Origin: an uncultured candidatus Porisulfidus sp. | GTDB taxonomy: Bacteria > Pseudomonadota > Gammaproteobacteria > Poriferisulfidales > Poriferisulfidaceae | Assembly (NCBI GenBank): GCA_965116025.1 | Contig: OZ220480.1 | Coordinates: 640,001-704,000 of the forward strand | DNA length: 64,000 bases | Direction: 5' to 3' | Notes under the pieces: generated by a model | What the model was told of the DNA's origin: nothing | Database searches by the model: none | What the model saw: the letters and a program-made list of their open reading frames with translations, nothing else | Program-made: the position numbers and the translations under genes | Shown: piece by piece, positions 1 to 64,000 of the stretch | Position numbering within the stretch: position 1 is the stretch's first letter | Layout of the letters: each line of letters starts with the position of its first letter

Positions 1-1
1 G

Positions 2-2455
2 GCGGGACTGGGAATCGATCTGACCGAGGCGATCGCGCTGGCTTCCGGGAACGTGGACGTCTCCGGAGGCACGGCGGACGTCGGCAAGCGCCGCTACACG
101 TTGCGCTATTCCGGCGCGCTAGGCGCCCGGCAACTGGAGGAACTGATTCTGGCGTGGCGGGACGGCCGGCCCGTGGCTCTGGGGGACATCGCCCGCGTCG
201 ACGTTCTTCCGGCCGACCGGAGCAACTTCGTGATCACCGAGAACGGACCCTCGATCGCGGTCAACGCGCATCGGCAGTCCGGCGTCAACGTGCTCCAGAC
301 CATGGACGATATTCGCGCCGCGGTCGAGGATATCCGGAGCGGCCCCCTGAAGCGCGCCAACCTCACCATCACGCAGGTCTACGACGAGACCGTCTACATC
401 GACAGCGCCATCGAGCTGCTGCGCAACAGCCTGAGCCTGGGCGTTCTGCTGGCGGTAGCGGTCCTGTGGTGGTTCCTGCGCAAGCTGCGCGCCACGCTGA
501 CGGTCGCCCTGACGATCCCGCTGTGCCTGTTCGTGACCCTCGTCGTGATGAACATGACGGGCCGCACCCTCAACATCATCTCCCTGGCGGGCATGGCGTT
601 CGCCGTCGGAATGGTCATGGACGCCGCCATCATCGTGCTGGAGAACATCGTGCGCATGCGCGAGCGCGGCATGCGATCTCGAGAAGCGGCGGTCGAGGGG
701 GTGCGCCAGGTGTGGCCGGCCCTGCTCGCGTCCACGGTGACGACCGTCGCGATCTTCCTGCCCATCATTTTCATGAAGGACCAGAGCGGACAGCTCTTCG
801 CGGACCTCGCCATCGTGATCTCATCCGCCATCGCGATGTCGCTGCTGGTCGCGTGCGTGGTCATCCCGGTCGCGAAGCATTCGTTTCTGGCCAAAAGCGA
901 GCTGACCCGCCTGCACGATTCCTGGTGGCGGCGCGCGACCTCGCTCATCATGGCCCTCACCGGCACCGCGACCCTGCGCGCCTTGTGGATCTTCGGGCTG
1001 ATCGGCATCGCGGCGGCCGGCACCTGGCTGGTCTTCCCGAAGGCCGACTACCTGCCCACGGGCGACCGCAATTTGGTGATCGGGATCGTGATCCCGCCCC
1101 CGGGCGTCAACGTCGACCACATCGAGAAGGAAATGGGCGAGGTCATCGTCGCGCGCCTGCAGCCCTATCTTAGGGGGGAGAGCGCCCCGAAGATCGAGCG
1201 CTTCTTCTTCGTCGCGTCTTCCGGGTCCGTCTTCCTAGGCGCGGTCTCCGAGGATTCCTCGAAGGAGAAGGTCGACCAGCTGGTCGGGGTCGTGAATCAG
1301 GCAGTGTCGGGCTTTCCGGACAGTTTCGCCATCGCCCAGAAGGTTTCTCTGTTCAGCGGCGCCGGTGGACGCGCGGAAATCGACATCAACGTCCAAGGCG
1401 GCGACATCGACGAGCTGCTGGAAGCCGCGCGGGTCGGCTTCGGCGCGATCCCGGGAGTCTTCGGCGGCGCCCGCGCCCGGCCGCGGCCTGGCCTCGAGCT
1501 GGCCGAGCCCGAGCTGCGGATGACGCCCAACAACGAGCGCCTGGCCGAGGTCGGATGGACTCGCGGCATGATGGCCAGCATCTCGCGCTTTCTCGGTCAG
1601 GGAGTCTTCGTGGCCGAGCATTTCGACGGCGAGAGAAAGCGCGACGTGATCGCCCGGGTGGAGCCTTGGGAGACCCCGGAGGAGCTCGCGGCGATCCCTC
1701 TGCGCACCGCCAAGGGGGGCGTGCTGCCGGTCAGCGAGCTGCTCCACATCGAGCGCACGGCCGGCCCGAACCAGATCCGCCGGTTGGACCGCCGTCGCGC
1801 GGTGACGCTGGAACTGCGCCCGCCGGAGGGGATGGCGCTGGAAGAGGCGATCGAGAAGATCGAGCGGGAGGTCGTGCCGGCGATGGAGGAGCGATTGCCC
1901 GAGGACGGAGAGATCCGGCTCAGCGGCTCCGCGGACAACCTGAAAGAGGCGATCCGGAGCTTCGCCGGCACCTTCCTGCTGGCGGTCGTCATCCTCTACT
2001 TGCTGGTCAGCAGCCTGTTCCGGTCCTTCCTGGACGGAATCTGGGTTCTTCTGACGTTGCCGCTCGCGACGGTGGGCGGGGCGCTCATGCTGCGCCTGCT
2101 CGGCATCCCCGCGGACCTTCTGACCATGCTCGGCTTCATCGCCGTCCTGGGCCTGGTCGTGAACAACGCCATCCTCCTCGTGCATCAGACGCGCGTCGCC
2201 GAGCGCGAGGGGAAATCCCGGCGCGACGCGGTGCGGGAAGCCGTGCAGGTGCGCCTGCGGCCGATCCTGATGAGCGCGCTCACCGGCATCTTCGGGATGC
2301 TGCCCCTGTTGCTGCTGCCCGGGGCCGGCTCCGAGATCTACCGGGGATTCGCGGGCGTCATCGTCGGCGGGATGACCGTCAGCGCCGTCTTCACGCTGAT
2401 TCTTCTGCCCAGCCTCCTGCAGATCGGAAAGGCGCAGGCGCGCGCGGAGACCTGA
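2..2455 (+). CDS. RND efflux transporter permease (AcrB/CusA family), 5'-truncated by the window edge
   Basis: Frame is open from position 2. RND motifs 'LNIISLAGMAFAVGMVMDAAIIVLENI', 'GLVVNNAILLV' and 'RLRPILMSALT'; multiple TM segments. Confidence 0.92.
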   Translation, partial: AGLGIDLTEAIALASGNVDVSGGTADVGKRRYTLRYSGALGARQLEELILAWRDGRPVALGDIARVDVLPADRSNFVITENGPSIAVNAHRQSGVNVLQTMDDIRAAVEDIRSGPLKRANLTITQVYDETVYIDSAIELLRNSLSLGVLLAVAVLWWFLRKLRATLTVALTIPLCLFVTLVVMNMTGRTLNIISLAGMAFAVGMVMDAAIIVLENIVRMRERGMRSREAAVEGVRQVWPALLASTVTTVAIFLPIIFMKDQSGQLFADLAIVISSAIAMSLLVACVVIPVAKHSFLAKSELTRLHDSWWRRATSLIMALTGTATLRALWIFGLIGIAAAGTWLVFPKADYLPTGDRNLVIGIVIPPPGVNVDHIEKEMGEVIVARLQPYLRGESAPKIERFFFVASSGSVFLGAVSEDSSKEKVDQLVGVVNQAVSGFPDSFAIAQKVSLFSGAGGRAEIDINVQGGDIDELLEAARVGFGAIPGVFGGARARPRPGLELAEPELRMTPNNERLAEVGWTRGMMASISRFLGQGVFVAEHFDGERKRDVIARVEPWETPEELAAIPLRTAKGGVLPVSELLHIERTAGPNQIRRLDRRRAVTLELRPPEGMALEEAIEKIEREVVPAMEERLPEDGEIRLSGSADNLKEAIRSFAGTFLLAVVILYLLVSSLFRSFLDGIWVLLTLPLATVGGALMLRLLGIPADLLTMLGFIAVLGLVVNNAILLVHQTRVAEREGKSRRDAVREAVQVRLRPILMSALTGIFGMLPLLLLPGAGSEIYRGFAGVIVGGMTVSAVFTLILLPSLLQIGKAQARAET

Positions 2456-2710
2456 CGCGCGGCGGGACGGGTACCGGTCCCGGGGGCCGCCCGGGCGGCG
2501 ACGGCGACAGGCCCCGAAATCGCCCGCTTCCAGCCCAAAATCGAGTCGAACCCTCGCCGCCAAGCGCGCGCGAAATCCCGAGCAAGCGAGAATCGTTAGA
2601 ATCGATAGGCTCGGAGATCGAGGACGGGAGCGCGTCCCGGCGGCGCCCGCCCGCCTGTGCTAAAATTCGCGCCCGACATTCAGGTGTCGAGGGCGAGGAC
2701 GCGAACCGTG

Positions 2711-4231
<1,521 letters not shown>

Positions 4232-4250
4232 GCCGCAGGGAAGCGTCCCG

Positions 4251-4721
4251 GTGAACATCAATCTCACGCTGATCGGGCAGGCGATCTCGTTCGCGATCTT
4301 CGTCTGGTTCTGCATGCGGTTCGTCTGGCCGCCGGTGATCGGCGCGCTGGAGGCCCGCAAGAAGCGCATCGCCGACGGGCTGGCGGACGCGGACGCGGCC
4401 CAAGCCGAGCGCGAGCGGGCCGAGCGCGAGGCGCGGCAGGCCACGGGGCGGGCCCGGGAGGAGGCCTCCCGCATTCTGGCCCAGGCGGAGCGCCGCGCCG
4501 GCGAGATCGTGGCGACCGCGCGAACCGCGGCGAAGACCGAAGGCGAGCGGATCCTGGACCAGGCCCAGGAAGAGATCGACAAGAGCGTCCAGCAGGCGCG
4601 CGAGCGATTGCGCGGGGAGGTGGCCTCCCTGGCGGTCGCGGGCGCCGAGGCGGTGTTGCGCCGCGAGGTCGATTCCGAGGCCCACGCCGACGCCCTGCGG
4701 CAACTGGCGGAGCGGCTGTGA
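4251..4721 (+). CDS. atpF: ATP synthase subunit b
   Basis: '[28 protein letters not shown]' followed by a coiled coil. Confidence 0.97.
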
Positions 4722-5248
4722 GCGCCGCCACCGCGGCCCGCCCCTACGCCCGCGCCGCCTTCGGCTACGCGCGGGAGCATGGCGCCTTGGACCGATTCTC
4801 GGACATGCTGGCCGCCGCGGCGGCGCTGGTCGACCACCCGCGTCTTCGCGCCCTGCTGCGCGATCCGCGCCTGACCCGCGCGCGCCGCGCGGAAATGCTG
4901 GAGGCTTTGGGCGGCGAGCGCTTCGACGAGCCCATGCGGCGGTTGTTGCGCATGCTCGCGGAGCGCGACCGATTGCCGATGCTGCCGGAGATCCGGGAGC
5001 GGTTCGAGCGCGCGCGCGCCGAGCGCGAGCGGCGCCTGACCGCCGAGGTGATCAGCGCCCGGGACCTGGATCCGGAGCAGCGGGAGCGCATCCGCGCGGC
5101 GCTGGAGGCGCGCGTCGGAAAGACCGTGGAGCTGGTCGCGCGGACCGACGAGCGGCTGCTCGGCGGCGCGGTCGCGCGCGCTGGCGACCGGGTGCTGGAC
5201 GCCTCGCTCCAGTGGCGCCTGCGGCAGCTCGCGCGAAGCCTGGCCTGA
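4718..5248 (+). CDS. atpH: ATP synthase subunit delta
   Basis: 'ARPYARAAF' and '[17 protein letters not shown]'; operon position. Confidence 0.95.
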
Positions 5249-5276
5249 CTGACCCCCATAACAGGAGGAGAACCGA

Positions 5277-6821
5277 ATGTCCGCCTTGAACCCAACCGAA
5301 ATATCCGAACTGATCAAGCGACGGATCGCCGAGTTCGACGTGGCGCCGCAAGCGGCGAGCGAGGGCACGGTGGTCATGGTCACCGACGGCATCGTGCGCG
5401 TCCATGGCCTGAGCGACGTGATGTCCGGCGAGATGATCGCGCTGCCGGGCGACAGCCACGCCATCGCGCTCAACCTGGAGCGCGACTCGGTCGGCGCCGT
5501 CGTGCTCGGCGACTACCGCCATATCCGGGAGGGCGACACGGCCCGCTGCACCGGGCGCATTCTTGAGGTCCCGGTCGGCGAGGCCCTGCTGGGCCGGGTC
5601 GTGAACTCGCTCGGCGAGCCGATCGACGGCAAGGGAGACCTGGAGCTGGAGGCCCGCTCCCCGATCGAGAAGATCGCGCCCGGCGTGATCGAGCGCCAGT
5701 CGGTCAGCCAGCCGGTGCAGACCGGTCTGAAGTCGATCGACGCGATGGTGCCGGTCGGGCGCGGGCAGCGCGAGCTGATCATCGGCGATCGCCAGACCGG
5801 CAAGACCGCGCTGGCCATCGACACGATCATCAACCAGAAGGGCGCCGACCTCCTGTGCATCTACGTCGCGATCGGGCAGAAGGCCTCCTCCATCGCGGGC
5901 GTGGTGCGCAAGCTGGAGGAGCACGGCGCCATGGAGCACACCATCGTGGTGGCGGCCTCGGCCTCGGAGTCGGCCGCGATGCAGTACATCGCGCCGTACG
6001 CCGGTTGCGCGATGGGCGAGTTCTTCCGCGACCGGGGCGAGGACGCGCTGATCATTTACGACGACCTGACCAAGCAGGCCTGGGCCTACCGCCAGGTCTC
6101 GCTGCTGCTGCGCCGGCCGCCGGGCCGCGAGGCGTATCCCGGCGACGTGTTCTACCTGCACTCGCGCCTGCTGGAGCGGGCCTCCCGCGTCAACGCCGAC
6201 TATGTGGAGAAGATGACCGACGGACGAGTGAAGGGCCGCACCGGCAGCCTCACCGCCCTGCCGGTGATCGAGACCCAGGCGGGCGACGTCTCGGCGTTCG
6301 TCCCGACCAACGTGATCTCCATCACGGACGGCCAGATCTTCCTGGAGACGGACCTGTTCAACGCCGGGTTCCGCCCGGCAATCAACGCCGGGCTGTCGGT
6401 GTCCCGGGTCGGCGGCGCCGCGCAGACCCCGCTGATCAAGAAGCTCGGCGGCGGGGTGCGCCTGGCCCTCGCGCAGTACCGCGAGCTGGCCGCGTTCTCG
6501 CAGTTCGCCTCGGATCTGGACGAGCAGACCCGCAAGCAGCTGGAGCGCGGCGAGCGCGTCATGGAGCTCATGAAGCAGCCCCAGTACCGCCCGCTGACCA
6601 TCGCCGACATGGCACTGTCGCTGTACGCGGTCAACGAGGGCTGGCTCGACGAGGTGGAGGTGGAGAAGGTTCGCGCCTTCGAGTCGGCTCTGCACGCCTA
6701 CGCCCGGTCCGAGCATGGCGACTTCCTGGACGAGCTGAGCCGAACCGGGGCCCACGACGAGGAGATCCTGGCGCGGCTCAAGGACATCCTCGAGACGTTC
6801 GTGAAAACCCAGAGCTGGTGA
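5277..6821 (+). CDS. atpA: ATP synthase subunit alpha
   Basis: Walker A 'GDRQTGKT'; '[23 protein letters not shown]'. Confidence 0.98.
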
Positions 6822-6828
6822 CGGACCG

Positions 6829-7695
6829 ATGGCGGGCGAGAAAGAAATTCGCGGCAAGATCGCGAGCATCCGCAACACCCAGAAGATCACCAAGGCGATG
6901 GAGATGGTCGCGGCCAGCAAGATGCGGCGCGCCCAGGAGCGCATGGCGGCCACCCGTCCGTACGCGACGCGGATCCGCGAGGTGATCGGCCACCTGGCGC
7001 ACGCCAGCGCCGAGTACCGCCACCCGTTCCTGGAAAGCCGGGAGGAGGTTCGCGGCGTCGGCTTCATCGTGGTCTCCACCGACCGTGGGCTGTGCGGCGG
7101 CCTCAACGTCAACCTGTTCAAGGCCGTGTTGCGGGAGATGCGGGAGTGGAGAGAGCGGCGGGTTCCGGTGCGGCTTTGCCTGTTCGGCGCCAAGGGCACC
7201 GCGTTCTTCAAGCGCGTCCGCGACGTCGACGTGGTCGCGCAGGCCTCGCATCTGGGCGACGCGCCGAAGCTCGAGGAGGTCATCGGGCACGTCAAGGTCA
7301 TGCTGGACGACTATGTCGAGGGGCGAATCGACCGGGTCTTTCTGGCCGAGAACGAGTTCGTCAACACCATGACGCAGAGGCCGGGCGTCTCGACGCTGCT
7401 GCCCACGCCCGCGGCGGAGCTCGAGGAGCTGGAGCATTATTGGGACTACCTCTACGAGCCCGGCGCGCGCGAGGTGCTGGACGGATTGCTGATGCGCTAC
7501 ATCGAGTCGCTGGTGTACCGCGGCGTGATGGAGAACGTCGCCTGCGAGATGGCGGCGCGCATGGTGGCGATGAAGAGCGCCTCGGACAACGCCGGCAACC
7601 TGATCGACGAGCTGCAGCTGATCTACAACAAGGCGCGGCAGGCGTCGATCACCCAGGAAATCTCGGAAATCGTCGGCGGCGCGGCCGCCGTGTGA
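6829..7695 (+). CDS. atpG: ATP synthase subunit gamma
   Basis: '[13 protein letters not shown]', 'DRGLCGGLN' and '[15 protein letters not shown]'. Confidence 0.98.
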
Positions 7696-9108
<1,413 letters not shown>

Positions 9109-9115
9109 GCCGGAC

Positions 9116-9541
9116 ATGAGCTCCCTGCGGGTCGAGATCGTCAGCGCCGAGAGAGAGATCTACTCGGGCGAGGCGCGCTGGGTGGTCGCGCCCGCCATCA
9201 TGGGCGAGGTCGGCATCCATCCGCGGCACACGCCGCTCATCACCCACCTCAAGCCGGGCGAGGTGCGGGTCGCCACGGCGGAGAAGGGCGAGGAGCTGTC
9301 GTTCTACGTCTCCGGCGGCATGCTGGAGGTGCAGCCAAGCCAGGTGACGGTGCTGTCCGACACGGCGATGCGCGGCGCGGACCTGGACGAGGCGAAGGCC
9401 GAGGAGGCCAAGCGGCGGGCCGAGCAGGCCCTGGCCGACCGCAAGGCCAGCGTCGACGAGGCTCGGGCCCTCGCGGACCTGGCCGAGGCGGCGGCGCAGT
9501 TGCGGATGATCCAGAAACTGCGCAAGACCGGCCGCGGCTGA
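9116..9541 (+). CDS. atpC: ATP synthase subunit epsilon
   Basis: 'GEVGIHPRHTPL' and 'SGGMLEVQP'; last gene of the operon. Confidence 0.96.
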   Translation: MSSLRVEIVSAEREIYSGEARWVVAPAIMGEVGIHPRHTPLITHLKPGEVRVATAEKGEELSFYVSGGMLEVQPSQVTVLSDTAMRGADLDEAKAEEAKRRAEQALADRKASVDEARALADLAEAAAQLRMIQKLRKTGRG

Positions 9542-9587
9542 CCCCGGGAGGCGTACAATGCCTCCATCACCACCATCCCGGCGCCGC

Positions 9588-10955
9588 ATGGGAACCGAAG
9601 TCGTCATTCTCGCCGGGGGCGCGGGCAACCGCTTGGCGCGGGCCACGCCGAAGCCCTTGCTCGACCTGTGCGGCCGGCCCCTGCTCGGGCACGTCCTGGA
9701 GGCCGCCGCGGCGGTCGCGGACCGGGTCCACGTGGTGCGCGGCCCCGCGCTGGCGGACCCGCTCGCCGAACTGGCCCGAACGTCCGCGATCCCCTTCGTC
9801 TCGCATCTGCAACCTAAGCCGCTTGGCACGGCGGACGCGCTGGGCCACGCCCTTCCGGCGATACGGGACGACGCGACCACGCTGGTCCTGTGCGCGGACG
9901 TCCCGCTACTAAGGCCGGACACCCTGGCGCGCCTGCTGGCCGCCCGCCCGAAAGATGGCCTCGCGCTTCTCGTCACGCGCCAGAGCGACGGCCAGCTAGG
10001 GCGAATCATGCGCGATGATCGCGGGCGGGTGGTCGCCATTCGGGAGCACGCCGACGCCACCGAGGAAGAGCGGCGCGTCGACGAGCGGAACGCTGGCGTG
10101 ATGGCGGCGTCGGCGGGGCGATTCCGCGAATGGCTCGCGCGGATCACCAACGCCAACGCCCAAGGAGAGCTCTATCTGACCGACTGCGTCGCCCAAGCGG
10201 CGCGCGAAGGGACTCCGATCGAGACCCAAGAGTGCGACCCGAACGAGGGGCTGGGCGTCAACACGACCCAGGAATACGCCGTGGTGGCGAAGCGCTGGCA
10301 GCGACGCGCGCGCGCGCGGCTGATGGCGCGCGGAGCCCTGATGGAGGACCCCGACACGGTATGGCTGTCGGCGGAAACTCAGCTGGAAGAGGGCGCGGCG
10401 GTCCGCGTCGGCCCGCACGTCGCGTTTGAAGGGGCGGTCCGCCTGGCCGACGGGGTCAGGATCGGCCCCTACGCCTTGCTGCGCGACTGCGAGATCGGGG
10501 CGGATTCCGAGATCGAGCCGTTCACCGTCGTGGACTCGGCCCGCGTCGGGGCGCGCTGCCGGATCGGGCCCTACGCGCGGATCCGCCCGGAAACCGAGCT
10601 GGGCGAGGGCGCGCGAATCGGAAATTTCGTGGAGATCAAGAAATCCCGGATCGGCGAGCGCTCCAAAATCAACCACCTGTCGTACGTCGGCGACAGCGAG
10701 GTCGGCGCGAACGTCAACCTGGGCGCGGGAACGATCACCTGCAACTACGACGGGGCGCGGAAGCGCGTCACCGTGATCGAGGACGACGTCTTCGTGGGCT
10801 CCGGCGCCCAGCTGGTCGCGCCGCTCACCATCGGCGCCGGCGCGACCATCGGCGCCGGCTCGACCATCACCCGGGACGCGCCGCCCGGAGAGCTGACCCT
10901 GTCGCGCGCCAAGCAAGAGACGCGACCGGGCTGGAAGCGGCCGCGAAAAGACTGA
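9588..10955 (+). CDS. glmU: Bifunctional UDP-GlcNAc pyrophosphorylase/acetyltransferase (divergent N-terminal domain)
   Basis: 'NAQGELYLTD', hexapeptide repeats, 'GNFVEIK', 'HLSYVGD' and 'TITCNYDG'; lies between atpC and glmS. Start may be 9558. Confidence 0.93.
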   Translation: MGTEVVILAGGAGNRLARATPKPLLDLCGRPLLGHVLEAAAAVADRVHVVRGPALADPLAELARTSAIPFVSHLQPKPLGTADALGHALPAIRDDATTLVLCADVPLLRPDTLARLLAARPKDGLALLVTRQSDGQLGRIMRDDRGRVVAIREHADATEEERRVDERNAGVMAASAGRFREWLARITNANAQGELYLTDCVAQAAREGTPIETQECDPNEGLGVNTTQEYAVVAKRWQRRARARLMARGALMEDPDTVWLSAETQLEEGAAVRVGPHVAFEGAVRLADGVRIGPYALLRDCEIGADSEIEPFTVVDSARVGARCRIGPYARIRPETELGEGARIGNFVEIKKSRIGERSKINHLSYVGDSEVGANVNLGAGTITCNYDGARKRVTVIEDDVFVGSGAQLVAPLTIGAGATIGAGSTITRDAPPGELTLSRAKQETRPGWKRPRKD

Positions 10956-12790
10956 TGTGCGGCATCGTCGGGGCGGCGGCGCGCCGGGACGTGGTCCCCG
11001 CCTTGCTGGACGGCCTGAAACGGCTCGAGTACCGAGGGTACGATTCCGCCGGAATCGCGATTCTCGACGCCAACGGGCTGCGACGGCTGCGGCGCAACGG
11101 AAAGGTCGCCGAGCTGGCGCGGGAAGCCGAATCGGGCGACCTGAGCGGGCCGGTCGGAATCGCGCACACCCGCTGGGCGACCCACGGCGCTCCCTCCGAC
11201 CGCAACGCGCATCCCCACGTCGCGGGCGAGAACGACCGCGTCGCCGTGGTGCACAACGGGATCATCGAGAATCACGCGGCCCTGCGAGAGCTGCAGCGAG
11301 GACAGGGCGTCACGCACGACTCGGACACCGACTCCGAAATCCTGGCGTGCCAGATCGCCGGACATCTGGCCGCGCGGGATAGCCTGCTGGACGCGGTCCG
11401 AGCGACCGTGGACGAGATCGAGGGAAGCTTCGCGTTCGGCGCGATCGATCGCGAGGACCCGGAGCGCGTGGTCGGAGCGCGGCGGGGCAGCCCGCTGGTG
11501 GTGGGGCGCGGCGACGATGGACACTATCTGGCTTCCGACCCGCTGGCGCTGGTGGGCGCCGCGTCCCAATACTTCGCGCTCCAGAACGGCGACATCGTGG
11601 TCGTCAGCGAGACGGAGGCCACGGTCTGGAACGGGAGCGAGACGGCGAGCCGGGAATGGAAGACGCTCCAGAACGCGGAAGCCCGGATCGCGCTGGGCGA
11701 GCACGAGCGCTACATGCGCAAGGAGATCTTCGAGCAGCCCGACGCCGTGGCGCAAACCCTGGAAGGGAGGATCGAGACCGGCCGGGTCGACGACGGGATC
11801 CTCGGTCCCGGCGCGCGCGCCATCCTGGACGCGACGCGCGCCGTGCGAATCGCGGCCTGCGGAACCAGCTACCACGCCGGGCTGGTGGCGCGCCACTGGC
11901 TCGAGCGCCACGCGGGAATCCCATGCCAGGTCGAGATCGCCAGCGAGTTCCGCTACCGCCAGCATGTCCAAGAGCCCAACACCTTGTTCCTCGCCATCTC
12001 CCAGTCCGGAGAGACGGCGGACACCCTGGCCGCGCTGGAGATGGCGAACCGAGACCCGAGCTACCACGCGAGTCTGGCCTTGTGCAACGTCGCGCGCAGC
12101 TCCATGGTCCAGGAGGCCGACCTGACCCTGCTCACCCACGCCGGGCCCGAGATCGGGGTCGCCTCCACCAAGGCGTTCGTCACGCAACTGACGGCGCTGA
12201 TGCTCGTCGTGACGTTGCTAGGCCGCCGCCACGCGCTGGAGCCGGAGGCGGAATCGAGCCTGATCGCGCAGCTGGCCAACCTGCCCACCAGAATCGGGCG
12301 AGCGCTGGAGCTGGACGCGGAGATCGCGTCCTTGGCGAGACGGTTCGCGAGCCGCCACCACGCGCTGTTTCTGGGACGAGGCTCGCACTACCCGATCGCG
12401 ATGGAAGGCGCGCTGAAGCTGAAGGAGATATCCTACATTCACGCCGAGGCCTACGCCGCCGGCGAGCTCAAGCACGGCCCGCTGGCGCTCGTGGACGAGG
12501 ACATGCCGGTCGTCGCTGTCGCGCCGAACAACCGCCTGCTCAAGAAGCTCAAAAGCAATCTGGAGGAAGTGCGGGCGCGGGGCGGACGGCTGTACGTGTT
12601 CGCGGACCGGCGCTCGGGCTTCCAGAGCGACGACCTGATGACCGTGCTCGAGCTGGACGCCCCGGAGAACGCGATCGCGCCCGCGCTGTTCGTCATTCCG
12701 CTGCAGCTGCTGGCGTATCATTGCGCCAAGATCCGGGGCACGGATATCGACCAGCCCCGCAATCTGGCGAAGTCGGTCACCGTGGAGTGA
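10955..12790 (+). CDS. glmS: Glutamine-fructose-6-phosphate aminotransferase
   Basis: N-terminal 'MCGIVG', 'LEYRGYDSAG', 'HTRWATHG' and C-terminal 'PRNLAKSVTVE'. Confidence 0.98.
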   Translation: MCGIVGAAARRDVVPALLDGLKRLEYRGYDSAGIAILDANGLRRLRRNGKVAELAREAESGDLSGPVGIAHTRWATHGAPSDRNAHPHVAGENDRVAVVHNGIIENHAALRELQRGQGVTHDSDTDSEILACQIAGHLAARDSLLDAVRATVDEIEGSFAFGAIDREDPERVVGARRGSPLVVGRGDDGHYLASDPLALVGAASQYFALQNGDIVVVSETEATVWNGSETASREWKTLQNAEARIALGEHERYMRKEIFEQPDAVAQTLEGRIETGRVDDGILGPGARAILDATRAVRIAACGTSYHAGLVARHWLERHAGIPCQVEIASEFRYRQHVQEPNTLFLAISQSGETADTLAALEMANRDPSYHASLALCNVARSSMVQEADLTLLTHAGPEIGVASTKAFVTQLTALMLVVTLLGRRHALEPEAESSLIAQLANLPTRIGRALELDAEIASLARRFASRHHALFLGRGSHYPIAMEGALKLKEISYIHAEAYAAGELKHGPLALVDEDMPVVAVAPNNRLLKKLKSNLEEVRARGGRLYVFADRRSGFQSDDLMTVLELDAPENAIAPALFVIPLQLLAYHCAKIRGTDIDQPRNLAKSVTVE

Positions 12791-12801
12791 AGGACGAGCG
12801 C

Positions 12802-13251
12802 ATGCCGAACCCCAGGATTCCGCCGCCCGTCGTCGCCATCCTTCTCGGAGGCGGCGCGTACTTCTCGCGAGGATTCTTCCCAAAATTCGATCACGACCTC
12901 CTGTTCTACGCCGGGCTGGGCTTCGAGCTGCTGGGGGCGACGATCACGATCTCGTCCGCGCTCGCGTTCGCGAAGTGGAAGACCACCATGAATCCACTGA
13001 AGCCGCGCGAGGCGTCCTCGCTGATTACTGGGGGAACGTTCGCGCTTTCCCGAAATCCCATGTATCTGGGAATGCTGCTCTTCCTGATCGGTCCCGCCCT
13101 GCAGTTCAACCCCGTCGGGGGGATTCCCATGGCGTTCCTGTTCGCGCTCTACATGAACGCGTTCCAGATTCCTCCCGAGGAGAGCGCGCTCTCGGAGATC
13201 TTCGGAGAGGAGTATCGGGAATACGCCAAGAAAGTCCGGAGATGGATATAG
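12802..13251 (+). CDS. Isoprenylcysteine carboxylmethyltransferase (ICMT/PEMT) family membrane protein
   Basis: 'RIPPPVV', 'SRNPMYLG' and 'FQIPPEE..L...FGEEYREY.KKVRRWI'; this is the 3' part of track ORF 11656..13251. Confidence 0.88.
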   Translation: MPNPRIPPPVVAILLGGGAYFSRGFFPKFDHDLLFYAGLGFELLGATITISSALAFAKWKTTMNPLKPREASSLITGGTFALSRNPMYLGMLLFLIGPALQFNPVGGIPMAFLFALYMNAFQIPPEESALSEIFGEEYREYAKKVRRWI

Positions 13252-13261
13252 CGCGCGGCGC

Positions 13262-13972
13262 TCACGGCGCCGGCGCGTATTCCCAGCTTTCGGCCCGCTT
13301 CGCCGCGGCCTCGCGCTCCTCGTCCGTCATCTCCTCCTCGATCCCGCGAATCAAGTCTCCGATCTCCTCTTGCGTGATCGCGCAACGAGCGTGGATCTCC
13401 TCGCGGTACAGAGAGCGGGAATGGGTCTCGCACGCCTCGACGCTCCGATAGTCCGAAAGCCGCCGAACGTTGTCGGCCAGCAACCAGGCGCGGGTGATGT
13501 CATGACGGACGCCGGAGCCTTTCCAGTAGTGGCGAGCCAAGAAGAAGCGGGCCGCCAGCGCGTCGTCCCATTGCCGAAAAAACCCGCGACGGTCGGACAG
13601 CCCAACCAGAATCGCGAGTCCCATGCCGTCGCGCTCGGCGAACTGCGCGGCCGCTTTCTCGTACCAGCCCACCGCCGTCGCGTCATCCTCCGCCACCCCC
13701 TCGCCGAGATCGTGAAACATTCCCATCCGCAACTGCGCCCAGGGAAATCCCCGCTCGGCGGCCTCGCGGGCGATCGCCAGCGCCGAGTCCATCCGGCCCT
13801 CGCGCCACAGAAGATCGACCTCGGCCTCGCCGGGATTCGCCTCCAGAGCCCGCGCGGGAGCCTCCATCACCGGAGCCGCGCAACCGGCCGCCAGCGAGGC
13901 CCAAAGCGCGAACAGGATCGCGCGGAGCCCCGAGGAAGGGGCCGCGGGCCGTCTCGAGATGGACGGCCTCAA
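13262..13972 (-). CDS. Sel1-like repeat putative lipoprotein
   Basis: Lipobox-like 'LAAGC'; Sel1 repeats 'AQLRMGMFHDLGEGVAEDDATAVGWYEKAAAQ' and 'ARFFLARHYWKGSGVRHD'. Confidence 0.75.
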   Translation of the reverse strand: MRPSISRRPAAPSSGLRAILFALWASLAAGCAAPVMEAPARALEANPGEAEVDLLWREGRMDSALAIAREAAERGFPWAQLRMGMFHDLGEGVAEDDATAVGWYEKAAAQFAERDGMGLAILVGLSDRRGFFRQWDDALAARFFLARHYWKGSGVRHDITRAWLLADNVRRLSDYRSVEACETHSRSLYREEIHARCAITQEEIGDLIRGIEEEMTDEEREAAAKRAESWEYAPAP

Positions 13973-14379
13973 CTCCGGTACGCCTGCTCGATGGCTTCCT
14001 GCCGGTTTTTCTCCTCAGCGCTGAACGAGGCGGTGGGACGAAGCAACAGGCGCTCGATCCCGATCGGCGCCCCAGTCGCCTCGCAATAGCCATACGAGCC
14101 GTCCTCAATCCGGCGCAGGGCCTCCTCGATCTTCGGCAACAGCTTGGAATCCCGGTCGAGCGCGCGGACCTTCAGGCTCGTGTCCTCCTCGACCGAGGCG
14201 CGATCCAGCTCGTCGCACTCCCGATGCTCCTCGGACAGCTCCGCCTTGGTTCGCTCCAGCCGCTCGCCCAGCTCCTTGCGCAAGTCCAGCAGGCGCCGCC
14301 GGAAAAACTCCAGCTGCGCGGCGTTCATGTAGTCCTTGCGCGGCGCGCGAATCAACTGCTTCTCGGTTAGTTTTTTCAA
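13969..14379 (-). CDS. dksA: RNA polymerase-binding factor DksA (non-4-Cys type)
   Basis: 'DYMNAAQLEFFR', coiled-coil tip 'DELDRA' and 'YGYCEATGAPIG..RL..RP'. Confidence 0.92.
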   Translation of the reverse strand: MKKLTEKQLIRAPRKDYMNAAQLEFFRRRLLDLRKELGERLERTKAELSEEHRECDELDRASVEEDTSLKVRALDRDSKLLPKIEEALRRIEDGSYGYCEATGAPIGIERLLLRPTASFSAEEKNRQEAIEQAYRS

Positions 14380-14462
14380 AGTGTCTCCTTGCGCTCCTCA
14401 CGGCTCGCGCTCTTCTAAGAAACTTATTTTACTTCCTCGCGCCGAGCGGCGCGAGGGATGTC

Positions 14463-15035
14463 TCAGGCGACGACTTCTCCAGCCCGCGGCCGCAGCAACT
14501 CGGACTCCACCTCCGCGCGCCTCTCGAATCCCTTGAGTTTCTCGATCAAGGCCAACGCGAAATCCATCGCCGTGCCCGGCCCGCGCGAAGTGACCACCGG
14601 TCCGTCGATCTCCACCGGAGCCCAGGTGAACTCCACCTCTCCGTGGTCCTCCGGATCGATGCAGCCCGGATAGCAGGTCGCCTTGCGTCCGTCCAGGATG
14701 CGGCGGTTCGCCAAAACCTTCGGAGCCGCGCAAACCGCCGCCACGGCGCGACCCTGATTCATCTGCCTCTCGAGCAACTCGTGGACGCGGGGATCCGCGT
14801 CGAGGTGATCGGCGCCAGGCAGGCCGCCGGGGAGCACCACCATATCGAAACTCTCGTCCATGACCTCGTCCAGCGTCACGTCCGGCACGAGCCGCGTCCC
14901 GCGCGACGCGGTGACCGCGCCCTCGCGCAGACCGGCGGTGACGACCTCTATATCCGCACGGCGCAACAGATCGATCAGGGTAACGGCTTCCAGTTCCTCG
15001 CAGCCATCCGCCAGAGGAATCAGGACCCGGCTCAT
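14463..15035 (-). CDS. DJ-1/YajL family glyoxalase/deglycase
   Basis: 'GCEELEAV', 'VLPGG', 'AVCAAP' and 'TSRGPGTA'. Confidence 0.92.
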   Translation of the reverse strand: MSRVLIPLADGCEELEAVTLIDLLRRADIEVVTAGLREGAVTASRGTRLVPDVTLDEVMDESFDMVVLPGGLPGADHLDADPRVHELLERQMNQGRAVAAVCAAPKVLANRRILDGRKATCYPGCIDPEDHGEVEFTWAPVEIDGPVVTSRGPGTAMDFALALIEKLKGFERRAEVESELLRPRAGEVVA

Positions 15036-16345
15036 CGGGAGCTGGCTTCCCTACGCTCTTGAACCAACCCGCCGCTCCGGAGCAACTCGAGCGCGGCGAG
15101 CACTTGGTTGTCCTCGCGCAACAGCTCCGCCTCCGACTTCTCGGGCGCGTCCTCGCTCTCTTCTTCCGGCTCCTCCGGCGCGACGAACTCCACTTCGTAG
15201 TCGGGCTCGATTCCCTCCTCGTGGATCGAGTGGCCGGCGGGCGTGTAATAGCGCGCGGTGGTCAGCTTGAGCGCGGCGTTCTGGTTGTTCAGAGGCACCA
15301 GGGTCTGCACGGAGCCCTTGCCGAATGAGCGCGTGCCGAGCAGCTTCGCTCTCCCGTTGTCGCGCAAGGCTCCCGCCACGATCTCGGAAGCGGAGGCGGA
15401 ACCGCCGTTGATCAGCACGATCACCGGCACGCCGCCAGTCTGGTCCACGCCGCCGGCGCGCTCCTCGACGTTCGACTTTTGGACGCGGCCACGGGTGGAG
15501 ACGATCACGTCGCTGCGCATCAAAAAGGCGTCCGAGACCTCGACCGCCGCGGAGAAAAGCCCTCCCGGGTTGTTGCGCAGGTCCAGGACGATGCCCTGGA
15601 GGTCGTCGTCCGACTCGTCCCGCAATCGCTCCACGAGGCCCAGAAAATCGGAGCCGGTGCGGGACTGAAAGTTGCTGATGCGCATGTACGCGTAGCCGGG
15701 CTCCAAAATCTGCCCCCGAACGCTGCGCACCTTGATGATATCGCGCGTGATGGAGACATCGAAAGGCTCCTCGGCGCCCTTGCGGGAAACGGTCAGGGAG
15801 ATAGGGGTTCCGGGCTTGCCGCGCATGATCTGCACGGCGTCATGCAGGGAGAGGTCATGCACCGGCTCCCCGTCCAGCTCCAGAATCAGGTCACCGCTAC
15901 GGATCCCCGCGCGCTTCGCCGGCGTATCGTCGATCGGGGAGACGACCTTGATCGCCCTCTCGTCCGAGTCCTTGCTGACCACGATGCCAAGCCCGCCGAA
16001 CTCTCCCGACGTCGCGACCTCCCAATCGTCCAGCTCTTGCCGGTCCAGATAGGTCGTGTAGGGATCCAGCTCGGACGCCATTCCGCGCATGGCGTTGCGC
16101 ATCAAGGTGCTGTCGTCGATCTCGTCGACGTACTGGCGCTTGATCAGGGCGAAGGTTTCGGAGAAGTCGCGCAGGTCCTGCAACGAGACGGAGGGGGCGC
16201 CGTCCGTCTTGGCGACGACCGCGTGGCCGACCGCGCCAGCGGCCACCAGCAACGCCGGGATCAGCAATTTTCGTATGGGATTCTTGCGCACGGTCTGGAA
16301 AAGGCGACGGGGTCGGTATTCTAGAGAAATCCCCGAAAGCGTCAA
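15032..16345 (-). CDS. ctpA: S41 family C-terminal processing protease
   Basis: PDZ 'GEFGGLGI', 'LDLRNNPGG', 'GSASASEIVAGAL' and 'FGKGSVQ'. Exact start is uncertain. Confidence 0.93.
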   Translation of the reverse strand: MTLSGISLEYRPRRLFQTVRKNPIRKLLIPALLVAAGAVGHAVVAKTDGAPSVSLQDLRDFSETFALIKRQYVDEIDDSTLMRNAMRGMASELDPYTTYLDRQELDDWEVATSGEFGGLGIVVSKDSDERAIKVVSPIDDTPAKRAGIRSGDLILELDGEPVHDLSLHDAVQIMRGKPGTPISLTVSRKGAEEPFDVSITRDIIKVRSVRGQILEPGYAYMRISNFQSRTGSDFLGLVERLRDESDDDLQGIVLDLRNNPGGLFSAAVEVSDAFLMRSDVIVSTRGRVQKSNVEERAGGVDQTGGVPVIVLINGGSASASEIVAGALRDNGRAKLLGTRSFGKGSVQTLVPLNNQNAALKLTTARYYTPAGHSIHEEGIEPDYEVEFVAPEEPEEESEDAPEKSEAELLREDNQVLAALELLRSGGLVQERREASSR

Positions 16346-16351
16346 ACCCCA

Positions 16352-17158
16352 GTTTCAACTTTCAAGCGCAACAGCATTGTAACCCGGTGGAGAGCGGCGA
16401 GAACGGCAGGATGACGAAGAGAATCGGGGGAAAGCCGGCGAGGATCGGCCGCGTCCGTCCGGGGAAGACCGGCCTCCCCGGACGGATCATCGCCGCGCCG
16501 ACCTGCCCCCTCGGATTTACAGAAGCCGGAACATCTCCTCTCGCCAAGCGCGAACCACCTCCGACTCCGCGCCGAAAAACGCCTCGTTCGGCGTGCGCCA
16601 TCCCAAGCGGCGCCGAGGCCGGTCGTTCAGGCGATCCTCCACCGCCCGCGCCCATACCGCTGGCACCTACGGTGGCCCTGCCGCAAGTACAGATACAGGT
16701 CGCCGCCCCGCCGCTGATCCGCCCATACCCAGCGGTAGATGAGTTTGCTAACCTTCCCCAAGCCCTACTTTCCAGCCACGCGCTGATCTGTTACGGGCTC
16801 CAGCTCCGTTTCAGCAACTTCTCGACCCGCTCCCACACCGCGGCGAGACGCGCCGCCAAGCCCGCCCTTGGCGCCGCTCTTTCGTCTTCCGGCACGCCAG
16901 CTCGGCCCGGTATCGTCCGCTCCACCCGCCGGCGTTCCGCTTCAGCTCGCGGCACACCGTGCTGCGGTCGATGCCGACCCTTCGCGCCACCCCCGCTTGG
17001 CTCATGCCGAGGTCCGGCAGCACCTTGATGTTGGGTCTCGGTGAGTCGCGCGCAGCCGCTCATAAGCGCCTCTCTCGGGCGGTTGATAACAATGAGACGT
17101 TACCGCAACTCATCATTTCCCCGCCATTCTTCGGAGTGTTGCGCTTGAAAGTTGAAAC
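16352..17158 (-). mobile_element. Internally deleted IS30-family element with intact terminal inverted repeats
   Basis: Perfect 22-bp IR: gtttcaactttcaagcgcaaca (16352-16373) and tgttgcgcttgaaagttgaaac (17137-17158). Minus-strand fragments: 'SQAGVARRVGIDRSTVCRELKRN' (HTH), 'WSP*QIS' and 'RLNDRPRRRLGWRTPNEAF' (IS30 C-terminus). The DDE core is absent. Confidence 0.9.
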
Positions 17159-17349
17159 CGTGATCCTTTATGAGAAGGCGTGCAGAAATTGTATCCGCTT
17201 GAAGCCAGCCAAGCTTTCCATCGGTGTCGCGACCCACCGAGCGGCGCTTCCGCAAGCGGATTCCTCGGATTGGAAACGCGGGGCTTCGAGATCCAGTCCC
17301 GCTGAAGCGCGCGGTGTATAAGCGAACTCTAATGCTAGAATGCTTGGCT

Positions 17350-17682
17350 ATGGCCGTCCAAGCTCCTGTTTCCGAATCTTCCGCGGGCACGCTCGACGCG
17401 GACATCGCGCGAGCCTGCCAAGCGGTCAAAGGGCTTTCGCATCCGATTCGTCTCAAGGTGCTCTGTTGCCTGCTGAGCGGACGGGAAATGCCGGTCAGCG
17501 ACTTGGCCAACTATTGCGAGACGTCGCAGAGCAACATCTCGCAGCACCTGAGCACCCTTCGGCAATGCGGCATCTTGGCGGCCCGAAAGGAGGCCACCTG
17601 CGTCTATTACAAAATCAGCGACCCGCGCATGATCCAGTTGATGTGCCTGATGCGCGACATGTTCTGCTCGCGGCCGCACTGA
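17350..17682 (+). CDS. ArsR/SmtB family regulator (BigR/SqrR/YgaV-like)
   Basis: 'KGLSHPIRLKVLCCL', 'SQSNISQHLSTLR' and a C-terminal 'FC'; precedes a rhodanese gene. Confidence 0.88.
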   Translation: MAVQAPVSESSAGTLDADIARACQAVKGLSHPIRLKVLCCLLSGREMPVSDLANYCETSQSNISQHLSTLRQCGILAARKEATCVYYKISDPRMIQLMCLMRDMFCSRPH

Positions 17683-17690
17683 GCCCCCGG

Positions 17691-18116
17691 ATGCAGGAAT
17701 ACCTGGATTTCGCGGCGCACCACCCGTTCCTGATGGGAGCGGTGTCGGCGTTGGTGGCCATGATCCTGTTCACCGAGGCGCGGCGGTTGACGCGGCGATA
17801 CGAGGAGATCTCCGCGGCGGAGGCGGTCCAGCTGATGAACCGGGAATCGGCGTGGACGCTAGACGTGCGGGAAGACAAGGAAATCCAGGATGGCGTGATC
17901 CCGAGCGCCCGGCGCGTCGCGCTCAGCGAGCTGCCCAAGCGCGTGGGGGAGCTGAAGGACCAGAAAGGCCCGGTGATCGCCTACTGCAAAAACGGGGTCC
18001 AGGCGCACCGCGCCTGCCGGATCCTGGCGCGCGAGGGGCTAGAGCCCGTGTACAACCTCAAGGGCGGAATCGCCGCCTGGCGCGAGGCCGGGATGCCTCT
18101 GGAGGCCAGCGCGTGA
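17691..18116 (+). CDS. Rhodanese-like domain protein (YibN-like)
   Basis: N-terminal TM segment, 'LDVRE', 'IAYCKNG' and 'VYNLKGGIAAW'; upstream of grxC. Confidence 0.9.
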   Translation: MQEYLDFAAHHPFLMGAVSALVAMILFTEARRLTRRYEEISAAEAVQLMNRESAWTLDVREDKEIQDGVIPSARRVALSELPKRVGELKDQKGPVIAYCKNGVQAHRACRILAREGLEPVYNLKGGIAAWREAGMPLEASA

Positions 18117-18385
18117 GCGCGCCCGAGGTCGTGGTCTACACCGGTCCCGCGTGCCCGTACTGCGCACGTGCCAAGATGTTGCTGGAACGCAAGGGGGCTT
18201 CCTTTCAGGAAATCCGGATCGACCGCGACCCCGAGGGCCTCGCCGCGATGCTGGAGCGTAGCGGAGGCCGCCGATCCGTGCCGCAGATCTTTATCGGGAA
18301 CCGCCACGTGGGCGGCTTCGACGACATGTCCGAGCTCAACCTGGAGGGCAAGCTGGATTCCTTATTGGCGGGAGAGTCCTCGTGA
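18113..18385 (+). CDS. grxC: Glutaredoxin 3
   Basis: 'CPYC', 'SVPQIFI' and 'HVGGFDD'. Confidence 0.95.
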   Translation: MSAPEVVVYTGPACPYCARAKMLLERKGASFQEIRIDRDPEGLAAMLERSGGRRSVPQIFIGNRHVGGFDDMSELNLEGKLDSLLAGESS

Positions 18386-18909
18386 CGAGAAAACCCTCCG
18401 GCCCTTCCGACGAGGAGCCAACCCGGCCGCGACGCATGAAATTCGTGGAGCACAGCGGAAACGCGACCTTCGCCGTCGAGCGCATCTGCTTGCGCCACGC
18501 GGACTTCACGGCGCGGCAAGAGCCGGACGACGCGACCGAGGGCCAGTTCGAGACCAAGGCGCGGATCAGCAACGAGACCGTATCGCTCGAGAAGGACCGC
18601 CATTCGGTGTCGCTGATCGTCAGCGTCACCCGTCTGGAGGAGGAGAAAGAGGTGTTCAGTTGCGAGGTCTGCTACAACGGCGTGTTCCTCATCCAGGGCG
18701 TGACCGAGGAGAAAAGTCATGAGATGCTGATGACGCGTTGCCTGGACATGCTGTATCCGTACATCAGCTCGACCGTCTCGCAGATGGCGAGCCAGGCGGG
18801 CTTCCAAGGACTGCAGCTCGTGCCCATCAGCTTCGGTGCCCTGTACCGGAGCGAGCAACGCGAAAAACAGCAGTGGGAAGACATCCAGGACAAGGTGGTT
18901 CGTCACTGA
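18382..18909 (+). CDS. secB: Protein-export chaperone SecB (divergent)
   Basis: Lies between grxC and gpsA; 'CEVCYNGVF', 'CLDMLYPY' and 'AGFQGLQLVPISFGALY'. Confidence 0.8.
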   Translation: MTRKPSGPSDEEPTRPRRMKFVEHSGNATFAVERICLRHADFTARQEPDDATEGQFETKARISNETVSLEKDRHSVSLIVSVTRLEEEKEVFSCEVCYNGVFLIQGVTEEKSHEMLMTRCLDMLYPYISSTVSQMASQAGFQGLQLVPISFGALYRSEQREKQQWEDIQDKVVRH

Positions 18910-18982
18910 GCTTCGCCGCGGATCGCGACCGCTTCCCGATTCGCCACCGCGTCGACGCCGGGCGGTCCGTCCAGCGCGCGGC

Positions 18983-19975
18983 ATGAAGGTCTCGATACTG
19001 GGGCAGGGCGCATGGGGAACGGCGCTGGCCCTTCACGTATCCCGAGCGCGGTCGACGCGCTGGTGGGGACGCGACCCAGAGCGATGCCGAACGCTGGCGC
19101 GCGCGCGTCGGAACGAGGCGACCTTTCCAGACCACGCCATTCCAGAATCGATCCAGATCACGCCGGATCTCCAGGACTGCGTGGAGGACAGCGACTGGGT
19201 GGTTCTGGCGGTGCCGGTCGCCGCGATGACCGAGGTCGCCGTGGCACTAAGGTCCGCCTCCTTCGGTGGCCTAATCTGGACATGCAAAGGAATGGATCCG
19301 AAGAGCGGGCGCATGCCTGGCGAAATCCTGGACGACGCGCTAGGCCCGGGCGGGCGAAGAGCCGTTCTGTCGGGACCCTCCTTCGCGAGCGACTTGGTCG
19401 CGGGCCTGCCAGCGGCCGTCGTGGTGGCGGCAGAAGATCCCACGGTCGCGGAAGCGGCCGCGGAAGCGTTTCATCATGGATCGTTGCGGGTCTACGCGGG
19501 CGCGGACCCACTCGGCGTCCAGCTCGGCGGCGCCGTGAAGAACGTCCTGGCGATCGCCGTCGGCGTGGCGCATGGCCTGCGGCTCGGCGACAGCGCGCGC
19601 GCCGCGCTGATCACGCGCGGCGTGAGCGAGCTGACGCGATTGGGCAAGGCCTTGGGCGCGGACCCCGCGACCCTGTCCGGCCTGTCCGGTTTGGGAGACA
19701 TCGTCCTGACCTGCTCCAGCGCCCGATCGCGCAACTTCCGCTTGGGCCAGCTGATCGGTGAGGGCCGGTCCGTCGAGCGGGCCTGCGCCGAGATTGGCCA
19801 AGTCACCGAAGGGCGCCATACCGCGCTCGGACTGGACCACCTGAGGCGGAAGCAAGGGATCGAGTTGCCGATCTGCGAGCAGACGCTACGCGTGCTCACG
19901 GGAACCATTCGTCCCGCCCAAGCGGTCGATGCCTTACTGTCGCGCCCCTCCACTTCCGAGGCGGCGCATGCCTGA
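18983..19975 (+). CDS. gpsA: NAD(P)H-dependent glycerol-3-phosphate dehydrogenase
   Basis: 'GQGAWGTALA', 'LSGPSFA', 'GAVKNVLAIA' and 'GLSGLGD..LTC....SRN'. Confidence 0.95.
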   Translation: MKVSILGQGAWGTALALHVSRARSTRWWGRDPERCRTLARARRNEATFPDHAIPESIQITPDLQDCVEDSDWVVLAVPVAAMTEVAVALRSASFGGLIWTCKGMDPKSGRMPGEILDDALGPGGRRAVLSGPSFASDLVAGLPAAVVVAAEDPTVAEAAAEAFHHGSLRVYAGADPLGVQLGGAVKNVLAIAVGVAHGLRLGDSARAALITRGVSELTRLGKALGADPATLSGLSGLGDIVLTCSSARSRNFRLGQLIGEGRSVERACAEIGQVTEGRHTALGLDHLRRKQGIELPICEQTLRVLTGTIRPAQAVDALLSRPSTSEAAHA

Positions 19976-20921
19976 CTCCGACCCGCTGGAAATTGCTTTT
20001 TGCGGCCTGTCGCTACGCTCCCCGCTGGTCCTGCTCTCGGGTTGCGTCGGCTTCGGGGATGAATACACCCGGGTCGAGGGCTTCTCGCACGACGAGGTGG
20101 GGGCGGTCTGCCTCAAGGGAACCACTCTGGAGCCCCGCCTCGGCAATCCGCCGCGCAGGCTGGCGGAGACTCCCGACGGCCTACTGAACTCGATCGGCCT
20201 GCAGAACCCGGGGGTGGACGCGGTCATCCGCGACGAGCTGCCAAAACTTGACTTCTCCACCACCCGCTTCTTCGCCAACGTCTCCGGGGCGACCGTCGAG
20301 GAGTACGCGGAGATCGCGCGCCGCTTCGACGACTCTCCGGTCGACGGCGTCGAGATCAACATTTCCTGCCCCAACGTCAAGGCGGGCGGAATGGAGTTCG
20401 GGAACGATCCGAGAATGTCGGCGGCCGTGGTCTCCGCCTGCCGGGCGGTCACGTCCAAGCCCCTGATCGTCAAGATGTCGCCAAACCAGACCGACATCCG
20501 GGCCGGCGCGCGCGCCTGCTTGGAAGCGGGGGCCGACGCCTTCGCGGTCATCAACACCGTCTCCGGGATGGCCATTGATGCCGAATCCCGCCGCGCCACG
20601 CTCGGCGCGGGGCGGGGCGGGCTGTCCGGCCCCGCGATCAAGCCCATCGCGCTTCTGAAAGTCCACGAGGTCCATGGAGAAGTCGCGGCGCATGGCGTCC
20701 CGATCATTGGGCAGGGTGGGGTGGTCACCGCGACGGACGCGCTGGAATTCCTGATCGCGGGCGCCTCCGCCGTGGGGGTCGGAACCGGGCTGTTTTACGA
20801 TCCTCTGACCTGTCGCGCGATCAACCAGGGCATCCGCGACTACCTGTCGCGCCACGGGCTGAGTTCGGTCGCCGATCTGACCGGCGCCTTGGAATATCCG
20901 GACGCTCAGTCTTCCGAGTAG
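19968..20921 (+). CDS. pyrD: Dihydroorotate dehydrogenase, family 1 catalytic subunit
   Basis: 'NSIGLQNPG', 'EINISCPN' and 'GGLSGPAIKPIAL'; no N-terminal membrane anchor. Confidence 0.9.
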   Translation: MPDSDPLEIAFCGLSLRSPLVLLSGCVGFGDEYTRVEGFSHDEVGAVCLKGTTLEPRLGNPPRRLAETPDGLLNSIGLQNPGVDAVIRDELPKLDFSTTRFFANVSGATVEEYAEIARRFDDSPVDGVEINISCPNVKAGGMEFGNDPRMSAAVVSACRAVTSKPLIVKMSPNQTDIRAGARACLEAGADAFAVINTVSGMAIDAESRRATLGAGRGGLSGPAIKPIALLKVHEVHGEVAAHGVPIIGQGGVVTATDALEFLIAGASAVGVGTGLFYDPLTCRAINQGIRDYLSRHGLSSVADLTGALEYPDAQSSE

Positions 20922-21760
20922 CCGAGACGCTCCAGCAGACCCTGCAAAGAATCCTCGCTACTGTAGCGCAGCACCAGATCGCCTCCCTTCTTTCCGGGGC
21001 GTAACGTGACCGGGCAGCCCATATGGTCGGACAGGCGCTGCTGCAGCCGGGTCAGGTCCGGGTCCGGCTCGGGCGGGCGAGGGGGCTTCTCGGGGGCTCT
21101 CGCCCGGCGCTCGGTCTGCCGAACCGAAAGCCCCTCCTCCTGTATGGCGCGCGCCAGCTCTTTCTGCCGCGCGACCGGCAAGGGCACCAGCACCCGGGCG
21201 TGCCCCATGCTGATCTTGCCGTCCCGCACCCACTCCTGGACTTCCGGGCAAAGCTCCAGCAAGCGGATCAGATTGGTGACGGTGGCGCGCGCCCGGCCGA
21301 CCCGCTCGGCGATTTGCCCATGGGTCTGGCTCAGGCGGTCGGCCAGCGCGCGCAACGCCTGAGCCTCCTCGATCGGATTGAGGTCCTCGCGCTGGATGTT
21401 CTCGATCAGGGTCGCCGTCGCGGCCTCGTCGTCGGACAGGTCGCGGACCACCGCGGGCAAAGACCGGAGCCCCGCGGCGAGGGCCGCGCGGAAACGCCGC
21501 TCGCCCGCCACCAGCTCGTACCGCCCTCCGACCGGCCGCACCAGAATCGGCTGCAGCGCGCCACGCTTTTTCAAAGACGCGGCCAATGTCTTGATCGTAT
21601 GGTCGTCGAAACGGGAGCGTGGCTGATACGGGCTCGCGCGCAGCTCGCTCAGCGGAATTTCCTGAAGACCCGGGCCATCAGACTCCGCGCCCGACTTCAG
21701 GTTTCCGCTCAGGAGGGCGTCCACCCCGGACCCGAGGCGCCGCTTCGGAGAGGAGCTCAT
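20906..21760 (-). CDS. parB: Chromosome partition protein ParB
   Basis: 'SPYQPR', 'LVAGERRFRAA' and 'LIENIQREDLNPIEEA'. Confidence 0.96.
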   Translation of the reverse strand: MSSSPKRRLGSGVDALLSGNLKSGAESDGPGLQEIPLSELRASPYQPRSRFDDHTIKTLAASLKKRGALQPILVRPVGGRYELVAGERRFRAALAAGLRSLPAVVRDLSDDEAATATLIENIQREDLNPIEEAQALRALADRLSQTHGQIAERVGRARATVTNLIRLLELCPEVQEWVRDGKISMGHARVLVPLPVARQKELARAIQEEGLSVRQTERRARAPEKPPRPPEPDPDLTRLQQRLSDHMGCPVTLRPGKKGGDLVLRYSSEDSLQGLLERLGYSED

Positions 21761-22536
21761 GGGACCTCCCGGGGTTCGACGCGTTCACGGCGCAGAATCT
21801 CGCCCGCCAGCATCAGGTACGAGACGGCGCCCCGGCTCGACGGATCATAGGCCGAGACCGGGCGGCCATGGCTGGGCGCCTCCGCGAGCGTGACGTTGCG
21901 CGGAATCATGGTTCGATAGACTTGCTCGCCAAAATGCTCCAGGAGCGACTCGGAAACCTCCCGCGACAGCTTGTTCCGCGAATCATACATGGTGCGAAGA
22001 ATCCCCGCGATGGCGAGCCGGCTGTTGGCTCGCCGGGAAACCTGGGCGATGGTGTCGAGCAAGGCGCTCAGCCCCTCCAGCGCGTAGAACTCGCATTGCG
22101 TCGGCACGATCACCCGGTCGGCCGCCACCAGCGCGTTGATGGTGAGGATGTTGAGCGACGGGGGACAGTCGATGAGAACATAGTCGTCCGCGCCAACGGC
22201 CAGCGCCTCGCGCAACCGATACTCGCGGCGGTCCTCCGCCATGAGGCGCACCTCGACCCCGGTCAGATCCGGTTTCGCCGGCAAGACGTCGAACCCTCCT
22301 TCCGGGACTCCCGCGCGCGCCTCGTCCACCGACGCCTCGCCCAGCAGCGTGTCCGCGCAGCTTAAAGCCAGTTCGCCTTTGTTCAGGCCGCAGCCCGTGG
22401 TGGCGTTGCCCTGCGGATCCAGGTCCACCAGCAACGACTTTTTGCCGGCGGACGCCAACGCCGCCGCCAAGTTGATCGCGGTCGTGGTCTTCCCGACCCC
22501 GCCTTTTTGGTTGCAGATGGCGAAGACCCGGGTCAT
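21757..22536 (-). CDS. parA: Chromosome partition ATPase ParA/Soj
   Basis: 'NQKGGVGKTT', 'DLDPQGNAT' and 'IDCPPSL'; start ATG at 22536. Confidence 0.96.
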   Translation of the reverse strand: MTRVFAICNQKGGVGKTTTAINLAAALASAGKKSLLVDLDPQGNATTGCGLNKGELALSCADTLLGEASVDEARAGVPEGGFDVLPAKPDLTGVEVRLMAEDRREYRLREALAVGADDYVLIDCPPSLNILTINALVAADRVIVPTQCEFYALEGLSALLDTIAQVSRRANSRLAIAGILRTMYDSRNKLSREVSESLLEHFGEQVYRTMIPRNVTLAEAPSHGRPVSAYDPSSRGAVSYLMLAGEILRRERVEPREVP

Positions 22537-23231
22537 GGCTCCTCCGCGTCGACGTACAGAGGGTGGAGCGCGACTACTGTTCGGCCCGGATCTTTCCCGC
22601 GCCCGATCTCGGGAGCCCACCCGGCCGGGAGCTCCCGCAGTTCCGACTCGATATCCTCGCCCTTCGGAAACAAGAAGATTCCGTCCGGGGCGACCAGATG
22701 AGCGGCGCCGCGGACCATCTCCGAAAGCGAGCCCACGGCGCGCGCCATAACGCAATCGAACGGGTCGGCCTCGTAGCGCTCCGCCTCTTCCGTGACGACC
22801 TCGACGTTGGACAGATCCAGCTCCAGTTTCGCCTGGCGGACGAAGCGGGTCTTCTTGCGGCTACGGTCGAGCAGCGTGAACCACCGATCCGGATGGGCCA
22901 CGGCCAGCGGCAAGCCCGGCAGGCCCGCCCCCGTGCCGAGATCCAGAATACGGTGAGCGTGGGATGGAAGCGACCGGGAGAGCGAGAGCGCGTCCAGGAT
23001 ATGCCGCGGGACGATTTCCGGCAAGGTTCGGGCTCCCACCAGGCCACAGGATCGGTTCCATCGCTCGACCAGCGCGCAATAGGTCAGCAGGGTCTCGATT
23101 TGGGAGGAAGACAGGTCCAGACCGGAAATCTTCCGGATGCCCTCTCGCAACTGAAGCTCCAGCGCGTCCTTCGCCGGCAGGCGAGGAGCTTCGGAAGATC
23201 CACGGAAAGGAGGGGCCCGGCCCGCCTTCAT
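22533..23231 (-). CDS. rsmG: 16S rRNA m7G527 methyltransferase
   Basis: 'RHILDAL', 'LDLGTGAGLPGLPLA' and 'MARAV'; follows mnmG. Confidence 0.94.
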   Translation of the reverse strand: MKAGRAPPFRGSSEAPRLPAKDALELQLREGIRKISGLDLSSSQIETLLTYCALVERWNRSCGLVGARTLPEIVPRHILDALSLSRSLPSHAHRILDLGTGAGLPGLPLAVAHPDRWFTLLDRSRKKTRFVRQAKLELDLSNVEVVTEEAERYEADPFDCVMARAVGSLSEMVRGAAHLVAPDGIFLFPKGEDIESELRELPAGWAPEIGRGKDPGRTVVALHPLYVDAEEP

Positions 23232-25066
23232 GCGCGAGAACCCCGCCGCCGAGCGTCATCGGCCTTCAGGTGAACCTTCAGGATGGCGACAGCGGCGGGC
23301 GTCACCCCGGGAACGCGGGCGGCCTGCCCCAGCGTCGCGGGGCGGCAGTGGCTGAGCTTTTCCCGCGCCTCATGCGACAGAGCAGAGATTGAGCGGTAAT
23401 CGATCCCCTCAGGCAAACGGCGGACCTCGTCGCGCTTCAGCTTCTCGATTTCTTGCTTGTGACGGCGAATATAGCCCTCGTAGCGCAACTCGATCTCGGC
23501 CTGACGGCCGATGTCGGGCCGGGCCGGCTCATAGTCCGGAGCGCCCGAGACGGCATCGGCGTAAGCGGTATCGGGACGACGCAGAACGTCGGCCAAGCTA
23601 CCTTCGCCCAGCCGGGTGGACCGTAAGCGTCGCAGTTCCGCCTCGACCGCGTCGCGCCGTTCGCGAAAAAGCTCCCATTGCGCGTCTCCGACCAGGCCCA
23701 GCTCGCGCCCAATCTCGGTCAGACGCAAATCGGCGTTGTCCTCCCGCAAGCTCAGCCGATATTCGGCGCGACTGGTGAACATGCGGTAGGGCTCGTCCAC
23801 TCCCCGGGTGGTCAGGTCGTCGACCAAAACGCCGATGTACGCCTGATCCCGGCGGGGCCACCAAACGTCCCGGCCCAGGCTTTGGGCCGCGGCGTTGAAG
23901 CCCGCGAGCAGCCCTTGCGCGGCCGCCTCCTCGTAGCCGGTCGTGCCGTTGATCTGCCCGGCCAGGTACAGTCCGGGAAGCGCCTCGCAGCATAGCGTCG
24001 GACGCAGTTGCCGAGGGTCGAAGAAGTCGTATTCGATGGCGTAGCCATGGCGCGTCAGCCGCGCCTCCTCGAACCCCGGAATCGTCCGGACGAACCGCTC
24101 CTGCGCCTCGGCCGGCAGACTGGTGGAGATTCCGTTGGGATAGACCACGTGGGTGCCCAGCCCTTCGGGCTCGATGAACACCTGGTGCGACGGACGGTCG
24201 GCGAAGCGAACCACTTTGTCCTCGACCGAAGGGCAATAGCGCGGCCCGCGACTGTCGATAGCACCGGTTCGCATTGGCGACTGGTGCAAATGCGCGCGGA
24301 TCACGTCGTGGGTGGCCTCCGTCGTGCGCGTCAGATGGCAATCCACTTGCCGCGGACGCGCGTCCAGAGAGCTGAGCCGGGACAACGGCGGCGGAGGGAT
24401 CTCCCCGGGCTGGGGGGTGGTCTTGGACCAATCGACGCTCCGGCCATCCAATCGGGGAGGGGTTCCGGTCTTGAGGCGCCCGACGTTCGGCAGCAACTCG
24501 CGCAACCGCCGCGCCAAAAGCAGGGAAGCGGGATCTCCGGCGCGTCCGCCCCGGGTCTGGTCAGCGCCGACATGAATGGCGCCGTCCAGAAACGTGCCGG
24601 TCGCCAGCACCACCGCGGACGCCTCGATACGGTCGCCTTCCTCGGTGAGGACGCCGCGCGCCCTGCCACCACGCTCAATCAGGTCGCCGACGGCGACGGC
24701 CCGGACCTCCAGATTTCGCTCCTCAGCGACGGCTCGCTGGATCGCTTCGCGATACAGCTCGCGGTCGGTCTGGACGCGGGTGGCCCGCACGGCGGGGCCC
24801 TTGCTGCGATTGAGCACCCGGACGTGGATGCCAGCGCGGTCCGCGGCACGCGCCATGACCCCTCCGAGCGCATCGATCTCGCGCGCCAGATGACTTTTCC
24901 CGATCCCCCCGATCGCCGGGTTGCAGCTCATCTGGCCGATCGAGTCGACGCGGTGGGTCAGAAGCAAGGTTCGCGCGCCCACGCGCGCGGCCGCCAAAGC
25001 CGCCTCCACGCCGGCGTGTCCGCCACCGATGACCAGAACGTCCCAAACGCGCGTCGCGTCCTTCAT
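23228..25066 (-). CDS. mnmG: tRNA uridine 5-carboxymethylaminomethyl modification enzyme
   Basis: 'GGGHAGVEAA', 'MSCNPAIGG', 'GPRYCPSVEDK' and 'AGQINGTTGYEEAAAQG'. Confidence 0.97.
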   Translation of the reverse strand: MKDATRVWDVLVIGGGHAGVEAALAAARVGARTLLLTHRVDSIGQMSCNPAIGGIGKSHLAREIDALGGVMARAADRAGIHVRVLNRSKGPAVRATRVQTDRELYREAIQRAVAEERNLEVRAVAVGDLIERGGRARGVLTEEGDRIEASAVVLATGTFLDGAIHVGADQTRGGRAGDPASLLLARRLRELLPNVGRLKTGTPPRLDGRSVDWSKTTPQPGEIPPPPLSRLSSLDARPRQVDCHLTRTTEATHDVIRAHLHQSPMRTGAIDSRGPRYCPSVEDKVVRFADRPSHQVFIEPEGLGTHVVYPNGISTSLPAEAQERFVRTIPGFEEARLTRHGYAIEYDFFDPRQLRPTLCCEALPGLYLAGQINGTTGYEEAAAQGLLAGFNAAAQSLGRDVWWPRRDQAYIGVLVDDLTTRGVDEPYRMFTSRAEYRLSLREDNADLRLTEIGRELGLVGDAQWELFRERRDAVEAELRRLRSTRLGEGSLADVLRRPDTAYADAVSGAPDYEPARPDIGRQAEIELRYEGYIRRHKQEIEKLKRDEVRRLPEGIDYRSISALSHEAREKLSHCRPATLGQAARVPGVTPAAVAILKVHLKADDARRRGSRA

Positions 25067-25108
25067 AGCGGGGTTAATATACTTGAATCGGACCATCCGT
25101 TTACGGGA

Positions 25109-25162
25109 ATGTCCGATATAATGCTGTAATCATTTTTATGTTATCAGACATATATCGGACAT
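25109..25162. promoter_or_regulatory. Inverted-repeat operator candidate in the divergent mnmG / HTH-gene promoter region
   Basis: atgtccgatata (25109-25120) and its exact reverse complement tatatcggacat (25151-25162), plus a near copy tatcagacat (25142-25151), in an AT-rich spacer. Confidence 0.6.
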
Positions 25163-25167
25163 AAGGG

Positions 25168-25659
25168 ATGCGTGGAGAGCGACGTAAACTGCTATTAATG
25201 CTAAAGAAGGCGGGAAGGTCCGTACCGATATCCGAGATTCGGGAAGGGTTTGAGGTCGACGACCGAACCCTGCGGCGCTGGCTGCTCGCCCTGCGCGACG
25301 AGGGGCGAGTCGAGGCCATCGGCGACAACAAGGGAAGACGCTACCGCCTCGCGCCATCGCGGGAGACCGGCCCGGGAATCGAGGATGGAACGCTTGAGGA
25401 GCTGCAACGGGAACTACTGCGCGAGGCGATCCGCGACGCGGCGAGCGGGCGGACGCTGACCGTCCTGCTCGCGGAGCGCGTCCGGGAGCTCCTGCCGGCC
25501 CCGGCCCGCGCGGGCTTCATAAAAACCACCTTGTCTCGCCTGCGCGCCATGACGACCGAGGAAGCGGAAGCGCTCGAGATTCCTCCGATGATGTTTCAAT
25601 ATTGGCGACGCGCGCAAACTTCGGCCCAATGCCAGGAAAACCAAACCCCGCCACCATGA
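25168..25659 (+). CDS. Winged-HTH protein resembling the N- and C-termini of HTH-Fic proteins, without a Fic domain
   Basis: wHTH 'ISEIREGFEVDDRTLRRWLLALRDEGRVEAIGDNKGRRYRL'; helical C-terminus; no HPFxxGNGR motif. Confidence 0.65.
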   Translation: MRGERRKLLLMLKKAGRSVPISEIREGFEVDDRTLRRWLLALRDEGRVEAIGDNKGRRYRLAPSRETGPGIEDGTLEELQRELLREAIRDAASGRTLTVLLAERVRELLPAPARAGFIKTTLSRLRAMTTEEAEALEIPPMMFQYWRRAQTSAQCQENQTPPP

Positions 25660-26387
25660 CCCTTCGCTTTCTCTCCATCGAGCATATCCCGCAAGAAGGA
25701 GTCGGCGCGATCTCCTCGTATATCCGGGAGCGCGGCGGCCACCTCGCCCGGCATAGACAATACCAGGGAGAGCCCCTATCCGCTTCCCACGACGACTACG
25801 ACGCGCTGGTGGTCATGGGAGGGCCGATGGGCGCGAGCGATGGAGATCGATACGCCTGGCTCGACCAAGAGACGCGCTTCATACGAGAGGCGATCGATCA
25901 GGGCAAGCGGGTTCTCGGCGTTTGCCTGGGCGCGCAACTGATCGCCAAGGCCCTGGGCGCGGAAGTGCGGAAGAACCATTGCGCGGAGATCGGATGGTTT
26001 CCGGTCCGGTTCGAGGACTCGTTTCGGAACGCTCCACCAGGGCGAGGACTCGACCGCGAGCTGGAGGTCCTCCACTGGCACGGCGACACGTTCGAGACAC
26101 CGTCGGGCGCGACTCGCGTCGCGAGCAGCGAAGCGTGCGCGAATCAAGGATTTCTGTTCGAGGGAAGGGCACTGGGGCTTCAGTTTCATCTGGAGATGGG
26201 AATGGAAGAAGCGCGCGTGATGACGGAAACCTTCCGGGACGAGTTGAAGCCCAGAAGGTTCGTGCAGGGCGAGGAGGAGATCAAGGCGCGAGCGGAGCGG
26301 AACGCCGCAACAGTGCGAAAAGCGCTGTTCTCTATGTTGGATGGCTTGCTGGAGCGCTTAGCGCCAAGGGAGGCGACCGAGGTCTGA
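25656..26387 (+). CDS. Class I glutamine amidotransferase (GMP-synthase-like, stand-alone)
   Basis: 'VMGGPMG', 'GVCLGAQL', 'HWHGDTF' and 'LGLQFHLE' (Cys-His-Glu triad); ATGA overlap with the upstream gene. Confidence 0.9.
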   Translation: MTLRFLSIEHIPQEGVGAISSYIRERGGHLARHRQYQGEPLSASHDDYDALVVMGGPMGASDGDRYAWLDQETRFIREAIDQGKRVLGVCLGAQLIAKALGAEVRKNHCAEIGWFPVRFEDSFRNAPPGRGLDRELEVLHWHGDTFETPSGATRVASSEACANQGFLFEGRALGLQFHLEMGMEEARVMTETFRDELKPRRFVQGEEEIKARAERNAATVRKALFSMLDGLLERLAPREATEV

Positions 26388-26479
26388 CCCGCATCGCCGA
26401 TGCTGGCGACATGGCAAAGTCGACGGCTCTTTGCGCTGTGTTAAACTTCACGCTCACCCCCATCAGATATCAACATCTA

Positions 26480-28373
26480 GTGCCCCCCCCCCCCCCCCCC
26501 CCTACAGCTCGTCTTCCCTATCGCCAGCACCAAGGTTGGCAAGCCATACGCGATAGCTGAGCATTGCGTCGTCGGCCCCGACATAGCGTGTCGAGAACTG
26601 ATCCAAAACGCGCTTGACGCGCACGCCTCTTTGCGAGACGGGCAGCCTTGCAAAGTTCTTTTCAAGATCTCCAAGATCAAGACCGAGGAGATTCCCGGAT
26701 ACGCCTGTTACCGGGCGGCCCTGAAAGACGCGCTCAAGTCGTGGAGCCAGAATGAATCCGTATCCACGTATCTCAAATCCATACAGAGAAACCTGAGCCA
26801 GCCAGAACTCGAGGTCCTTTATGTCATTGACAACGGCAAAGGCTTCAGCGAGAGAGGACTGGAGGCCGTCATGGCCGAAGGTTCTCCCGACAAGCAGGAG
26901 GGCTCTACCGGATCATTCGGAGTGGGACACCTCACGAGTTACGGCTTGTCAGGGATTCAGTACATTTGCTACGCGAGCAAGCAACGGGACGGGACGCTGT
27001 TGGCCACCGGTCACGCCATTCTGTCATCGCACGATTCCAATGGCGAGTTGCGCTCGAACAACGGATACTACGTCCAAGAATATCATCCAAGGTTCACCGA
27101 GCCCTTCGATTTTGGGGCGACCGATCAAATTCCCGATTTCCTGCGACGCGAACTGGATCGAATAACGTCTCCCTCCGGGTCCATCATCGCGATATTGGGA
27201 TTCAATCGATTCTCCCAAGGCTCCCGAAAGAGATCTCGCGGGCAAAAAGAACTACATGAACTGATCCGCGAAGCGGTCGCCGAGAATTTCGCTATCGCCA
27301 TTTGGGCGAACCATCTTGAAGTCGACGTTCTCGATACGACGCAGAATGATCTCGAATCGATACTGCACCATACGGTGGACAAGAACGGTATAGAAGAATT
27401 CCTTAAGCACATGGCTCGCCCGGACACCGGGACCAAGGTGCAGACGCTCAAGGCGCAACAAACGCTGGATTCCATCCAAACGTACCGGGAATCCTCAAAG
27501 TCAGGCAATCTCTCCGGCGATTTCAAGGATTGCCAAATCTCTTTGCGCAACCGGGCTCGCGCCCATAGCGTGTCGATCTGGCGCAACGGCATGCTCATCA
27601 CGCGCAAGCATCGGGGACTGGCCAAAAATCAGTTCGATAACAAGAAGCCTTTTGACGCTGTCGTCATGCTGAGCGGCAAGGAGCGTCCCCACGACGCGCA
27701 CGACATCGTGAAAAAAGCGGAAACGCCTATGCACGACAGAATTCAGGAGAACAGGCTTGAGAACGAAACCGAGCGGAAAACGCTGAAACGATGGTTGGAA
27801 GAAATTCGATCATGGATTTCCGAACATGCCGAAGAATCGGGAGGCGAGTCAGCGGATCTGGAAGACGAGATCGTCCTAGATGGAGGCAATACCATGAAAG
27901 AAAAAGCATCAAGGTCCTTGAAAATCATTCCGGGCTCGGGGAATGGCGAAGACGAGCCTATCGATCCCAAAACGCCCAAGACAACACCGCCGTATCCCCC
28001 ACGTCCGGGCCCACGCCGCGTCCGGCGAAAACTCTCTCCAGCGAAAGCCCAAGGGAGGCCGCTCGCGAACGACCGCTACCGAATCCGAATAAAGCCAGAG
28101 GCCCGCGTCGACAGAGGCTTCGTCAAAATCATCATTGACAGCGGGCAAGACCCCAGTTGCAGGGGGGCGATCCAAGACACGCCTCTAGTCATTCGGTCAG
28201 CAAAAAGTCCAGATGGACGAGCATACCGCGTGGGTAGCGGTGGATTGGTTCAGTTGGGCAATCTGCAAGAAGGCGAAACGGTAGTCGTCGATTTGGCTTT
28301 CCGGGATCCGCCCGGGGACTTCAACCAAATCTCTCTAGGCTGTCTGCTCGGAACTACGGAGGAGAAAGAGTGA
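26480..28373 (+). CDS. GHKL (MORC/Hsp90-like) ATPase-domain protein; 5' end frameshifted at the poly-C tract as sequenced
   Basis: The frame of track ORF 26631..28373 stays open upstream to a TAG at 26478 and reads 'LQLVFPIASTKVGKPYAIAEHCVVGPDIACRELIQNALDA' (motif I). Also 'YVIDNGKGFS' (motif II), 'GSFGVG' (motif III), a Pro-rich linker and a beta-rich tail. Confidence 0.8.
26483..26502 (+). repeat. Poly-C homopolymer (C20)
   Basis: 20 consecutive C directly after GTG at 26480-26482. Confidence 0.95.
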
Positions 28374-29221
28374 GCACGTTATTTCCCCACCCTGTTCTGC
28401 ATCAGGATACGCTCGACTATAGCGACCCGAAGGCGTACCAAGCGACCTTCAAAAGAATGGGAAAAACCACGCTGGTAGTGGAGCACACCTTGCGGCGAGA
28501 CACATTGATCGCTTCGTTGATTGAGCAAGAAAAGGCTTCTTTCTACTGCACGGTATCCATCGGGGGAACAGCTTTTCGCAAAACCGAGCCGGCTCCCGCG
28601 AGCATCCGTGATGGGAGCATCACCGCCCATCAAGAAATCGAACACCCCGCCTTCGTCAATCGGTACGACGTATTCGCGTCCGCTGGCGTCCTGAACCACG
28701 AAGCGAAGAGAATGCCATGGGAAAAGGCCACGGGCATTGATGCTTTTTATAAAGACGAAACGTCGGATTTAGAGTTTTCCGCAGGGGCCATGCTCGCTTG
28801 CAGCGGCTGGCGACATTTTTATCCGATGGACGCCTTGTTTCGAATCAAGTCCAATTCCGACCTTAATACGGGAGTATTCCAAGCCGAACCAAGCTATCAG
28901 CCCACCATCCGAATCACCATCCAAATGAACAACAAACTGTACGATGAAGTGGAAGGCAACTCCCAAGGAACAGTTCGGTCGCATGTCCTATGCGCGTCCC
29001 TAATTCCCGTGCTGAAAGAACTTGAAGAGAAATACAAACGCTGCAGCGAGAAAAGCGACACGGAAAGCCTAGACACTGATAGAGCGGACTTAGAGGCGGC
29101 GGAAGGGTTGAAACGATTTCTCATCTCGAAAGAAATTCCGACTTGGGAGGATGAAGCGTTCAACGCGGTTGAAGCGGCATCGAAGTTCAAGCCAGCCATG
29201 CTGGACGACCGCGAGGAATAA
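28370..29221 (+). CDS. Hypothetical protein with N-terminal 'FPHPVL' motif (cassette gene 2)
   Basis: 283-aa ORF; GTGA overlap with the GHKL gene and GGAG RBS upstream. Confidence 0.75.
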   Translation: MSTLFPHPVLHQDTLDYSDPKAYQATFKRMGKTTLVVEHTLRRDTLIASLIEQEKASFYCTVSIGGTAFRKTEPAPASIRDGSITAHQEIEHPAFVNRYDVFASAGVLNHEAKRMPWEKATGIDAFYKDETSDLEFSAGAMLACSGWRHFYPMDALFRIKSNSDLNTGVFQAEPSYQPTIRITIQMNNKLYDEVEGNSQGTVRSHVLCASLIPVLKELEEKYKRCSEKSDTESLDTDRADLEAAEGLKRFLISKEIPTWEDEAFNAVEAASKFKPAMLDDREE

Positions 29222-29224
29222 CGG

Positions 29225-30136
29225 ATGACGATTTATCGCCACTTGAGCGACGAGCGCCTGTACCGGTGGGCCAAATCCATGATCGCCAAAAAAGGAAGCG
29301 AGAAACAACGCGAGTTTCTTGCGCATGTCGCTGACGACAGCCCCGATGAATTCGTTGATTATGTGGAAAGCTGTATAGGAAACCGAGCCTCAGCCTATAA
29401 AAACCCCGACGGAGAAACTCCCACCCTGCTCGATCAATCGGGACAACCCGTCGTGTCAATGACTGCCGGCCACATGTATCTCATGCCAGCAAAGGACATC
29501 CAGAGACTGCACGACCACTGGCGAGACATCCCGTATGGAGACGCGGTTTGTCCAACCTTATGGGGCGCGATCACTCTGTCCGAGATTCGAGCGGGCCGAA
29601 TTCATCCTGTCTGGCTCGCCGTGGATCGTAAAGGATGCGAAGACGCGACGCGCAAAGAGATCGAAAGATCTCTGCGAGAAAAACAGGACATGAAAATCGA
29701 TACGCTGGTGCGACGGTGCATGCGGTGGATGACAGCACCAGGAACCATGCGCGGCGCGCCCGAGTTATACGGCAACTGCTCTCTCGCGAAAGCTTGGTGG
29801 TGCGGACATTTCTCGCGTTTGGTCCACGACCAGACTAAAGCCGACCTTGACGAGATCGTTAAATCCCTGCAGAAATCCTGGCTTGGACTGACCGACTATC
29901 TCGCGGGGAAACTGACCGTGATCGGCGAGCCCAGCGTTATCGCGGGATTCACCCTGTGGGCCCGCAAGCGACTCGATCAAGAAAAGCAATTGCCGCGAAA
30001 ACATGTCGAGCGGACCTGCCAGACATTAGGAGAGATCTCTTCCTGGTGCGTGCTCGGCTGGATGTCTGCCGAGGAAATCGAGAGAAAGATTTTCGGCTTC
30101 AAACCAGTAACGAGCTTTCAAGAAGACGTGCACTAA
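29225..30136 (+). CDS. Hypothetical protein, possibly DUF6339-like (cassette gene 3)
   Basis: 303-aa ORF starting 3 nt after gene 2. 'AVCPTLWGAIT' and 'NCSLAKAWWCG' recall the DUF6339 'xxxRLW' and 'RNxxSRLWW' motifs (from memory). Confidence 0.65.
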   Translation: MTIYRHLSDERLYRWAKSMIAKKGSEKQREFLAHVADDSPDEFVDYVESCIGNRASAYKNPDGETPTLLDQSGQPVVSMTAGHMYLMPAKDIQRLHDHWRDIPYGDAVCPTLWGAITLSEIRAGRIHPVWLAVDRKGCEDATRKEIERSLREKQDMKIDTLVRRCMRWMTAPGTMRGAPELYGNCSLAKAWWCGHFSRLVHDQTKADLDEIVKSLQKSWLGLTDYLAGKLTVIGEPSVIAGFTLWARKRLDQEKQLPRKHVERTCQTLGEISSWCVLGWMSAEEIERKIFGFKPVTSFQEDVH

Positions 30137-30142
30137 CGCATC

Positions 30143-31534
30143 ATGAGCGCCTCCCGCAGTGGAGCTGTTGATGTTCCGAGACTATCCGCGCATCTTTGGA
30201 GAGGAGGGCTCCCACGTCGCGGAATCCTCCATTATGAATCCGCGAAGCATCGCGATGCTCCACATGTAGTCAAGTTCTCTGGAGGCCGGTCCAGCGGCCT
30301 GATGTTGCTTATCCTCCTAGAAAACGGTTTGCTGAAAGCGGAGCGGGGAGACGTGGTCCTGTTCACGAACACATCCGCCGAGCATCCGGCCACTTATGAC
30401 TTCGTCAAAAAGATGAAGCGCGTCACCGAGCGTATGGGAATTCCTTTCTTTCTCGCCCAGCTACAGACTTTCGAGACCGTCGCGAAAGGCGAATGGCGCC
30501 GCCGGCTAAGCTACCGCCTGACGACCGATAGCCCGGCATCCGCCAAAGATCCTTTGGGCTATGAATATCGCGGAGAGGTTTTCGAGGAGGCAATAGCCTG
30601 GAACGGTATGCTTCCCTCAGTGCATACCCGCGTCTGCACAACGCTGATGAAAATGTTCGTGACTCGGGAGTTTTTGTCAGACTGGTTCGGTAGCGCGGAC
30701 GGAATCCCGATGCGCGGCCATACCGGCGACACTTCCCAAGTAATGCCCAGCATTCTGTACCAGGAACACTTGGTGAATCGAGGAAAAATGTCTTTCATGG
30801 AGTACCGAAAACGCCATGATCTTTTGAAATCCCGACCCACATTCAGGCCCGAGCAAAAGTATGCGGATTACACGAAGGCGACCATCCAAGGCCATGAAAA
30901 TCCAAGACTCAGGGAAAGCGTGCTAGGAAACAAGTGCGAACTATTCGGCGAGCATTCCGCCAAATTTCTGACCTTCTTGGGATTTCGGTTTGGGGAGTAC
31001 GCACGCTACCAGCGAATGACACAACGAAACAAGGGGGAGGAAACCCCCGGACATGACACCCACCCAACGGGCGAGTTTTCTTATTCCCCCCTCTTCGACC
31101 TCGGCATCGATCAAGCCAAAGTGCTACGGTTTTGGAAAAAACAACCGGCGCGCCTGCGCCCCCTCCTTCCGACAGATATTAATCTTTCCAATTGCGTGTA
31201 TTGCTTTCTGAAAGGTCCTCGGGCCCTAGGCGAAATTCAAAACACTAAGAGAGACTTCGAAAAAACGTTGCCTCCTTCCGTGCAAGCCGAGTGCAGGAAA
31301 ACCAAAACGCCCAATTCTATTAACTGGTGGATCCACCTGGAGGATTCGAGAAAGCGAACAGCGAACAAGAAAAACTCGGATGGCAGCAACAACCAAACGT
31401 TCGGCATGTTCGGGCTGAAAGACTTGGACTACCGGGCAATTAAAGAGCGAGCGTTAGTAGAAAAGCGAAAAGACAAGCGGGCTTTCACGGAGACATTGCC
31501 CGCCTCCACCTTGAATTGCGAATGCACCGACTAA
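30143..31534 (+). CDS. PAPS-reductase/PP-loop family protein with Cys clusters (DndC/SspD analogue)
   Basis: PP-loop 'VVKFSGGRSSGLM', 'FTNTSAEHPATYDFV', 'RVCTTLMK', 'GFRFGEYAR', 'SNCVYCFLKG' and C-terminal 'CECTD'. Confidence 0.85.
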   Translation: MSASRSGAVDVPRLSAHLWRGGLPRRGILHYESAKHRDAPHVVKFSGGRSSGLMLLILLENGLLKAERGDVVLFTNTSAEHPATYDFVKKMKRVTERMGIPFFLAQLQTFETVAKGEWRRRLSYRLTTDSPASAKDPLGYEYRGEVFEEAIAWNGMLPSVHTRVCTTLMKMFVTREFLSDWFGSADGIPMRGHTGDTSQVMPSILYQEHLVNRGKMSFMEYRKRHDLLKSRPTFRPEQKYADYTKATIQGHENPRLRESVLGNKCELFGEHSAKFLTFLGFRFGEYARYQRMTQRNKGEETPGHDTHPTGEFSYSPLFDLGIDQAKVLRFWKKQPARLRPLLPTDINLSNCVYCFLKGPRALGEIQNTKRDFEKTLPPSVQAECRKTKTPNSINWWIHLEDSRKRTANKKNSDGSNNQTFGMFGLKDLDYRAIKERALVEKRKDKRAFTETLPASTLNCECTD

Positions 31535-32670
31535 AGCCCGTTTATTTCGATTACGCGGCCACCACTCCTGTCGATGAGCGCGTTGTGGAAGCGATGACTC
31601 CCTATTGGAAATTGGGCGGAACCTTCGGTAACCCCTCGAGCATTCACCATCCCTATGGGACCGAAGCGGCGAACGCAGTCGAAATGGCGAGGAAAAGAGT
31701 AGCCCGCTTGATTGGAGCGGAAGCCCGCGAGATCATCTGGACATCTGGAGCCACAGAAGCGAACAATCTCGCTATGCGAGGGTGTCTTCAAGCTGGAACA
31801 AAATCTCCGCGCCAGTTGATTACCGTCGCCACCGAACACAGCTCGGTTCTAGACACGGCGATAGCGCTTCGCAAAGAAGGAATGGATGTCAAAGTGTTAC
31901 CAGTTGATCGGAACGGGCTTGTTGGACTGGAAGAGCTCGAGCGGGTGATCAGTGAAGGTGACGCTTTGGTTTCAATCATGTGGGTCAACAACGAAACCGG
32001 GATCATTCAGCCTGTGGAAGAGATTTCTAGTCTATGCAGAAAGGAAGGCGCGATCCTCCATATCGATGCGGCTCAGGCGATAGGGAAGACCCCTGTTAAT
32101 GTCCAGAAAGTCGCAGCTGATTTGGTCTCGCTGTCCGCCCACAAAGTTTACGGCCCCAAAGGAATTGGCGCGTTGTTCGCACGTAAGGGAATCAAAATCA
32201 ATCCGATCATGCACGGTGGCGGACAGGAAAAGGGGATACGCCCCGGAACTTCTCCTGTCCCCATGATCGCGGGCATGGGCATGGCTTTCGACATTCTCCG
32301 TCGGGAAGCGAGCTCGTTCAACAAGCAAGCGGCGAATTGGCACGCGAGGTTGACATCCACCATCGAAGGACTGGGCGGAAGCCAAATCAATGGAGGAAAA
32401 GCGAAAAAAGTCCCTCACATCATCAACGCCAGTTTCAAGAATCTGGATGAAACGCTAATCCCATATATGAGGAAAGTCGCCATTTCGGCCGGCTCCGCCT
32501 GCGCGACAAAGAGAACCACCGCATCCCATGTCCTGCGAGGCATGGGCGTGAGCCGCCGCATGGCGCTTACTTCTCTGCGGATTTCGATAGGAAGATTCAC
32601 CACCGATTCGGATATAGAGATTCTTGAGCAGGACTTAATTGACGCCTTGTCCAAGCTGAGGGCTGGATAA
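31522..32670 (+). CDS. Cysteine desulfurase (IscS/DndA/SspA-like)
   Basis: 'YFDYAATTP', 'FGNPSS', 'TSGATEANN', PLP lysine in 'SAHKVYGPKGIGAL' and catalytic Cys in 'SAGSACAT'; overlaps the upstream gene by 13 nt. Confidence 0.93.
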   Translation: MHRLKPVYFDYAATTPVDERVVEAMTPYWKLGGTFGNPSSIHHPYGTEAANAVEMARKRVARLIGAEAREIIWTSGATEANNLAMRGCLQAGTKSPRQLITVATEHSSVLDTAIALRKEGMDVKVLPVDRNGLVGLEELERVISEGDALVSIMWVNNETGIIQPVEEISSLCRKEGAILHIDAAQAIGKTPVNVQKVAADLVSLSAHKVYGPKGIGALFARKGIKINPIMHGGGQEKGIRPGTSPVPMIAGMGMAFDILRREASSFNKQAANWHARLTSTIEGLGGSQINGGKAKKVPHIINASFKNLDETLIPYMRKVAISAGSACATKRTTASHVLRGMGVSRRMALTSLRISIGRFTTDSDIEILEQDLIDALSKLRAG

Positions 32671-32686
32671 AGATGGAGGAAGAACA

Positions 32687-34504
32687 ATGGGAAAAATGAC
32701 CGAGTATGAATCTAGGACGATCTATGAGTGGCTGATGAAAATTCATCAGGGAAAAATAGCCTTGCCCAGCTTTCAGAGAGATTATGTATGGAAGCCAGCA
32801 CAAGTCAGCGAACTGCTGAAAGCCCTATTGAAAGACCGCCCCGTTGGGGCCTTCTTGACGATGAGCTTTACGAATGCGAGACCAACTCCAGCATTTAAAC
32901 CCAGATCTTTTTTTGATGTGGGCGATGAGAATCAGACTTTCGAAGGCTGTGAGGAACTGGTTTTGGACGGCCAACAGCGATTAACGTCGCTCTGGCGAGC
33001 GCTTAAAGCGGAAAGCGCTCGGCAACAATATTTTGTGAAGGTTGAGAATTGGGATTCCGATGAACTTGAAGTAGCGCGAATGGACGATCCTGTGCGACTG
33101 GAAAGAGATAAGTCGAAAGTCGTTAAAGATCACGCTCACGCGAAAGAACTGAAGCTTATTCCGATTCGCATTCTGGGAATCGATGGCGTTACTCAAGAAG
33201 ATGACGCTTTGTACAAATGGTGCGCCAGCGTATACAGCGATGACGAAGAGGGTCGAGAGCACGCCAGACAGCTGACTCGAAAAATCGATACGAGCTTCGC
33301 GCAGAAACTTCATCATCGGGGGTTGTGGTTTATACAATTGCCCGAAGGCCTGCCGCGAGAGGACGCGATAGAGATTTACATCAAGACAAACCAATCCTCA
33401 TCCATTGTAAAACCATTCGATATCGCGGTAGCCGAATACGACCGCCAGAAAGAGGACTCTTTGCGGAATGAAATTCTTGGGTGGGTCGAACAAACGCCCG
33501 AAGCCAAGCGACTATTCAATTCAGATCCTGAAAAAGTGGTCCCCGATGTGGGTGAATTGATTCTGAAAATCGCATGTCTGCAAAAGAAAAAAGTCCCGAC
33601 TGAGAAAAGCTACATGTCTTCCGCAGTTATTGAATATTTGCAACGGGAAAACGCCGGTCTCAAAAAAATACTGGATGGACTGGATTGGGCTTTCCGGTTG
33701 CTTGAGGAAATTAACATTTTCTATCGGACATATCTCCCCAGCACTGTTCCTCTGCAAGTCGTTCCAGCACTGCATCCCGAATTCGAAAAAATCAAAGACC
33801 CGGACCGTAGAGGTTTAGCGAGAAATTTCTTGTTCGCATATATTTGGCGATCATTCTTGGGGGACCGCTACACTCGGGAAGTGAATACCAAGCTGAAAGA
33901 AGATTATGGTGGTTTGGTCGAGTTGTTGTCACATATTTCAGAACATGGGCAGGATGGTGTTCAGAACAAAACATCAGGCGTTCCCGTGTTTTTAGAAGAG
34001 GTGACATTTCCCGATTTGAGAGTTTTGTCCCGCGTCAAAGATCCTATCAAGTCACCGACTACGAAGAACATGATCGCCAGATCTCTCCTGATCGTCAGCA
34101 CGCAGGGAGGAGCGCGCGATTTCGCTAGTGGTGAGGCGATCACCAAATTGGATATCGAGAAAAGAGAGCGACACCACATCTTTCCCCGCAACTTCCTGCA
34201 AAAGAACGGTATTGAAAATCCACTGAGGAATCATGCCTTGAATTTCTGCCTTATCACGGGCCCCGCCAACAAAAAGTTTTCTAATAAAACACCTCTTAAA
34301 CAAATAACGGAGCGCTTTCTTGAAAACAGGCACTTGACCGAAGCGGCGCTGAAGCAAAGAATCGCTTCGCACTTAATTCCCTATGAGGCCATTAAAGATG
34401 TTGGTGAAAAAAACGTAAAGGCGACATATCGCTATTTCATTAAGGAGAGAGCAAAAATGTTCATCGAAAAAATACAAGTATTGACCAAGGTGCCTTTTCA
34501 ATGA
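32687..34504 (+). CDS. DUF262 + DUF1524/HNH-like protein (GmrSD/SspE-like)
   Basis: 'LPSFQRDYVW', 'LVLDGQQRLTSL' and C-terminal 'HHIFP...NHALNFCLITGPANKKFSNKTP'; GGAGG RBS. Confidence 0.88.
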   Translation: MGKMTEYESRTIYEWLMKIHQGKIALPSFQRDYVWKPAQVSELLKALLKDRPVGAFLTMSFTNARPTPAFKPRSFFDVGDENQTFEGCEELVLDGQQRLTSLWRALKAESARQQYFVKVENWDSDELEVARMDDPVRLERDKSKVVKDHAHAKELKLIPIRILGIDGVTQEDDALYKWCASVYSDDEEGREHARQLTRKIDTSFAQKLHHRGLWFIQLPEGLPREDAIEIYIKTNQSSSIVKPFDIAVAEYDRQKEDSLRNEILGWVEQTPEAKRLFNSDPEKVVPDVGELILKIACLQKKKVPTEKSYMSSAVIEYLQRENAGLKKILDGLDWAFRLLEEINIFYRTYLPSTVPLQVVPALHPEFEKIKDPDRRGLARNFLFAYIWRSFLGDRYTREVNTKLKEDYGGLVELLSHISEHGQDGVQNKTSGVPVFLEEVTFPDLRVLSRVKDPIKSPTTKNMIARSLLIVSTQGGARDFASGEAITKLDIEKRERHHIFPRNFLQKNGIENPLRNHALNFCLITGPANKKFSNKTPLKQITERFLENRHLTEAALKQRIASHLIPYEAIKDVGEKNVKATYRYFIKERAKMFIEKIQVLTKVPFQ

Positions 34505-34578
34505 TTCCAGCACACCCAATTTCACTTTCCGCCGATGTCCGCTTGAATATGCGACAATGCCCATAGAGAGCGGAAGGC

Positions 34579-35556
34579 ATGCCTTTGAACGTAGAGAAGT
34601 ACGCGAAAAAGTTCCGGGCATTGCGCGTGCACAAACAAGGAGAGACGATCTCTCCGCACAAACCCTGCATGTTGCTGGCGGTAGTCGATGTTGCGGAAAG
34701 AGGCGACCTGGCTAAGAACGAAATCCGTGTCCATGACGCTCCCGCCTTGGCGGACATGACGTTGATAGACAGCTTCCGCAGGTACATGAAGGCGGCGAAG
34801 CCTGAGAGCCCGGCAAAGATAGCGAACCCCCTGCTCAGGCTGAAATCAGAAGGCTTCTGGCATCTATCGCCAAGGCACGGGGGCGCTACCGGTTTTGACA
34901 AGCTTCCTCGAAACGGCGGGGATGACTATAGGTATCTTCGTGACAACGTCGAGTTCATCCATCTCGACCGCGACCTCCACGAACTGCTTATGGACGAAGG
35001 CACCCGGTCAACAATCCGGGAATGCCTGATAGATCACTGGTTCCCTGAGTGCCGAGAGGAAATGTATGCCGCGGTCGTCGCGGGACGGGAACAATTCGAG
35101 TACGAGCAACAACTAGAAGACCCTTCCTCGCCCCTAACCCAAGAGCCACAAAAAGAAATCCGAAAACCTGTTTTCCGGCGCAGGGTGCTCCACGCTTATG
35201 GCTATAGTTGCGCCGCGACTGGCCTCCGCTTCTTGGAACTGGATGTCTTTCCCAGCCTTCTGGATGCCGCGCATATCCGACCATTCGCTGATTCCCATGA
35301 TGATCGAACGGTAAATGGGATAGCCCTTCAACCAACGTATCACCGAGCGATGGATCAGTTTTTGATCGCCCCCGGCCCGGACCTGAAATGGCACGTGTCC
35401 AATTCACTTGATGACCGCATCAATGGCCATCAGGAGCTAAAGAAGATAGATGGGGAAAGCCTCATAGCCCCGGTAGAGAAAAGAGACCTCCCGGACAAAC
35501 ATGCTCTGCAGTGGCGTCTTGAGCGATTGCACGAGATGGATCGACAGCGCAGATAA
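34579..35556 (+). CDS. HNH endonuclease with N-terminal sulfur-binding-domain (SBD)-like region
   Basis: 'SPHKPCMLLAV' and 'NPLLRLKSEGFWHL' (SBD-like); 'FRRRVLHAYGYSCAATG' and 'DAAHIRPF...NGIALQPTYHRAMD' (HNH). Confidence 0.85.
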   Translation: MPLNVEKYAKKFRALRVHKQGETISPHKPCMLLAVVDVAERGDLAKNEIRVHDAPALADMTLIDSFRRYMKAAKPESPAKIANPLLRLKSEGFWHLSPRHGGATGFDKLPRNGGDDYRYLRDNVEFIHLDRDLHELLMDEGTRSTIRECLIDHWFPECREEMYAAVVAGREQFEYEQQLEDPSSPLTQEPQKEIRKPVFRRRVLHAYGYSCAATGLRFLELDVFPSLLDAAHIRPFADSHDDRTVNGIALQPTYHRAMDQFLIAPGPDLKWHVSNSLDDRINGHQELKKIDGESLIAPVEKRDLPDKHALQWRLERLHEMDRQRR

Positions 35557-35659
35557 CGCTCTCCGCATCCCCTTGATTTTCATCGCCAAGGGTCGGGCAT
35601 GTGGAAGTCACGGGCGCAGAAGGTTGGAGAGCGCTATGCCCGCACCACCGAAGCACGGC

Positions 35660-35850
35660 AGGAAAACCTTCCGGGTCAGCGAACATGACCTGCGGGCGCG
35701 CCCGACCTTCCACTGGACCCCGCGGCGCCTGCAGCGTCGCGTGGAGCTGCAGCAAGGCGATCGGGTCTCGCCGGAGCGGGTCCACCACGCCCTGACGCAT
35801 GTCCAGCACAGCGTGCTGGAGCACAAGGACACCAAGGCTCCATTACCCCG
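35660..35850 (+). pseudogene. IS1634-family transposase C-terminal remnant
   Basis: 'TFRVSEHDLRARPTFHWTPRR' joined to 'LQRRVELQQGDRVSPERVHHALTHVQHSVL'; local GC increase. Confidence 0.7.
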
Positions 35851-35904
35851 ATCAACAGGGCGAAGATTGATGGCGCCCGCTGACGGGTAACGGTGTGAGC
35901 GTGA

Positions 35905-36894
35905 TCAGAATTTACCGTCACGCACCGTGTTTCCTCCTCGGAACGTCTTGATGATCCTGGGCTGAACCGGATCGTTATCGGGCAGCGGTCCTTTGCCTTT
36001 CTGAATCATTTTCGCGCCCACGCTGGTCAGCTCGCTGAGAGTGGCGGTGCCGGCCAGGGTCTTCTTGTCTGAGTAGAAATCAAACCAAGGAAATCCAGCA
36101 TCGGTATAGTCTTTGGCGGACGGAGGCTTGTGCGGTGGCTGATGTTCTGTGATCTCCTGATACAGGGCACTGTTGGCCAGATGCACAAAGCAACGAAAAC
36201 CGTTCTGTTGATCCCAGGCTTCCATGCCGTATTCATCCTCGTAGATTTCCTGCCGCATCAGGCCGCCGGGGGCAAGACCCATGTCAAGGTCTGGTACTGC
36301 GCACCCATCATCTGCCACACTGCACATGGCGACATGCTGTTTTTTAAAGTGCTCAACGTGCTTGGCATAGAAATCGCGCTTCATCGGGTAGGCGATGATC
36401 TGAAGGCCCCCATGCTCGGCCTCACCGGTGATCTGCTCTTCCGCCGTGAAACCTTCGCCCAGGGGCATGGCCACGAATTGGCGAATGTGCCCCCCGGAGA
36501 CGTTGAAGCCATCCAGCCACGGCTGTTCCGGGATGACCACGTAGTCTTGCGGGTCAGCCGACAGGCCGTTGGTCCATTCCTTGCCGGATATGGCATCAAT
36601 TTTGCCGGCAGCGATCTTGATGGCGCAGGGATAGTCGCCTGAAAAACTGATCCATAGGGCTTCGGATTGATACATCGGGATGAATACTCCACCATGACGG
36701 CGCCAGGCTTCGGGCAGCTTCTCCGCAAAGTCGTCTACATGCTCTATCGGGAAACGTCCCAGCCCGGGGGGAAGGGAATATTCCCGGTTGTCGTCCGGAA
36801 TCCGCAGGGTGCGTTGAAAATCAATGTCGCAAACCGCTTCCTCGTGGACTTCCGGAAACCGGAAGGTGAGTTGGTTGTCCAGTAGTTCAATCAT
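35905..36894 (-). CDS. Conserved hypothetical protein ('FQRTLRIPDD..Y.LPPGLG.FP' family)
   Basis: 329-aa ORF with AGGAG RBS; motifs 'PMYQSEALWISF', 'QPWLDG', 'RQFVAMPLG.G.T.E.QITG' and 'MGLAPGG...QEIY.D'. Confidence 0.8.
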   Translation of the reverse strand: MIELLDNQLTFRFPEVHEEAVCDIDFQRTLRIPDDNREYSLPPGLGRFPIEHVDDFAEKLPEAWRRHGGVFIPMYQSEALWISFSGDYPCAIKIAAGKIDAISGKEWTNGLSADPQDYVVIPEQPWLDGFNVSGGHIRQFVAMPLGEGFTAEEQITGEAEHGGLQIIAYPMKRDFYAKHVEHFKKQHVAMCSVADDGCAVPDLDMGLAPGGLMRQEIYEDEYGMEAWDQQNGFRCFVHLANSALYQEITEHQPPHKPPSAKDYTDAGFPWFDFYSDKKTLAGTATLSELTSVGAKMIQKGKGPLPDNDPVQPRIIKTFRGGNTVRDGKF

Positions 36895-36911
36895 GGTTTT
36901 TCTCCTTTGGG

Positions 36912-37262
36912 TTACCAGTCTCCGTCACGTACATCCCGGGCAATACGCAGGATTGCCTGATCCGGCATGGACTTGAGTTCTCGGATCAGATCCGCGAACA
37001 GCTGGGGCCGTTTGCGGATGATCTCCAGCAGGTCCGAAGACACTTTACCTGCCATGGCCAGAAGAATATCGGGGTCTTCGCCCAACTCTTCCGCCAGTCC
37101 TCGAATTTTCGCTTCTGAAGGTGGCGCCACATCCCCACGCTCAATCTTGCTCAGGTAAGCCGGTTCCACCCCGATTCGTCGGGCCACCTGACGGACCGAG
37201 AAGCGCCGGTCCTCCGCCTTCAACGCTTCGCGCCGCCCGCGAATGTGATTTCCGAATGTCAT
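36912..37262 (-). CDS. XRE-family HTH transcriptional regulator
   Basis: 'SVRQVARRIGVEPAYLSKIERG..APPSE'. Confidence 0.9.
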   Translation of the reverse strand: MTFGNHIRGRREALKAEDRRFSVRQVARRIGVEPAYLSKIERGDVAPPSEAKIRGLAEELGEDPDILLAMAGKVSSDLLEIIRKRPQLFADLIRELKSMPDQAILRIARDVRDGDW

Positions 37263-37265
37263 GTG

Positions 37266-37277
37266 TACTATATAGTA
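37266..37277. promoter_or_regulatory. Palindromic operator candidate upstream of the XRE gene
   Basis: Perfect palindrome tactatatagta 3 nt upstream of the start codon, overlapping a minus-strand TATACT -10-like box. Confidence 0.5.
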
Positions 37278-37304
37278 TACGATATGGATAAAGTCAAGTC
37301 CATC

Positions 37305-38270
37305 CAGTCGTGAACTATTCGCCCCCGGTCATGCGGAGCGGAAGAAAAATCGCCTCAAGAAGACGAGGATTTCCGGAGTTTTCTCCAAGTGCGGGAAAAC
37401 CCAGCCAGAAGCTTGGCGAAGTTGTGCCCGGCCGCCGCCAGAACCGCGTTGGCGCGATCGCCGGAGCGTCCTTTCAGCCGATTTCGATGCGTCCGATGAT
37501 CCGACTTCAGATGGCCGATGGTCGGCTCGAGCGCCACGCGCTTCATCTGCCCGCGCGCCCGTACCGCCCGCATAGGATCAGCGCCTTCTTCCCGACGCGC
37601 TGGTAGCTCTGCCGCAGAGCCACGCCGCGCTTCCGCGCCTCTCGAACCAGCGCCACCCGCACCTTGTGATACAGCCGCGCGTCGGTCGGGAACGCCACCG
37701 CCTTCTCCCGCGCCGTCGTGTCCACGTTCACCCGCTCCAGCTCACGCGAGCCCAGGAACCCCTCCCGCCGCGCCACCCGGATCGTCCGCGTCAGCAAGCA
37801 GTCTAGGCGATCCCCCACCCGTTCCCGCCAGCGCGTCATGCCGCTTGAATGCAGCGGAGCCTGGATCTGCATGCGCTCATAACCGCAGAACGCCTGCCAG
37901 TAGGGGTTCTCCCGCCAGATCCGAACCACCCGCTCGTCGCTCATGTCATGCGCGTACTTCAGAAAATGAAGACCTGCCATCAGCCGGGCCGGCAAGGGCG
38001 GCTGCCCCGGCCCGGAAGCATGCGGGCCGCCGAGCTCCTCCTCCATCTCCTCCCAGTCGATCTTCTCGCCCAGCAACAGCAGGGAATTCTTCGGATCCAG
38101 CATATGAGACAGGCGGGCGCGGACCAGGTCGGCGTGAGTATCGGGCTTTTTCGGTTTCATGTTTCGCAAGGAATCGGTGCTCAAGCGTGGGAAAGCTTGC
38201 GAAACGGCATAGCCAAAAACGGATTCTATGTCAGCGATTCAAGCAGTTACGAATACTTCATCAACGGCTG
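37305..38270 (-). mobile_element. IS5-family element remnant (frameshifted, internally deleted transposase)
   Basis: 'LLLLGEKIDW', 'PPLPARLMAGLHFLKYAHDMSDE', 'WRENPYWQAFCG' and 'VDTT.REKAVAFPTDARL', then a frameshift into 'QMKRVALEPTIGHLKSDHR...AVLAAAGHNF'. Ends are estimated from degenerate IRs. Confidence 0.85.
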
Positions 38271-38322
38271 AATAACGTCTCCATATTCGCTTGGGTTTTC
38301 ACCCGGAGCGCGCGATAGATTG

Positions 38323-38350
38323 AAAAAACGCCCGGCCGGAGCCGGGCGTT
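38323..38350 (-). terminator. Rho-independent terminator of the DUF1097 gene
   Basis: Hairpin aacgcccggc-cgga-gccgggcgtt followed by a U run on the minus strand. Confidence 0.8.
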
Positions 38351-38381
38351 CAGTGGGGTTAGGTTTTCTGGTTCGCTCAGA

Positions 38382-38903
38382 TCACTCCGACGTCAGCATC
38401 TCGCCGACCTTGCCGGAGATCATTCCGAAAACGGCGCCGACGACTATGGAAATCGCGACGACGATCAAGGCGTTGGAGGCGCTGGCGGAGCCCAGGGCCT
38501 CCATGGAGAACGCCCCCTCGGTCTGCAGCGCGTAGCCCGCGACGCTCGCGTAGCCGAGCACGCTCGCTGGAATCGAGGAGAAGTATTCCACATGGGCCAG
38601 CAGGCACATGACCAGAACGGTCACGGCCACGACGAGGCCCGCCCAGATCGGGACTCCGAGCATGTCGCCCAGCGGGACCGCCAGAATCACGAGCAACGCC
38701 ACCCAGGCGATCACCGCGCCGAGGATGCCGCAGACGATCGTGTTCTGCAACGCCTTTTGGTCTCCCCCGATGGCGAAGTAGCAGGCCCAGGCGATGAACG
38801 CCACCCAGATGAAGACGATTCCCGACAGCGGGCCCAAGCTGAGAGCCGTGGCGACGCCACCCAAAACGCCTATGCTGATTGATAATGCGATGAGACTTGA
38901 CAT
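38382..38903 (-). CDS. DUF1097 family membrane protein
   Basis: Hydrophobic; 'WVAFIAWACYFAIGG' and 'IPASVLGYA'; AGGAGGT RBS upstream. Confidence 0.8.
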   Translation of the reverse strand: MSSLIALSISIGVLGGVATALSLGPLSGIVFIWVAFIAWACYFAIGGDQKALQNTIVCGILGAVIAWVALLVILAVPLGDMLGVPIWAGLVVAVTVLVMCLLAHVEYFSSIPASVLGYASVAGYALQTEGAFSMEALGSASASNALIVVAISIVVGAVFGMISGKVGEMLTSE

Positions 38904-39027
38904 GGTAAACCTCCTGTCCGTTGACCTCGCGGCCAATGTGATCGATACCTAGCATTATATATGACAGGATCGCCCTCGTCTATCTCTTTAGAAATACCTT
39001 GCCGGAGCGCTCTAGAGCGCGCTGGAT

Positions 39028-39055
39028 TTGACATTGCCGGAGGTTCGCTTATGAT
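39028..39055 (+). promoter_or_regulatory. Sigma70 promoter of the rpmH operon
   Basis: TTGACA-N16-TATGAT followed by a GC-rich discriminator. Confidence 0.7.
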
Positions 39056-39079
39056 TCGCGCCCGATTACCGTTCCGGCC

Positions 39080-39214
39080 ATGAAAAGAACCTTCCAGCCC
39101 AACAATCTCCGCCGCAACCGGACGCACGGATTCCGCGCCCGCATGCGGACTCGCGCCGGACGCGCCATCCTCAACGCCCGGCGCCGCCGCGGCCGTGCGC
39201 GACTCATCCCCTGA
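39080..39214 (+). CDS. rpmH: 50S ribosomal protein L34
   Basis: Translated by hand (not in the ORF track): [44 protein letters not shown]. Confidence 0.97.
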
Positions 39215-39575
39215 GCCGGAACAAGCCCCCGGGCGATTCACCTTCCCGCGCAGCCACCGGCTGGTCGATTCGCGTCAGTTTCAGAATGTCTACCGGCACC
39301 GAAAGGCGAGGCGCGCTCGCGGGCGCGTCGTGGCATGCGTGTGGGCGCCGAACGAACGGCGGGAGGCCCGGCTGGGCCTGGCCGTCTCGAAGCGCGCCCT
39401 GCGCCACAGTTCCGCGCGCAACGCGTTCAAGCGCCTGGTCCGGGAGCACTTCCGCCTTCATCCCCTGTCCGGCATGGACGTGATCGTGAGTTGCCGCCGC
39501 GACGCTCAGTCCCCGCTCGACCGGCAGGCGATTCGTCTCGACCTGGCAAGCCTCTGGAACAGGATCGCGCCGTGA
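39195..39575 (+). CDS. rnpA: Ribonuclease P protein component
   Basis: 'FPRSHRL', 'RLGLAVSKR' and '[12 protein letters not shown]'. Confidence 0.92.
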
Positions 39576-39802
39576 GCCGCCTCCTCATTGGCCTGTTGCG
39601 CGCCTACCAATACGTTCTGAGTCCATTTCTGGGGCAGCACTGCCGGTTCACCCCGACCTGCTCGCAGTACGCCATCGAGGCCGTGCGCGCGCACGGAGCT
39701 TGGCGCGGATGCCTGCTCGCCACGCGGCGCCTTTCGCGTTGCCACCCTTGGCATCCGGGCGGAATTGACCCGGTGCCCGAACGGAGGCGCTCGGATGGGT
39801 GA
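39572..39802 (+). CDS. yidD: Membrane protein insertion efficiency factor
   Basis: '[13 protein letters not shown]' and '[13 protein letters not shown]'. Confidence 0.95.
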
Positions 39803-41489
39803 TTCCAGACTGTTCCTGTACGGCGCCTTGGCCATCATGCTGTTTCTCGTCTGGCAGACTTGGGAACTGGAGAAAGCGCCGCCCGCCGCGCCGGAGCGAG
39901 GCCTGACGGGGGAGCCGGCGCCAGCGGAGGACATGCCGGACGTCCCGGGGACGCGAACGGACGACATGCCCGAGGCCCGCTCCGCCGAGCCCGCCGCCGA
40001 TCTTCCGGAAGGAACCCCACCCGCTGAGCGCGCCAACTGGGTGCGCGTCCGCACGGACGCGCTCGACCTGCGGATCGACACCGTGGGTGGAAGCGTGGTG
40101 CAGGCGGACCTACCGCATTATCCGGTCTCGCTGGAGCGCCCGGACCTCCCGACGCGGCTCTTGTACGTCGCGAACGAGAAGTATGTGGCGCAGAGCGGGC
40201 TAACGCACGACGTGATTGACGGGGAGGACCTCGGCCGCCGCGCGCCCAGCCACCACGCGCCTTACCAAGCCGAGCGACTAGAGTACGATTTTTCCGAATC
40301 CGCTGAGCCCCGGACCGTGACTCTGCGCTGGGACGGCCCGGACGGGGTCCAAACGCTCAAGAGCTTCCGCTTCACTCCCGGGAGCTATCTGATCGAGGTC
40401 ACGCACGAGGTGCGCAACCGGGGAACGGAGGAGTGGATCGGGCGGCAATACCGCCAGTTGCGCCGCAGCGCCGGACGCATGCCTGACCGGACCTCGCTCC
40501 TGTTCGGCAACACCGAGGCCATCTCCTTCATCGGCGCGGCCTACCACGATTCCCAGACCTACCACAAGCTGTCGTTCGAGGACCTGTCCGAAGAGCCGTT
40601 CAGCGCGAGCCTGCAGGATGGCTGGATCGCCATGCTGCAGCATTATTTCGTGTCGGCCTGGGTCCCCGCGCGCGGGGACGTCGAGCGGTACTACACCCGG
40701 GTCGTGCGCGGGGGACGCTATCCGGAATACATCATCGGCATGCACTCGCCCGCTCAAAGCGTCGCGCCGGGGGAGAGCGCGCGCTTCTCCTCGCGGCTCT
40801 ACGTCGGGCCGAAGGAGCAAAACAGACTTGAGGAGATCGCCGAAGGACTGGACTTGACGGTGGACTATGGCATCCTGACGATACTGTCCAAGCCGCTGTT
40901 CTGGGTTCTGGACCATATCTACTGGCTAACCGGCAACTGGGGCTGGTCGATCGTGCTCCTGACGGTCCTGATCAAGTTGCTGTTCTACAAGCTGTCCGAG
41001 ACCAGCTATCGATCCATGGCGAAGATGCGGAAGTTCGCGCCGCGGATCCAGAAGTTGCGCGAGCGCCACGGCGGCGACCGAGCGAAGATGAACGAGGCGA
41101 TGATGAAAATGTATCGGGAAGAGAAGGTCAACCCCTTAGGCGGTTGCTGGCCGATCCTCGTGCAGGTTCCGGTCTTCATCGCCCTGTACTGGGTGCTGCT
41201 GGAAAGCGTGGAATTGCGTCAGGCGCCGTTCGTGGCCTGGATTCAGGACCTGTCGGTGCGCGATCCGTACTATGTCCTTCCGTTGCTCATGGGAGCCAGC
41301 ATGGTCGTGCAGACCAAGCTCAACCCGACCCCGCCCGATCCGTTCCAGGCCAAACTGATGATGGCGTTGCCGATCGTGTTCACCGTGTTCTTCCTGTTCT
41401 TCCCGGCCGGCCTGGTCCTGTACTGGCTAACCAACAACATCCTCTCGATCGCTCAGCAGTGGTTCATCATCCGGCGAATGGACGCGTAG
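39795..41489 (+). CDS. yidC: Membrane protein insertase
   Basis: '[11 protein letters not shown]', '[15 protein letters not shown]' and '[10 protein letters not shown]'. Confidence 0.96.
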
Positions 41490-41502
41490 CGCGGCCACCG
41501 GC

Positions 41503-42834
41503 ATGAGCGCGGGCGACACCATCGTCGCTTTAGCCACCCCGCCCGGGCGCGGCGCGCTCGCCCTGATCCGCGCGAGCGGCCCCCTGGTTCCAGACTTGGC
41601 TCGCCAGCTCGGCGGCGCGCTTCCGCCGCCTCGCGTCGCCCGCCTCCAAACCCTGCGCGACGATCAGGGTCGCGCTCTGGACCAGGGCATGCTGACGTTC
41701 TACCCCGCTCCCGCGTCGGCAACCGGCGAGGATGTACTGGAAATCTGTTGCCACGGCTCGCCGGCGGTGATCGAGGCCCTGCTATCCCGCCTGCGCTCGC
41801 TCGGCGCGCGAGCGGCCGAGCCGGGCGAGTTCAGCCGCCGAGCCTTCGAGGCTGGCAAAATGGATCTGGCCCAAGCCCAAGCGGTCGCCGACCTCATCGC
41901 CGCCGCCACGACGCGCGCGGCCCGATGCGCCGCGAGAACGCTAAAAGGCGACATCTCTCGCGAACTATCTTCTATCATTCGACAATTAGTGGCAATTAGA
42001 GCGTACGTCGAGGGAGCGCTGGATTTTCCGGACGAGGATGTCGACTGGCTGGCGGAATCCGATTTCGGGGATCAATCGCGGAAGCTCGCGGACCAGGTCG
42101 AGCGGCTGATTCGCCGGGCCCAGCAGGGAAGAAGGGTAGGGGCGGGAATCCGTCTGGCGTTGCTCGGACCGCCCAACGTCGGCAAATCCAGCCTGCTGAA
42201 CCACTTCGCGGGAACCGACGCGGCGATCGTGACGGCGCGGCCCGGCACGACCCGGGACGTGCTGACCGCGCCGTTCCAGATCGACGGCGTCCCGCTGATT
42301 CTGGCCGACACCGCGGGAATTCGGCCCACGGTGGACGAGGCCGAGACGGAAGGCGTCCGCCGTAGCTGGCGCGAGGCCGAGGAGGCCGACCTGATCCTGC
42401 AAGTGTTCGACGCGGGCGCCGGCTGGAGCGAGGCGGACGAGGAAATCCGGCGCCGCCTTCCCGAGCGCCCGGCCCTGACGCTGGCGAACAAGCGCGACCT
42501 GCTGCCTGACGGCGCCGCGACGCCCGGACCGGAAGGCGCCATTCTCCTGTCCGCGAAGTTTGGAGACGGAATCGACGCGCTCAAGGAGCGGATCGTCGAG
42601 TCGCTGGAGCTCGAGCGCGCGCTGGAGGAGGATGAGTTCGCGGCGAGCCAGCGGCAGATCGACGCCCTGCTTCAGGCTAGCCAGGCGCTGGGACGGGCCG
42701 CGCGGGTCCCGGGCGGAGAGCTGATGGCGGAGGAGCTGCGGGCCGCGCAGGAGGCCCTCGGCTCCCTGACCGGCGAATTCGCCGCCGACGACCTGCTCGG
42801 GGAGATATTCGGACAGTTCTGCATCGGGAAGTGA
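41503..42834 (+). CDS. mnmE: tRNA modification GTPase
   Basis: 'DTIVALATPPG', 'GPPNVGKSSLLN', 'GTTRD', 'DTAG' and C-terminal 'FCIGK'. Confidence 0.97.
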   Translation: MSAGDTIVALATPPGRGALALIRASGPLVPDLARQLGGALPPPRVARLQTLRDDQGRALDQGMLTFYPAPASATGEDVLEICCHGSPAVIEALLSRLRSLGARAAEPGEFSRRAFEAGKMDLAQAQAVADLIAAATTRAARCAARTLKGDISRELSSIIRQLVAIRAYVEGALDFPDEDVDWLAESDFGDQSRKLADQVERLIRRAQQGRRVGAGIRLALLGPPNVGKSSLLNHFAGTDAAIVTARPGTTRDVLTAPFQIDGVPLILADTAGIRPTVDEAETEGVRRSWREAEEADLILQVFDAGAGWSEADEEIRRRLPERPALTLANKRDLLPDGAATPGPEGAILLSAKFGDGIDALKERIVESLELERALEEDEFAASQRQIDALLQASQALGRAARVPGGELMAEELRAAQEALGSLTGEFAADDLLGEIFGQFCIGK

Positions 42835-42919
42835 CGGGATGTCCTGTCATAAACCGGTAACGCCCCACCCCCATACTCGCCCAGCCCCGCGCCCACGGGC
42901 CCAGCGAATATCCCGCGTT

Positions 42920-43591
42920 ATGCGACCGACCCTGTCCCGACGCCTCGCCGCGGAGTTCCTCGGAACCTTCTTCCTGCTCGCCACCGTGGTGGGCTCCGGC
43001 ATCATGGGCGAGACCCTAGCCGAAGGGGCCGCCGCCCTCGCGCTGCTCGGCAACACGCTCGCGACCGGCGCCATCCTCGCCGTGCTGATACTGATCTACG
43101 GCCCGGTCTCGGGCGCGCACTTCAACCCGGCGGTGACGCTGGGGTTTCTGCTGCGGCGGGAGATCGCCCCCGGAGCGTCCCTCGCGTACGTGGCGACGCA
43201 GCTGGCGGGAGCGCTGTGCGGGGTTTTGGTCGCGCACCTCATGTTCGGCGAGCCGGCGTTCGCGGCCTCGCTCACCGCGCGGACGGGAGCCGGGGTCTGG
43301 GTCGGGGAGCTGGTCGCGACGTTCGGGCTGCTGGCAACCATACTGGGCTGCCTGCGCCACCGCCCGTCCGCGGTTCCGTACGCGGTCGGGCTGTTCATCT
43401 CGGCCGGCTACTGGTTCACCTCATCGACCTCGTTCGCGAATCCGGCCGTGACGGTCGCCCGCGCCCTGACCGACACGTTCTCCGGGATCCGCCCCGAGGA
43501 CGCGCCGATGTTCATTCTCATGCAGTTTCTGGGAGCGACCCTCGCGACCGTGGCGATGGGCTGGCTGCTTCGCGACCCCGCCAAGAGGTAG
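42920..43591 (+). CDS. MIP/aquaporin family protein (AqpS-like, arsenic-associated subtype)
   Basis: 'AEFLGT', 'VVGSGIM', 'SGAHFNPAVT' and 'YWFTSSTSFANPAVT'. Confidence 0.9.
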   Translation: MRPTLSRRLAAEFLGTFFLLATVVGSGIMGETLAEGAAALALLGNTLATGAILAVLILIYGPVSGAHFNPAVTLGFLLRREIAPGASLAYVATQLAGALCGVLVAHLMFGEPAFAASLTARTGAGVWVGELVATFGLLATILGCLRHRPSAVPYAVGLFISAGYWFTSSTSFANPAVTVARALTDTFSGIRPEDAPMFILMQFLGATLATVAMGWLLRDPAKR

Positions 43592-43978
43592 CGCGCGCAG
43601 TCCCCGGGAGCGCGACAGCTTGTCCGCCTTGCTCAGCAGAACATGCGCCGGCAGGCCGGCGGCGCCGCACCACTCCAGCAACCGCCGATCGCCGTCCCGC
43701 AAGGGGTGGCGGACATCCATCACCAGCATCAGGCGGACCAGGCCGCGCCGACCCCGGAGATAGCCCTCCACCATGCGGCGCCAGCTGGCGCGCTCGGCCT
43801 TGGAGGCGCGCGCGAAGCCGTAGCCCGGCAGGTCCACCAGGCGGCGCGCGTCGTCCACGGCGAAAAAGTGCAGCAGGCGCGTCCGGCCCGGCGAACGCGA
43901 CCTCCACCCCCCGGTCCGGCGGGCAGTCCTCCACCCGGGGTGGTCAGAGAGATACACGGTCTGGCGCAAGTCCAACAT
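43589..43978 (-). pseudogene. engB: EngB/YihA GTPase pseudogene (P-loop deleted, frameshifted, C-terminus lost)
   Basis: 'PPDRGVEVAFAG' in one frame abuts 'PGRTRLLHFF...LVDLPGYGFA...DVRHPL...LLSKADKL' in another. The G1 segment 'RSNxGKSS' is missing. Confidence 0.85.
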
Positions 43979-44144
43979 CGATCCAGAGTCCCGCCTGGCG
44001 CCGGCCTTCCAAAAGCGGGCGGACGGCGAGGGTTTCGCGTCGGGAGGGGATTGTACCGCCTGGATGATCGCGCGATCAGAGAAAAACTCTCGCTACCCTA
44101 GAGAAATCGGAATGGTATCATTGCCGAAGGGCGAGAGAAGGCCG

Positions 44145-44621
44145 ATGATCCACCTCAAAACCGGCGACCTTCTCGCCGAGGACGCCGAAGCCTTGGTCAA
44201 CGCGGTCAACTGCGCTGGCGTGATGGGGCGCGGGATCGCGCTTCAGTTCAAGAAAGCGTTTCCTGGCAACTTCCGCGCGTACGTCGAGGCTTGCGCGCGC
44301 GGCGAGGCCCGGCCCGGACGCATGCTCGTCTTCGAGACGCATTCGCTCGCCAACCCCCGCTTCATCATCAACTTCCCGACCAAGCGACACTGGCGCGACC
44401 GTAGCCGAATCCAAGATATCGATGCCGGCCTGATCGACCTCGCCAAAGTGATTCGCGAGCGCCAAATCCGCTCGATCGCGATCCCTCCGCTCGGCTGTGG
44501 ACTCGGCGGACTGGAGTGGAGCGACGCGCGACCGCGAATCGAGCGTGCGCTGCGCGGCCTGAGTTTTCTGGACTCGACCTTGTTCGAGCCCCAAGGCGAG
44601 CCATGCGCCGGGAAGGGGTGA
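44145..44621 (+). CDS. Macro-domain protein (DarG N-terminal-like ADP-ribose hydrolase)
   Basis: 'GDLLAEDAEALVNAVNCAGVMGRGIALQFK', 'IINFPTKRHW' and 'SIAIPPLGCGLGGL.W'. Confidence 0.9.
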   Translation: MIHLKTGDLLAEDAEALVNAVNCAGVMGRGIALQFKKAFPGNFRAYVEACARGEARPGRMLVFETHSLANPRFIINFPTKRHWRDRSRIQDIDAGLIDLAKVIRERQIRSIAIPPLGCGLGGLEWSDARPRIERALRGLSFLDSTLFEPQGEPCAGKG

Positions 44622-45059
44622 GAGATGGCAGACTGGGCGGCGCGAGACGCGGTGGAGCGTCACCTCCGCGAGATTGGAGGAGTCTGAGCCTTCACGGAAA
44701 CTCGGGTTCCGGTACGCGCGCGCTTCCAGCAATCTCGAGAACGGCGTCCGCGGGGAGGGGTTCCTGGAGTGGATCCCGGGGTCAAGCCGTGGCGAGCGTC
44801 CGCCGCGCTCGAGCGCGAAGCGAGTCCCTCCAGGTGCCCGCTCGATCATGAAAACCCTTACGGTCTCGGGCTCCGTCGCCCTTTCACGGGCAAACCCCTG
44901 GAGTCGCGAACGCGAGTTGATCGACAACGAGGGATTCATCCGAAGAGCCGAAGGTGATGGGCGACGTTCCGCGGCAATCGATCCGTTTTTCGAAACCGCG
45001 ACCCGCGGGCGGTTTGCTACAATGGTGCTCCTGTACGGAACGCTCTTCCCGCGCGCTCA

Positions 45060-45689
45060 ATGATTCGACTCTGGCTCTGGGCCACGCTCGCGCCCGGCAT
45101 CGTCTTCCTGACGTCCCCGGCCTTCGCGGCGGGAGACCCGGTCGCGGGACAGGCGCGCGCGGCGACGTGCGCGGCATGCCATGGAATCGACGGCAACAGC
45201 GTCAACCCGGAGTGGCCGAGTCTGGCGGGTCAAGGCGCCGCGTACATGGTGTCCCAGCTCAAGCGCTTCCAGTCCGGCGAGCGCGAGAACGTCCTGATGT
45301 CGCCGCAGGCCATGCTTCTGTCGGAGCGAGACATCCTGGACGTATCGGCCTATTACGCGACGCGAGCGCCCAAAGTCGGCGTGGCCCGCGCCGATCAGAA
45401 AACCCTTAATTTAGGCAAGCTGATCTACCGCGGCGGAATTCTCGAGCGCGGCATCCCCTCCTGCGGCTCTTGCCATGGCCCCGCCGGGGCGGGCAACGAG
45501 CCCGCCGAGTTTCCGCGGGTGGCTGGCCAGCAGGCGGCCTACGTCGCGCTGCAGCTAAAGTCGTTCCGCGAGGGCTTCGAGGCGCACAAGGCGCACACTC
45601 GGCAGAACCCCATGATGAACGAGGTCGCGGCCAAGATGACCGACAGAGAGATTGAGGCCGTCGCGCACTACATTTCCGGTCTGTACTGA
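45060..45689 (+). CDS. Diheme cytochrome c4
   Basis: Signal peptide; two heme motifs, CAACH and CGSCH; 'P.LAGQ..AY..QL'. Confidence 0.93.
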   Translation: MIRLWLWATLAPGIVFLTSPAFAAGDPVAGQARAATCAACHGIDGNSVNPEWPSLAGQGAAYMVSQLKRFQSGERENVLMSPQAMLLSERDILDVSAYYATRAPKVGVARADQKTLNLGKLIYRGGILERGIPSCGSCHGPAGAGNEPAEFPRVAGQQAAYVALQLKSFREGFEAHKAHTRQNPMMNEVAAKMTDREIEAVAHYISGLY

Positions 45690-46321
45690 TGGCGTTCTCG
45701 CGTCTCGTCGCGTTCGGCCTGACGGCGCTCCTGGCATCCGGGGCCGCGGCCGAAGCTTCCGATACCCGCCAATACGAGGAGGGCCGGCACTACGCCGTGA
45801 TGCGGGGCGTCCCGCCCGCGGCGGCGCCAGAAGGGAAAACCGAGCTGATCGAGTTCTTCTGGTACGGTTGCCCGCACTGCCACAAGCTGGAGCCGTTGCT
45901 TCGCGAGTGGCTTGAGGAGCGGACCGAGACCGTCCACCTGCGGCTGGTCCCGGCCGTGTTCAGCGCGCGCTGGGTGGTCGGCGCCCGCGTCTACTACGCC
46001 TTGGAGGCGATGGGACGGCTGGACCTGCACCCGCGCGTGTTCGAGTTCGTGCACGAGCAGGGCCGCCCGCTCAAGACCGGCGAGGGAATCGGGCGCATGC
46101 TAGCGGTCTTCGACATTGATCCAGCGGTCTTCGCGGAGACGTTTCGCTCGCAGGCCGTGACCGACCGGCTGGAAGAGGCCCGCGCGTTGCCGAAGGAGTA
46201 CGGAATCGACGGCGTTCCGGCCTTGGCGGTGGACGGGCGCTATCGGGTCACGACCAAGAACGCGACCAATTACCAGATGCTTCTGGACATCGCGGATTTC
46301 CTGATTCGCGAGAAGCCCTGA
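45689..46321 (+). CDS. dsbA: Thiol:disulfide interchange protein DsbA
   Basis: Signal peptide; 'EFFWYGCPHC' and 'GVPA'. Confidence 0.93.
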   Translation: MAFSRLVAFGLTALLASGAAAEASDTRQYEEGRHYAVMRGVPPAAAPEGKTELIEFFWYGCPHCHKLEPLLREWLEERTETVHLRLVPAVFSARWVVGARVYYALEAMGRLDLHPRVFEFVHEQGRPLKTGEGIGRMLAVFDIDPAVFAETFRSQAVTDRLEEARALPKEYGIDGVPALAVDGRYRVTTKNATNYQMLLDIADFLIREKP

Positions 46322-46399
46322 TCCCGCGGCGCGCGGTCGCCGATAGCGCGAGACGCGGCGTTTTCGTCCGCACGGCTCGGGGAATTCGGGGATTCGTAA

Positions 46400-46482
46400 A
46401 GAAAAAGGTGGCTCCGGCGCAAACAGAGGGGGTTGCTGCCGGAGCCGAACCGCGCCCGGCAGGGGATCCCGGTCGCGGATAT
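46400..46482 (-). ncRNA. Putative small RNA downstream of polA (positional analogue of Spot 42/ErsA/sX13)
   Basis: Two hairpins with C-rich loops on the minus strand (about 46450-46478, and stem 46410-46418/46438-46446), a terminal U-rich tail, and an upstream sigmaE-type promoter. Confidence 0.6.
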
Positions 46483-46488
46483 GACTGA

Positions 46489-46515
46489 TGGGACTTCTCG
46501 AACGCCGAAAAGTTC
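46489..46515 (-). promoter_or_regulatory. RpoE/AlgU-type promoter candidate
   Basis: Minus strand reads GAACTT-N16-TCCCA. Confidence 0.55.
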
Positions 46516-46621
46516 CCTCCTCGCCCGCCTATTCTAACGCATTTCAATTTCGGGAGGGCGGCGGCCTCGCGGGCCTCCCGCCCCGCGCGGCATCCCGACC
46601 CCATCGCCTCTCCCGGAGCGG

Positions 46622-49339
46622 TCAGTGCGCCCGCTCCCAGTTCTCCCCCTGGCGGGCATCGACCACCAGCGGCACGTCCAATCCCTCCACGCCCTCCATC
46701 CGGTCCCGGACGCCGGCGATGATCTCCTCCGCCTTCTCCCGCGGAGCCTCCAGCACCAGCTCGTCGTGCACCTGCATGATGAGCGCGCAGTCCGGGTGCA
46801 GGTCTCTCAGCCAGCGGTGGATCTCGATCATGGCGAGCTTGATGATGTCGGCGGCGGTCCCCTGCATGGGCGCGTTGATGGCGGCCCGCTCCGCGGCCTG
46901 GCGCTGGTTGTAGTTTCTCGAGCGGATCCCCTCGGCGTACAGCCGCCGTCCGAACACCGTCTCCACGAAGCCCCGCTCGCGGGCCTGCGCGCGCATCCGG
47001 TCCATGTAGTCGCGGACCTTCGGGTAGCGGGAGAAGTAGGCCTCCACGTACGTCTCCGCCTGGTCCCTGCCGATCCGCAGTTGCCGGGCGAGGCCGAACC
47101 CGCTCATGCCGTACATCAGACCGAAGTTGATGGCCTTCGCGGTGCGCCGTTGCTCCTTCGTGACCTCGTCGGCGGCGACCCCGAAGACCTCCCCCGCGGT
47201 CGCCCGATGCACGTCGGCCCCCTCCTCGAACGCCCGGCGCAGCGCGGGGTCTCCGGAAATGTGCGCCATGATCCGAAGCTCGATCTGCGAGTAGTCGGCC
47301 GCGACCAGCGCGCAGCCCGGCCGCGGCACGAAGGCCTGGCGGACGCGCCGGCCCTGCTCGGTGCGGATCGGGATGTTCTGCAGGTTGGGATCCGACGAGG
47401 ACAGCCGCCCCGTGGCCGTCACCGCCTGATGGAACGAGGCATGCAGGCGTCCGGTCTCCGGGTCGAGCATCTCCGGCAGCTTGCCGACGTAGGTGGAGAG
47501 CAGCTTGGTCGTCTGCCGATAGCTCAGGATCATGCGCGGCAACACGTCCCGCTCGGCCAGCTCCTCCAGGACGTCCTCGGCGGTGGACGGCGCGCCCTTG
47601 GGGGTCTTGCGCGTGGGCTCCAGCCCACGCTCCTCGAACAGCGCCCTTTGCAGGTCCGGGAGGGAGTTCAGGTTGAGCTCCCGCCCGCATTCGCGGGCGA
47701 TCTCGCGCCTCAGCCGCTCCAGCTCCTCGCGCAGCTCCTCCGATTGCCTTCGCAAGGCGTCCGCGTCGATCGCCACCCCGACGCGCTCCATGTCGGCCAG
47801 CACCTCCGACAAGGGCATCTCCATCTCCTCGTAGAGCTTTCGGAGCGCCGGAGCCTCCCGCAGCCTGGGCCACAGACAGCGGTGCAGGCGCAGGGTCATG
47901 TCCGCGTCCTCGGCGGCGTAGGGGCCCGCCCGCTCGATCGGCACCTGATCGAAGCGGAGCTGCTTCTTGCCGGTCCCGGCGACGTCCTTGTAGCGAATGG
48001 TCTCCTCGTCCAGATAGACCCGGGACAGGTCGTCCAAGTTGTGCCGACTGGCCGTGGGGTGAAGCGCGTACGATTCCAGCATGCTGTCGTGGAACGGCCC
48101 GGCGACCTCGATTCCGTGGCGGCGCAGGATCGTCAGATCGTATTGAAGGTGGTGCCCGATCTTGACCAGGCTCGGGTCCGCGAGCACGGGCCGCAGCCGC
48201 TCTCGCGCCTGTTCCCAAGGGAGCTGCCGCGGGTCGCCGGCGACGCCGACGTGGGCGACCGGGACGTACGCCGCGCGTCCCGGAGCCGTGGCGAGGGAAA
48301 TCCCGACCAGCCCGGCGCGGTTGGGGTCCAGGCCGGTGGTCTCGGTGTCCAGCGCGAAGGCCCCGGCCCGCCGCGCGCGCGCCAGCCATCGGTCCAGCTC
48401 CTCCAGACTCAGCGCCGTGGCGTAGTCCCGCCCGCCCGCCGCCCGGGACGACGGACCCGGGGCGGCGTCGGGCGCGCCGTTCGCTCGCAACTCGCGCAAG
48501 AACACGCGAAGATTGTATTCCTCGTACAGCGTCTCGAGGCGCGCGCGGTCCAGCTCGCCGCGCCGCAGCTCGCGCGGCGACCGATCCAGCGCGACGTCCA
48601 GCCGGATGGTGACCAGCTCCCGGTACAGCGGAAGGCGGTCCAGGCTCGCGCGCAGGTTCTCTCCCGCCTTGCCCTTGATCTCGCCGCGCCTCTCGGCGAG
48701 CCTCTCCAGCGAGCCGTACTGGCCCAGCCAGCGCGCGGCGGTCTTGTATCCGACCTTCGGCACGCCCGGGATGTTGTCCGACGAGTCTCCGGCCAAGGCC
48801 AGGAAGTCGATAATCTGGTCCGGGCGCACCCCGAACTTCCGCGTCACCTCCGCGGCGCCCATGGCCGGGCGATCGATATCCAGCAGGGTCACGCGCTCCG
48901 TCACCAGCTGCGCCATGTCCTTGTCGCCAGACAGGATGATCACCTCCAGCCCCTCGGCCTCGCCCTGGCGGGCCAGCGTGCCGATGACGTCGTCGGCCTC
49001 GACCTCCGGCACGGCCAGCAGCGGCAGGCCCAAAGCCTCGATGATCTGGCGCAAGGGCTCGACCTGCGCCCGGAGCGCCGGATCCATCGGCTTTCGGTTC
49101 GCCTTGTACTCCGGGAACATGTCATGGCGGAAGGTCTTCCCCGGCGCGTCCATGACGACCGCCACGTACTCCGGGTCGGTCAGTCGCAATTGCTTCCTCA
49201 GGGTGTTCACGACCCCGAACATCGCGCCGGTCGGGCGCCCCTGATGGTCCGTCAGGCTGGTATGCACATGATGGGCGCGGTGCAGGTAGGCGGAGCCGTC
49301 GACCAGCAGGAGGGTGGGTCGGGAGGGGGAATCGGGCAT
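46622..49339 (-). CDS. polA: DNA polymerase I
   Basis: 'LVDGSAYLHRA', 3'-5' exonuclease 'DTETTGL', 'ADYSQIELR', 'AKAINFGLMYG' and 'QVHDEL'. Confidence 0.98.
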   Translation of the reverse strand: MPDSPSRPTLLLVDGSAYLHRAHHVHTSLTDHQGRPTGAMFGVVNTLRKQLRLTDPEYVAVVMDAPGKTFRHDMFPEYKANRKPMDPALRAQVEPLRQIIEALGLPLLAVPEVEADDVIGTLARQGEAEGLEVIILSGDKDMAQLVTERVTLLDIDRPAMGAAEVTRKFGVRPDQIIDFLALAGDSSDNIPGVPKVGYKTAARWLGQYGSLERLAERRGEIKGKAGENLRASLDRLPLYRELVTIRLDVALDRSPRELRRGELDRARLETLYEEYNLRVFLRELRANGAPDAAPGPSSRAAGGRDYATALSLEELDRWLARARRAGAFALDTETTGLDPNRAGLVGISLATAPGRAAYVPVAHVGVAGDPRQLPWEQARERLRPVLADPSLVKIGHHLQYDLTILRRHGIEVAGPFHDSMLESYALHPTASRHNLDDLSRVYLDEETIRYKDVAGTGKKQLRFDQVPIERAGPYAAEDADMTLRLHRCLWPRLREAPALRKLYEEMEMPLSEVLADMERVGVAIDADALRRQSEELREELERLRREIARECGRELNLNSLPDLQRALFEERGLEPTRKTPKGAPSTAEDVLEELAERDVLPRMILSYRQTTKLLSTYVGKLPEMLDPETGRLHASFHQAVTATGRLSSSDPNLQNIPIRTEQGRRVRQAFVPRPGCALVAADYSQIELRIMAHISGDPALRRAFEEGADVHRATAGEVFGVAADEVTKEQRRTAKAINFGLMYGMSGFGLARQLRIGRDQAETYVEAYFSRYPKVRDYMDRMRAQARERGFVETVFGRRLYAEGIRSRNYNQRQAAERAAINAPMQGTAADIIKLAMIEIHRWLRDLHPDCALIMQVHDELVLEAPREKAEEIIAGVRDRMEGVEGLDVPLVVDARQGENWERAH

Positions 49340-49467
49340 GTCGCGGGGGGCTGGAAGGGGTATTATAGGGAGAGCCTTCGCGCGCCGGGTCCGGCCCGGG
49401 CGTTCCACGCGCGCCGCCCCGCCGAAGACTGGATTCCGACCGCCGCGCTCTCGCTGACGCCCGCCCC

Positions 49468-49884
49468 ATGGCCGCCGCCCCCTCCTTGCGCGATATCGAG
49501 ATTCTGGCCCATCGGGCGTTCGCCGAGATCCCGGACGAGCTGGCGCGCCACGCCGCCGCCGTCGCCATCCACGCGCGCGACCTCCCCGACGAGGAGACTT
49601 GCCGAGAGATGAACCTCGACAGCCCGCTCGACCTGCTCGGTCTGTACCACGGCGTGAGTCTGGACCAAAAGTCGGTGGAGGATCTGCCGCTGGACCTGGA
49701 CCACGTCTACTTGTACCGGTGCCCGATTCTGGAGTACTGGAAGGAGGAGGGCGGCGATCTGGCGGACATCGTCCGCGAGATCCTGCTGCATGAGATTGGC
49801 CACCATTTCGGCTTCTCGGACGCGGACATGGACCGCATCTGCGCGCGGGCCCGCCAGGAAGCGAGAGGCGAGACGGGGGGCTGA
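49468..49884 (+). CDS. Zincin-like minimal metallopeptidase (DUF1025-type)
   Basis: 'DLLGLYHG', 'YLYRCPIL' and 'LHEIGHHFG.SD'. Confidence 0.88.
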   Translation: MAAAPSLRDIEILAHRAFAEIPDELARHAAAVAIHARDLPDEETCREMNLDSPLDLLGLYHGVSLDQKSVEDLPLDLDHVYLYRCPILEYWKEEGGDLADIVREILLHEIGHHFGFSDADMDRICARARQEARGETGG

Positions 49885-49955
49885 CCCGCCCGGGCCGGTC
49901 GCGCCCGCGCGCCGCGAGCTCCCTCGCTCTCGCGGCATGGATCGCCGCGGCCTCC

Positions 49956-51383
49956 TCACGGCCCTCCCGCGAGCGTCCTCCCCACGGCGTGGCTCATCTC
50001 CAGCCAGGGCTGCGGGGCCGCGAAGATCCCCACCAGCGCCAGCGCGCTCAGGCTGACGAGCGAGACGCAGGCGGGGTCCTTCCCAGGCCGGGCGGGCCGG
50101 TCCGCCTTCTCGAAATACATGTACCACACGATCCGCAAGTAGTAGTAGGCGCCCACCACCGTCAGCAGGGCGGCCACGACCGCCAGCGGCCACAGCCCCG
50201 CGTCCACCACCGCCCGCAGCGCGAACAGCTTGGCGTGAAACCCCGCGGTCAGCGGCACGCCCGCCAGGGAGAACGTCAGGATCAGCGTCATCAGGGCCAG
50301 CCAGGGGTGGCTGTCGCCCAGGCCCTTGAAATCCCGGATGTCCTCGGCCTCGGCCCGGGCGTTGAGCAGCAGGACGACCCCGAAGATCCCGGCCGCCATC
50401 AGCGCGTAGATCAGCGTGTAGAAGACCGACGCGGCGAGCCCCTGGGGGGTTCCCGCGGCCAGCGCCAGGAACACGAATCCGGTATGGGCGATCGCCGAGT
50501 AGCCCAGCATCCTGCGGATCCGGGTCTGCGCGATCGCGACGATGTTGCCGAGCGCCAGCGACAGGACCGCCAGCGCCATCATCAGGACGGACCAGTCCTC
50601 GGCCAGGGCCATCATGCCGTCGCCGAACAGGCGCAGCAGCAGCAGCAGTCCGGCGATCTTCGGGGCGGCGGACAGATACGCCACGGCCGGCGCGGGCGCC
50701 CGGTCGTAGACGTCCGGCAACCACATGTGGAACGGCGTGGCGCCCAGCTTGAACGCCAGACCCGCCAGCATGAGGATGGCGCCGAGCAGCTCCAGCCGTC
50801 CAGCCTCCCGCGCCTCCAGCCGCGCCGCGAGCTCCCCGATTTCCAGGGTTCCGGTGGCCGCGTACATCAGCGACATCCCATACAGGAGGAACCCGGAGGC
50901 CAGCGCCCCGAGCACGAAATACTTGAGCGCCACCTCGCCGGCGCGGCCATCGTCGCGCACCATGGCGACCATCGGGTACAGCGACAGCGCGAGGATCTCC
51001 AGCCCCAGGTACAGCGTGATCATGTGCTCCGCGCCGCTGATCAGGAACATGCCGGCGCACCCGAACGTCGCGAGCGCGTAGAACTCGCTGGAGAGGAGGC
51101 GATCGGGGGCGACCGGGTGGCCGCGGGCGCACCGCAGGACCAGCAGGGTCAGCGCGCAGATCAGGACGCGCGGAAAATCGAGCGCCGGGGCGCGCTCGAA
51201 CATGCCGCTCATCACGACGACCGGGACGGCCGGCTGGGTCGCTAGGACGATCGCCGCCGCCGTCGCCAGCGTCGCCGCCGTCAGCGGCCAGGCCCAGGAG
51301 CGCGGGGCGAGCAGGATCAGGCACGCGCCGGTGACCAGCGCGATCTCCGGCAGCATCAGAAGGAGTTCCTGGGCGACGCTCAC
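49956..51383 (-). CDS. nuoN: NADH-quinone oxidoreductase subunit N
   Basis: 'EVALKYFVLGALASG', 'FKLGATPFHMWLPDVY' and 'RMLGYSAIAH'; GTG start overlaps the nuoM stop. Confidence 0.95.
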   Translation of the reverse strand: MSVAQELLLMLPEIALVTGACLILLAPRSWAWPLTAATLATAAAIVLATQPAVPVVVMSGMFERAPALDFPRVLICALTLLVLRCARGHPVAPDRLLSSEFYALATFGCAGMFLISGAEHMITLYLGLEILALSLYPMVAMVRDDGRAGEVALKYFVLGALASGFLLYGMSLMYAATGTLEIGELAARLEAREAGRLELLGAILMLAGLAFKLGATPFHMWLPDVYDRAPAPAVAYLSAAPKIAGLLLLLRLFGDGMMALAEDWSVLMMALAVLSLALGNIVAIAQTRIRRMLGYSAIAHTGFVFLALAAGTPQGLAASVFYTLIYALMAAGIFGVVLLLNARAEAEDIRDFKGLGDSHPWLALMTLILTFSLAGVPLTAGFHAKLFALRAVVDAGLWPLAVVAALLTVVGAYYYLRIVWYMYFEKADRPARPGKDPACVSLVSLSALALVGIFAAPQPWLEMSHAVGRTLAGGP

Positions 51384-52873
51384 GGCGCCCCTCCCGCCTT
51401 GAAGGCGCGCGCCTGCTCGATCAGCCGTTCCACGGACGGCTCGATCATCTCCAGAAGCGGGGCCGGCCACAGCCCCAGGGCCAGCACCGGGAGGGCCAGC
51501 GCGGCCAGGATCAGCGCCTCGCGCCCGGACAGATCCCGGAACGCCCGCACCTCGGCATGCTCGGCCGGGCCGAACACCACCCGGCGCACCATCCACAGCG
51601 AGTAGGCGGCTCCCAGCAGCACCGCCGTCGCGGCCAGCGCGGCCAGCCACCATCCGGCCTGGAACGTGGCCAGCAGCACCATCACCTCGCCGACGAAGCC
51701 GGAGGTGCCGGGCAGGCCGGCGTTCGCCAGCGCGAAGAACACGAACAGCGCGCCGAACGCCGGCATCGTCTCGAGCGCGCCGCCGTACGCCGAGATCTCG
51801 CGGCTGTGGCGACGGTCGTACAGGACGCCCACGCAGACGAACAGCGCGGCCGACACGAGTCCGTGCGAGACCATCTGCGCGACCGCGCCGCTGACGCTGA
51901 GCAGGGCCGTCTCCGTGGCCAGGCGGTACAGGAGGAACAGGCCGAGGGTGACGAAGCCCATGTGCGCGATGGAGGAGTACGCGATCAGTTTTTTCATGTC
52001 GGTCTGCGCCAGCGCGGTGAACCCGATGTAGACCACAGCGACCAGGGACAGCCCGATGACCAGTCCGTCGAGCGCCATCGAGGCGTCCGGCGCGATGGGA
52101 AGGCAGAAGCGCAGCAGGCCGTAGCCGCCGATCTTCAGCAGCACCGCCGCCAGCACCACCGACCCCGCGGCCGGCGCCTCGACGTGGGCGTCCGGCAGCC
52201 AAGTATGCACCGGCCACATCGGGACCTTGACCGCGAACCCGAGCAGCAGGGCCAGAAACAGCCAGGTCTGCTCCGGCGCGGACAGCGCCAGCGCGTGCCA
52301 GTCCGCGATCCGGAAGCCTCCGGCCTGCAGGGCCAGATAGACGAACGCGACCAGCAGCAGCATCGAGCCCAGGAACGTGTACAGGAAGAACTTGACGGCC
52401 GCGTAGATCCGATTGTCGGAGCCCCAGACCCCGATGATCAGGAACATCGGGATCAGCGTGGCCTCGAAGAAGACGTAGAACAGCGCGGCGTCCATCGCGC
52501 AAAACACCCCGACCAGCAGGCCCTCCAGGATCAGGAACGCGGCGAAGAACCGCGACGCGCGCTTCGGCGCGACGTTCCAGCCGGTCAGGATGGCGATGAC
52601 GCCGATGAACGCGGTGAGCGCCGCCAGCGGCAACGACAGGCCGTCGACGCCCAGGCGGTACTCAATGCCGAGGGCCGGGATCCACGGGGCCTCGTATCGC
52701 CACTGATAGCCGCCCTCCGCGTCGAATCCGGCGACGGCCGCCAACGCCAGCGCGAGCGCGACCAGGCTGACCGCCAGCGCGCCACGGCGCGCCAGATCCG
52801 GGTTTCGCAGCGGCAGGATCGCGAGTCCCCCCGCGATCGGGACCCAGATCATCCAGTTGAGCGGGGACGCCAC
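51380..52873 (-). CDS. nuoM: NADH-quinone oxidoreductase subunit M
   Basis: 'KVPMWPVHTWLPDAHVEAP' and 'KKLIAYSSIAHMG'. Confidence 0.96.
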   Translation of the reverse strand: MASPLNWMIWVPIAGGLAILPLRNPDLARRGALAVSLVALALALAAVAGFDAEGGYQWRYEAPWIPALGIEYRLGVDGLSLPLAALTAFIGVIAILTGWNVAPKRASRFFAAFLILEGLLVGVFCAMDAALFYVFFEATLIPMFLIIGVWGSDNRIYAAVKFFLYTFLGSMLLLVAFVYLALQAGGFRIADWHALALSAPEQTWLFLALLLGFAVKVPMWPVHTWLPDAHVEAPAAGSVVLAAVLLKIGGYGLLRFCLPIAPDASMALDGLVIGLSLVAVVYIGFTALAQTDMKKLIAYSSIAHMGFVTLGLFLLYRLATETALLSVSGAVAQMVSHGLVSAALFVCVGVLYDRRHSREISAYGGALETMPAFGALFVFFALANAGLPGTSGFVGEVMVLLATFQAGWWLAALAATAVLLGAAYSLWMVRRVVFGPAEHAEVRAFRDLSGREALILAALALPVLALGLWPAPLLEMIEPSVERLIEQARAFKAGGAP

Positions 52874-52874
52874 G

Positions 52875-54806
52875 TCACCTCGTCAGCAGCAGGAAGCCGA
52901 GCGCGGCGACCAGGCCCAGCAGCATGGCGAGGGCGTAGTGGCTGAGCAGGCCGCTTTGCGCCAGGCGCAGCGTCGCCGCGGCGCGGCGCGTCAGCCGGGC
53001 CGCTCCGTTCACCAGAAAGCCGTCGATCGCGCGGCGGTCGCCGACGCGGGCGCAGAACCCCGCCACCGCGCTGGCCGCCCGGACGATCCAGCGCTCGTAG
53101 ATCACGTCGAACCCGAGCTTCCGCTCCAGCGCCAAGCGCGCCGGCGCGAGGACCGCCGGCAACCGGACGCCTCGCTCGCCGAACAGCAGGAAGCCGGCGA
53201 GCAGGCCCAGCCCGAGCAGCCAGATCGCTGGCGTGGCGAGGCCGTGCAGCAGCATGCCCCCGACGCCGCTCCAGCTCTCGGCCATGCGCGCCAGCGCGTC
53301 ATGCGCGGGATGGACGGTCAGGGCGTCGTCGAGCAGTCCACCGTAGAGGAACGCCTCGACCCCGAAGCCCGCCACCAGGGTCAGCGCGGCGAGCGCGACG
53401 AGCGGGACGGTCACGGTCTTGTCCGGCTCGCGCGCCTGGCGCGCCGCGGTGGAGCGCGGCGCGCCCTGGAACGCGCGGCGCCAGAGGCGGACCGAGTACA
53501 GCGCCGTCACCGCGACCCCGGCGACCGCCAGGGCGTGCGCGACCGGCGCCATCGGCAGGTCCGAGCGCGCCAGCGCCTTGATGATGGATTCCTTGGAGAA
53601 GAACCCGGCGAAGCCCGGCATGCCGACCAGCGCCAGCGAGCCGATGGCGAAGGTCGCGGCGGTCACCGGCATGCGCCGCGCGAGGCCGCCCATCCGCCGG
53701 ATGTCCTGCTCGTGGCCCATCGCCAGGATCACGGACCCCGCCGCCAGGAACAGCAAGGCCTTGAAGAAGGCGTGCGTGAACAGGTGGAAGACGCTGGCGG
53801 CGTAGGCCGACGCGCCGAGCGCCATGGTCATGTAGCCGAGCTGGGAGAGGGTCGAGTAGGCGATGATCCGCTTGATGTCGTGGACCACCAGCCCGATCAG
53901 CCCCATCGAGAAGGCGGTGACGGCGCCTACCAGCAGGATCAGGTTGAGCGCGATCTCGCTGCCCTCGAACAGCGGGGACAGGCGCGCCACCATGAAGATC
54001 CCGGCGGTCACCATGGTGGCGGCGTGGATCATCGCCGAGATCGGCGTCGGGCCCTCCATGGAGTCGGGCAGCCAGACGTGCAGCGGGACCTGCGCCGACT
54101 TGCCCATGGCGCCGAGGAACAGGAACAGGCAGATCAGGCTCAGCATGCTCAGCCCGGGCAGCGGGGACGGCTGCCGCGCCAGCGCCTCGCCATGGGCGAA
54201 CGCGGTCGCGTAGTCCAGGCTGCCGACGGCGGCCAGAATCGCCCCCATCCCGAGCAGGAAGCCGACGTCGCCCAGGCGGTTGACCAAAAACGCCTTCAGC
54301 CCCGCGCTCGGCGCCCGCGGACGGACGTGCCAGAACCCGATCAGCAAGTAGGAGACCAGACCGACTCCCTCCCAGCCGATGAACAGCAGCAGGAAGTTGT
54401 CGGCCAGGACCAGCAGCAGCATGGCCAGGGTGAACAGCGACAGGTAGGCGAAGAACCGGACGTATCCGGGGTCTCCGCGCATATAGCCGACGCTGTAGAC
54501 GTGCACCAGCAGCGAGACGAGCGTGACCACGACCATCATCAGCGCGCTCAGGGAGTCGATCAGGAAGCCGACCCGCATCCCGAGGCCTTCCGGTCCCCAG
54601 CGGTACAGGGTCACGGACCGCGGGCCCGGGTCCTGGACGTAGGCCAGCGCCAGGACCGCGCTGGCCACGAACGCGATCCCCACGCCGACCAGGGCGATCG
54701 TCGTGGCGGCTCTCGGCCCCAGCGCGCGGACGCCCAGGCCGGTGAGGATCGCGCCGGCGGCGACCGCGGCGACCGCGAGCTGGGCGAGCGCCGGGAGGTC
54801 CATCAC
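52875..54806 (-). CDS. nuoL: NADH-quinone oxidoreductase subunit L
   Basis: 'GKSAQVPLHVWLPDSMEGPTP.SA.IHAATMV' and 'HAFFKALLFL'. Confidence 0.96.
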   Translation of the reverse strand: MMDLPALAQLAVAAVAAGAILTGLGVRALGPRAATTIALVGVGIAFVASAVLALAYVQDPGPRSVTLYRWGPEGLGMRVGFLIDSLSALMMVVVTLVSLLVHVYSVGYMRGDPGYVRFFAYLSLFTLAMLLLVLADNFLLLFIGWEGVGLVSYLLIGFWHVRPRAPSAGLKAFLVNRLGDVGFLLGMGAILAAVGSLDYATAFAHGEALARQPSPLPGLSMLSLICLFLFLGAMGKSAQVPLHVWLPDSMEGPTPISAMIHAATMVTAGIFMVARLSPLFEGSEIALNLILLVGAVTAFSMGLIGLVVHDIKRIIAYSTLSQLGYMTMALGASAYAASVFHLFTHAFFKALLFLAAGSVILAMGHEQDIRRMGGLARRMPVTAATFAIGSLALVGMPGFAGFFSKESIIKALARSDLPMAPVAHALAVAGVAVTALYSVRLWRRAFQGAPRSTAARQAREPDKTVTVPLVALAALTLVAGFGVEAFLYGGLLDDALTVHPAHDALARMAESWSGVGGMLLHGLATPAIWLLGLGLLAGFLLFGERGVRLPAVLAPARLALERKLGFDVIYERWIVRAASAVAGFCARVGDRRAIDGFLVNGAARLTRRAAATLRLAQSGLLSHYALAMLLGLVAALGFLLLTR

Positions 54807-55108
54807 CCGCGCGCCTCGCGGAGCTCCTCGGTATCGATCGTCCCGCGGGCGCGGAACACCACCACCACGATGGCCAGGCCGATCGCGATCTCGGCGGCGG
54901 CGATCGTCAGGACGAACAGCGCGAACGCCTGCCCCGCGAGGTCCTGGAGGAAGTGGGCGGCCGCGATCAGGTTGGTGTTGACCGCGAGCAGGATCAGCTC
55001 CAGCGCCATCAGCGGCGCCAGCGCGTGCCGGCGGTTGACGAACACGCCGGCGACGCCGATGGAGAACAGCGCGCCCGACAGCAGCAGAAAATGGGTCAGA
55101 CTCAGCAT
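54803..55108 (-). CDS. nuoK: NADH-quinone oxidoreductase subunit K
   Basis: 'LMALELILLAVN' and 'IAAAEIAIGLAI'. Confidence 0.94.
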   Translation of the reverse strand: MLSLTHFLLLSGALFSIGVAGVFVNRRHALAPLMALELILLAVNTNLIAAAHFLQDLAGQAFALFVLTIAAAEIAIGLAIVVVVFRARGTIDTEELREARG

Positions 55109-55698
55109 GGCGGGTCGGTCCGGCCGTCGGTCAGCCGCAGCCGGTCGCGCTTGCGCGCGCGGCTCTGGCGGGCCGGATCCTGGCGGCGATGGTCCGGGCG
55201 GGCGCGCAGCGTCAGCGCGATCGCGCCGACGATGGCGACCAGCAGCGCGACCGCCGCGGCCTCGAGGGCCAGGGCGTAGTCGGTGTACAGCACGGACCCC
55301 AGCGCGCGCGTGTTGCTGTAGTCGAGCGGCGCCGGCGCCGGCGCGGCGGCCGGACCCGCGTCCGCCGCCACCAGGACGGCGCCGATCTCGGCGGCCATCA
55401 CCGCCGCCACCGCCAGCGCGGCGGCGCGGTAGCCGCGGCGGGGCCGGCGCGCCGGCGCGTGGCGCTCGATCATCATCACCACGAACAGGAACAGCACCAG
55501 CACCGCGCCGACGTAGACCAGCACCAGAAGAATCGACAGGAACTCCGCCTCCAGCAGCATCCAGAGCATGGCCGCGGTGAAGAACGACAGAATCAGGCAC
55601 AGCGCCGCGCGGACCATGTTGCCGAGCGTGACGGCGGCCGTCGCGAACGCCAGGAGCGCCGCGCCGAGCGCGTGGAACAGCAGGGTCTGGAAGGCCAT
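55102..55698 (-). CDS. nuoJ: NADH-quinone oxidoreductase subunit J
   Basis: 'AEFLSILLVLVYVGAVLVLFLFVVMM'. Confidence 0.94.
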   Translation of the reverse strand: MAFQTLLFHALGAALLAFATAAVTLGNMVRAALCLILSFFTAAMLWMLLEAEFLSILLVLVYVGAVLVLFLFVVMMIERHAPARRPRRGYRAAALAVAAVMAAEIGAVLVAADAGPAAAPAPAPLDYSNTRALGSVLYTDYALALEAAAVALLVAIVGAIALTLRARPDHRRQDPARQSRARKRDRLRLTDGRTDPPC

Positions 55699-56192
55699 CA
55701 GCGAAACCGCGCGTCGGCCCCGCGCAGCTCGGCGATCCGCTCCTCCTCGCGGTCGCCGATCGCCAGCAGATCCCGCTTGGTCATGATCTGGTCGCCGGCG
55801 CGCTCGAAATGGAACTCCAGGACGTCGGTCTCGACGATGGCGTCGGTCGGGCAGGCCTCCTCGCAGAAGCCGCAGTACACGCACTTGAAGAGGTCGATGT
55901 CGTAGCGGGTGGTCCGCCGGCTGCCGTCGGCGCGCTCCTCGCTCTCGATGGTGATGGCCAGCGCCGGGCACGCCGCCTCGCACAGCTTGCAGCCGATGCA
56001 TCGCTCCTCGCCGTTGGGGTAGCGGCGCAGCGCGTGCAGGCCGCGGAAGCGCGGCGACTTCGGCGTCTTCTCCTCCGGATAGCGCAACGTGATCTTGCGC
56101 GAGAACAGGCGCCGCAGGGTCAGCCGCAGGCCGCGCCGCAGGTCCCACAGAGTCAGGACGCGCAGAAGGCGTCGCGGGTCGCTCAGGCGCAC
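55698..56192 (-). CDS. nuoI: NADH-quinone oxidoreductase subunit I
   Basis: Two 4Fe-4S motifs: [12 protein letters not shown] and [12 protein letters not shown]. Confidence 0.96.
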
Positions 56193-56196
56193 GGCG

Positions 56197-57231
56197 TCAC
56201 CCCATGAGCCCCGCGTGGCGCGCGACGCCCAGCGCGAAAATCCAGACCAGCGTCACCGGAATGAACACCTTCCAGCCCAGGCGCATGATCTGGTCGTAGC
56301 GGTAGCGCGGGAACGTCGCCCGGAACCACAGGAAGCAGAACATGAAGAACAGGGTCTTGAGCAGCCACCACTGGACGCCGGAGTCCAGCGCCGGGACCCG
56401 CCGCGCCAGCTCCGTCCCCTCGAACGGGGAGAGCCAGCCGCCGAAAAACAGGATCGCGGTCAGCGCCGAGACCAGGATCATGGCGGAGTACTCCGCCAGG
56501 AAGAACGCCGCGAAGGTCGAGCCGGAGTATTCCACGTGGAACCCCGCCACCAGTTCCGACTCCCCCTCGACCACGTCGAACGGCAGGCGGTTGGTCTCGG
56601 CCACGCCGGAGACCAGATACACCAGGAGCAGCGGCAGCAAGGGCAGGAAGAACCAGTCGAGGACGCCGCCGGACTGCGCCCGCACGATGTCCGCGAGGTT
56701 GAGGCTTCCGCTGAGCATCAGCGCTCCGACCAGCGCGAAGCCCATCGCGATCTCGTAGGACACGACCTGCGCCGCCTGGCGCATCGCCCCGAGCAAGGCG
56801 TACTTGGAGTTGGAGGCCCAGCCGGCGACGATGATCCCGTACGCGCCGAGCGAGGTCACCGCCAGAACGTACAGCAGACCGGCGTCGACGTCGGCCAGCC
56901 ACAGGCCCTCGTCGAACGGGATCACCGCCCACGCGGCGAGCGCCGGGGTCAGCGCCGCCAGCGGGGCCAGCCAGAACAGCGCTCCGCTGGCCTGGCCCGG
57001 GCGGACGACCTCCTTGGTCAGAAGCTTCAGGATGTCGGCGACCGGCTGCAGCAGCCCGCGCGGCCCGACCCGGGTCGGGCCCAGCCGCATCTGCATGAAC
57101 CCGACCACCTTGCGCTCAGCGTACGTGTAGTACGCCACCGCCGCCAGCAACGGTCCCAAAATCAGCGCCGAGCCCAGCAGGATCTCCCCGACCCGCAGCC
57201 ACGTCGCGCCGTCGGTCATCCACTCAGGCAT
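56197..57231 (-). CDS. nuoH: NADH-quinone oxidoreductase subunit H
   Basis: 'ERKVVG.MQ.R.GP', '[19 protein letters not shown]' and 'PRYRYDQ'. Confidence 0.96.
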
Positions 57232-59520
57232 CGCGCAGCTCCACCACCCCGAACGCGTCGCCCAGCCCGGCCAGCCGCGCGTCCCCGGTCGGCAGGTAGA
57301 CGCAGTCCGGCGCCACCCCCGGGTCCACCGTCACGGGCAGCCGTACCGTCGCGCCGTCCTGCGCGAGGACGGCGCGCGCGGCGTCGCCCAGGCCCAGCTC
57401 GTCCCGAGTCTCCGGGCGCAGGCGCAGCGCCAGCTCGCGCGCCAGCTCGGTCTGCTGCAGGGCGTGGGCGCGCCGGGTCGCCGGGTCCTGCTGATAGATC
57501 GACGGGGAACCCACCCGCAGAAGGCCCCGCTCCGGGATTCGCGGCGCGCTTTCCGGCGGCTCTTCCACGGCGAGGGCCCGGGCTTCCAGGCCGCGGCAAT
57601 GCGCGATCAGGGCGGCCCCCGCCAGACCCGGGGCGCGCCCGGTCGCGCGCGACAGCGCCGCCAGCGTCTCCGCCCCGTCGCGCGCCTCGTCCGGCGGCGG
57701 CGTGGCGGGCGCCATCGACTGCCAGCGCCCTTCCAGGTTGATCAGGTGGCCGCCGCGCTCCCCGACGGTGGGGATCGGCAGCAGCAGGTCGCATGGCGGG
57801 CTTTCGGAATCTGGCAGGAAGGCCTGAAACGCGATGGTGGTCCGCGCCGCGGCGAGCGCCCGGCGCAGCCGCGCCGGGTCGGCGACGTCGCACGCGGCGT
57901 CCAGGCCATAGAGCGCCCAGAGATCGGGGGGCTCGCGCAACCGCCGCGACAGGTCGACGCCATCCACGGCCGCGCCGCCAGGGCCGCGGTGCGCGACGCA
58001 ACCGGTCAGCCAGGCGCCCGGGGCGTTGGCCCCCTCCGGCAGGACGCCCAGCCGCGCCCCGGTCCGCGCGCCCAGCGCCCGCGCGGCGGCGAACAGCAGG
58101 CTCGCGTCTGGATGATTGAGCGCCAGCGGCCCCAGCCAGATCAGGGCGCGCTCCGCCTCCTCCAGGCGCCGCGCGAGCGCGTCCGCGAAATCCGCGGCGC
58201 CCTCCTCTCCCCGCGGCGTGGACGGATCCGCGGCGGCGCGCAGCAGCGGCAGCCACTGGCGAGGCGACAGCGTCGCCTCCCGGGCCGGCGCGAACGTTCC
58301 GTCGAACGCGACGGGGTTGACGATCCAGACCTCGGCGCCGGCGCGCGCGGCCTGGCGCAGCCGATGGTTGAGGATCGGCTGGTCGTGCCGCAGGTGGGCG
58401 CCGAGCAGAACGATCACGTCGCGCTCGGCCAAGCGGCTCGCCGCGCAGCCGAGCGACGGCGCGAGCGGGTATTGCCCGCCGCCGCGGAAGTCGGACGCGC
58501 GCAGACGATGCTCCACCGTGCGGGCGCCGCATCCGCGCAGCAACTGCTGGAACCGGAAGCATTCCTCCACCGTGCTGGAGGGATGGATCAGGCCCGCGAT
58601 CTCGCCGGCTTCCGCCAGCGCCTCCGCCGCCCGCTCCAGGGCCTCCTCCCAGTCCACCCGGACCCAGCGGCCGCGGTGGCGCGCCAGCGGCCAGCGCAGG
58701 CGGTCCGGGTGGGCGGCCGCCTGATAGCTGAACCGATCGCGGTCCGACAGCCAGACCTCGTTGAGAGTCTCCTCCGCGCGCGGGACGCAGCGGATCTGCC
58801 GCCCGCGCAGAATGTGCCGGGACAGATGGGAGCCGACGCCGTCGTGCTCGCCCAGGCCAGGACGAGCGTCCATATCCCAAGCGCGGGCGCGCATCCGGGA
58901 GGGACGGGCGTTCAGGGCCCCCACCGGGCACAGATCGATCACGCATCCGGAGAGCTCGGACCTCAGGGCGCGCTGGACGTAGGAGCCGATCTTCAGGAAC
59001 TCGCCGCGCCCGAACGCGCCGAGCTCCTGCTCTCCGGCGATCTCCTCGGTGAAACGCACGCAGCGGGTGCAGTGGATGCAGCGGGTCATGTCGGTCGACA
59101 CCAGCGGCCCCAGATCGGGGTCCGGCACCGCGCGCCGCGCCTCGGAGTAGCGGGAGACGCCACGGCCGTATTCCAGCGCCAGGTCCTGAAGCTCGCACTC
59201 CCCGCCCTGATCGCAGACCGGGCAGTCCAGCGGGTGGTTGATGAGCAGGAACTCCATGGTGGCGCGCTGCGCCTCGCGGGCGAGAGAGGAGCGGGTCCGC
59301 GCCACCATGCCGTCCGTCACCGGGGTCGCGCAGGCCGGGACCGGCCCGCGCGCGCCCTCCACCTCGACCAGGCACATGCGGCAGTTGGCCGCCACCGAGA
59401 GCTTCGGGTGGTAGCAGAAGCGCGGGATCGGGACGCCCTCCCGGTCCGCCACCGCGATCAGCGGCTCGCCAGCGGTCGCCGCGACCGCGCGGCCGTCCAG
59501 GGTGAGCGAGACCGGGCCGC

Positions 59521-59524
<4 letters not shown>
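57224..59524 (-). CDS. nuoG: NADH-quinone oxidoreductase subunit G
   Basis: '[20 protein letters not shown]', '[14 protein letters not shown]' and '[11 protein letters not shown]'; GTG start at 59524. Confidence 0.95.
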
Positions 59525-60782
<1,258 letters not shown>

Positions 60783-60786
<4 letters not shown>

Positions 60787-61268
60787 GGCAACGCCTCCAG
60801 AATCTCGTCGACCCGCTCCGGGGTCAGATTCTCGTGGTAGACGTGATCGACCTGCATCATCGGGGCCCCGCAGCACCCCGCCAGGCACTCCTCCTCGCGC
60901 TTCAGGAAAATCCGGCCGTCCGGCGTCGACTCCCCGACCCGGATGCGCAGGCTCTTCTCGACGTGGGCCAGGATGTCCTCGCCGCCGCGCAGCAGGCAGG
61001 AGACGTTGGTGCACACCGCCACCGTGTGGCGCCCGGCCGAATGGTGGCGGAAGCCGGTGTAGAACGAGCCCACCTCATGCACCTGGATGGCCGGAACCCC
61101 CAGGTGCTCGGCCACGGCGTCCATGCGCTCGGGGGTCAGGTGCCCGTGCTCCTTCTGCGTCTCGCGCAAGGCGCCGAGCACGGCCGAGCGCCGGCGCCCG
61201 GCCGGGAAGCGCGCCAACCAGGAGTCGATGCGCGCGCGCAAGGCGGGAGTCAGGATCTCGTCGCTCAT
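60783..61268 (-). CDS. nuoE: NADH-quinone oxidoreductase subunit E
   Basis: 'VCTNVSC' and '[10 protein letters not shown]'. Confidence 0.94.
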
Positions 61269-62518
61269 CGGTCGATCTCGCCGAACACCAGGTCCAGGGT
61301 CCCGATCAGGGCGACCACGTCCGCGAGCATGTGCCCGCGCGCCAGCTCGTCCAGCGCCGCGAGGTGCGGGAAGCCCGGGGCGCGGATCTTCAACCGGTAC
61401 GGCTTGTTCGATCCGTCCGAGACCAGGTACGCGCCGAACTCGCCCTTGGGGTGCTCGACCGCCGCGTAGATCTCGCCCTCCGGCAGGCAGAACCCCTCCG
61501 TGAACAGCTTGAAGTGATGGATCATCGCCTCCATGTCGTGCTTCATCTCCTCGCGCGGCGGCGGCGCGACCTTGCGGTCGTCGACCATCACCGGCCCCGG
61601 ATTCTCGCGCAGCCACTCCACGCACTGGCGGACGATCCGGTTCGACTGGCGCATCTCCTCGACGCGGACCAGATAGCGGTCGTAGCAGTCGCCGTTGGTC
61701 CCGACCGGCACGTCGAAGCGCATCTCGTCGTAGACCGCGTACGGCTGCCGGCGGCGCAGATCCCAAGAGACGCCGGAGCCGCGCAGCATGGGCCCGGTGA
61801 AGCCCAGCTGCAGCGCCCGCTCGGGGCTGACCACCCCGATGTCCACCGTGCGCTGCTTCCAGATCCGGTTGTCGGTGAGCAGGGTCTCGTACTCGTCGAC
61901 GCGGCCGGGGAAGCGCTCGGTGAAAGCCTCCACGAAATCCAGCAGGCCGCCCTCGCGGTCGCGGTTGAGGCGGCGCGTCGCGCGCCGCGACCGAAAGCGC
62001 GACGGCCGGTGGCGCGGCATCGAGTCCGGCAGGTCGCGGTACACGCCGCCCGGACGGTAGTAGGTCGCGTGCATGCGCGCCCCGGTGGCCGCCTCGTAGC
62101 AGTCCATCAGGTCCTCCCGCTCCCGGAACGCGTACAGGAACACGGTCATGGCGCCGATGTCGAGGGCGTGCGCGCCCAGCCACAGCAGATGGTTGAGGAT
62201 CCGCGTGATCTCGTCGAACATCACCCGAATGCGCTGCGCGCGCGGCGGCGGCTCGATCCCGAGCAACCCCTCGATCGCCCGGACGTACGCGTGCTCGTTG
62301 CACATCATGGACACGTAGTCCAGCCGGTCCATGTAGCCGACGCTCTGGTTGTACGGCTTGCTCTCGGCCAGCTTCTCGGTGCCCCGGTGCAGCAGGCCGA
62401 TGTGCGGGTCGACGCGCCGCACGACCTCGCCGTCAAGCTCCAGAACCAGCCGCAGCACGCCGTGGGACGCGGGATGCTGCGGCCCGAAGTTCATGGTGTA
62501 GTTGCGGATCTCAGCCAC
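61265..62518 (-). CDS. nuoD: NADH-quinone oxidoreductase subunit D
   Basis: '[15 protein letters not shown]', 'GLLHRGTEK' and C-terminal 'GEIDR'. Confidence 0.96.
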
Positions 62519-63191
62519 GCCCCGCTCCGCGCCGGACCTTCGGCACGCCAACCCGCGGCTCGATGGTCACCGGCTGGTAGACGACCCGCCGAAGCTCCGG
62601 GTCGTAGCGCGCCTCCATGTGGCCGCTGAGCGGGAAGTCCTTGCGCAACGGGTGGCCGACGAAGCCGTAATCGGTCAGGATGCGGCGCAGGTCCGGATGG
62701 CCCTCGAACACGATGCCGAACAGGTCGAAGGCCTCGCGCTCGTACCAGTCCGCGCAGACCCAGAGCCCCCGCGCCGACGGCAACGTCGGCCAGTTCCCGT
62801 CCGCGCAGCGGGCCACGACCCGGACGCGCCGGTTGCGGGACAGCGACAGCAGCTGGTAGGCGACCGCGAAGCGGCCGTCCGCTCGGGCCGGGGGATGGGG
62901 ATTCCGGAACGAGTAGCGCGCCGAGGTGGCGGCCTCGACGGCGCGCGAGAAGCCAACCTCGGTGGACTCGCCGGTCCGCCACTCGTCGGCGCCGAGCTCG
63001 GCGCGGTCCAGCCCCGCCAGATCGATCAGCTGCTCGAACCGGAGCTCCGGGTCGTCGCGGAGATGGCGCAGGACCTTGATCAGGCGCCCGGCCTCGACGG
63101 CCACGCGCGGGCCGTCCCGGTCCTCGCGGACCTCCGCCCGGTCGCCCAGCCCGTCCGAAAGCGCGGAAACCCAGGAATCGGGCGCGGCCAT
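62511..63191 (-). CDS. nuoC: NADH-quinone oxidoreductase subunit C
   Basis: '[37 protein letters not shown]'. Confidence 0.96.
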
Positions 63192-63692
63192 TCAGCGAGA
63201 CAGCGCGCGGCCGCGGCGGATCTTGTTCTGCAACTGCATGACCCCGTACAGCAGCGCCTCCGCCGTCGGCGGGCAACCCGGCACGTAGATGTCGACCGGC
63301 ACGATCCGGTCGCAGCCGCGCACCACGGAATACGAATAATGGTAATAGCCCCCGCCGTTGGCGCAGGAGCCCATCGAGATCACCCACTTCGGGTCCGGCA
63401 TCTGGTCGTACACGCGGCGCAAGGCCGGGGCCATCTTGTTGACCAGGGTGCCCGCCACGATCATCACGTCCGACTGCCGCGGGCTCGGGCGGAACAGCGT
63501 CCCGAAGCGGTCCAGGTCGTAGCGCGAGGCGCCGGCGTGCATCATCTCCACCGCGCAGCAGGCGAGCCCGAAGGTCATGGGCCACAGCGAGCCGGCCCGC
63601 GCCCAACCGACCAGCCGGTCGGCGCTGGTCACCAGGAAGCCGCGCCGAAGCCGCTCCGCCTCCCGCGGGCGAAGCTCGTCCATCAGTCCCAT
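63192..63692 (-). CDS. nuoB: NADH-quinone oxidoreductase subunit B
   Basis: '[10 protein letters not shown]', '[10 protein letters not shown]' and 'YVPGCPP'. Confidence 0.96.
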
Positions 63693-64000
63693 TCCAAAGC
63701 CCCCCGCCGCCACTCGAACGCGAAGCCGACCGCCAGGATCAGCAGGAACGCCGCCATCGAGACCAATCCGTACGTCCCGATCTCGTCGAGCGCCACCGCC
63801 CACGGAAACAGGAAGGCCACCTCCAGATCGAACAGCACGAACAGGATCACCACGAGGTAGTAGCGCACGTCGAAGCGCATGCGCGCGTCCTCGAACTCGT
63901 CGAAGCCGCACTCGTACGGCCGGGCCTTGTCCGGGTTCGGGTTCCGCCGCGAGATCAGGCGCCCCAGCAGCAGCACGGCGCACCCGACTCCCGCGCCCGC
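63683..64000 (-). CDS. nuoA: NADH-quinone oxidoreductase subunit A (5'-truncated by the window edge)
   Basis: 'PYECGF', '[22 protein letters not shown]' and 'GALEWD'. Confidence 0.95.

What the first reader, a model, noticed from the sequence alone, without database searches (positions are those of the whole stretch)
26411..35556. Candidate new sulfur-based DNA modification/defence operon: GHKL ATPase, two unknowns, PAPS-reductase-like, cysteine desulfurase, DUF262/DUF1524, SBD-HNH
Seen: seven co-oriented genes in a low-GC island, with junctions of 4-nt overlap, 3-nt gap, 6-nt gap, 13-nt overlap, 16-nt gap and 74-nt gap. Known: DNA phosphorothioation systems pair a cysteine desulfurase (DndA/SspA) with a PAPS-reductase-fold protein (DndC/SspD); SspE is a DUF262-DUF1524 effector; SBD-HNH enzymes read phosphorothioate. 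I see no DndB/D/E (no SMC-like Walker-A ATPase) and no SspB/SspC. Their place is taken by a GHKL ATPase and two uncharacterised proteins. Inference: a distinct writer-reader system in which the first three genes target DNA, the next two install sulfur and the last two restrict. No DNA methyltransferase is present in the island.
Basis: partly seen in the sequence, partly recalled or inferred. Interest (0 to 1): 0.92.

Follow-up and report, generated by a model that had tools for sequence, protein, structure and literature searches.

The report
New sulfur DNA-marking defence cassette
A conserved five-gene cassette pairs a previously unrecognised DndC-like sulfur-inserting enzyme and its own cysteine desulfurase with a three-protein GHKL-ATPase module; it looks like an undescribed DNA sulfur-modification defence system, here carrying a poly-C on/off switch.

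Summary
The seven co-oriented genes, their junctions and the low-GC island are as described. The first gene is out of frame at a 20-C tract.

Five genes form a real, conserved cassette:
- g1, a GHKL ATPase
- g2, a beta-sandwich protein
- g3, DUF6339
- g4, a new PAPS-reductase/DndC-like PP-loop family
- g5, a DndA/SspA-like cysteine desulfurase

In 80 loci fetched through g4, g1 is present in 76-77, g2 in 73, g3 in 66-69 and g5 in 61-69. The records span many bacterial phyla, and several carry sponge-symbiont names. The DUF262/DUF1524 gene is an in-operon accessory (29 of 80). The SBD-HNH gene is only an occasional neighbour (4-5 of 80).

g1-g3 match PADLOC's untested candidate PDC-M33ABC. Elsewhere this triad sits beside C5 DNA methyltransferases, including a second copy in this same genome. 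Two natural proteins fuse a C5 DNA methyltransferase to a full-length g4 homologue, so g4 most likely acts on DNA.

No paper found in seven literature searches describes the cassette. Dnd, Ssp and BREX-4 membership fails on the ATPase and partner genes.

Best reading: a further, GHKL-dependent, phase-variable DNA sulfur-marking system, probably phosphorothioate. The chemistry and the triad's role are inferred, not shown.

The parts
26411..26482 (+). Candidate start region of g1. ATG 26411 and GTG 26480 are both in the frame that is +1 relative to the GHKL body.
   Evidence: In relative L001 the ATG lies 5 codons before an in-frame C19 tract.
26483..26502 (+). Poly-C tract of 20 C at the 5' end of g1. 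It encodes a Pro run and is a likely slipped-strand on/off switch. This assembly is out of frame; 19 or 22 C would be in frame.
   Evidence: Short-read contigs of two runs break exactly at the tract. The genome holds 45 G/C runs of 15-39 nt.
26481..28373 (+). g1: GHKL ATPase of about 630 aa, equal to PDC-M33A. The N-box, DxGxG and GxxGxG motifs are present, followed by about 380 aa of unassigned C-terminal region.
   Evidence: HATPase_c_3 2e-05. PDC-M33A 5.5e-39 and weak TmtA hits. Sacsin-type ATP-binding domain 4.4e-08. The C-terminal 380 aa has no Pfam hit. Present in 76-77 of 80 g4 loci.
28370..29221 (+). g2: 283-aa protein, equal to PDC-M33B. The model shows beta-sandwich regions followed by C-terminal helices, with no recognisable catalytic fold.
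   Evidence: PDC-M33B 1.3e-08. AF2 pLDDT 90.1. No Foldseek hit at E<=1e-3. VIA best Z 7.8 to FN3/Ig-like sandwiches, which is background level. In 73 of 80 loci by iterated HMM. Fused to g3 in L070 and L047.
29225..30136 (+). g3: 303-aa all-alpha DUF6339 protein, equal to PDC-M33C. It has invariant Arg and Trp residues.
   Evidence: DUF6339 7.2e-05, 23.1 bits against a cut-off of 23.2. PDC-M33C 1.3e-04. AF2 pLDDT 90.2, pTM 0.88. No fold match: Foldseek best E 1.5, VIA best Z 6.5 over 72 residues. In 66-69 of 80 loci. Invariant columns.
30143..31534 (+). g4: 463-aa PP-loop ATP-pyrophosphatase of the PAPS-reductase/DndC-like superfamily, a new family and the predicted sulfur writer. Invariant features are the SGGRSS loop, the R-x-C-T...K motif, a CxxC, and a C-terminal CxCTD tail.
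   Evidence: PAPS_reduct 0.0028. SspD 1.8e-06 and BrxP 5.1e-06. hhalign against a DndC alignment gives E 2.7e-04, probability 41%, 134 columns. 1073 homologues, nearly all without a Pfam assignment. Invariant columns. Natural fusions to C5 DNA methyltransferase.
31516..32670 (+). g5: dedicated IscS/DndA/SspA-type cysteine desulfurase, the sulfur donor. It is additional to the housekeeping IscS.
   Evidence: Aminotran_5 1.5e-79. SspA 5.2e-139 and DndA 4.8e-137. IscS, NifS and DndA models all score below their equivalog cut-offs. A second, IscS-like copy lies at genome 1914268-1915728. Next to g4 in 61-69 of 80 loci.
32687..34504 (+). g6: DUF262 (ParB-like NTPase) plus a DUF1524-like His-Me nuclease. 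It is an accessory effector.
   Evidence: GmrSD_N 1.8e-21. GmrSD_C 0.0033 on the C-terminal part. PDB 7p9k DUF262 protein 8.3e-06. HEC-05 4.7e-20, with only short N-terminal SspE hits. In-operon in 29 of 80 loci.
34579..35556 (+). g7: SBD-HNH endonuclease, a phosphorothioate-binding domain joined to an HNH domain. It is probably a separate type IV-like enzyme in the same island.
   Evidence: 8h0l SBDHga 3.6e-10 over residues 6-150. HNH_2 9.9e-08. NF045808 3.7e-26, 91.9 bits against a cut-off of 180. Near the cassette in only 4-5 of 80 loci.

Best explanation
The core is a five-gene, modification-based self/non-self system.

**Writer.** g5, a cysteine desulfurase, makes a persulfide. g4, a PP-loop ATP-pyrophosphatase related to DndC, SspD and BrxP, would activate a DNA oxygen by adenylation and replace it with sulfur. 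The conserved Cys residues are likely to bind an Fe-S cluster or relay the persulfide. The most likely product is a phosphorothioate in host DNA.

**Triad.** g1 (GHKL ATPase), g2 and g3 form the ATP-driven DNA-handling complex that the mark is coupled to. It takes the place held by DndD/E, SspB/C or BrxC/PglZ in the known systems. As in BREX, it probably serves both to direct the writer and to interfere with unmarked invading DNA.

**Accessories and control.** g6 (DUF262-DUF1524) is an optional nuclease arm comparable to SspE. g7 is an unrelated neighbour. A poly-C tract at the start of g1 makes the system phase-variable, and in this assembly it is in the off frame.

**Shown:** gene content, conservation, remote homology, the module swap with methyltransferases, natural fusions, and the tract.

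**Inferred:** DNA as the substrate, sulfur insertion, PT as the product, complex formation beyond g2-g3, and any defence phenotype.
For: 1. **Conserved cassette.** Of 80 loci fetched through g4 from one-genome-per-species contigs (203 relatives found, best 80 kept):
   - tblastn finds g1 in 77, g5 in 69, g3 in 66, g6 in 29, g2 in 17 and g7 in 4.
   - Iterated HMMs find g1 in 76, g2 in 73, g3 in 69, g5 in 61, g6 in 29 and g7 in 5.
   - The commonest order is g4-g5-g1-g2-g3: 23 loci alone, 9 followed by g6, and 5 with g6 after g5. The window's order g1-g2-g3-g4-g5-g6 recurs in L001, L025 and L074.
   - Several loci are cut by contig ends, so these counts are lower bounds.
2. **g4 belongs to the PT-writer superfamily but is a new family.**
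   - Weak hits to SspD, BrxP and PAPS_reduct.
   - hhalign to DndC: E 0.002 against one sequence and 2.7e-04 against nine. It aligns SGGRSS with SGGKDS and R-x-C-T-x-x-M-K with R-W-C-T-x-R-M-K.
   - Invariant Cys165, C351/C354 and C459/C461.
3. **g5 is a second, dedicated desulfurase** beside the housekeeping IscS.
4. **The substrate is DNA.**
   - Two natural proteins, P0124 (823 aa) and P0125 (864 aa), carry an N-terminal C5 DNA methyltransferase (3.9e-70 and 3.9e-79) fused to a full-length g4 homologue. They are 35% identical to g4 over 92-94% of it, with all motifs kept, and 44% identical to each other.
   - A DNA-nuclease-type gene, g6, is in-operon in 29 of 80 loci.
5. **Module swap.** The triad is PADLOC candidate PDC-M33ABC.
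   - A second triad in this genome is followed by a C5 methyltransferase.
   - Triad or GHKL plus C5 methyltransferase also occurs in two other genomes of the phylum sample (L094, L097) and on 2 of 5 plasmid hits inspected, with a third carrying a methyltransferase about 2.5 kb away.
   - None of the 80 g4 loci has a C5 methyltransferase.
   - The same logic is in print for BREX type 4 against type 1 (passages) and for DndDE cores that carry cytosine methylases instead of PT genes (abstract).
6. **g2 and g3 are fused** into one ORF in L070 and L047.
7. **Autonomy.** Canonical DndC is missing from 7 of 10 other cassette-bearing genomes tested.
8. **Phase variation.**
   - C20 in the window against an in-frame C19 in L001.
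   - G/C runs lie in or just before the first cassette gene in further loci. These include a G13 exactly where g1 is split in L074.
   - There are 45 such runs genome-wide, about 29 of them at 5' ends of open frames of 1000 aa or more. Three of three sampled frames are autotransporters.
Against: - There are no chemical or phenotypic data of any kind.
- g4's link to known PT writers is remote: Pfam is below its cut-off, hhalign probability is only 14-41%, and the match covers only the N-terminal half. No structure was predicted for g4.
- No nuclease or other catalytic fold was recognised in g2, g3 or the C-terminal 380 aa of g1. An interference role for the triad therefore rests on analogy.
- g1 is out of frame in this assembly. 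The system may be off or decaying here, or the tract length may be an assembly error. Contig data could not resolve the length.
- An SBD-HNH gene sits 74 nt downstream. Characterised homologues cleave PT-DNA (passages), which is awkward if the cassette writes PT.
- g5 is not detected next to g4 in 11-19 of 80 loci.
- The genome already has dndCDE, so any PT found in this organism would need assigning to one system or the other.
- PDC-M33 itself is untested.
Confidence: 0.55

Rival explanations
1. The cassette has a writer-only core. g1-g3 are purely the DNA-scanning and targeting apparatus for g4/g5, the analogue of DndD/DndE. They have no interference activity. Restriction, where it exists, comes only from add-on nucleases such as g6. 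Many cassettes would then be 'orphan' epigenetic markers.
For: - No nuclease fold was found in g1-g3.
- Only 29 of 80 loci carry g6.
- The published reappraisal of Dnd argues that the DndDE core is a scanning apparatus, that it can recruit either PT or cytosine-methylase modules, and that modification is commonly decoupled from DndFGH (abstract).
Against: - The triad was proposed as a defence candidate because it is found embedded in BREX, DISARM or type I RM loci.
- Related GHKL triads sit next to Z1 and DUF4420 PD-(D/E)XK proteins without any modification gene in view.
- C5 methyltransferases do not normally need a three-protein helper.
Confidence: 0.25
2. The mark is not a phosphorothioate. 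g4 thiolates a base, for example the C2 carbonyl of cytosine as TtcA-type PP-loop enzymes do in tRNA, or makes another sulfur adduct in DNA.
For: - g4 is a separate family from DndC, SspD and BrxP.
- It carries CxxC and CxC motifs.
- It occurs fused to cytosine-C5 methyltransferases, which are base-flipping enzymes.
- PP-loop enzymes ThiI, MnmA, Ncs6 and TtcA thiolate bases in RNA (passage).
- A non-PT product would remove the conflict with the adjacent PT-dependent SBD-HNH gene.
Against: - The only profile hits are to the PAPS-reductase clade that holds the known PT writers.
- The papers read here describe no enzymatic thio-base in DNA. This rests on their abstracts and passages and on my recollection, not on a dedicated search.
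Confidence: 0.13
3. g4/g5 act on RNA or tRNA, or make a sulfur-containing small molecule. Their linkage to the triad reflects a non-DNA function.
For: - Most characterised PP-loop plus desulfurase pairs thiolate tRNA (passage).
- No DNA-binding domain was recognised in g4.
Against: - g4 is fused to DNA methyltransferases.
- It alternates with DNA methyltransferases beside the triad.
- It is in-operon with a DUF262-DUF1524 nuclease.
- Its distribution is island-like and patchy: 2 of 401 genomes in a phylum sample.
Confidence: 0.05
4. The region is a chance mosaic of unrelated defence genes in an island.
For: - g7 and the flanking genes vary between loci.
- The island contains unrelated small genes.
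Against: The five-gene core recurs, contiguous and co-oriented, in most of 80 loci from many phyla. Its gene order appears as two circular permutations.
Confidence: 0.02

Closest known systems
Dnd (DndABCDE, with or without DndFGH/PbeABCD) DNA phosphorothioation
   Same: Both pair a cysteine desulfurase (g5 matches the DndA model at 4.8e-137) with a PAPS-reductase-superfamily PP-loop enzyme. Both have optional, separable restriction genes. Both show an island-like, patchy distribution.
   Different: - g4 is not a DndC. No DndC model hit at E<=0.01, and only remote hhalign similarity.
- There is no DndD ABC/SMC-like ATPase, no DndE and no DndB.
- A GHKL ATPase plus two new proteins takes their place.
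- The genome has a separate canonical dndCDE.
Ssp (SspABCD-SspE)
   Same: Both have a desulfurase (SspA model 5.2e-139), a PAPS-reductase-type ATP pyrophosphatase and an optional DUF262-DUF1524 effector.
   Different: - There is no SspB (DUF4007) or SspC.
- The SspD model matches only 33 residues of g4.
- SspE models match only the N-terminal ~40-100 residues of g6.
BREX type 4 (BrxP, BrxC, PglZ, BrxL)
   Same: Both follow the same design logic. A multi-protein ATPase core normally paired with a DNA methyltransferase carries a PAPS-reductase-type sulfur writer instead (passages in PMC12839542 and PMC12914056).
   Different: - There is no BrxC, PglZ or BrxL.
- BrxP is matched only weakly: 5.1e-06 over about 75 residues.
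- The ATPase is GHKL, not P-loop.
TdpABC (third PT system, thermophiles)
   Same: Both have a compact writer built around one PAPS-reductase-type enzyme. tdpC alone suffices for PT synthesis (passage in PMC12914056).
   Different: No Tdp model or sequence was available here, so homology was not tested. Partner genes and host range differ according to that passage. The original paper was not read.
PADLOC phage defence candidate PDC-M33 (A, B, C)
   Same: g1, g2 and g3 match PDC-M33A (5.5e-39), B (1.3e-08) and C (1.3e-04) in that order.
   Different: - PDC-M33 is one of 145 untested candidates found by 'guilt by embedding' (passages).
- Its models do not include g4 or g5.
- The link to a sulfur writer is not in any paper found.
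- The supplements that define PDC-M33 could not be read.
GHKL cassettes with Z1 and DUF4420 PD-(D/E)XK proteins (recalled as Mza-like; the name comes from no call)
   Same: Distant relatives of g1 are followed by two small proteins of about 300 and 250-280 aa.
   Different: They carry Z1 and DUF4420 genes and no sulfur genes. g1 similarity is marginal: E 1e-3 or weaker, or no hit, with my g1 HMM.

Membership tests
Dnd modification system | DndA-type cysteine desulfurase | tested here: met
   g5 scores 4.8e-137 against PADLOC DndA. TIGR03235 gives 376 bits, below its cut-off of 480. g5 is therefore IscS/DndA-like and not an equivalog.
Dnd modification system | DndC (TIGR03183-type PAPS-reductase protein with its own Cys cluster) | tested here: not met
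   No DndC model hits g4 at E<=0.01. hhalign to nine DndC sequences gives only E 2.7e-04, probability 41%, over 134 columns. The genome's true DndC lies elsewhere and scores 367 bits.
Dnd modification system | DndD (ABC/SMC-like ATPase) and DndE | tested here: not met
   None of the seven proteins matches DndD, DndE or DndB models. The ATPase present is of the GHKL type.
Ssp system | SspA desulfurase | tested here: met
   g5 scores 5.2e-139 over the full length of the model.
Ssp system | SspD ATP pyrophosphatase | tested here: inconclusive
   The SspD model scores 1.8e-06, but its best stretch covers only residues 152-184 of g4.
Ssp system | SspB nickase (DUF4007) and SspC ATPase | tested here: not met
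   No hit among the seven proteins.
Ssp system | SspE effector (DUF262 plus DUF1524, SspE family) | tested here: inconclusive
   The architecture is present: GmrSD_N 1.8e-21 and GmrSD_C 0.0033. SspE models match only at 7.7e-05 and 1e-03 over the N-terminal ~40-100 residues, and HEC-05 is the best hit.
BREX type 4 | BrxP together with BrxC, PglZ and BrxL | tested here: not met
   BrxP scores 5.1e-06 over residues 32-108 of g4 only. There are no BrxC, PglZ or BrxL hits.
Tdp system | TdpC with TdpA/TdpB | not testable with these tools
   None of the libraries used returned a Tdp model. Tdp is known here only from a passage in PMC12914056.
PAPS-reductase-like PP-loop ATP-pyrophosphatase superfamily | SGGxxS PP-loop, conserved C-T-x-x-K motif and core fold | tested here: met
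   The SGGRSS and R-x-C-T...K columns are invariant in 21 sequences and align to the DndC motifs. Weak PAPS_reduct, SspD, BrxP and PRK13795 hits support this. The fold itself was not predicted.
PADLOC PDC-M33 | Three adjacent genes matching models A, B and C | tested here: met
   A scores 5.5e-39, B 1.3e-08 (N-terminal 70 residues) and C 1.3e-04, contiguous and in order. DUF6339 gives 23.1 bits against a cut-off of 23.2.
SBD-HNH PT-dependent restriction endonucleases | N-terminal sulfur-binding domain and C-terminal HNH | tested here: met
   g7 scores 3.6e-10 against 8h0l SBDHga over residues 6-150, with the H-K-P motif, and 9.9e-08 against HNH_2. NF045808 gives 91.9 bits, below its cut-off of 180. 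g7 is therefore a divergent member. PT dependence is not testable here.
GHKL ATPases | N-box, G1 (DxGxG) and G2 (GxxGxG) motifs | tested here: met
   The motifs are read directly in the frame-0 translation. HATPase_c_3 scores 25 bits at its cut-off of 25. The N-box lies upstream of the first in-frame start codon, so the tract frame matters.

The most novel reading that the evidence does not exclude
A fifth, GHKL-dependent DNA sulfur-modification system whose writer does not make a phosphorothioate. g4 is a PP-loop family that nature also fuses to cytosine-C5 methyltransferases. In this reading it makes a thiolated base, for example 2-thiocytosine, in DNA. That would be the first enzymatic thio-base mark in DNA. 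The mark would be read by the GHKL/DUF6339 triad and switched on and off by a poly-C tract. This would also explain why a PT-dependent SBD-HNH nuclease can sit next to the cassette without self-harm.
Probability: 0.12. Interest if true: 0.95.

Novelty: new variant of a known kind. Interest (0 to 1): 0.8.

Why it matters
A January 2026 paper counts four PT systems: dnd, ssp, tdp and BREX type 4. Its screen for new ones required a DndC or SspD BLAST homologue plus a P-loop NTPase (passages). This cassette would escape such a screen. Its writer falls below Pfam's PAPS_reduct threshold, and its ATPase is GHKL.

If confirmed, the cassette would:
- add a further DNA sulfur-marking system with more than 1000 writer homologues;
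- give a function to DUF6339 and to PADLOC candidate PDC-M33;
- show that one triad module can be served by either methyl or sulfur marks;
- supply a natural methyltransferase-sulfurtransferase fusion for biochemistry;
- document homopolymer phase variation of epigenetic defence in uncultured bacteria, several of whose records carry sponge-symbiont names.

Tried and rejected
- **Sequence searches of PDB.** g4 (single sequence and profile), g2 and g3 (profiles) and g1 gave only chance-level rows.
- **Fold searches for g2 and g3.** Foldseek against PDB gave no match at E<=1e-3. VIA-wide gave a best Z of 7.8 for g2 (generic FN3/Ig sandwiches) and 6.5 for g3 (72 residues). Both are at the tool's stated background level. 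I therefore do not claim a new fold, only that none was recognised.
- **ESM Atlas.** g2 resembles unnamed clusters (0.97). g3 gave nothing usable.
- **Complex prediction for g3 with g4.** The verdict was 'no answer' with a score of 0.00. It is not used either way.
- **g4 against plasmids by tblastn.** No match.
- **Metagenome scan with fusion protein P0125.** It returned 80 loci matched through the methyltransferase half only. None of them holds a g1-g7 homologue. The genomic context of the fusions remains unknown, and that scan is spent.
- **'Longer' search for g3.** It found one 576-aa protein and nothing else.
- **Laying runs X1 and X2 on the tract.** Both are kept as short-read contigs that end at the poly-C run, so tract length and heterogeneity could not be read.
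- **Promoter and terminator scan.** Promoter-like sites were no more frequent than in shuffles, and no terminator-like site was informative.
- **tRNA scan of the window.** No tRNA gene was found, and no integrase among the ORFs scanned.
- **Literature searches:**
  - 'DUF6339': 0 papers.
  - 'PDC-M33': 0 papers.
  - HATPase + cysteine desulfurase + phosphorothioate: 0 papers.
  - phosphorothioation / GHKL / PAPS reductase: 14 papers held at least two of the terms (11 listed), and no listed paper contains 'GHKL'.
  - Sponge / phosphorothioate / defence: nothing on this cassette in the 20 listed.
  - Rakesh et al. 2024 has no mention of GHKL, HATPase, MutL, MORC or DUF6339.
The PDC tables of the PADLOC preprint and the neighbourhood tables of PMC12914056 could bear on priority and were not seen.
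- **DefenseFinder and HHpred** were not available.
- **Considered and rejected:**
  - g7 as the system's dedicated reader. Its co-occurrence is low and characterised homologues attack PT-DNA.
  - Dependence on the genome's dndCDE. Seven of 10 other carriers lack DndC.
  - g5 as the housekeeping IscS. A separate copy exists.

Full report
**1. What is in the window**

The region has 46.5-55% GC, against 65-72% in the flanks and 62.7% for the whole genome.

The genome is a single 2,018,984-bp contig, estimated 99.4% complete. The window is C1:640001-704000.

The island sits between mnmG plus a class-I glutamine amidotransferase on one side and yidC on the other. Between g7 and yidC lie a 329-aa ORF without Pfam hits, an XRE-type HTH gene and two further unassigned ORFs. 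No tRNA gene was found in the window.

**2. The frameshift in g1**

The GHKL N-box lies upstream of the first in-frame start codon at 26631. The open frame reaches back to a run of 20 C at 26483-26502. A TAG precedes it, and GTG 26480 and ATG 26411 are in another frame. With 19 or 22 C the gene would read through.

In the relative L001 (g4 65% identical), g1 starts at an ATG five codons before an in-frame C19. It continues with a near-identical N-terminus. The gene is therefore one C away from the 'on' frame.

**3. The genes**

- **g1** is a GHKL ATPase: HATPase_c_3 2e-05, a sacsin-type ATP-binding domain 4.4e-08 and PADLOC PDC-M33A 5.5e-39. About 380 aa at its C-terminus are unassigned.
- **g2** matches PDC-M33B at 1.3e-08.
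- **g3** matches PDC-M33C at 1.3e-04 and DUF6339 at 7.2e-05, 23.1 bits against a cut-off of 23.2.
- **Models of g2 and g3.** AlphaFold models built on alignments of 33 and 37 natural homologues are confident, with pLDDT 90.1 and 90.2.
  - g2 has beta-sandwich regions followed by helices. g3 is all-alpha.
  - Neither has a convincing match in PDB by Foldseek or VIA-align.
- **g4** is the key protein.
  - Pfam gives only a sub-threshold PAPS_reduct hit on the PP-loop (0.0028).
  - PADLOC gives short hits to SspD (1.8e-06) and BrxP (5.1e-06). NCBIfam gives PRK13795-type hits.
  - An alignment of 21 homologues shows an invariant KFSGGRSSG loop, R163-x-C165-T166...K170, S-N-C351-x-x-C354-F-x-K-G, and a C-terminal C459-x-C461-T-D tail.
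  - Profile comparison with the genome's own DndC gives E 0.002. Against nine DndC sequences from the phylum sample it gives E 2.7e-04, probability 41%.
  - These comparisons align the PP-loop and the C-T-x-x-M-K motif. g4 has a large insertion and a different C-terminal half.
  - g4 is thus a distinct family inside the PAPS-reductase-like PP-loop superfamily.
- **g5** is a full-length IscS/DndA/SspA-type desulfurase. It is additional to a housekeeping-like copy at 1.914 Mb.
- **g6** has a DUF262 N-domain (1.8e-21) and a weak DUF1524 hit (0.0033). It resembles the DUF262 protein of PDB 7p9k (8.3e-06). SspE models touch only its N-terminus.
- **g7** is an SBD-HNH. Its residues 6-150 align to the sulfur-binding domain SBDHga (8h0l, 3.6e-10). 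It matches HNH_2 at 9.9e-08 and NF045808 at 91.9 bits, below the cut-off of 180.

**4. Conservation**

g4 has 1073 homologues at E<=0.001 among 6643 scored candidates. Of the 120 listed, only one carries a precomputed Pfam domain.

A scan of one genome per species found 203 relatives, and the best 80 loci were kept.

| Gene | tblastn, E<=1e-5 | Iterated HMM on ORF sets |
|---|---|---|
| g1 | 77 of 80 | 76 of 80 |
| g2 | 17 of 80 | 73 of 80 |
| g3 | 66 of 80 | 69 of 80 |
| g5 | 69 of 80 | 61 of 80 |
| g6 | 29 of 80 | 29 of 80 |
| g7 | 4 of 80 | 5 of 80 |

- **Gene order.** The genes are contiguous and co-oriented. The usual order is g4-g5-g1-g2-g3, with g6 either after g3 or after g5. The window's circular permutation g1-g2-g3-g4-g5-g6 occurs in L001, L025 and L074.
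- **Methyltransferases.** No C5 methyltransferase lies in any of the 80 loci. N4/N6-type methyltransferase-like ORFs occur in 5 of 80, all 1.4-8.9 kb outside the core.
- **Fusion.** g2 and g3 are fused into one ORF in L070 (607 aa) and L047 (560 aa).
- **Hosts.**
  - The record titles span Gamma- and Alphaproteobacteria, Binatia, Rhodothermales, Longimicrobiales, Dehalococcoidia, several Acidobacteriota orders, Latescibacterota, Limisphaerales, Spirochaetia and Entotheonella. Two lineages were checked.
  - Several names (Porisulfidus, Poriferihabitaceae with the genus Spongiihabitans, Porifericomitales, Entotheonella, AqS3) point to sponge symbionts. That reading is my own knowledge. The titles give no isolation source.
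- **Rarity and mobility.**
  - In an even sample of the window's phylum, the g4 family is in 2 of 401 genomes. These are the window's own genome and G063, which has two copies.
  - PDC-M33A is in 8 of 401. Canonical DndC is in 13 of 201.
  - In L001 the cassette starts 80 nt after a tRNA-Val gene. The cassette is therefore rare, patchy and mobile.

**5. The triad is a module of its own**

PDC systems are 145 untested candidates that PADLOC's authors derived from genes embedded in BREX, DISARM and type I RM loci (passages).

- **Second copy in this genome.**
  - It comprises a GHKL gene (PDC-M33A 4.8e-16), a 308-aa gene and a DUF6339 gene (5.4e-09).
  - A C5 cytosine DNA methyltransferase (7.6e-36) follows them on the same strand, then a 458-aa unknown.
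- **Other genomes.** Among the other PDC-M33A-positive genomes of the phylum sample:
  - L094 and L097 have a C5 methyltransferase beside the GHKL gene;
  - L098, L099 and L100 have Z1 and DUF4420 genes;
  - L096 has g4-g1-g2-g3.
- **Plasmids.**
  - The second GHKL hits 7 records. Five were inspected.
  - Two haloarchaeal plasmids have dcm divergently adjacent to GHKL / hypothetical / 'DUF6339 family protein'.
  - A third has the triad with a methyltransferase about 2.5 kb away.
  - A Rhizobium plasmid has Z1 plus the triad. A Synechococcus plasmid has a PD-(D/E)XK protein plus the triad.

The triad is thus a constant core whose partner varies between a methyl writer, a sulfur writer and nuclease-type proteins.

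**6. DNA is the likely substrate**

A search restricted to longer proteins found two fusions, P0124 (823 aa) and P0125 (864 aa). Each has an N-terminal C5 DNA methyltransferase (3.9e-70 and 3.9e-79) and a C-terminal full-length g4 homologue. All motifs are kept, including the C-terminal CxCTD tail. The two are only 44% identical to each other, so the fusion is established and not an artefact. I could not recover their genomic context.

**7. The genome's other PT genes**

Canonical dndC (367 bits against a cut-off of 290) lies at C1:968 kb. A DndD/PbeC-like ABC ATPase and a DndE-HerA/DUF87 fusion follow it. A BglII-like RM pair lies next to them.

The new cassette does not depend on these genes. 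Canonical DndC was found in only 3 of 10 other cassette-bearing genomes tested.

**8. Phase variation**

The genome contains 45 G or C runs of 15-39 nt, plus one T10.

- **Large frames.**
  - By my count from the table, about 29 runs sit within roughly 0-210 nt of the 5' end of open frames of 1000 aa or more, with G on the coding strand.
  - Three of three sampled frames end in an autotransporter beta-domain.
- **Defence genes.**
  - Another run is at the 5' end of dndC (G22).
  - Another is inside a 1016-aa DUF262 frame (C20).
  - The third is the g1 tract.
- **Related cassettes.**
  - G/C runs recur inside g1 in L001, L008, L021, L038 and L074. In L074 a G13 lies exactly where g1 is split into two ORFs.
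  - They also lie just upstream of g4 (L005, L018, L047, L062, L066) or between g4 and g5 (L024).
- **Second sample.** In a second run from the same study, holding a 90-95% identical strain, contigs also stop at this tract.

The tract is therefore real and recurrent. Its exact length here, and hence the 'off' state, cannot be verified from contigs.

**9. The SBD-HNH gene**

- Characterised SBD-HNH enzymes cut PT-DNA. One study found them beside dnd clusters in under 3.6% of cases and argued they should not co-occur with a writer of the same specificity (passages).
- SBDHga, the closest solved relative of g7's SBD, binds PT-DNA regardless of sequence (abstract and passages).
- g7-like genes are near only 4-5 of 80 cassettes. 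One locus, L025, has three in tandem on the other strand.

I therefore treat g7 as a separate type IV-like enzyme. Its coexistence with up to two possible PT writers in one genome is unexplained. Different sequence specificities, phase-variable writers or a non-PT product could each account for it.

**10. Mechanism**

My preferred reading has three parts:
- g5 supplies persulfide sulfur.
- g4 adenylates a DNA oxygen and substitutes sulfur.
- The g1-g2-g3 complex, with g2-g3 contact supported by the natural fusions, uses ATP to engage DNA and couples marking to discrimination. g6 is an optional nuclease arm.

The precedents are BREX type 4, where the methylation component is replaced by a PT apparatus, and DndDE cores that carry cytosine methylases instead of PT genes.

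What is shown is gene content, conservation, remote homology, the module swap, the fusions and the tract. Chemistry, complex formation with the writer and any defence phenotype are inferred.

The rivals are:
- a writer-only core with add-on nucleases;
- a thio-base instead of PT;
- an RNA or small-molecule target;
- a chance mosaic. The data contradict this one for g1-g5.

**11. Novelty**

A January 2026 paper lists four PT systems: dnd, ssp, tdp and BREX type 4. It screened for new ones using DndC or SspD BLAST homologues plus a P-loop NTPase (passages). This cassette would not pass that filter.

Searches for DUF6339, for PDC-M33, and for HATPase with cysteine desulfurase and phosphorothioate each found no paper. 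None of the 11 papers listed for phosphorothioation/GHKL/PAPS reductase contains 'GHKL'. The Dnd reappraisal paper does not mention GHKL or DUF6339.

I rate the cassette a new variant of a known kind: a PAPS-reductase-type DNA sulfur system with a new writer family, a new ATPase class and new partners.

**Verdict**

It is sharpened to a five-gene core plus one accessory, and g7 is set aside.
- Confidence in the sulfur-DNA-marking defence reading is 0.55.
- Interest is 0.8.

Noticed in passing
whole genome G000 (e.g. C1:631630-631652, 738458-738480, 1261154-1261172); in the window only 26483-26502: The 2.02-Mb genome holds 45 poly-G/C runs of 15-39 nt. About 29 lie at the 5' ends of open frames of 1000 aa or more, many of 1100-1250 aa, with G on the coding strand. 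Three of three sampled frames have an autotransporter beta-domain. This looks like a large family of phase-variable surface proteins.
   Followed up: partly
G000:C1:958000-977999 (L084): A canonical PT locus: dndC with a G22 tract at its 5' end, a DndD/PbeC-like ABC ATPase and a DndE-HerA/DUF87 fusion. An N4/N6 methyltransferase plus BglII-like endonuclease pair lies next to it.
   Followed up: partly
G000:C1:303000-320999 (L085), minus strand, 2302-8912: A second GHKL / 308-aa / DUF6339 triad in the same genome. A C5 cytosine DNA methyltransferase and a 458-aa unknown protein follow it.
   Followed up: yes
G000:C1:770748-773795 (L103), minus strand: A 1016-aa open frame with a DUF262 (GmrSD_N) domain and a C20 tract inside it. 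It may be another phase-variable defence gene.
   Followed up: no
G000:C1:108730-137661, minus strand: A 9644-aa open frame with a G29 tract 64 nt from its 5' end. It was not annotated.
   Followed up: no
window 23231-25096 (-), 25602-26387 (+), 39765-41489 (+): The island lies between mnmG/gidA plus a class-I glutamine amidotransferase and yidC. No tRNA gene or integrase was detected. Within the island, beyond g7, are a 329-aa ORF (35905-36894, -), an XRE-type HTH gene (36912-37262, -) and two unassigned ORFs (37518-38318 +, 38377-38955 -).
   Followed up: partly
L001:6157-6233: In the closest fetched relative, the cassette begins 80 nt downstream of a tRNA-Val gene. This is a different insertion site from the window's.
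   Followed up: partly
L025:14077-16746, minus strand: Three tandem SBD-HNH paralogues lie downstream of a full g1-g6 cassette.
   Followed up: no
proteins P0124 and P0125 (no locus): These are natural fusions of a C5 DNA methyltransferase with a g4-type PP-loop domain, 44% identical to each other. Their genomic context is unknown.
   Followed up: partly
L098, L099, L100, L105: Distant GHKL relatives sit in Z1 plus DUF4420 (PD-(D/E)XK) cassettes, followed by two small proteins. This is the same three-gene layout with nuclease-type partners.
   Followed up: partly

Follow-up and report, generated by a model that had tools for sequence, protein, structure and literature searches.

The window (the whole stretch of 64,000 nucleotides that was analysed) carries seven same-strand genes, here called A to G, which most likely encode an undescribed phosphorothioate-type restriction-modification-like system. 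We give about even odds (roughly 0.5) to the reading that the region from 26.4 to 37 kb is a horizontally acquired island of this phosphorothioate (PT) type that fits none of the four established DNA phosphorothioation systems, which PMC12914056 gives as Dnd, Ssp, Tdp and BREX type 4. The features of the region are as follows:

26483..26502, plus strand: run of 20 C immediately following GTG 26480 (5' end of gene A), out of frame here; a candidate for phase switching by strand slippage
26480..28373, plus strand: gene A, ATPase of the GHKL (Bergerat-fold) type, with Pro-rich linker and ~100-aa C-terminal domain (PADLOC PDC-M33A 5.5e-39, Pfam HATPase_c_3 2e-5)
28370..29221, plus strand: gene B, 283 aa, start MSTLFPHPVL, N-terminal Ig/FN3-like beta-sandwich and helical C-terminal part (PADLOC PDC-M33B 1.3e-8)
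29225..30136, plus strand: gene C, 303 aa, all-helical, distant DUF6339 relative (Pfam DUF6339 7.2e-5, PDC-M33C 1.3e-4)
30143..31534, plus strand: gene D, 463 aa, PP-loop ATP-pyrophosphatase of the PAPS-reductase superfamily (FSGGRSS), candidate sulfur-inserting 'writer' (Pfam PAPS_reduct 0.0028, PADLOC SspD 1.8e-6, BrxP 5.1e-6)
31516..32670, plus strand: gene E, 384 aa, cysteine desulfurase of the IscS/DndA/SspA type, presumed sulfur donor (PADLOC SspA 5.2e-139, DndA 4.8e-137; Pfam Aminotran_5 1.5e-79)
32687..34504, plus strand: gene F, 605 aa, DUF262/GmrSD-N protein (DGQQR), SspE/BrxU-like (Pfam GmrSD_N 1.8e-21; PADLOC HEC-05 4.7e-20, SspE 7.7e-5)
34579..35556, plus strand: gene G, 325 aa, sulfur-binding domain (SBD) and HNH nuclease (PDB 8h0l SBDHga1 3.6e-10 over residues 6-150; Pfam HNH_2 9.9e-8)
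35905..36894, minus strand: ORF of 329 aa, family unassigned by searches, convergent to the operon within the low-GC stretch; a putative member at most
37543..38184, minus strand: fragment of an IS5-type transposase (DUF772), close to the right-hand border of the low-GC island (Pfam DUF772 7.6e-16)

Horizontal acquisition is suggested by the low GC content of the island (0.49-0.59, compared with about 0.65-0.70 in the flanks and at least 0.64 again from ~38 kb), by the patchy distribution of gene D, which is present in 6 of the 15 other genomes of the genus and in differing gene orders, and by a tRNA-Val gene that adjoins the cassette in one relative. Neither a flanking direct repeat nor a tRNA was found in the window, and the promoter scan remained at chance level (7 found, 6.4 expected). 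The seven genes are closely spaced: D and E overlap by 19 nt, and the widest gap, between F and G, measures 74 nt. The stop of A overlaps the start of B in GTGA behind a GGAGGAG box, 3 nt separate the stop of B from the start of C, and 6 nt lie between the stop of C and gene D. The convergent 329-aa ORF had no Pfam, PADLOC or NCBIfam match and retrieved only 'hypothetical protein' clusters from the ESM Atlas.

The long frame of gene A spans 630 open codons between 26481 and the stop at 28373 and holds the GHKL boxes RELIQNALDA, DNGKG and GSFGVGH, with residues E39, N43, D46, D117, G119, G121 and G144-H150 invariant in an alignment with 17 relatives. Its Pro-rich linker contains ...DPKTPKTTPPYPPRPGPRR..., and a profile search of the PDB returned MutL N-box slivers only (E 0.26). 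The preliminary description had reported a GHKL protein of roughly 630 aa followed by coupled ORFs of 283 and 303 aa. The three tightly coupled same-strand frames, the GHKL boxes and the linker bear this out, but the assembled sequence does not encode a 630-aa protein. GTG 26480 and the long frame are offset by one base, so that gene A could start there only after a frame shift of 1 base within the C tract. The first in-frame ATG/GTG/TTG is TTG 26631, which would give a protein of 580 aa devoid of the ATP-binding N-box.

A tract of 19 or 22 C would bring GTG 26480 into the long frame, and one relative (L001) has 19 C at the equivalent site, in frame. In the genome there are 45 G/C runs of 15-39 nt, of which 31 are located 5'-terminally in very long open frames. 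Two of these frames were examined, and both are autotransporters. At the C tract, short-read contigs of all three sequencing runs come to an end and none bridges it. The count of 20 C could be an assembly homopolymer error. Based on the out-of-frame state here, the in-frame tract of the relative and the many such tracts in the genome, phase variation of gene A is likely. The same break might be read as the mark of a dead remnant, in which the frameshift is a fixed lesion or a meaningless assembly error and the island is presently inactive. This would fit the fact that the sole in-frame canonical start removes the N-box, as well as the database gene call for this record, which is the truncated 580-aa form of A (P0001), the gene calls lacking the N-box region in three other close relatives (P0003, P0004, P0011) and the IS fragment at the island edge. 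We hold it to be very unlikely, however, in view of the remaining six genes, which are intact and tightly coupled, and of the position of the break, which falls exactly in a run that the relative keeps in frame, that has its like at the 5' ends of so many very long frames, autotransporters among them, and at which the contigs of every run end.

The AF2 models of B and C reached mean pLDDT values of 87.8 and 90.1, respectively. Gene B has no conserved catalytic motif; structure comparison of its model gave generic Ig/FN3 beta-sandwich matches only (best Z 8.3), and its matches in the ESM Atlas were 'hypothetical protein' clusters only. The model of gene C, in which W113, R163, R176 and W192 are invariant, matched no solved fold (Foldseek against the PDB, best E 1.7 and none at E <= 0.001; VIA, best Z 5.8 over 68 residues). 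Its similarity to Pfam DUF6339 (PF19866) is borderline, at 23.1 bits against a gathering cut-off of 23.2 and over residues 186-289 only, while the domain is clear in relatives such as the clade-mate L005 (3.9e-9, 37 bits) and C' of L010 (2.6e-24). A window-type C profile finds 534 representatives, and of the 150 best C relatives 10 are natural B-C fusions. Pfam revealed no nuclease or other effector domain in any protein of the trio, and structure searches revealed none in B and C.

The trio corresponds to the PADLOC candidate system PDC-M33 in its order A-B-C on one strand and in its model matches (A 5.5e-39, B 1.3e-8 and C, weakly, 1.3e-4); canonical members score far higher (A' 6e-73, B' 1.8e-30 and C' 1.7e-24 in L010). 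In both, the first of three co-directional coupled genes encodes an ATPase of the GHKL type (~630 aa), and the other two encode a ~280-aa protein and one of the DUF6339 type. The window trio differs in forming a deep sister clade whose steady neighbour is a PP-loop enzyme and not a C5 methylase, and in a C protein of ~300 aa that is only borderline for DUF6339. A literature search for PDC-M33 or DUF6339 found no paper. One on phosphorothioates with GHKL and PAPS reductase yielded nothing pertinent, as judged from titles and abstracts of the matches listed, and another on phosphorothioation with MORC gave no relevant paper. Payne et al. (bioRxiv 10.1101/2024.01.29.577857) put forward 145 untested 'PDC' systems, and the term 'PDC-M' does not occur in its text. 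A resemblance of the trio to Azaca (ZacABC), as suggested in the preliminary description, was not upheld, and Azaca identity was rejected: no ZacA, ZacB or ZacC model of PADLOC-DB 2.0.0 matched A, B or C at E <= 0.01. Azaca comprises, according to bioRxiv 10.1101/2025.07.10.664194, a DUF6361 protein, a PLD nuclease and an SF2 helicase with Walker A. All three are absent from the window trio, in which Pfam recognises HATPase_c_3 (A), nothing (B) and a weak DUF6339 (C), and the number of genes is the sole likeness.

In 15 of 18 related genome loci a relative of A precedes two ORFs, with lengths of about 256-364 aa and with over-extended starts in some cases. This recurrence and the pLDDT values of B and C show that the three frames did not arise by chance. 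Gene D adjoins the trio in 14 of the 18. Two further loci (L010, L012) have a neighbouring paralogous trio in which DUF6339 and an SspD-like domain (2.2e-14) form a single protein. This DUF6339-PP-loop fusion family is a sister branch of 1054 clusters, with lengths of 456-568 aa among the 120 listed, and hhalign aligned the D profile with the fused C' over the PP-loop and R-x-C-T region at a probability of only 54.8% (E 1.2e-4). The adjacency and the fusions argue that D and the trio belong together. Among eight relatives' loci, two had D without the trio, once with an SF2 helicase and an SMC-like ATPase (L114) and once alone (L116).

The canonical trios have a different partner. Of 80 metagenome loci, 44 have a C5 methylase homologue immediately ahead of A and another 5 have one in the vicinity, in a set that was built from a 4-sequence canonical A alignment (the broad 17-sequence alignment being too diverse for the scan), is biased to the methylase-linked branch and is uninformative on the frequency of D-linked trios. 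Methylase-linked trios were also found in G184 (L023) and as a second trio of this same genome (L022). The D-linked A proteins form one clade (SH-aLRT 98) and the methylase-linked ones a separate clade (SH-aLRT 97). According to our analysis of sequences and neighbourhoods, the sulfur-transfer partner is a property of a whole old clade and not of the window locus alone. The association of such trios with cytosine methyltransferases, as stated in the preliminary description, is supported, and the proposal that the methylase slot is here taken by sulfur-transfer genes holds in substance, given the D-adjacent loci, the D-linked clade and the PP-loop-DUF6339 fusion. The further idea of a module paired with exchangeable DNA marks is largely supported by this pattern of partners.

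Gene D carries five invariant cysteines (C165, C351, C354, C459, C461; 12 sequences) and belongs to a family of 1073 mostly unnamed clusters. Its only family likenesses in Pfam and PADLOC are to SspD, without any single passing stretch, to BrxP, confined to residues 32-108, and to PAPS_reduct. Searches of the PDB with the single sequence and with a profile gave nothing credible and no solved relative, and no DNA-recognition domain was recognised in it by Pfam or NCBIfam. Gene E scores 376 bits on TIGR03235 (DndA), for which the cut-off is 480; a housekeeping IscS-like copy is present elsewhere in the genome. Sulfur chemistry is indicated by the SspA and DndA scores of E, by the PP-loop and the five cysteines of D and by an IscS gene that follows D in 6 of the 18 related loci, and we posit that D and E probably put sulfur into the DNA backbone.

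Genes F and G point to a PT-type context. Gene F matches PDB 7p9k (8.3e-6), deposited as 'DUF262 domain-containing protein', which we take to be BrxU. Its C-terminal part is His-rich, with a His-Me-finger-like HHIFP...N...H read by eye and no Pfam match to a C-terminal nuclease domain. Gene G has the SBD-HNH architecture, with an N-terminal SBD and a C-terminal HNH domain. As its score on NCBIfam NF045808 (3.7e-26, 91.9 bits) lies below the cut-off of 180, it is by sequence a relative, not an equivalog, of phosphorothioate-dependent type IV restriction enzymes. The context is further indicated by three tandem G-like genes flanking the cassette in one locus (L014), a DndB-domain gene between D and A in another (L013) and an F-like DUF262 gene that follows in 4 of the 18 loci. 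Next to a PT writer, such an enzyme would probably cleave the marked DNA of its host cell, except where writer and nuclease work in different sequence contexts.

The PP-loop superfamily also includes tRNA-thiolating enzymes, and D may make a mark other than DNA phosphorothioate, in that it adenylates and thiolates (or otherwise modifies) a DNA base, RNA or a small molecule whose product the trio senses. ThiI, MnmA, Ncs6 and TtcA are named in PMC12914056. The distance of D from DndC, SspD and BrxP (best 1.8e-6), its lack of a solved relative and the restriction of an adjoining IscS to a third of the related loci would agree with such an activity. It nevertheless appears improbable, as the neighbours are DNA-directed (the SBD-HNH enzyme, GmrSD-type proteins and the DndB-domain gene), the sister trios pair with DNA methylases and the setting is one of low-GC mobile islands amid defence genes.

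Among the established systems, the island resembles Dnd (DndABCDE(-FGH)) and TdpABC in having a desulfurase of the IscS/DndA type and a PP-loop enzyme as candidate writer. It differs from Dnd in that D had no match to any PADLOC DndC model and that neither DndD nor DndE is present in the island. Outside the island, the genome does have a true DndC-like gene, and the only strong DndD-like match in the genome is at 969.6 kb (G000). With SspABCD-SspE, reportedly presented by Xiong and co-workers in 2020 as a phosphorothioation-sensing defence, the island has in common the cysteine desulfurase (E matches SspA at 5.2e-139), a writer of the PAPS-reductase family and a DUF262-type protein at the position of SspE (F). 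The matches of D to SspD (1.8e-6) and of F to SspE (7.7e-5) are weak, however, and no island protein had a PADLOC match to SspB (DUF4007) or to SspC (DUF6079 P-loop ATPase), in place of which stand a GHKL ATPase and two unrelated proteins. A parallel in logic is BREX, where the PglX methylase of type 1 is replaced in type 4 by the PAPS-reductase protein BrxP (PMC12914056). BREX and the trio branch have in common a conserved core that goes with either a DNA methylase or a sulfur-inserting PP-loop enzyme, no nuclease evident in that core, and a PP-loop domain that can fuse to a partner domain. The island nonetheless has no BrxC, PglZ or BrxL, no other Brx model matched apart from BrxP to D (5.1e-6), and its core is the GHKL trio.

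We propose the following mechanism, in which the chemistry, the role of the trio, any defence activity and the switching are inferred, whereas gene content, conservation, partner pattern, fusions and C tract were observed directly. D, a PP-loop enzyme with a Cys cluster, would receive sulfur from the IscS/DndA-like desulfurase E and mark the DNA of its own cell, most likely with a backbone phosphorothioate. The PDC-M33-type GHKL ATPase complex A-B-C would be an ATP-driven, DNA-engaging core that acts against unmarked DNA, and the same core would partner a C5 cytosine methylase in sister systems. The writer D may be docked to the core via C; this contact is suggested by fusions from the paralogous branch. 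F (GmrSD/SspE-like) and G (SBD-HNH) would be accessory mark-sensing nucleases, while slippage in the poly-C tract would switch the expression of A, the assembled state being 'off'. Several observations speak against this mechanism: D resembles known PT writers only weakly, no nuclease was recognised in the trio, many cassettes have none nearby, the SBD-HNH enzyme could attack the host's marked DNA, and IscS and F go with the cassette in no more than 6 and 4 of the 18 loci. In its boldest form, which we put forward tentatively and regard as rather unlikely, the GHKL-B-DUF6339 trio is a mark-agnostic immune core like that of BREX, with a swappable writer (C5 methylase, fused or free PP-loop enzyme), that needs no built-in nuclease to exclude unmarked DNA. 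On this view the D-linked clade would be a fifth DNA phosphorothioation system, driven by a GHKL ATPase, and the poly-C tract would turn the epigenetic mark of this symbiont on and off across the population, as a sulfur-based 'phasevarion'.

The trio could instead belong to the sulfur-inserting machine itself, with the GHKL ATPase replacing DndD/SspC/BrxC, B and C replacing DndE/SspB, and restriction left to F and G only. Many D-A-B-C cassettes lie amid housekeeping genes with no nuclease near (L015), and such minimal cassettes would on this reading be orphan modification systems. A role in writing would suit the dependence of known PT writers on an ATPase and on partners that bind DNA, the lack of a recognised DNA-recognition domain in D, and the lack of a recognised nuclease in the trio. 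The DUF6339-PP-loop fusion likewise resembles BrxP. In PMC12914056, BrxP is described as an SspD-SspB fusion, and a PAPS-reductase-domain protein and an NTPase are held essential for phosphorothioation. We find this assignment doubtful, for the trio regularly accompanies C5 methylases (in the metagenome loci as well as in L022 and L023) and D occurs without the trio in L114 and L116. Ordinary C5 methylases are not known to require a helper, so the trio in methylase-linked loci must do something other than writing. Together with the separate A clades, these loci suggest that the trio is more than a helper of the writer, as in the mechanism proposed above, with A-B-C as a core acting on unmarked DNA.

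The neighbourhood survey in PMC12914056 demanded a P-loop NTPase beside the PAPS-reductase gene, a requirement that a GHKL-driven set would escape. If D and E write phosphorothioate together with the trio, a function would be at hand for a large unnamed family (1073 D clusters and 1054 clusters of the fused form). The PDC-M33 candidate would likewise gain a testable logic, that of one core with exchangeable marks, and comparing methylase-linked with sulfur-linked cores would allow writer chemistry and mark reading to be told apart. For the uncultured symbiont, the poly-C tract offers a testable case of phase-variable DNA backbone modification.

From its gene content, we infer that genes A to G of the window form a DNA phosphorothioate (PT)-type, R-M-like defence system built on a core of PDC-M33, a PADLOC phage defence candidate. 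PT-related genes neighbour such trios (IscS/DndA-like, SBD-HNH, DUF262 and DndB), the setting is foreign and mobile, and a homopolymer stands at the first gene. The GC content is 0.49-0.59 across approximately 26.4-37 kb of the window versus approximately 0.65-0.70 in both flanks.

Features of the island (window coordinates, strand, description)
26480/26481-28373, plus strand, gene A, GHKL ATPase frame
28370-29221, plus strand, gene B, 283 aa, N-terminus MSTLFPHPVL
29225-30136, plus strand, gene C, 303 aa
30143-31534, plus strand, gene D, 463 aa
31516-32670, plus strand, gene E, 384 aa
32687-34504, plus strand, gene F, 605 aa
34579-35556, plus strand, gene G, 325 aa
35905-36894, minus strand, ORF without known family, 329 aa, convergent to the operon, at the closing end of the low-GC stretch
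37543-38184, minus strand, IS5-type transposase fragment, at the closing end of the low-GC stretch

The stop of A and the start of B overlap in GTGA with a GGAGGAG box upstream of the B start, the gaps B-C and C-D measure 3 and 6 nt, and D and E overlap. The trio A-B-C, proposed in the preliminary description, is real as three coupled frames, although A is out of frame as assembled, with a tract of 20 C. At 25168-26387, 5' of the island, two genes of host-like GC encode a class-I glutamine amidotransferase and a small HTH protein that weakly matches HTH_11 and DUF7342; both probably lie outside the system. At L109, a locus from a congener, a tRNA-Val(GAC) gene (L109 12070-12146) stands approximately 100 nt from the start of the A-F cassette, whereas a tRNA search of the window from 15 to 45 kb found none, so the insertion sites differ. 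The L109 figures are identical to those of L001, and both were counted as one observation. Copies of gene A that are 90-99% identical over window positions 26200-27000 were present in two further runs of the study (X2, X3); the sequence upstream of the poly-C tract had no match in X3, and a related strain therefore seems to hold the cassette in another context.

Protein A belongs to the GHKL ATPases (Pfam HATPase_c_3, 2e-5; PADLOC PDC-M33A, 5.5e-39). B matched PDC-M33B (1.3e-8), and its model (pLDDT 87.8) consists of an Ig/FN3-like sandwich plus helices, with solely generic sandwich matches on fold comparison. C matched PDC-M33C (1.3e-4), while the DUF6339 likeness proposed earlier came out just short, at 23.1 bits for a cut-off of 23.2. 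The model of C, all helices at pLDDT 90.1, had no match among solved folds. W113, R163, R176 and W192 are invariant in C, and a search of B and C for conserved acidic or histidine residues hinting at a nuclease found none. The suggested likeness to Azaca was not upheld, as no Zac model in PADLOC matched the trio: Azaca, as outlined in bioRxiv 10.1101/2025.07.10.664194, comprises a DUF6361 protein, a PLD nuclease and an SF2 helicase, and has only the number of genes in common with the trio of the window.

The PP-loop enzyme D carries the motif FSGGRSS and five invariant cysteines, C165, C351, C354, C459 and C461, and is weakly similar to SspD (1.8e-6), BrxP (5.1e-6) and PAPS_reduct (0.0028); it had no DndC match in PADLOC and no solved relative in sequence and profile searches of the PDB. 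E is a desulfurase of the IscS/DndA/SspA type (5.2e-139). F contains a GmrSD_N/DUF262 domain (1.8e-21) and is similar to HEC-05 and to 7p9k, a solved DUF262 protein that is probably BrxU, and faintly to SspE. In G, a sulfur-binding domain (8h0l SBDHga1, 3.6e-10) is joined to an HNH_2 nuclease domain, and the protein reaches 91.9 bits, against a cut-off of 180, with the NCBIfam model of restriction enzymes that bind phosphorothioated DNA. For the 329-aa ORF, Pfam, PADLOC, NCBIfam and cluster searches returned no known family.

The long A frame opens at 26481, immediately 3' of a TAG, and holds no ATG, GTG or TTG ahead of TTG 26631. The GHKL N-box RELIQNALDA, whose E39, N43 and D46 show little or no variation among 17 relatives, is located upstream of this TTG, and the resulting 580-aa product would thus be devoid of it. 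A GTG at 26480, one base off the A frame, is directly followed by a tract of 20 C (26483-26502); with 19 or 22 C, A would start as M-PPPPPP(P)-LQLVFPIASTKVG, matching the N-terminus of its relatives. The relative L001 has ATG...TCG followed by 19 C, in frame (MSHISPPPPPPRLIFP), and the N-terminus opens with 4 to 8 prolines in the database gene calls P0002, P0005 and P0006 from other close relatives. The calls P0003, P0004 and P0011 from three more relatives are without the N-box region, as is the window's own call P0001. We read the poly-C tract as a candidate phase switch that was assembled in the off state. The count of 20 C may also be an assembly miscount. Short-read contigs of all three public runs end within the tract and none (0) bridges it, a pattern compatible with variable tract length or simply with difficulty in sequencing.

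The whole genome (G000; 2,018,984 bases, one contig) contains 45 C or G runs of at least 10, every one of them 15-39 nt long, while simple arithmetic gives a chance expectation of <1 for runs of 15. Thirty-one of the 45 sit at the 5' end of frames of at least 880 codons or no more than approximately 210 nt into them (e.g., L024, L027). Both long frames tested encode autotransporters, suggesting that the genome has many phase-variable surface genes. At L025 (G000:C1:770600-774800), a 20-nt C/G run (1997-2016) lies approximately 40 nt upstream of the homology start of a second GmrSD_N/DUF262 gene (6.9e-29), which may be another phase-variable defence gene.

A further low-GC island, the third of this genome (L108, G000:C1:962000-979999, approximately 3660-11250), encodes AbiEi and a type II methylase and restriction enzyme. 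It also holds a homologue of DndC (2.6e-117), an ATPase resembling PbeC/DndD (5.2e-186) and a protein like the C-terminal part of DndH, and 22 consecutive G immediately precede the DndC homology. The DndC-like set is a second candidate PT writer in one small genome.

Trios of the PDC-M33 type display two partner patterns, D-linked and C5-methylase-linked, as well as fusions of C with a PP-loop domain and of B with C. Scanning one genome per species for A yielded 18 loci, many from sponge-associated MAGs. Two B- and C-sized ORFs follow A in 15 of them, the others being the incomplete L002 and L009, and L013, where the ORF selection was off. D adjoins the trio in 14/18 loci (L001, L003-L009, L011, L013-L015, L017, L018). 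The loci without D beside the trio are L002 (a 2.2-kb contig), L016, whose sequence begins 135 nt ahead of the A match, and L010 and L012, which possess a second, convergent canonical PDC-M33 trio (A' 6e-73, B' 1.8e-30, C' 1.7e-24). C' of this trio (543 aa) is a fusion of DUF6339 (2.6e-24) with an SspD-like PP-loop domain (2.2e-14, residues 275-490), a fusion family of 1054 clusters with lengths of 456-568 aa among the 120 matches listed. The trios of L010 and L012 stand tail to tail (9884-18081). One belongs to the clade of the window and lacks a D of its own, the other is canonical with the fused PP-loop, and the two may share one writer.

IscS follows D in 6/18 loci and an F-like gene comes next in 4/18, three tandem G-like genes adjoin the cassette of L014, and in L013 D and A are separated by a gene with a DndB domain. 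Several D-A-B-C cassettes stand alone amid housekeeping genes, for example beside enolase and CTP synthase in L015. Proteins with a helix-turn-helix of the sigma-70 region 4 kind, and in L018 of the RNA polymerase alpha CTD kind, recur beside trios of different branches (L018 13538-17935, L087 854-3889, L022 7302-8678) and may be a further accessory component.

A second low-GC island of the same genome (L022, G000:C1:298000-317999, minus strand 7302-13912) harbours a PDC-M33-like trio A''-B''-C'' (645, 308 and 243 aa; C'' with DUF6339 at 5.4e-9). Next come a C5 cytosine methylase (7.6e-36) and a protein of 458 aa that faintly matches sigma-70 region 4, and AbiEi is encoded alongside. Genome G184, with the order C5 methylase-A-B-C, provided the sole other DUF6339 match (3e-40) among 400 genomes of the phylum. 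In 80 metagenome loci, retrieved with canonical A proteins as seeds, a homologue of this C5 methylase stands immediately 5' of A in the same orientation in 44 and nearby in 5; it was not seen in 30, 14 of which have <1 kb upstream, and the A ORF was uncalled in one. No D-type gene was present among the 80 loci, a sample that the canonical seed biases and that hence gives no frequencies for the D-linked form. For 60 genes neighbouring those 30 loci, Pfam returned EcoRII-C and Vsr, GmrSD_N, DUF499 and a single N6 methylase, or else ordinary housekeeping families.

The occurrence of trios beside cytosine methylases, stated in the preliminary description, is thereby supported (44/80 metagenome loci directly upstream, 5 nearby, L022 and G184). 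Its idea of an exchangeable mark, with a sulfur-transfer pair in the methylase slot, is largely borne out by D beside the trio in 14/18 loci and the C5 methylase of the sister clade (44/80 directly upstream), with IscS after D in 6/18 loci.

A quick IQ-TREE run covered 46 A proteins (the window, 15 from the 18 loci, L010 A', L022, L023 and 27 full-length metagenome sequences), others being omitted for length or redundancy. All 12 D-linked rows fall into one clade of 16 (SH-aLRT 98), together with L010, L012, L016 and L007b, and 13 methylase-linked rows lie within another clade of 18 (SH-aLRT 97). This separation makes the partner change an old one, with later diversification across Pseudomonadota, Chloroflexota, Gemmatimonadota, Verrucomicrobiota and Actinomycetota. 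The window-type C profile matched 534 representatives among 1.84 billion (E <= 0.001), and the best 150 of these 534 include 10 B-C fusions (six with the whole B, four with the B sandwich domain alone) and one tandem C-C. The D profile matched in 10/41 genomes, the symbiont's own included, with 6/15 other genomes of the genus, 3/12 in one sister family and 0/12 in another. D loci were inspected in 8/9 relatives, omitting the contig-end fragment of G414, and the trio accompanies D in 6/8, in three different gene orders. At L114 (G412:C22, 581-8313), D occurs with a sigma-70-region-4 protein, an SF2 helicase and an SMC-like ATPase and no trio, and at L116 (G406:C1, 7150-9029) a solitary D lies in a low-GC insert adjoining a MazF-type gene. 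Across these contexts, D itself is both mobile and modular.

We posit that D and E would place a sulfur mark on DNA, and that the trio would be an ATP-driven DNA-engaging core that bears the writer and acts against unmarked DNA, to which F and G would add mark-sensing cleavage. The trio could instead be a helper of the sulfur writer and not an effector, a reading that we keep alive given that no nuclease was seen in A, B or C and that nuclease-free minimal cassettes exist. However, C5 methylases are self-sufficient and need no helper, and the trio accompanies them too; this, like the occurrence of D without the trio, favours the effector reading. An SBD-HNH enzyme such as G beside a PT writer makes sense only if the sequence contexts of the two differ. 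Alternatively, we speculate, G may act on DNA that carries the marks of other PT systems, seemingly common in the habitat.

Four PT systems are listed as established, namely Dnd, Ssp, Tdp and BREX type 4, in a survey whose stated criterion is a P-loop NTPase adjoining a PAPS-reductase gene and whose account of it makes no mention of GHKL proteins (PMC12914056). Our literature search found no published account of PDC-M33, DUF6339 or a GHKL-linked PT system. The new points are the candidate phase switch and the presence of a methylase-linked sister system within the same small genome.
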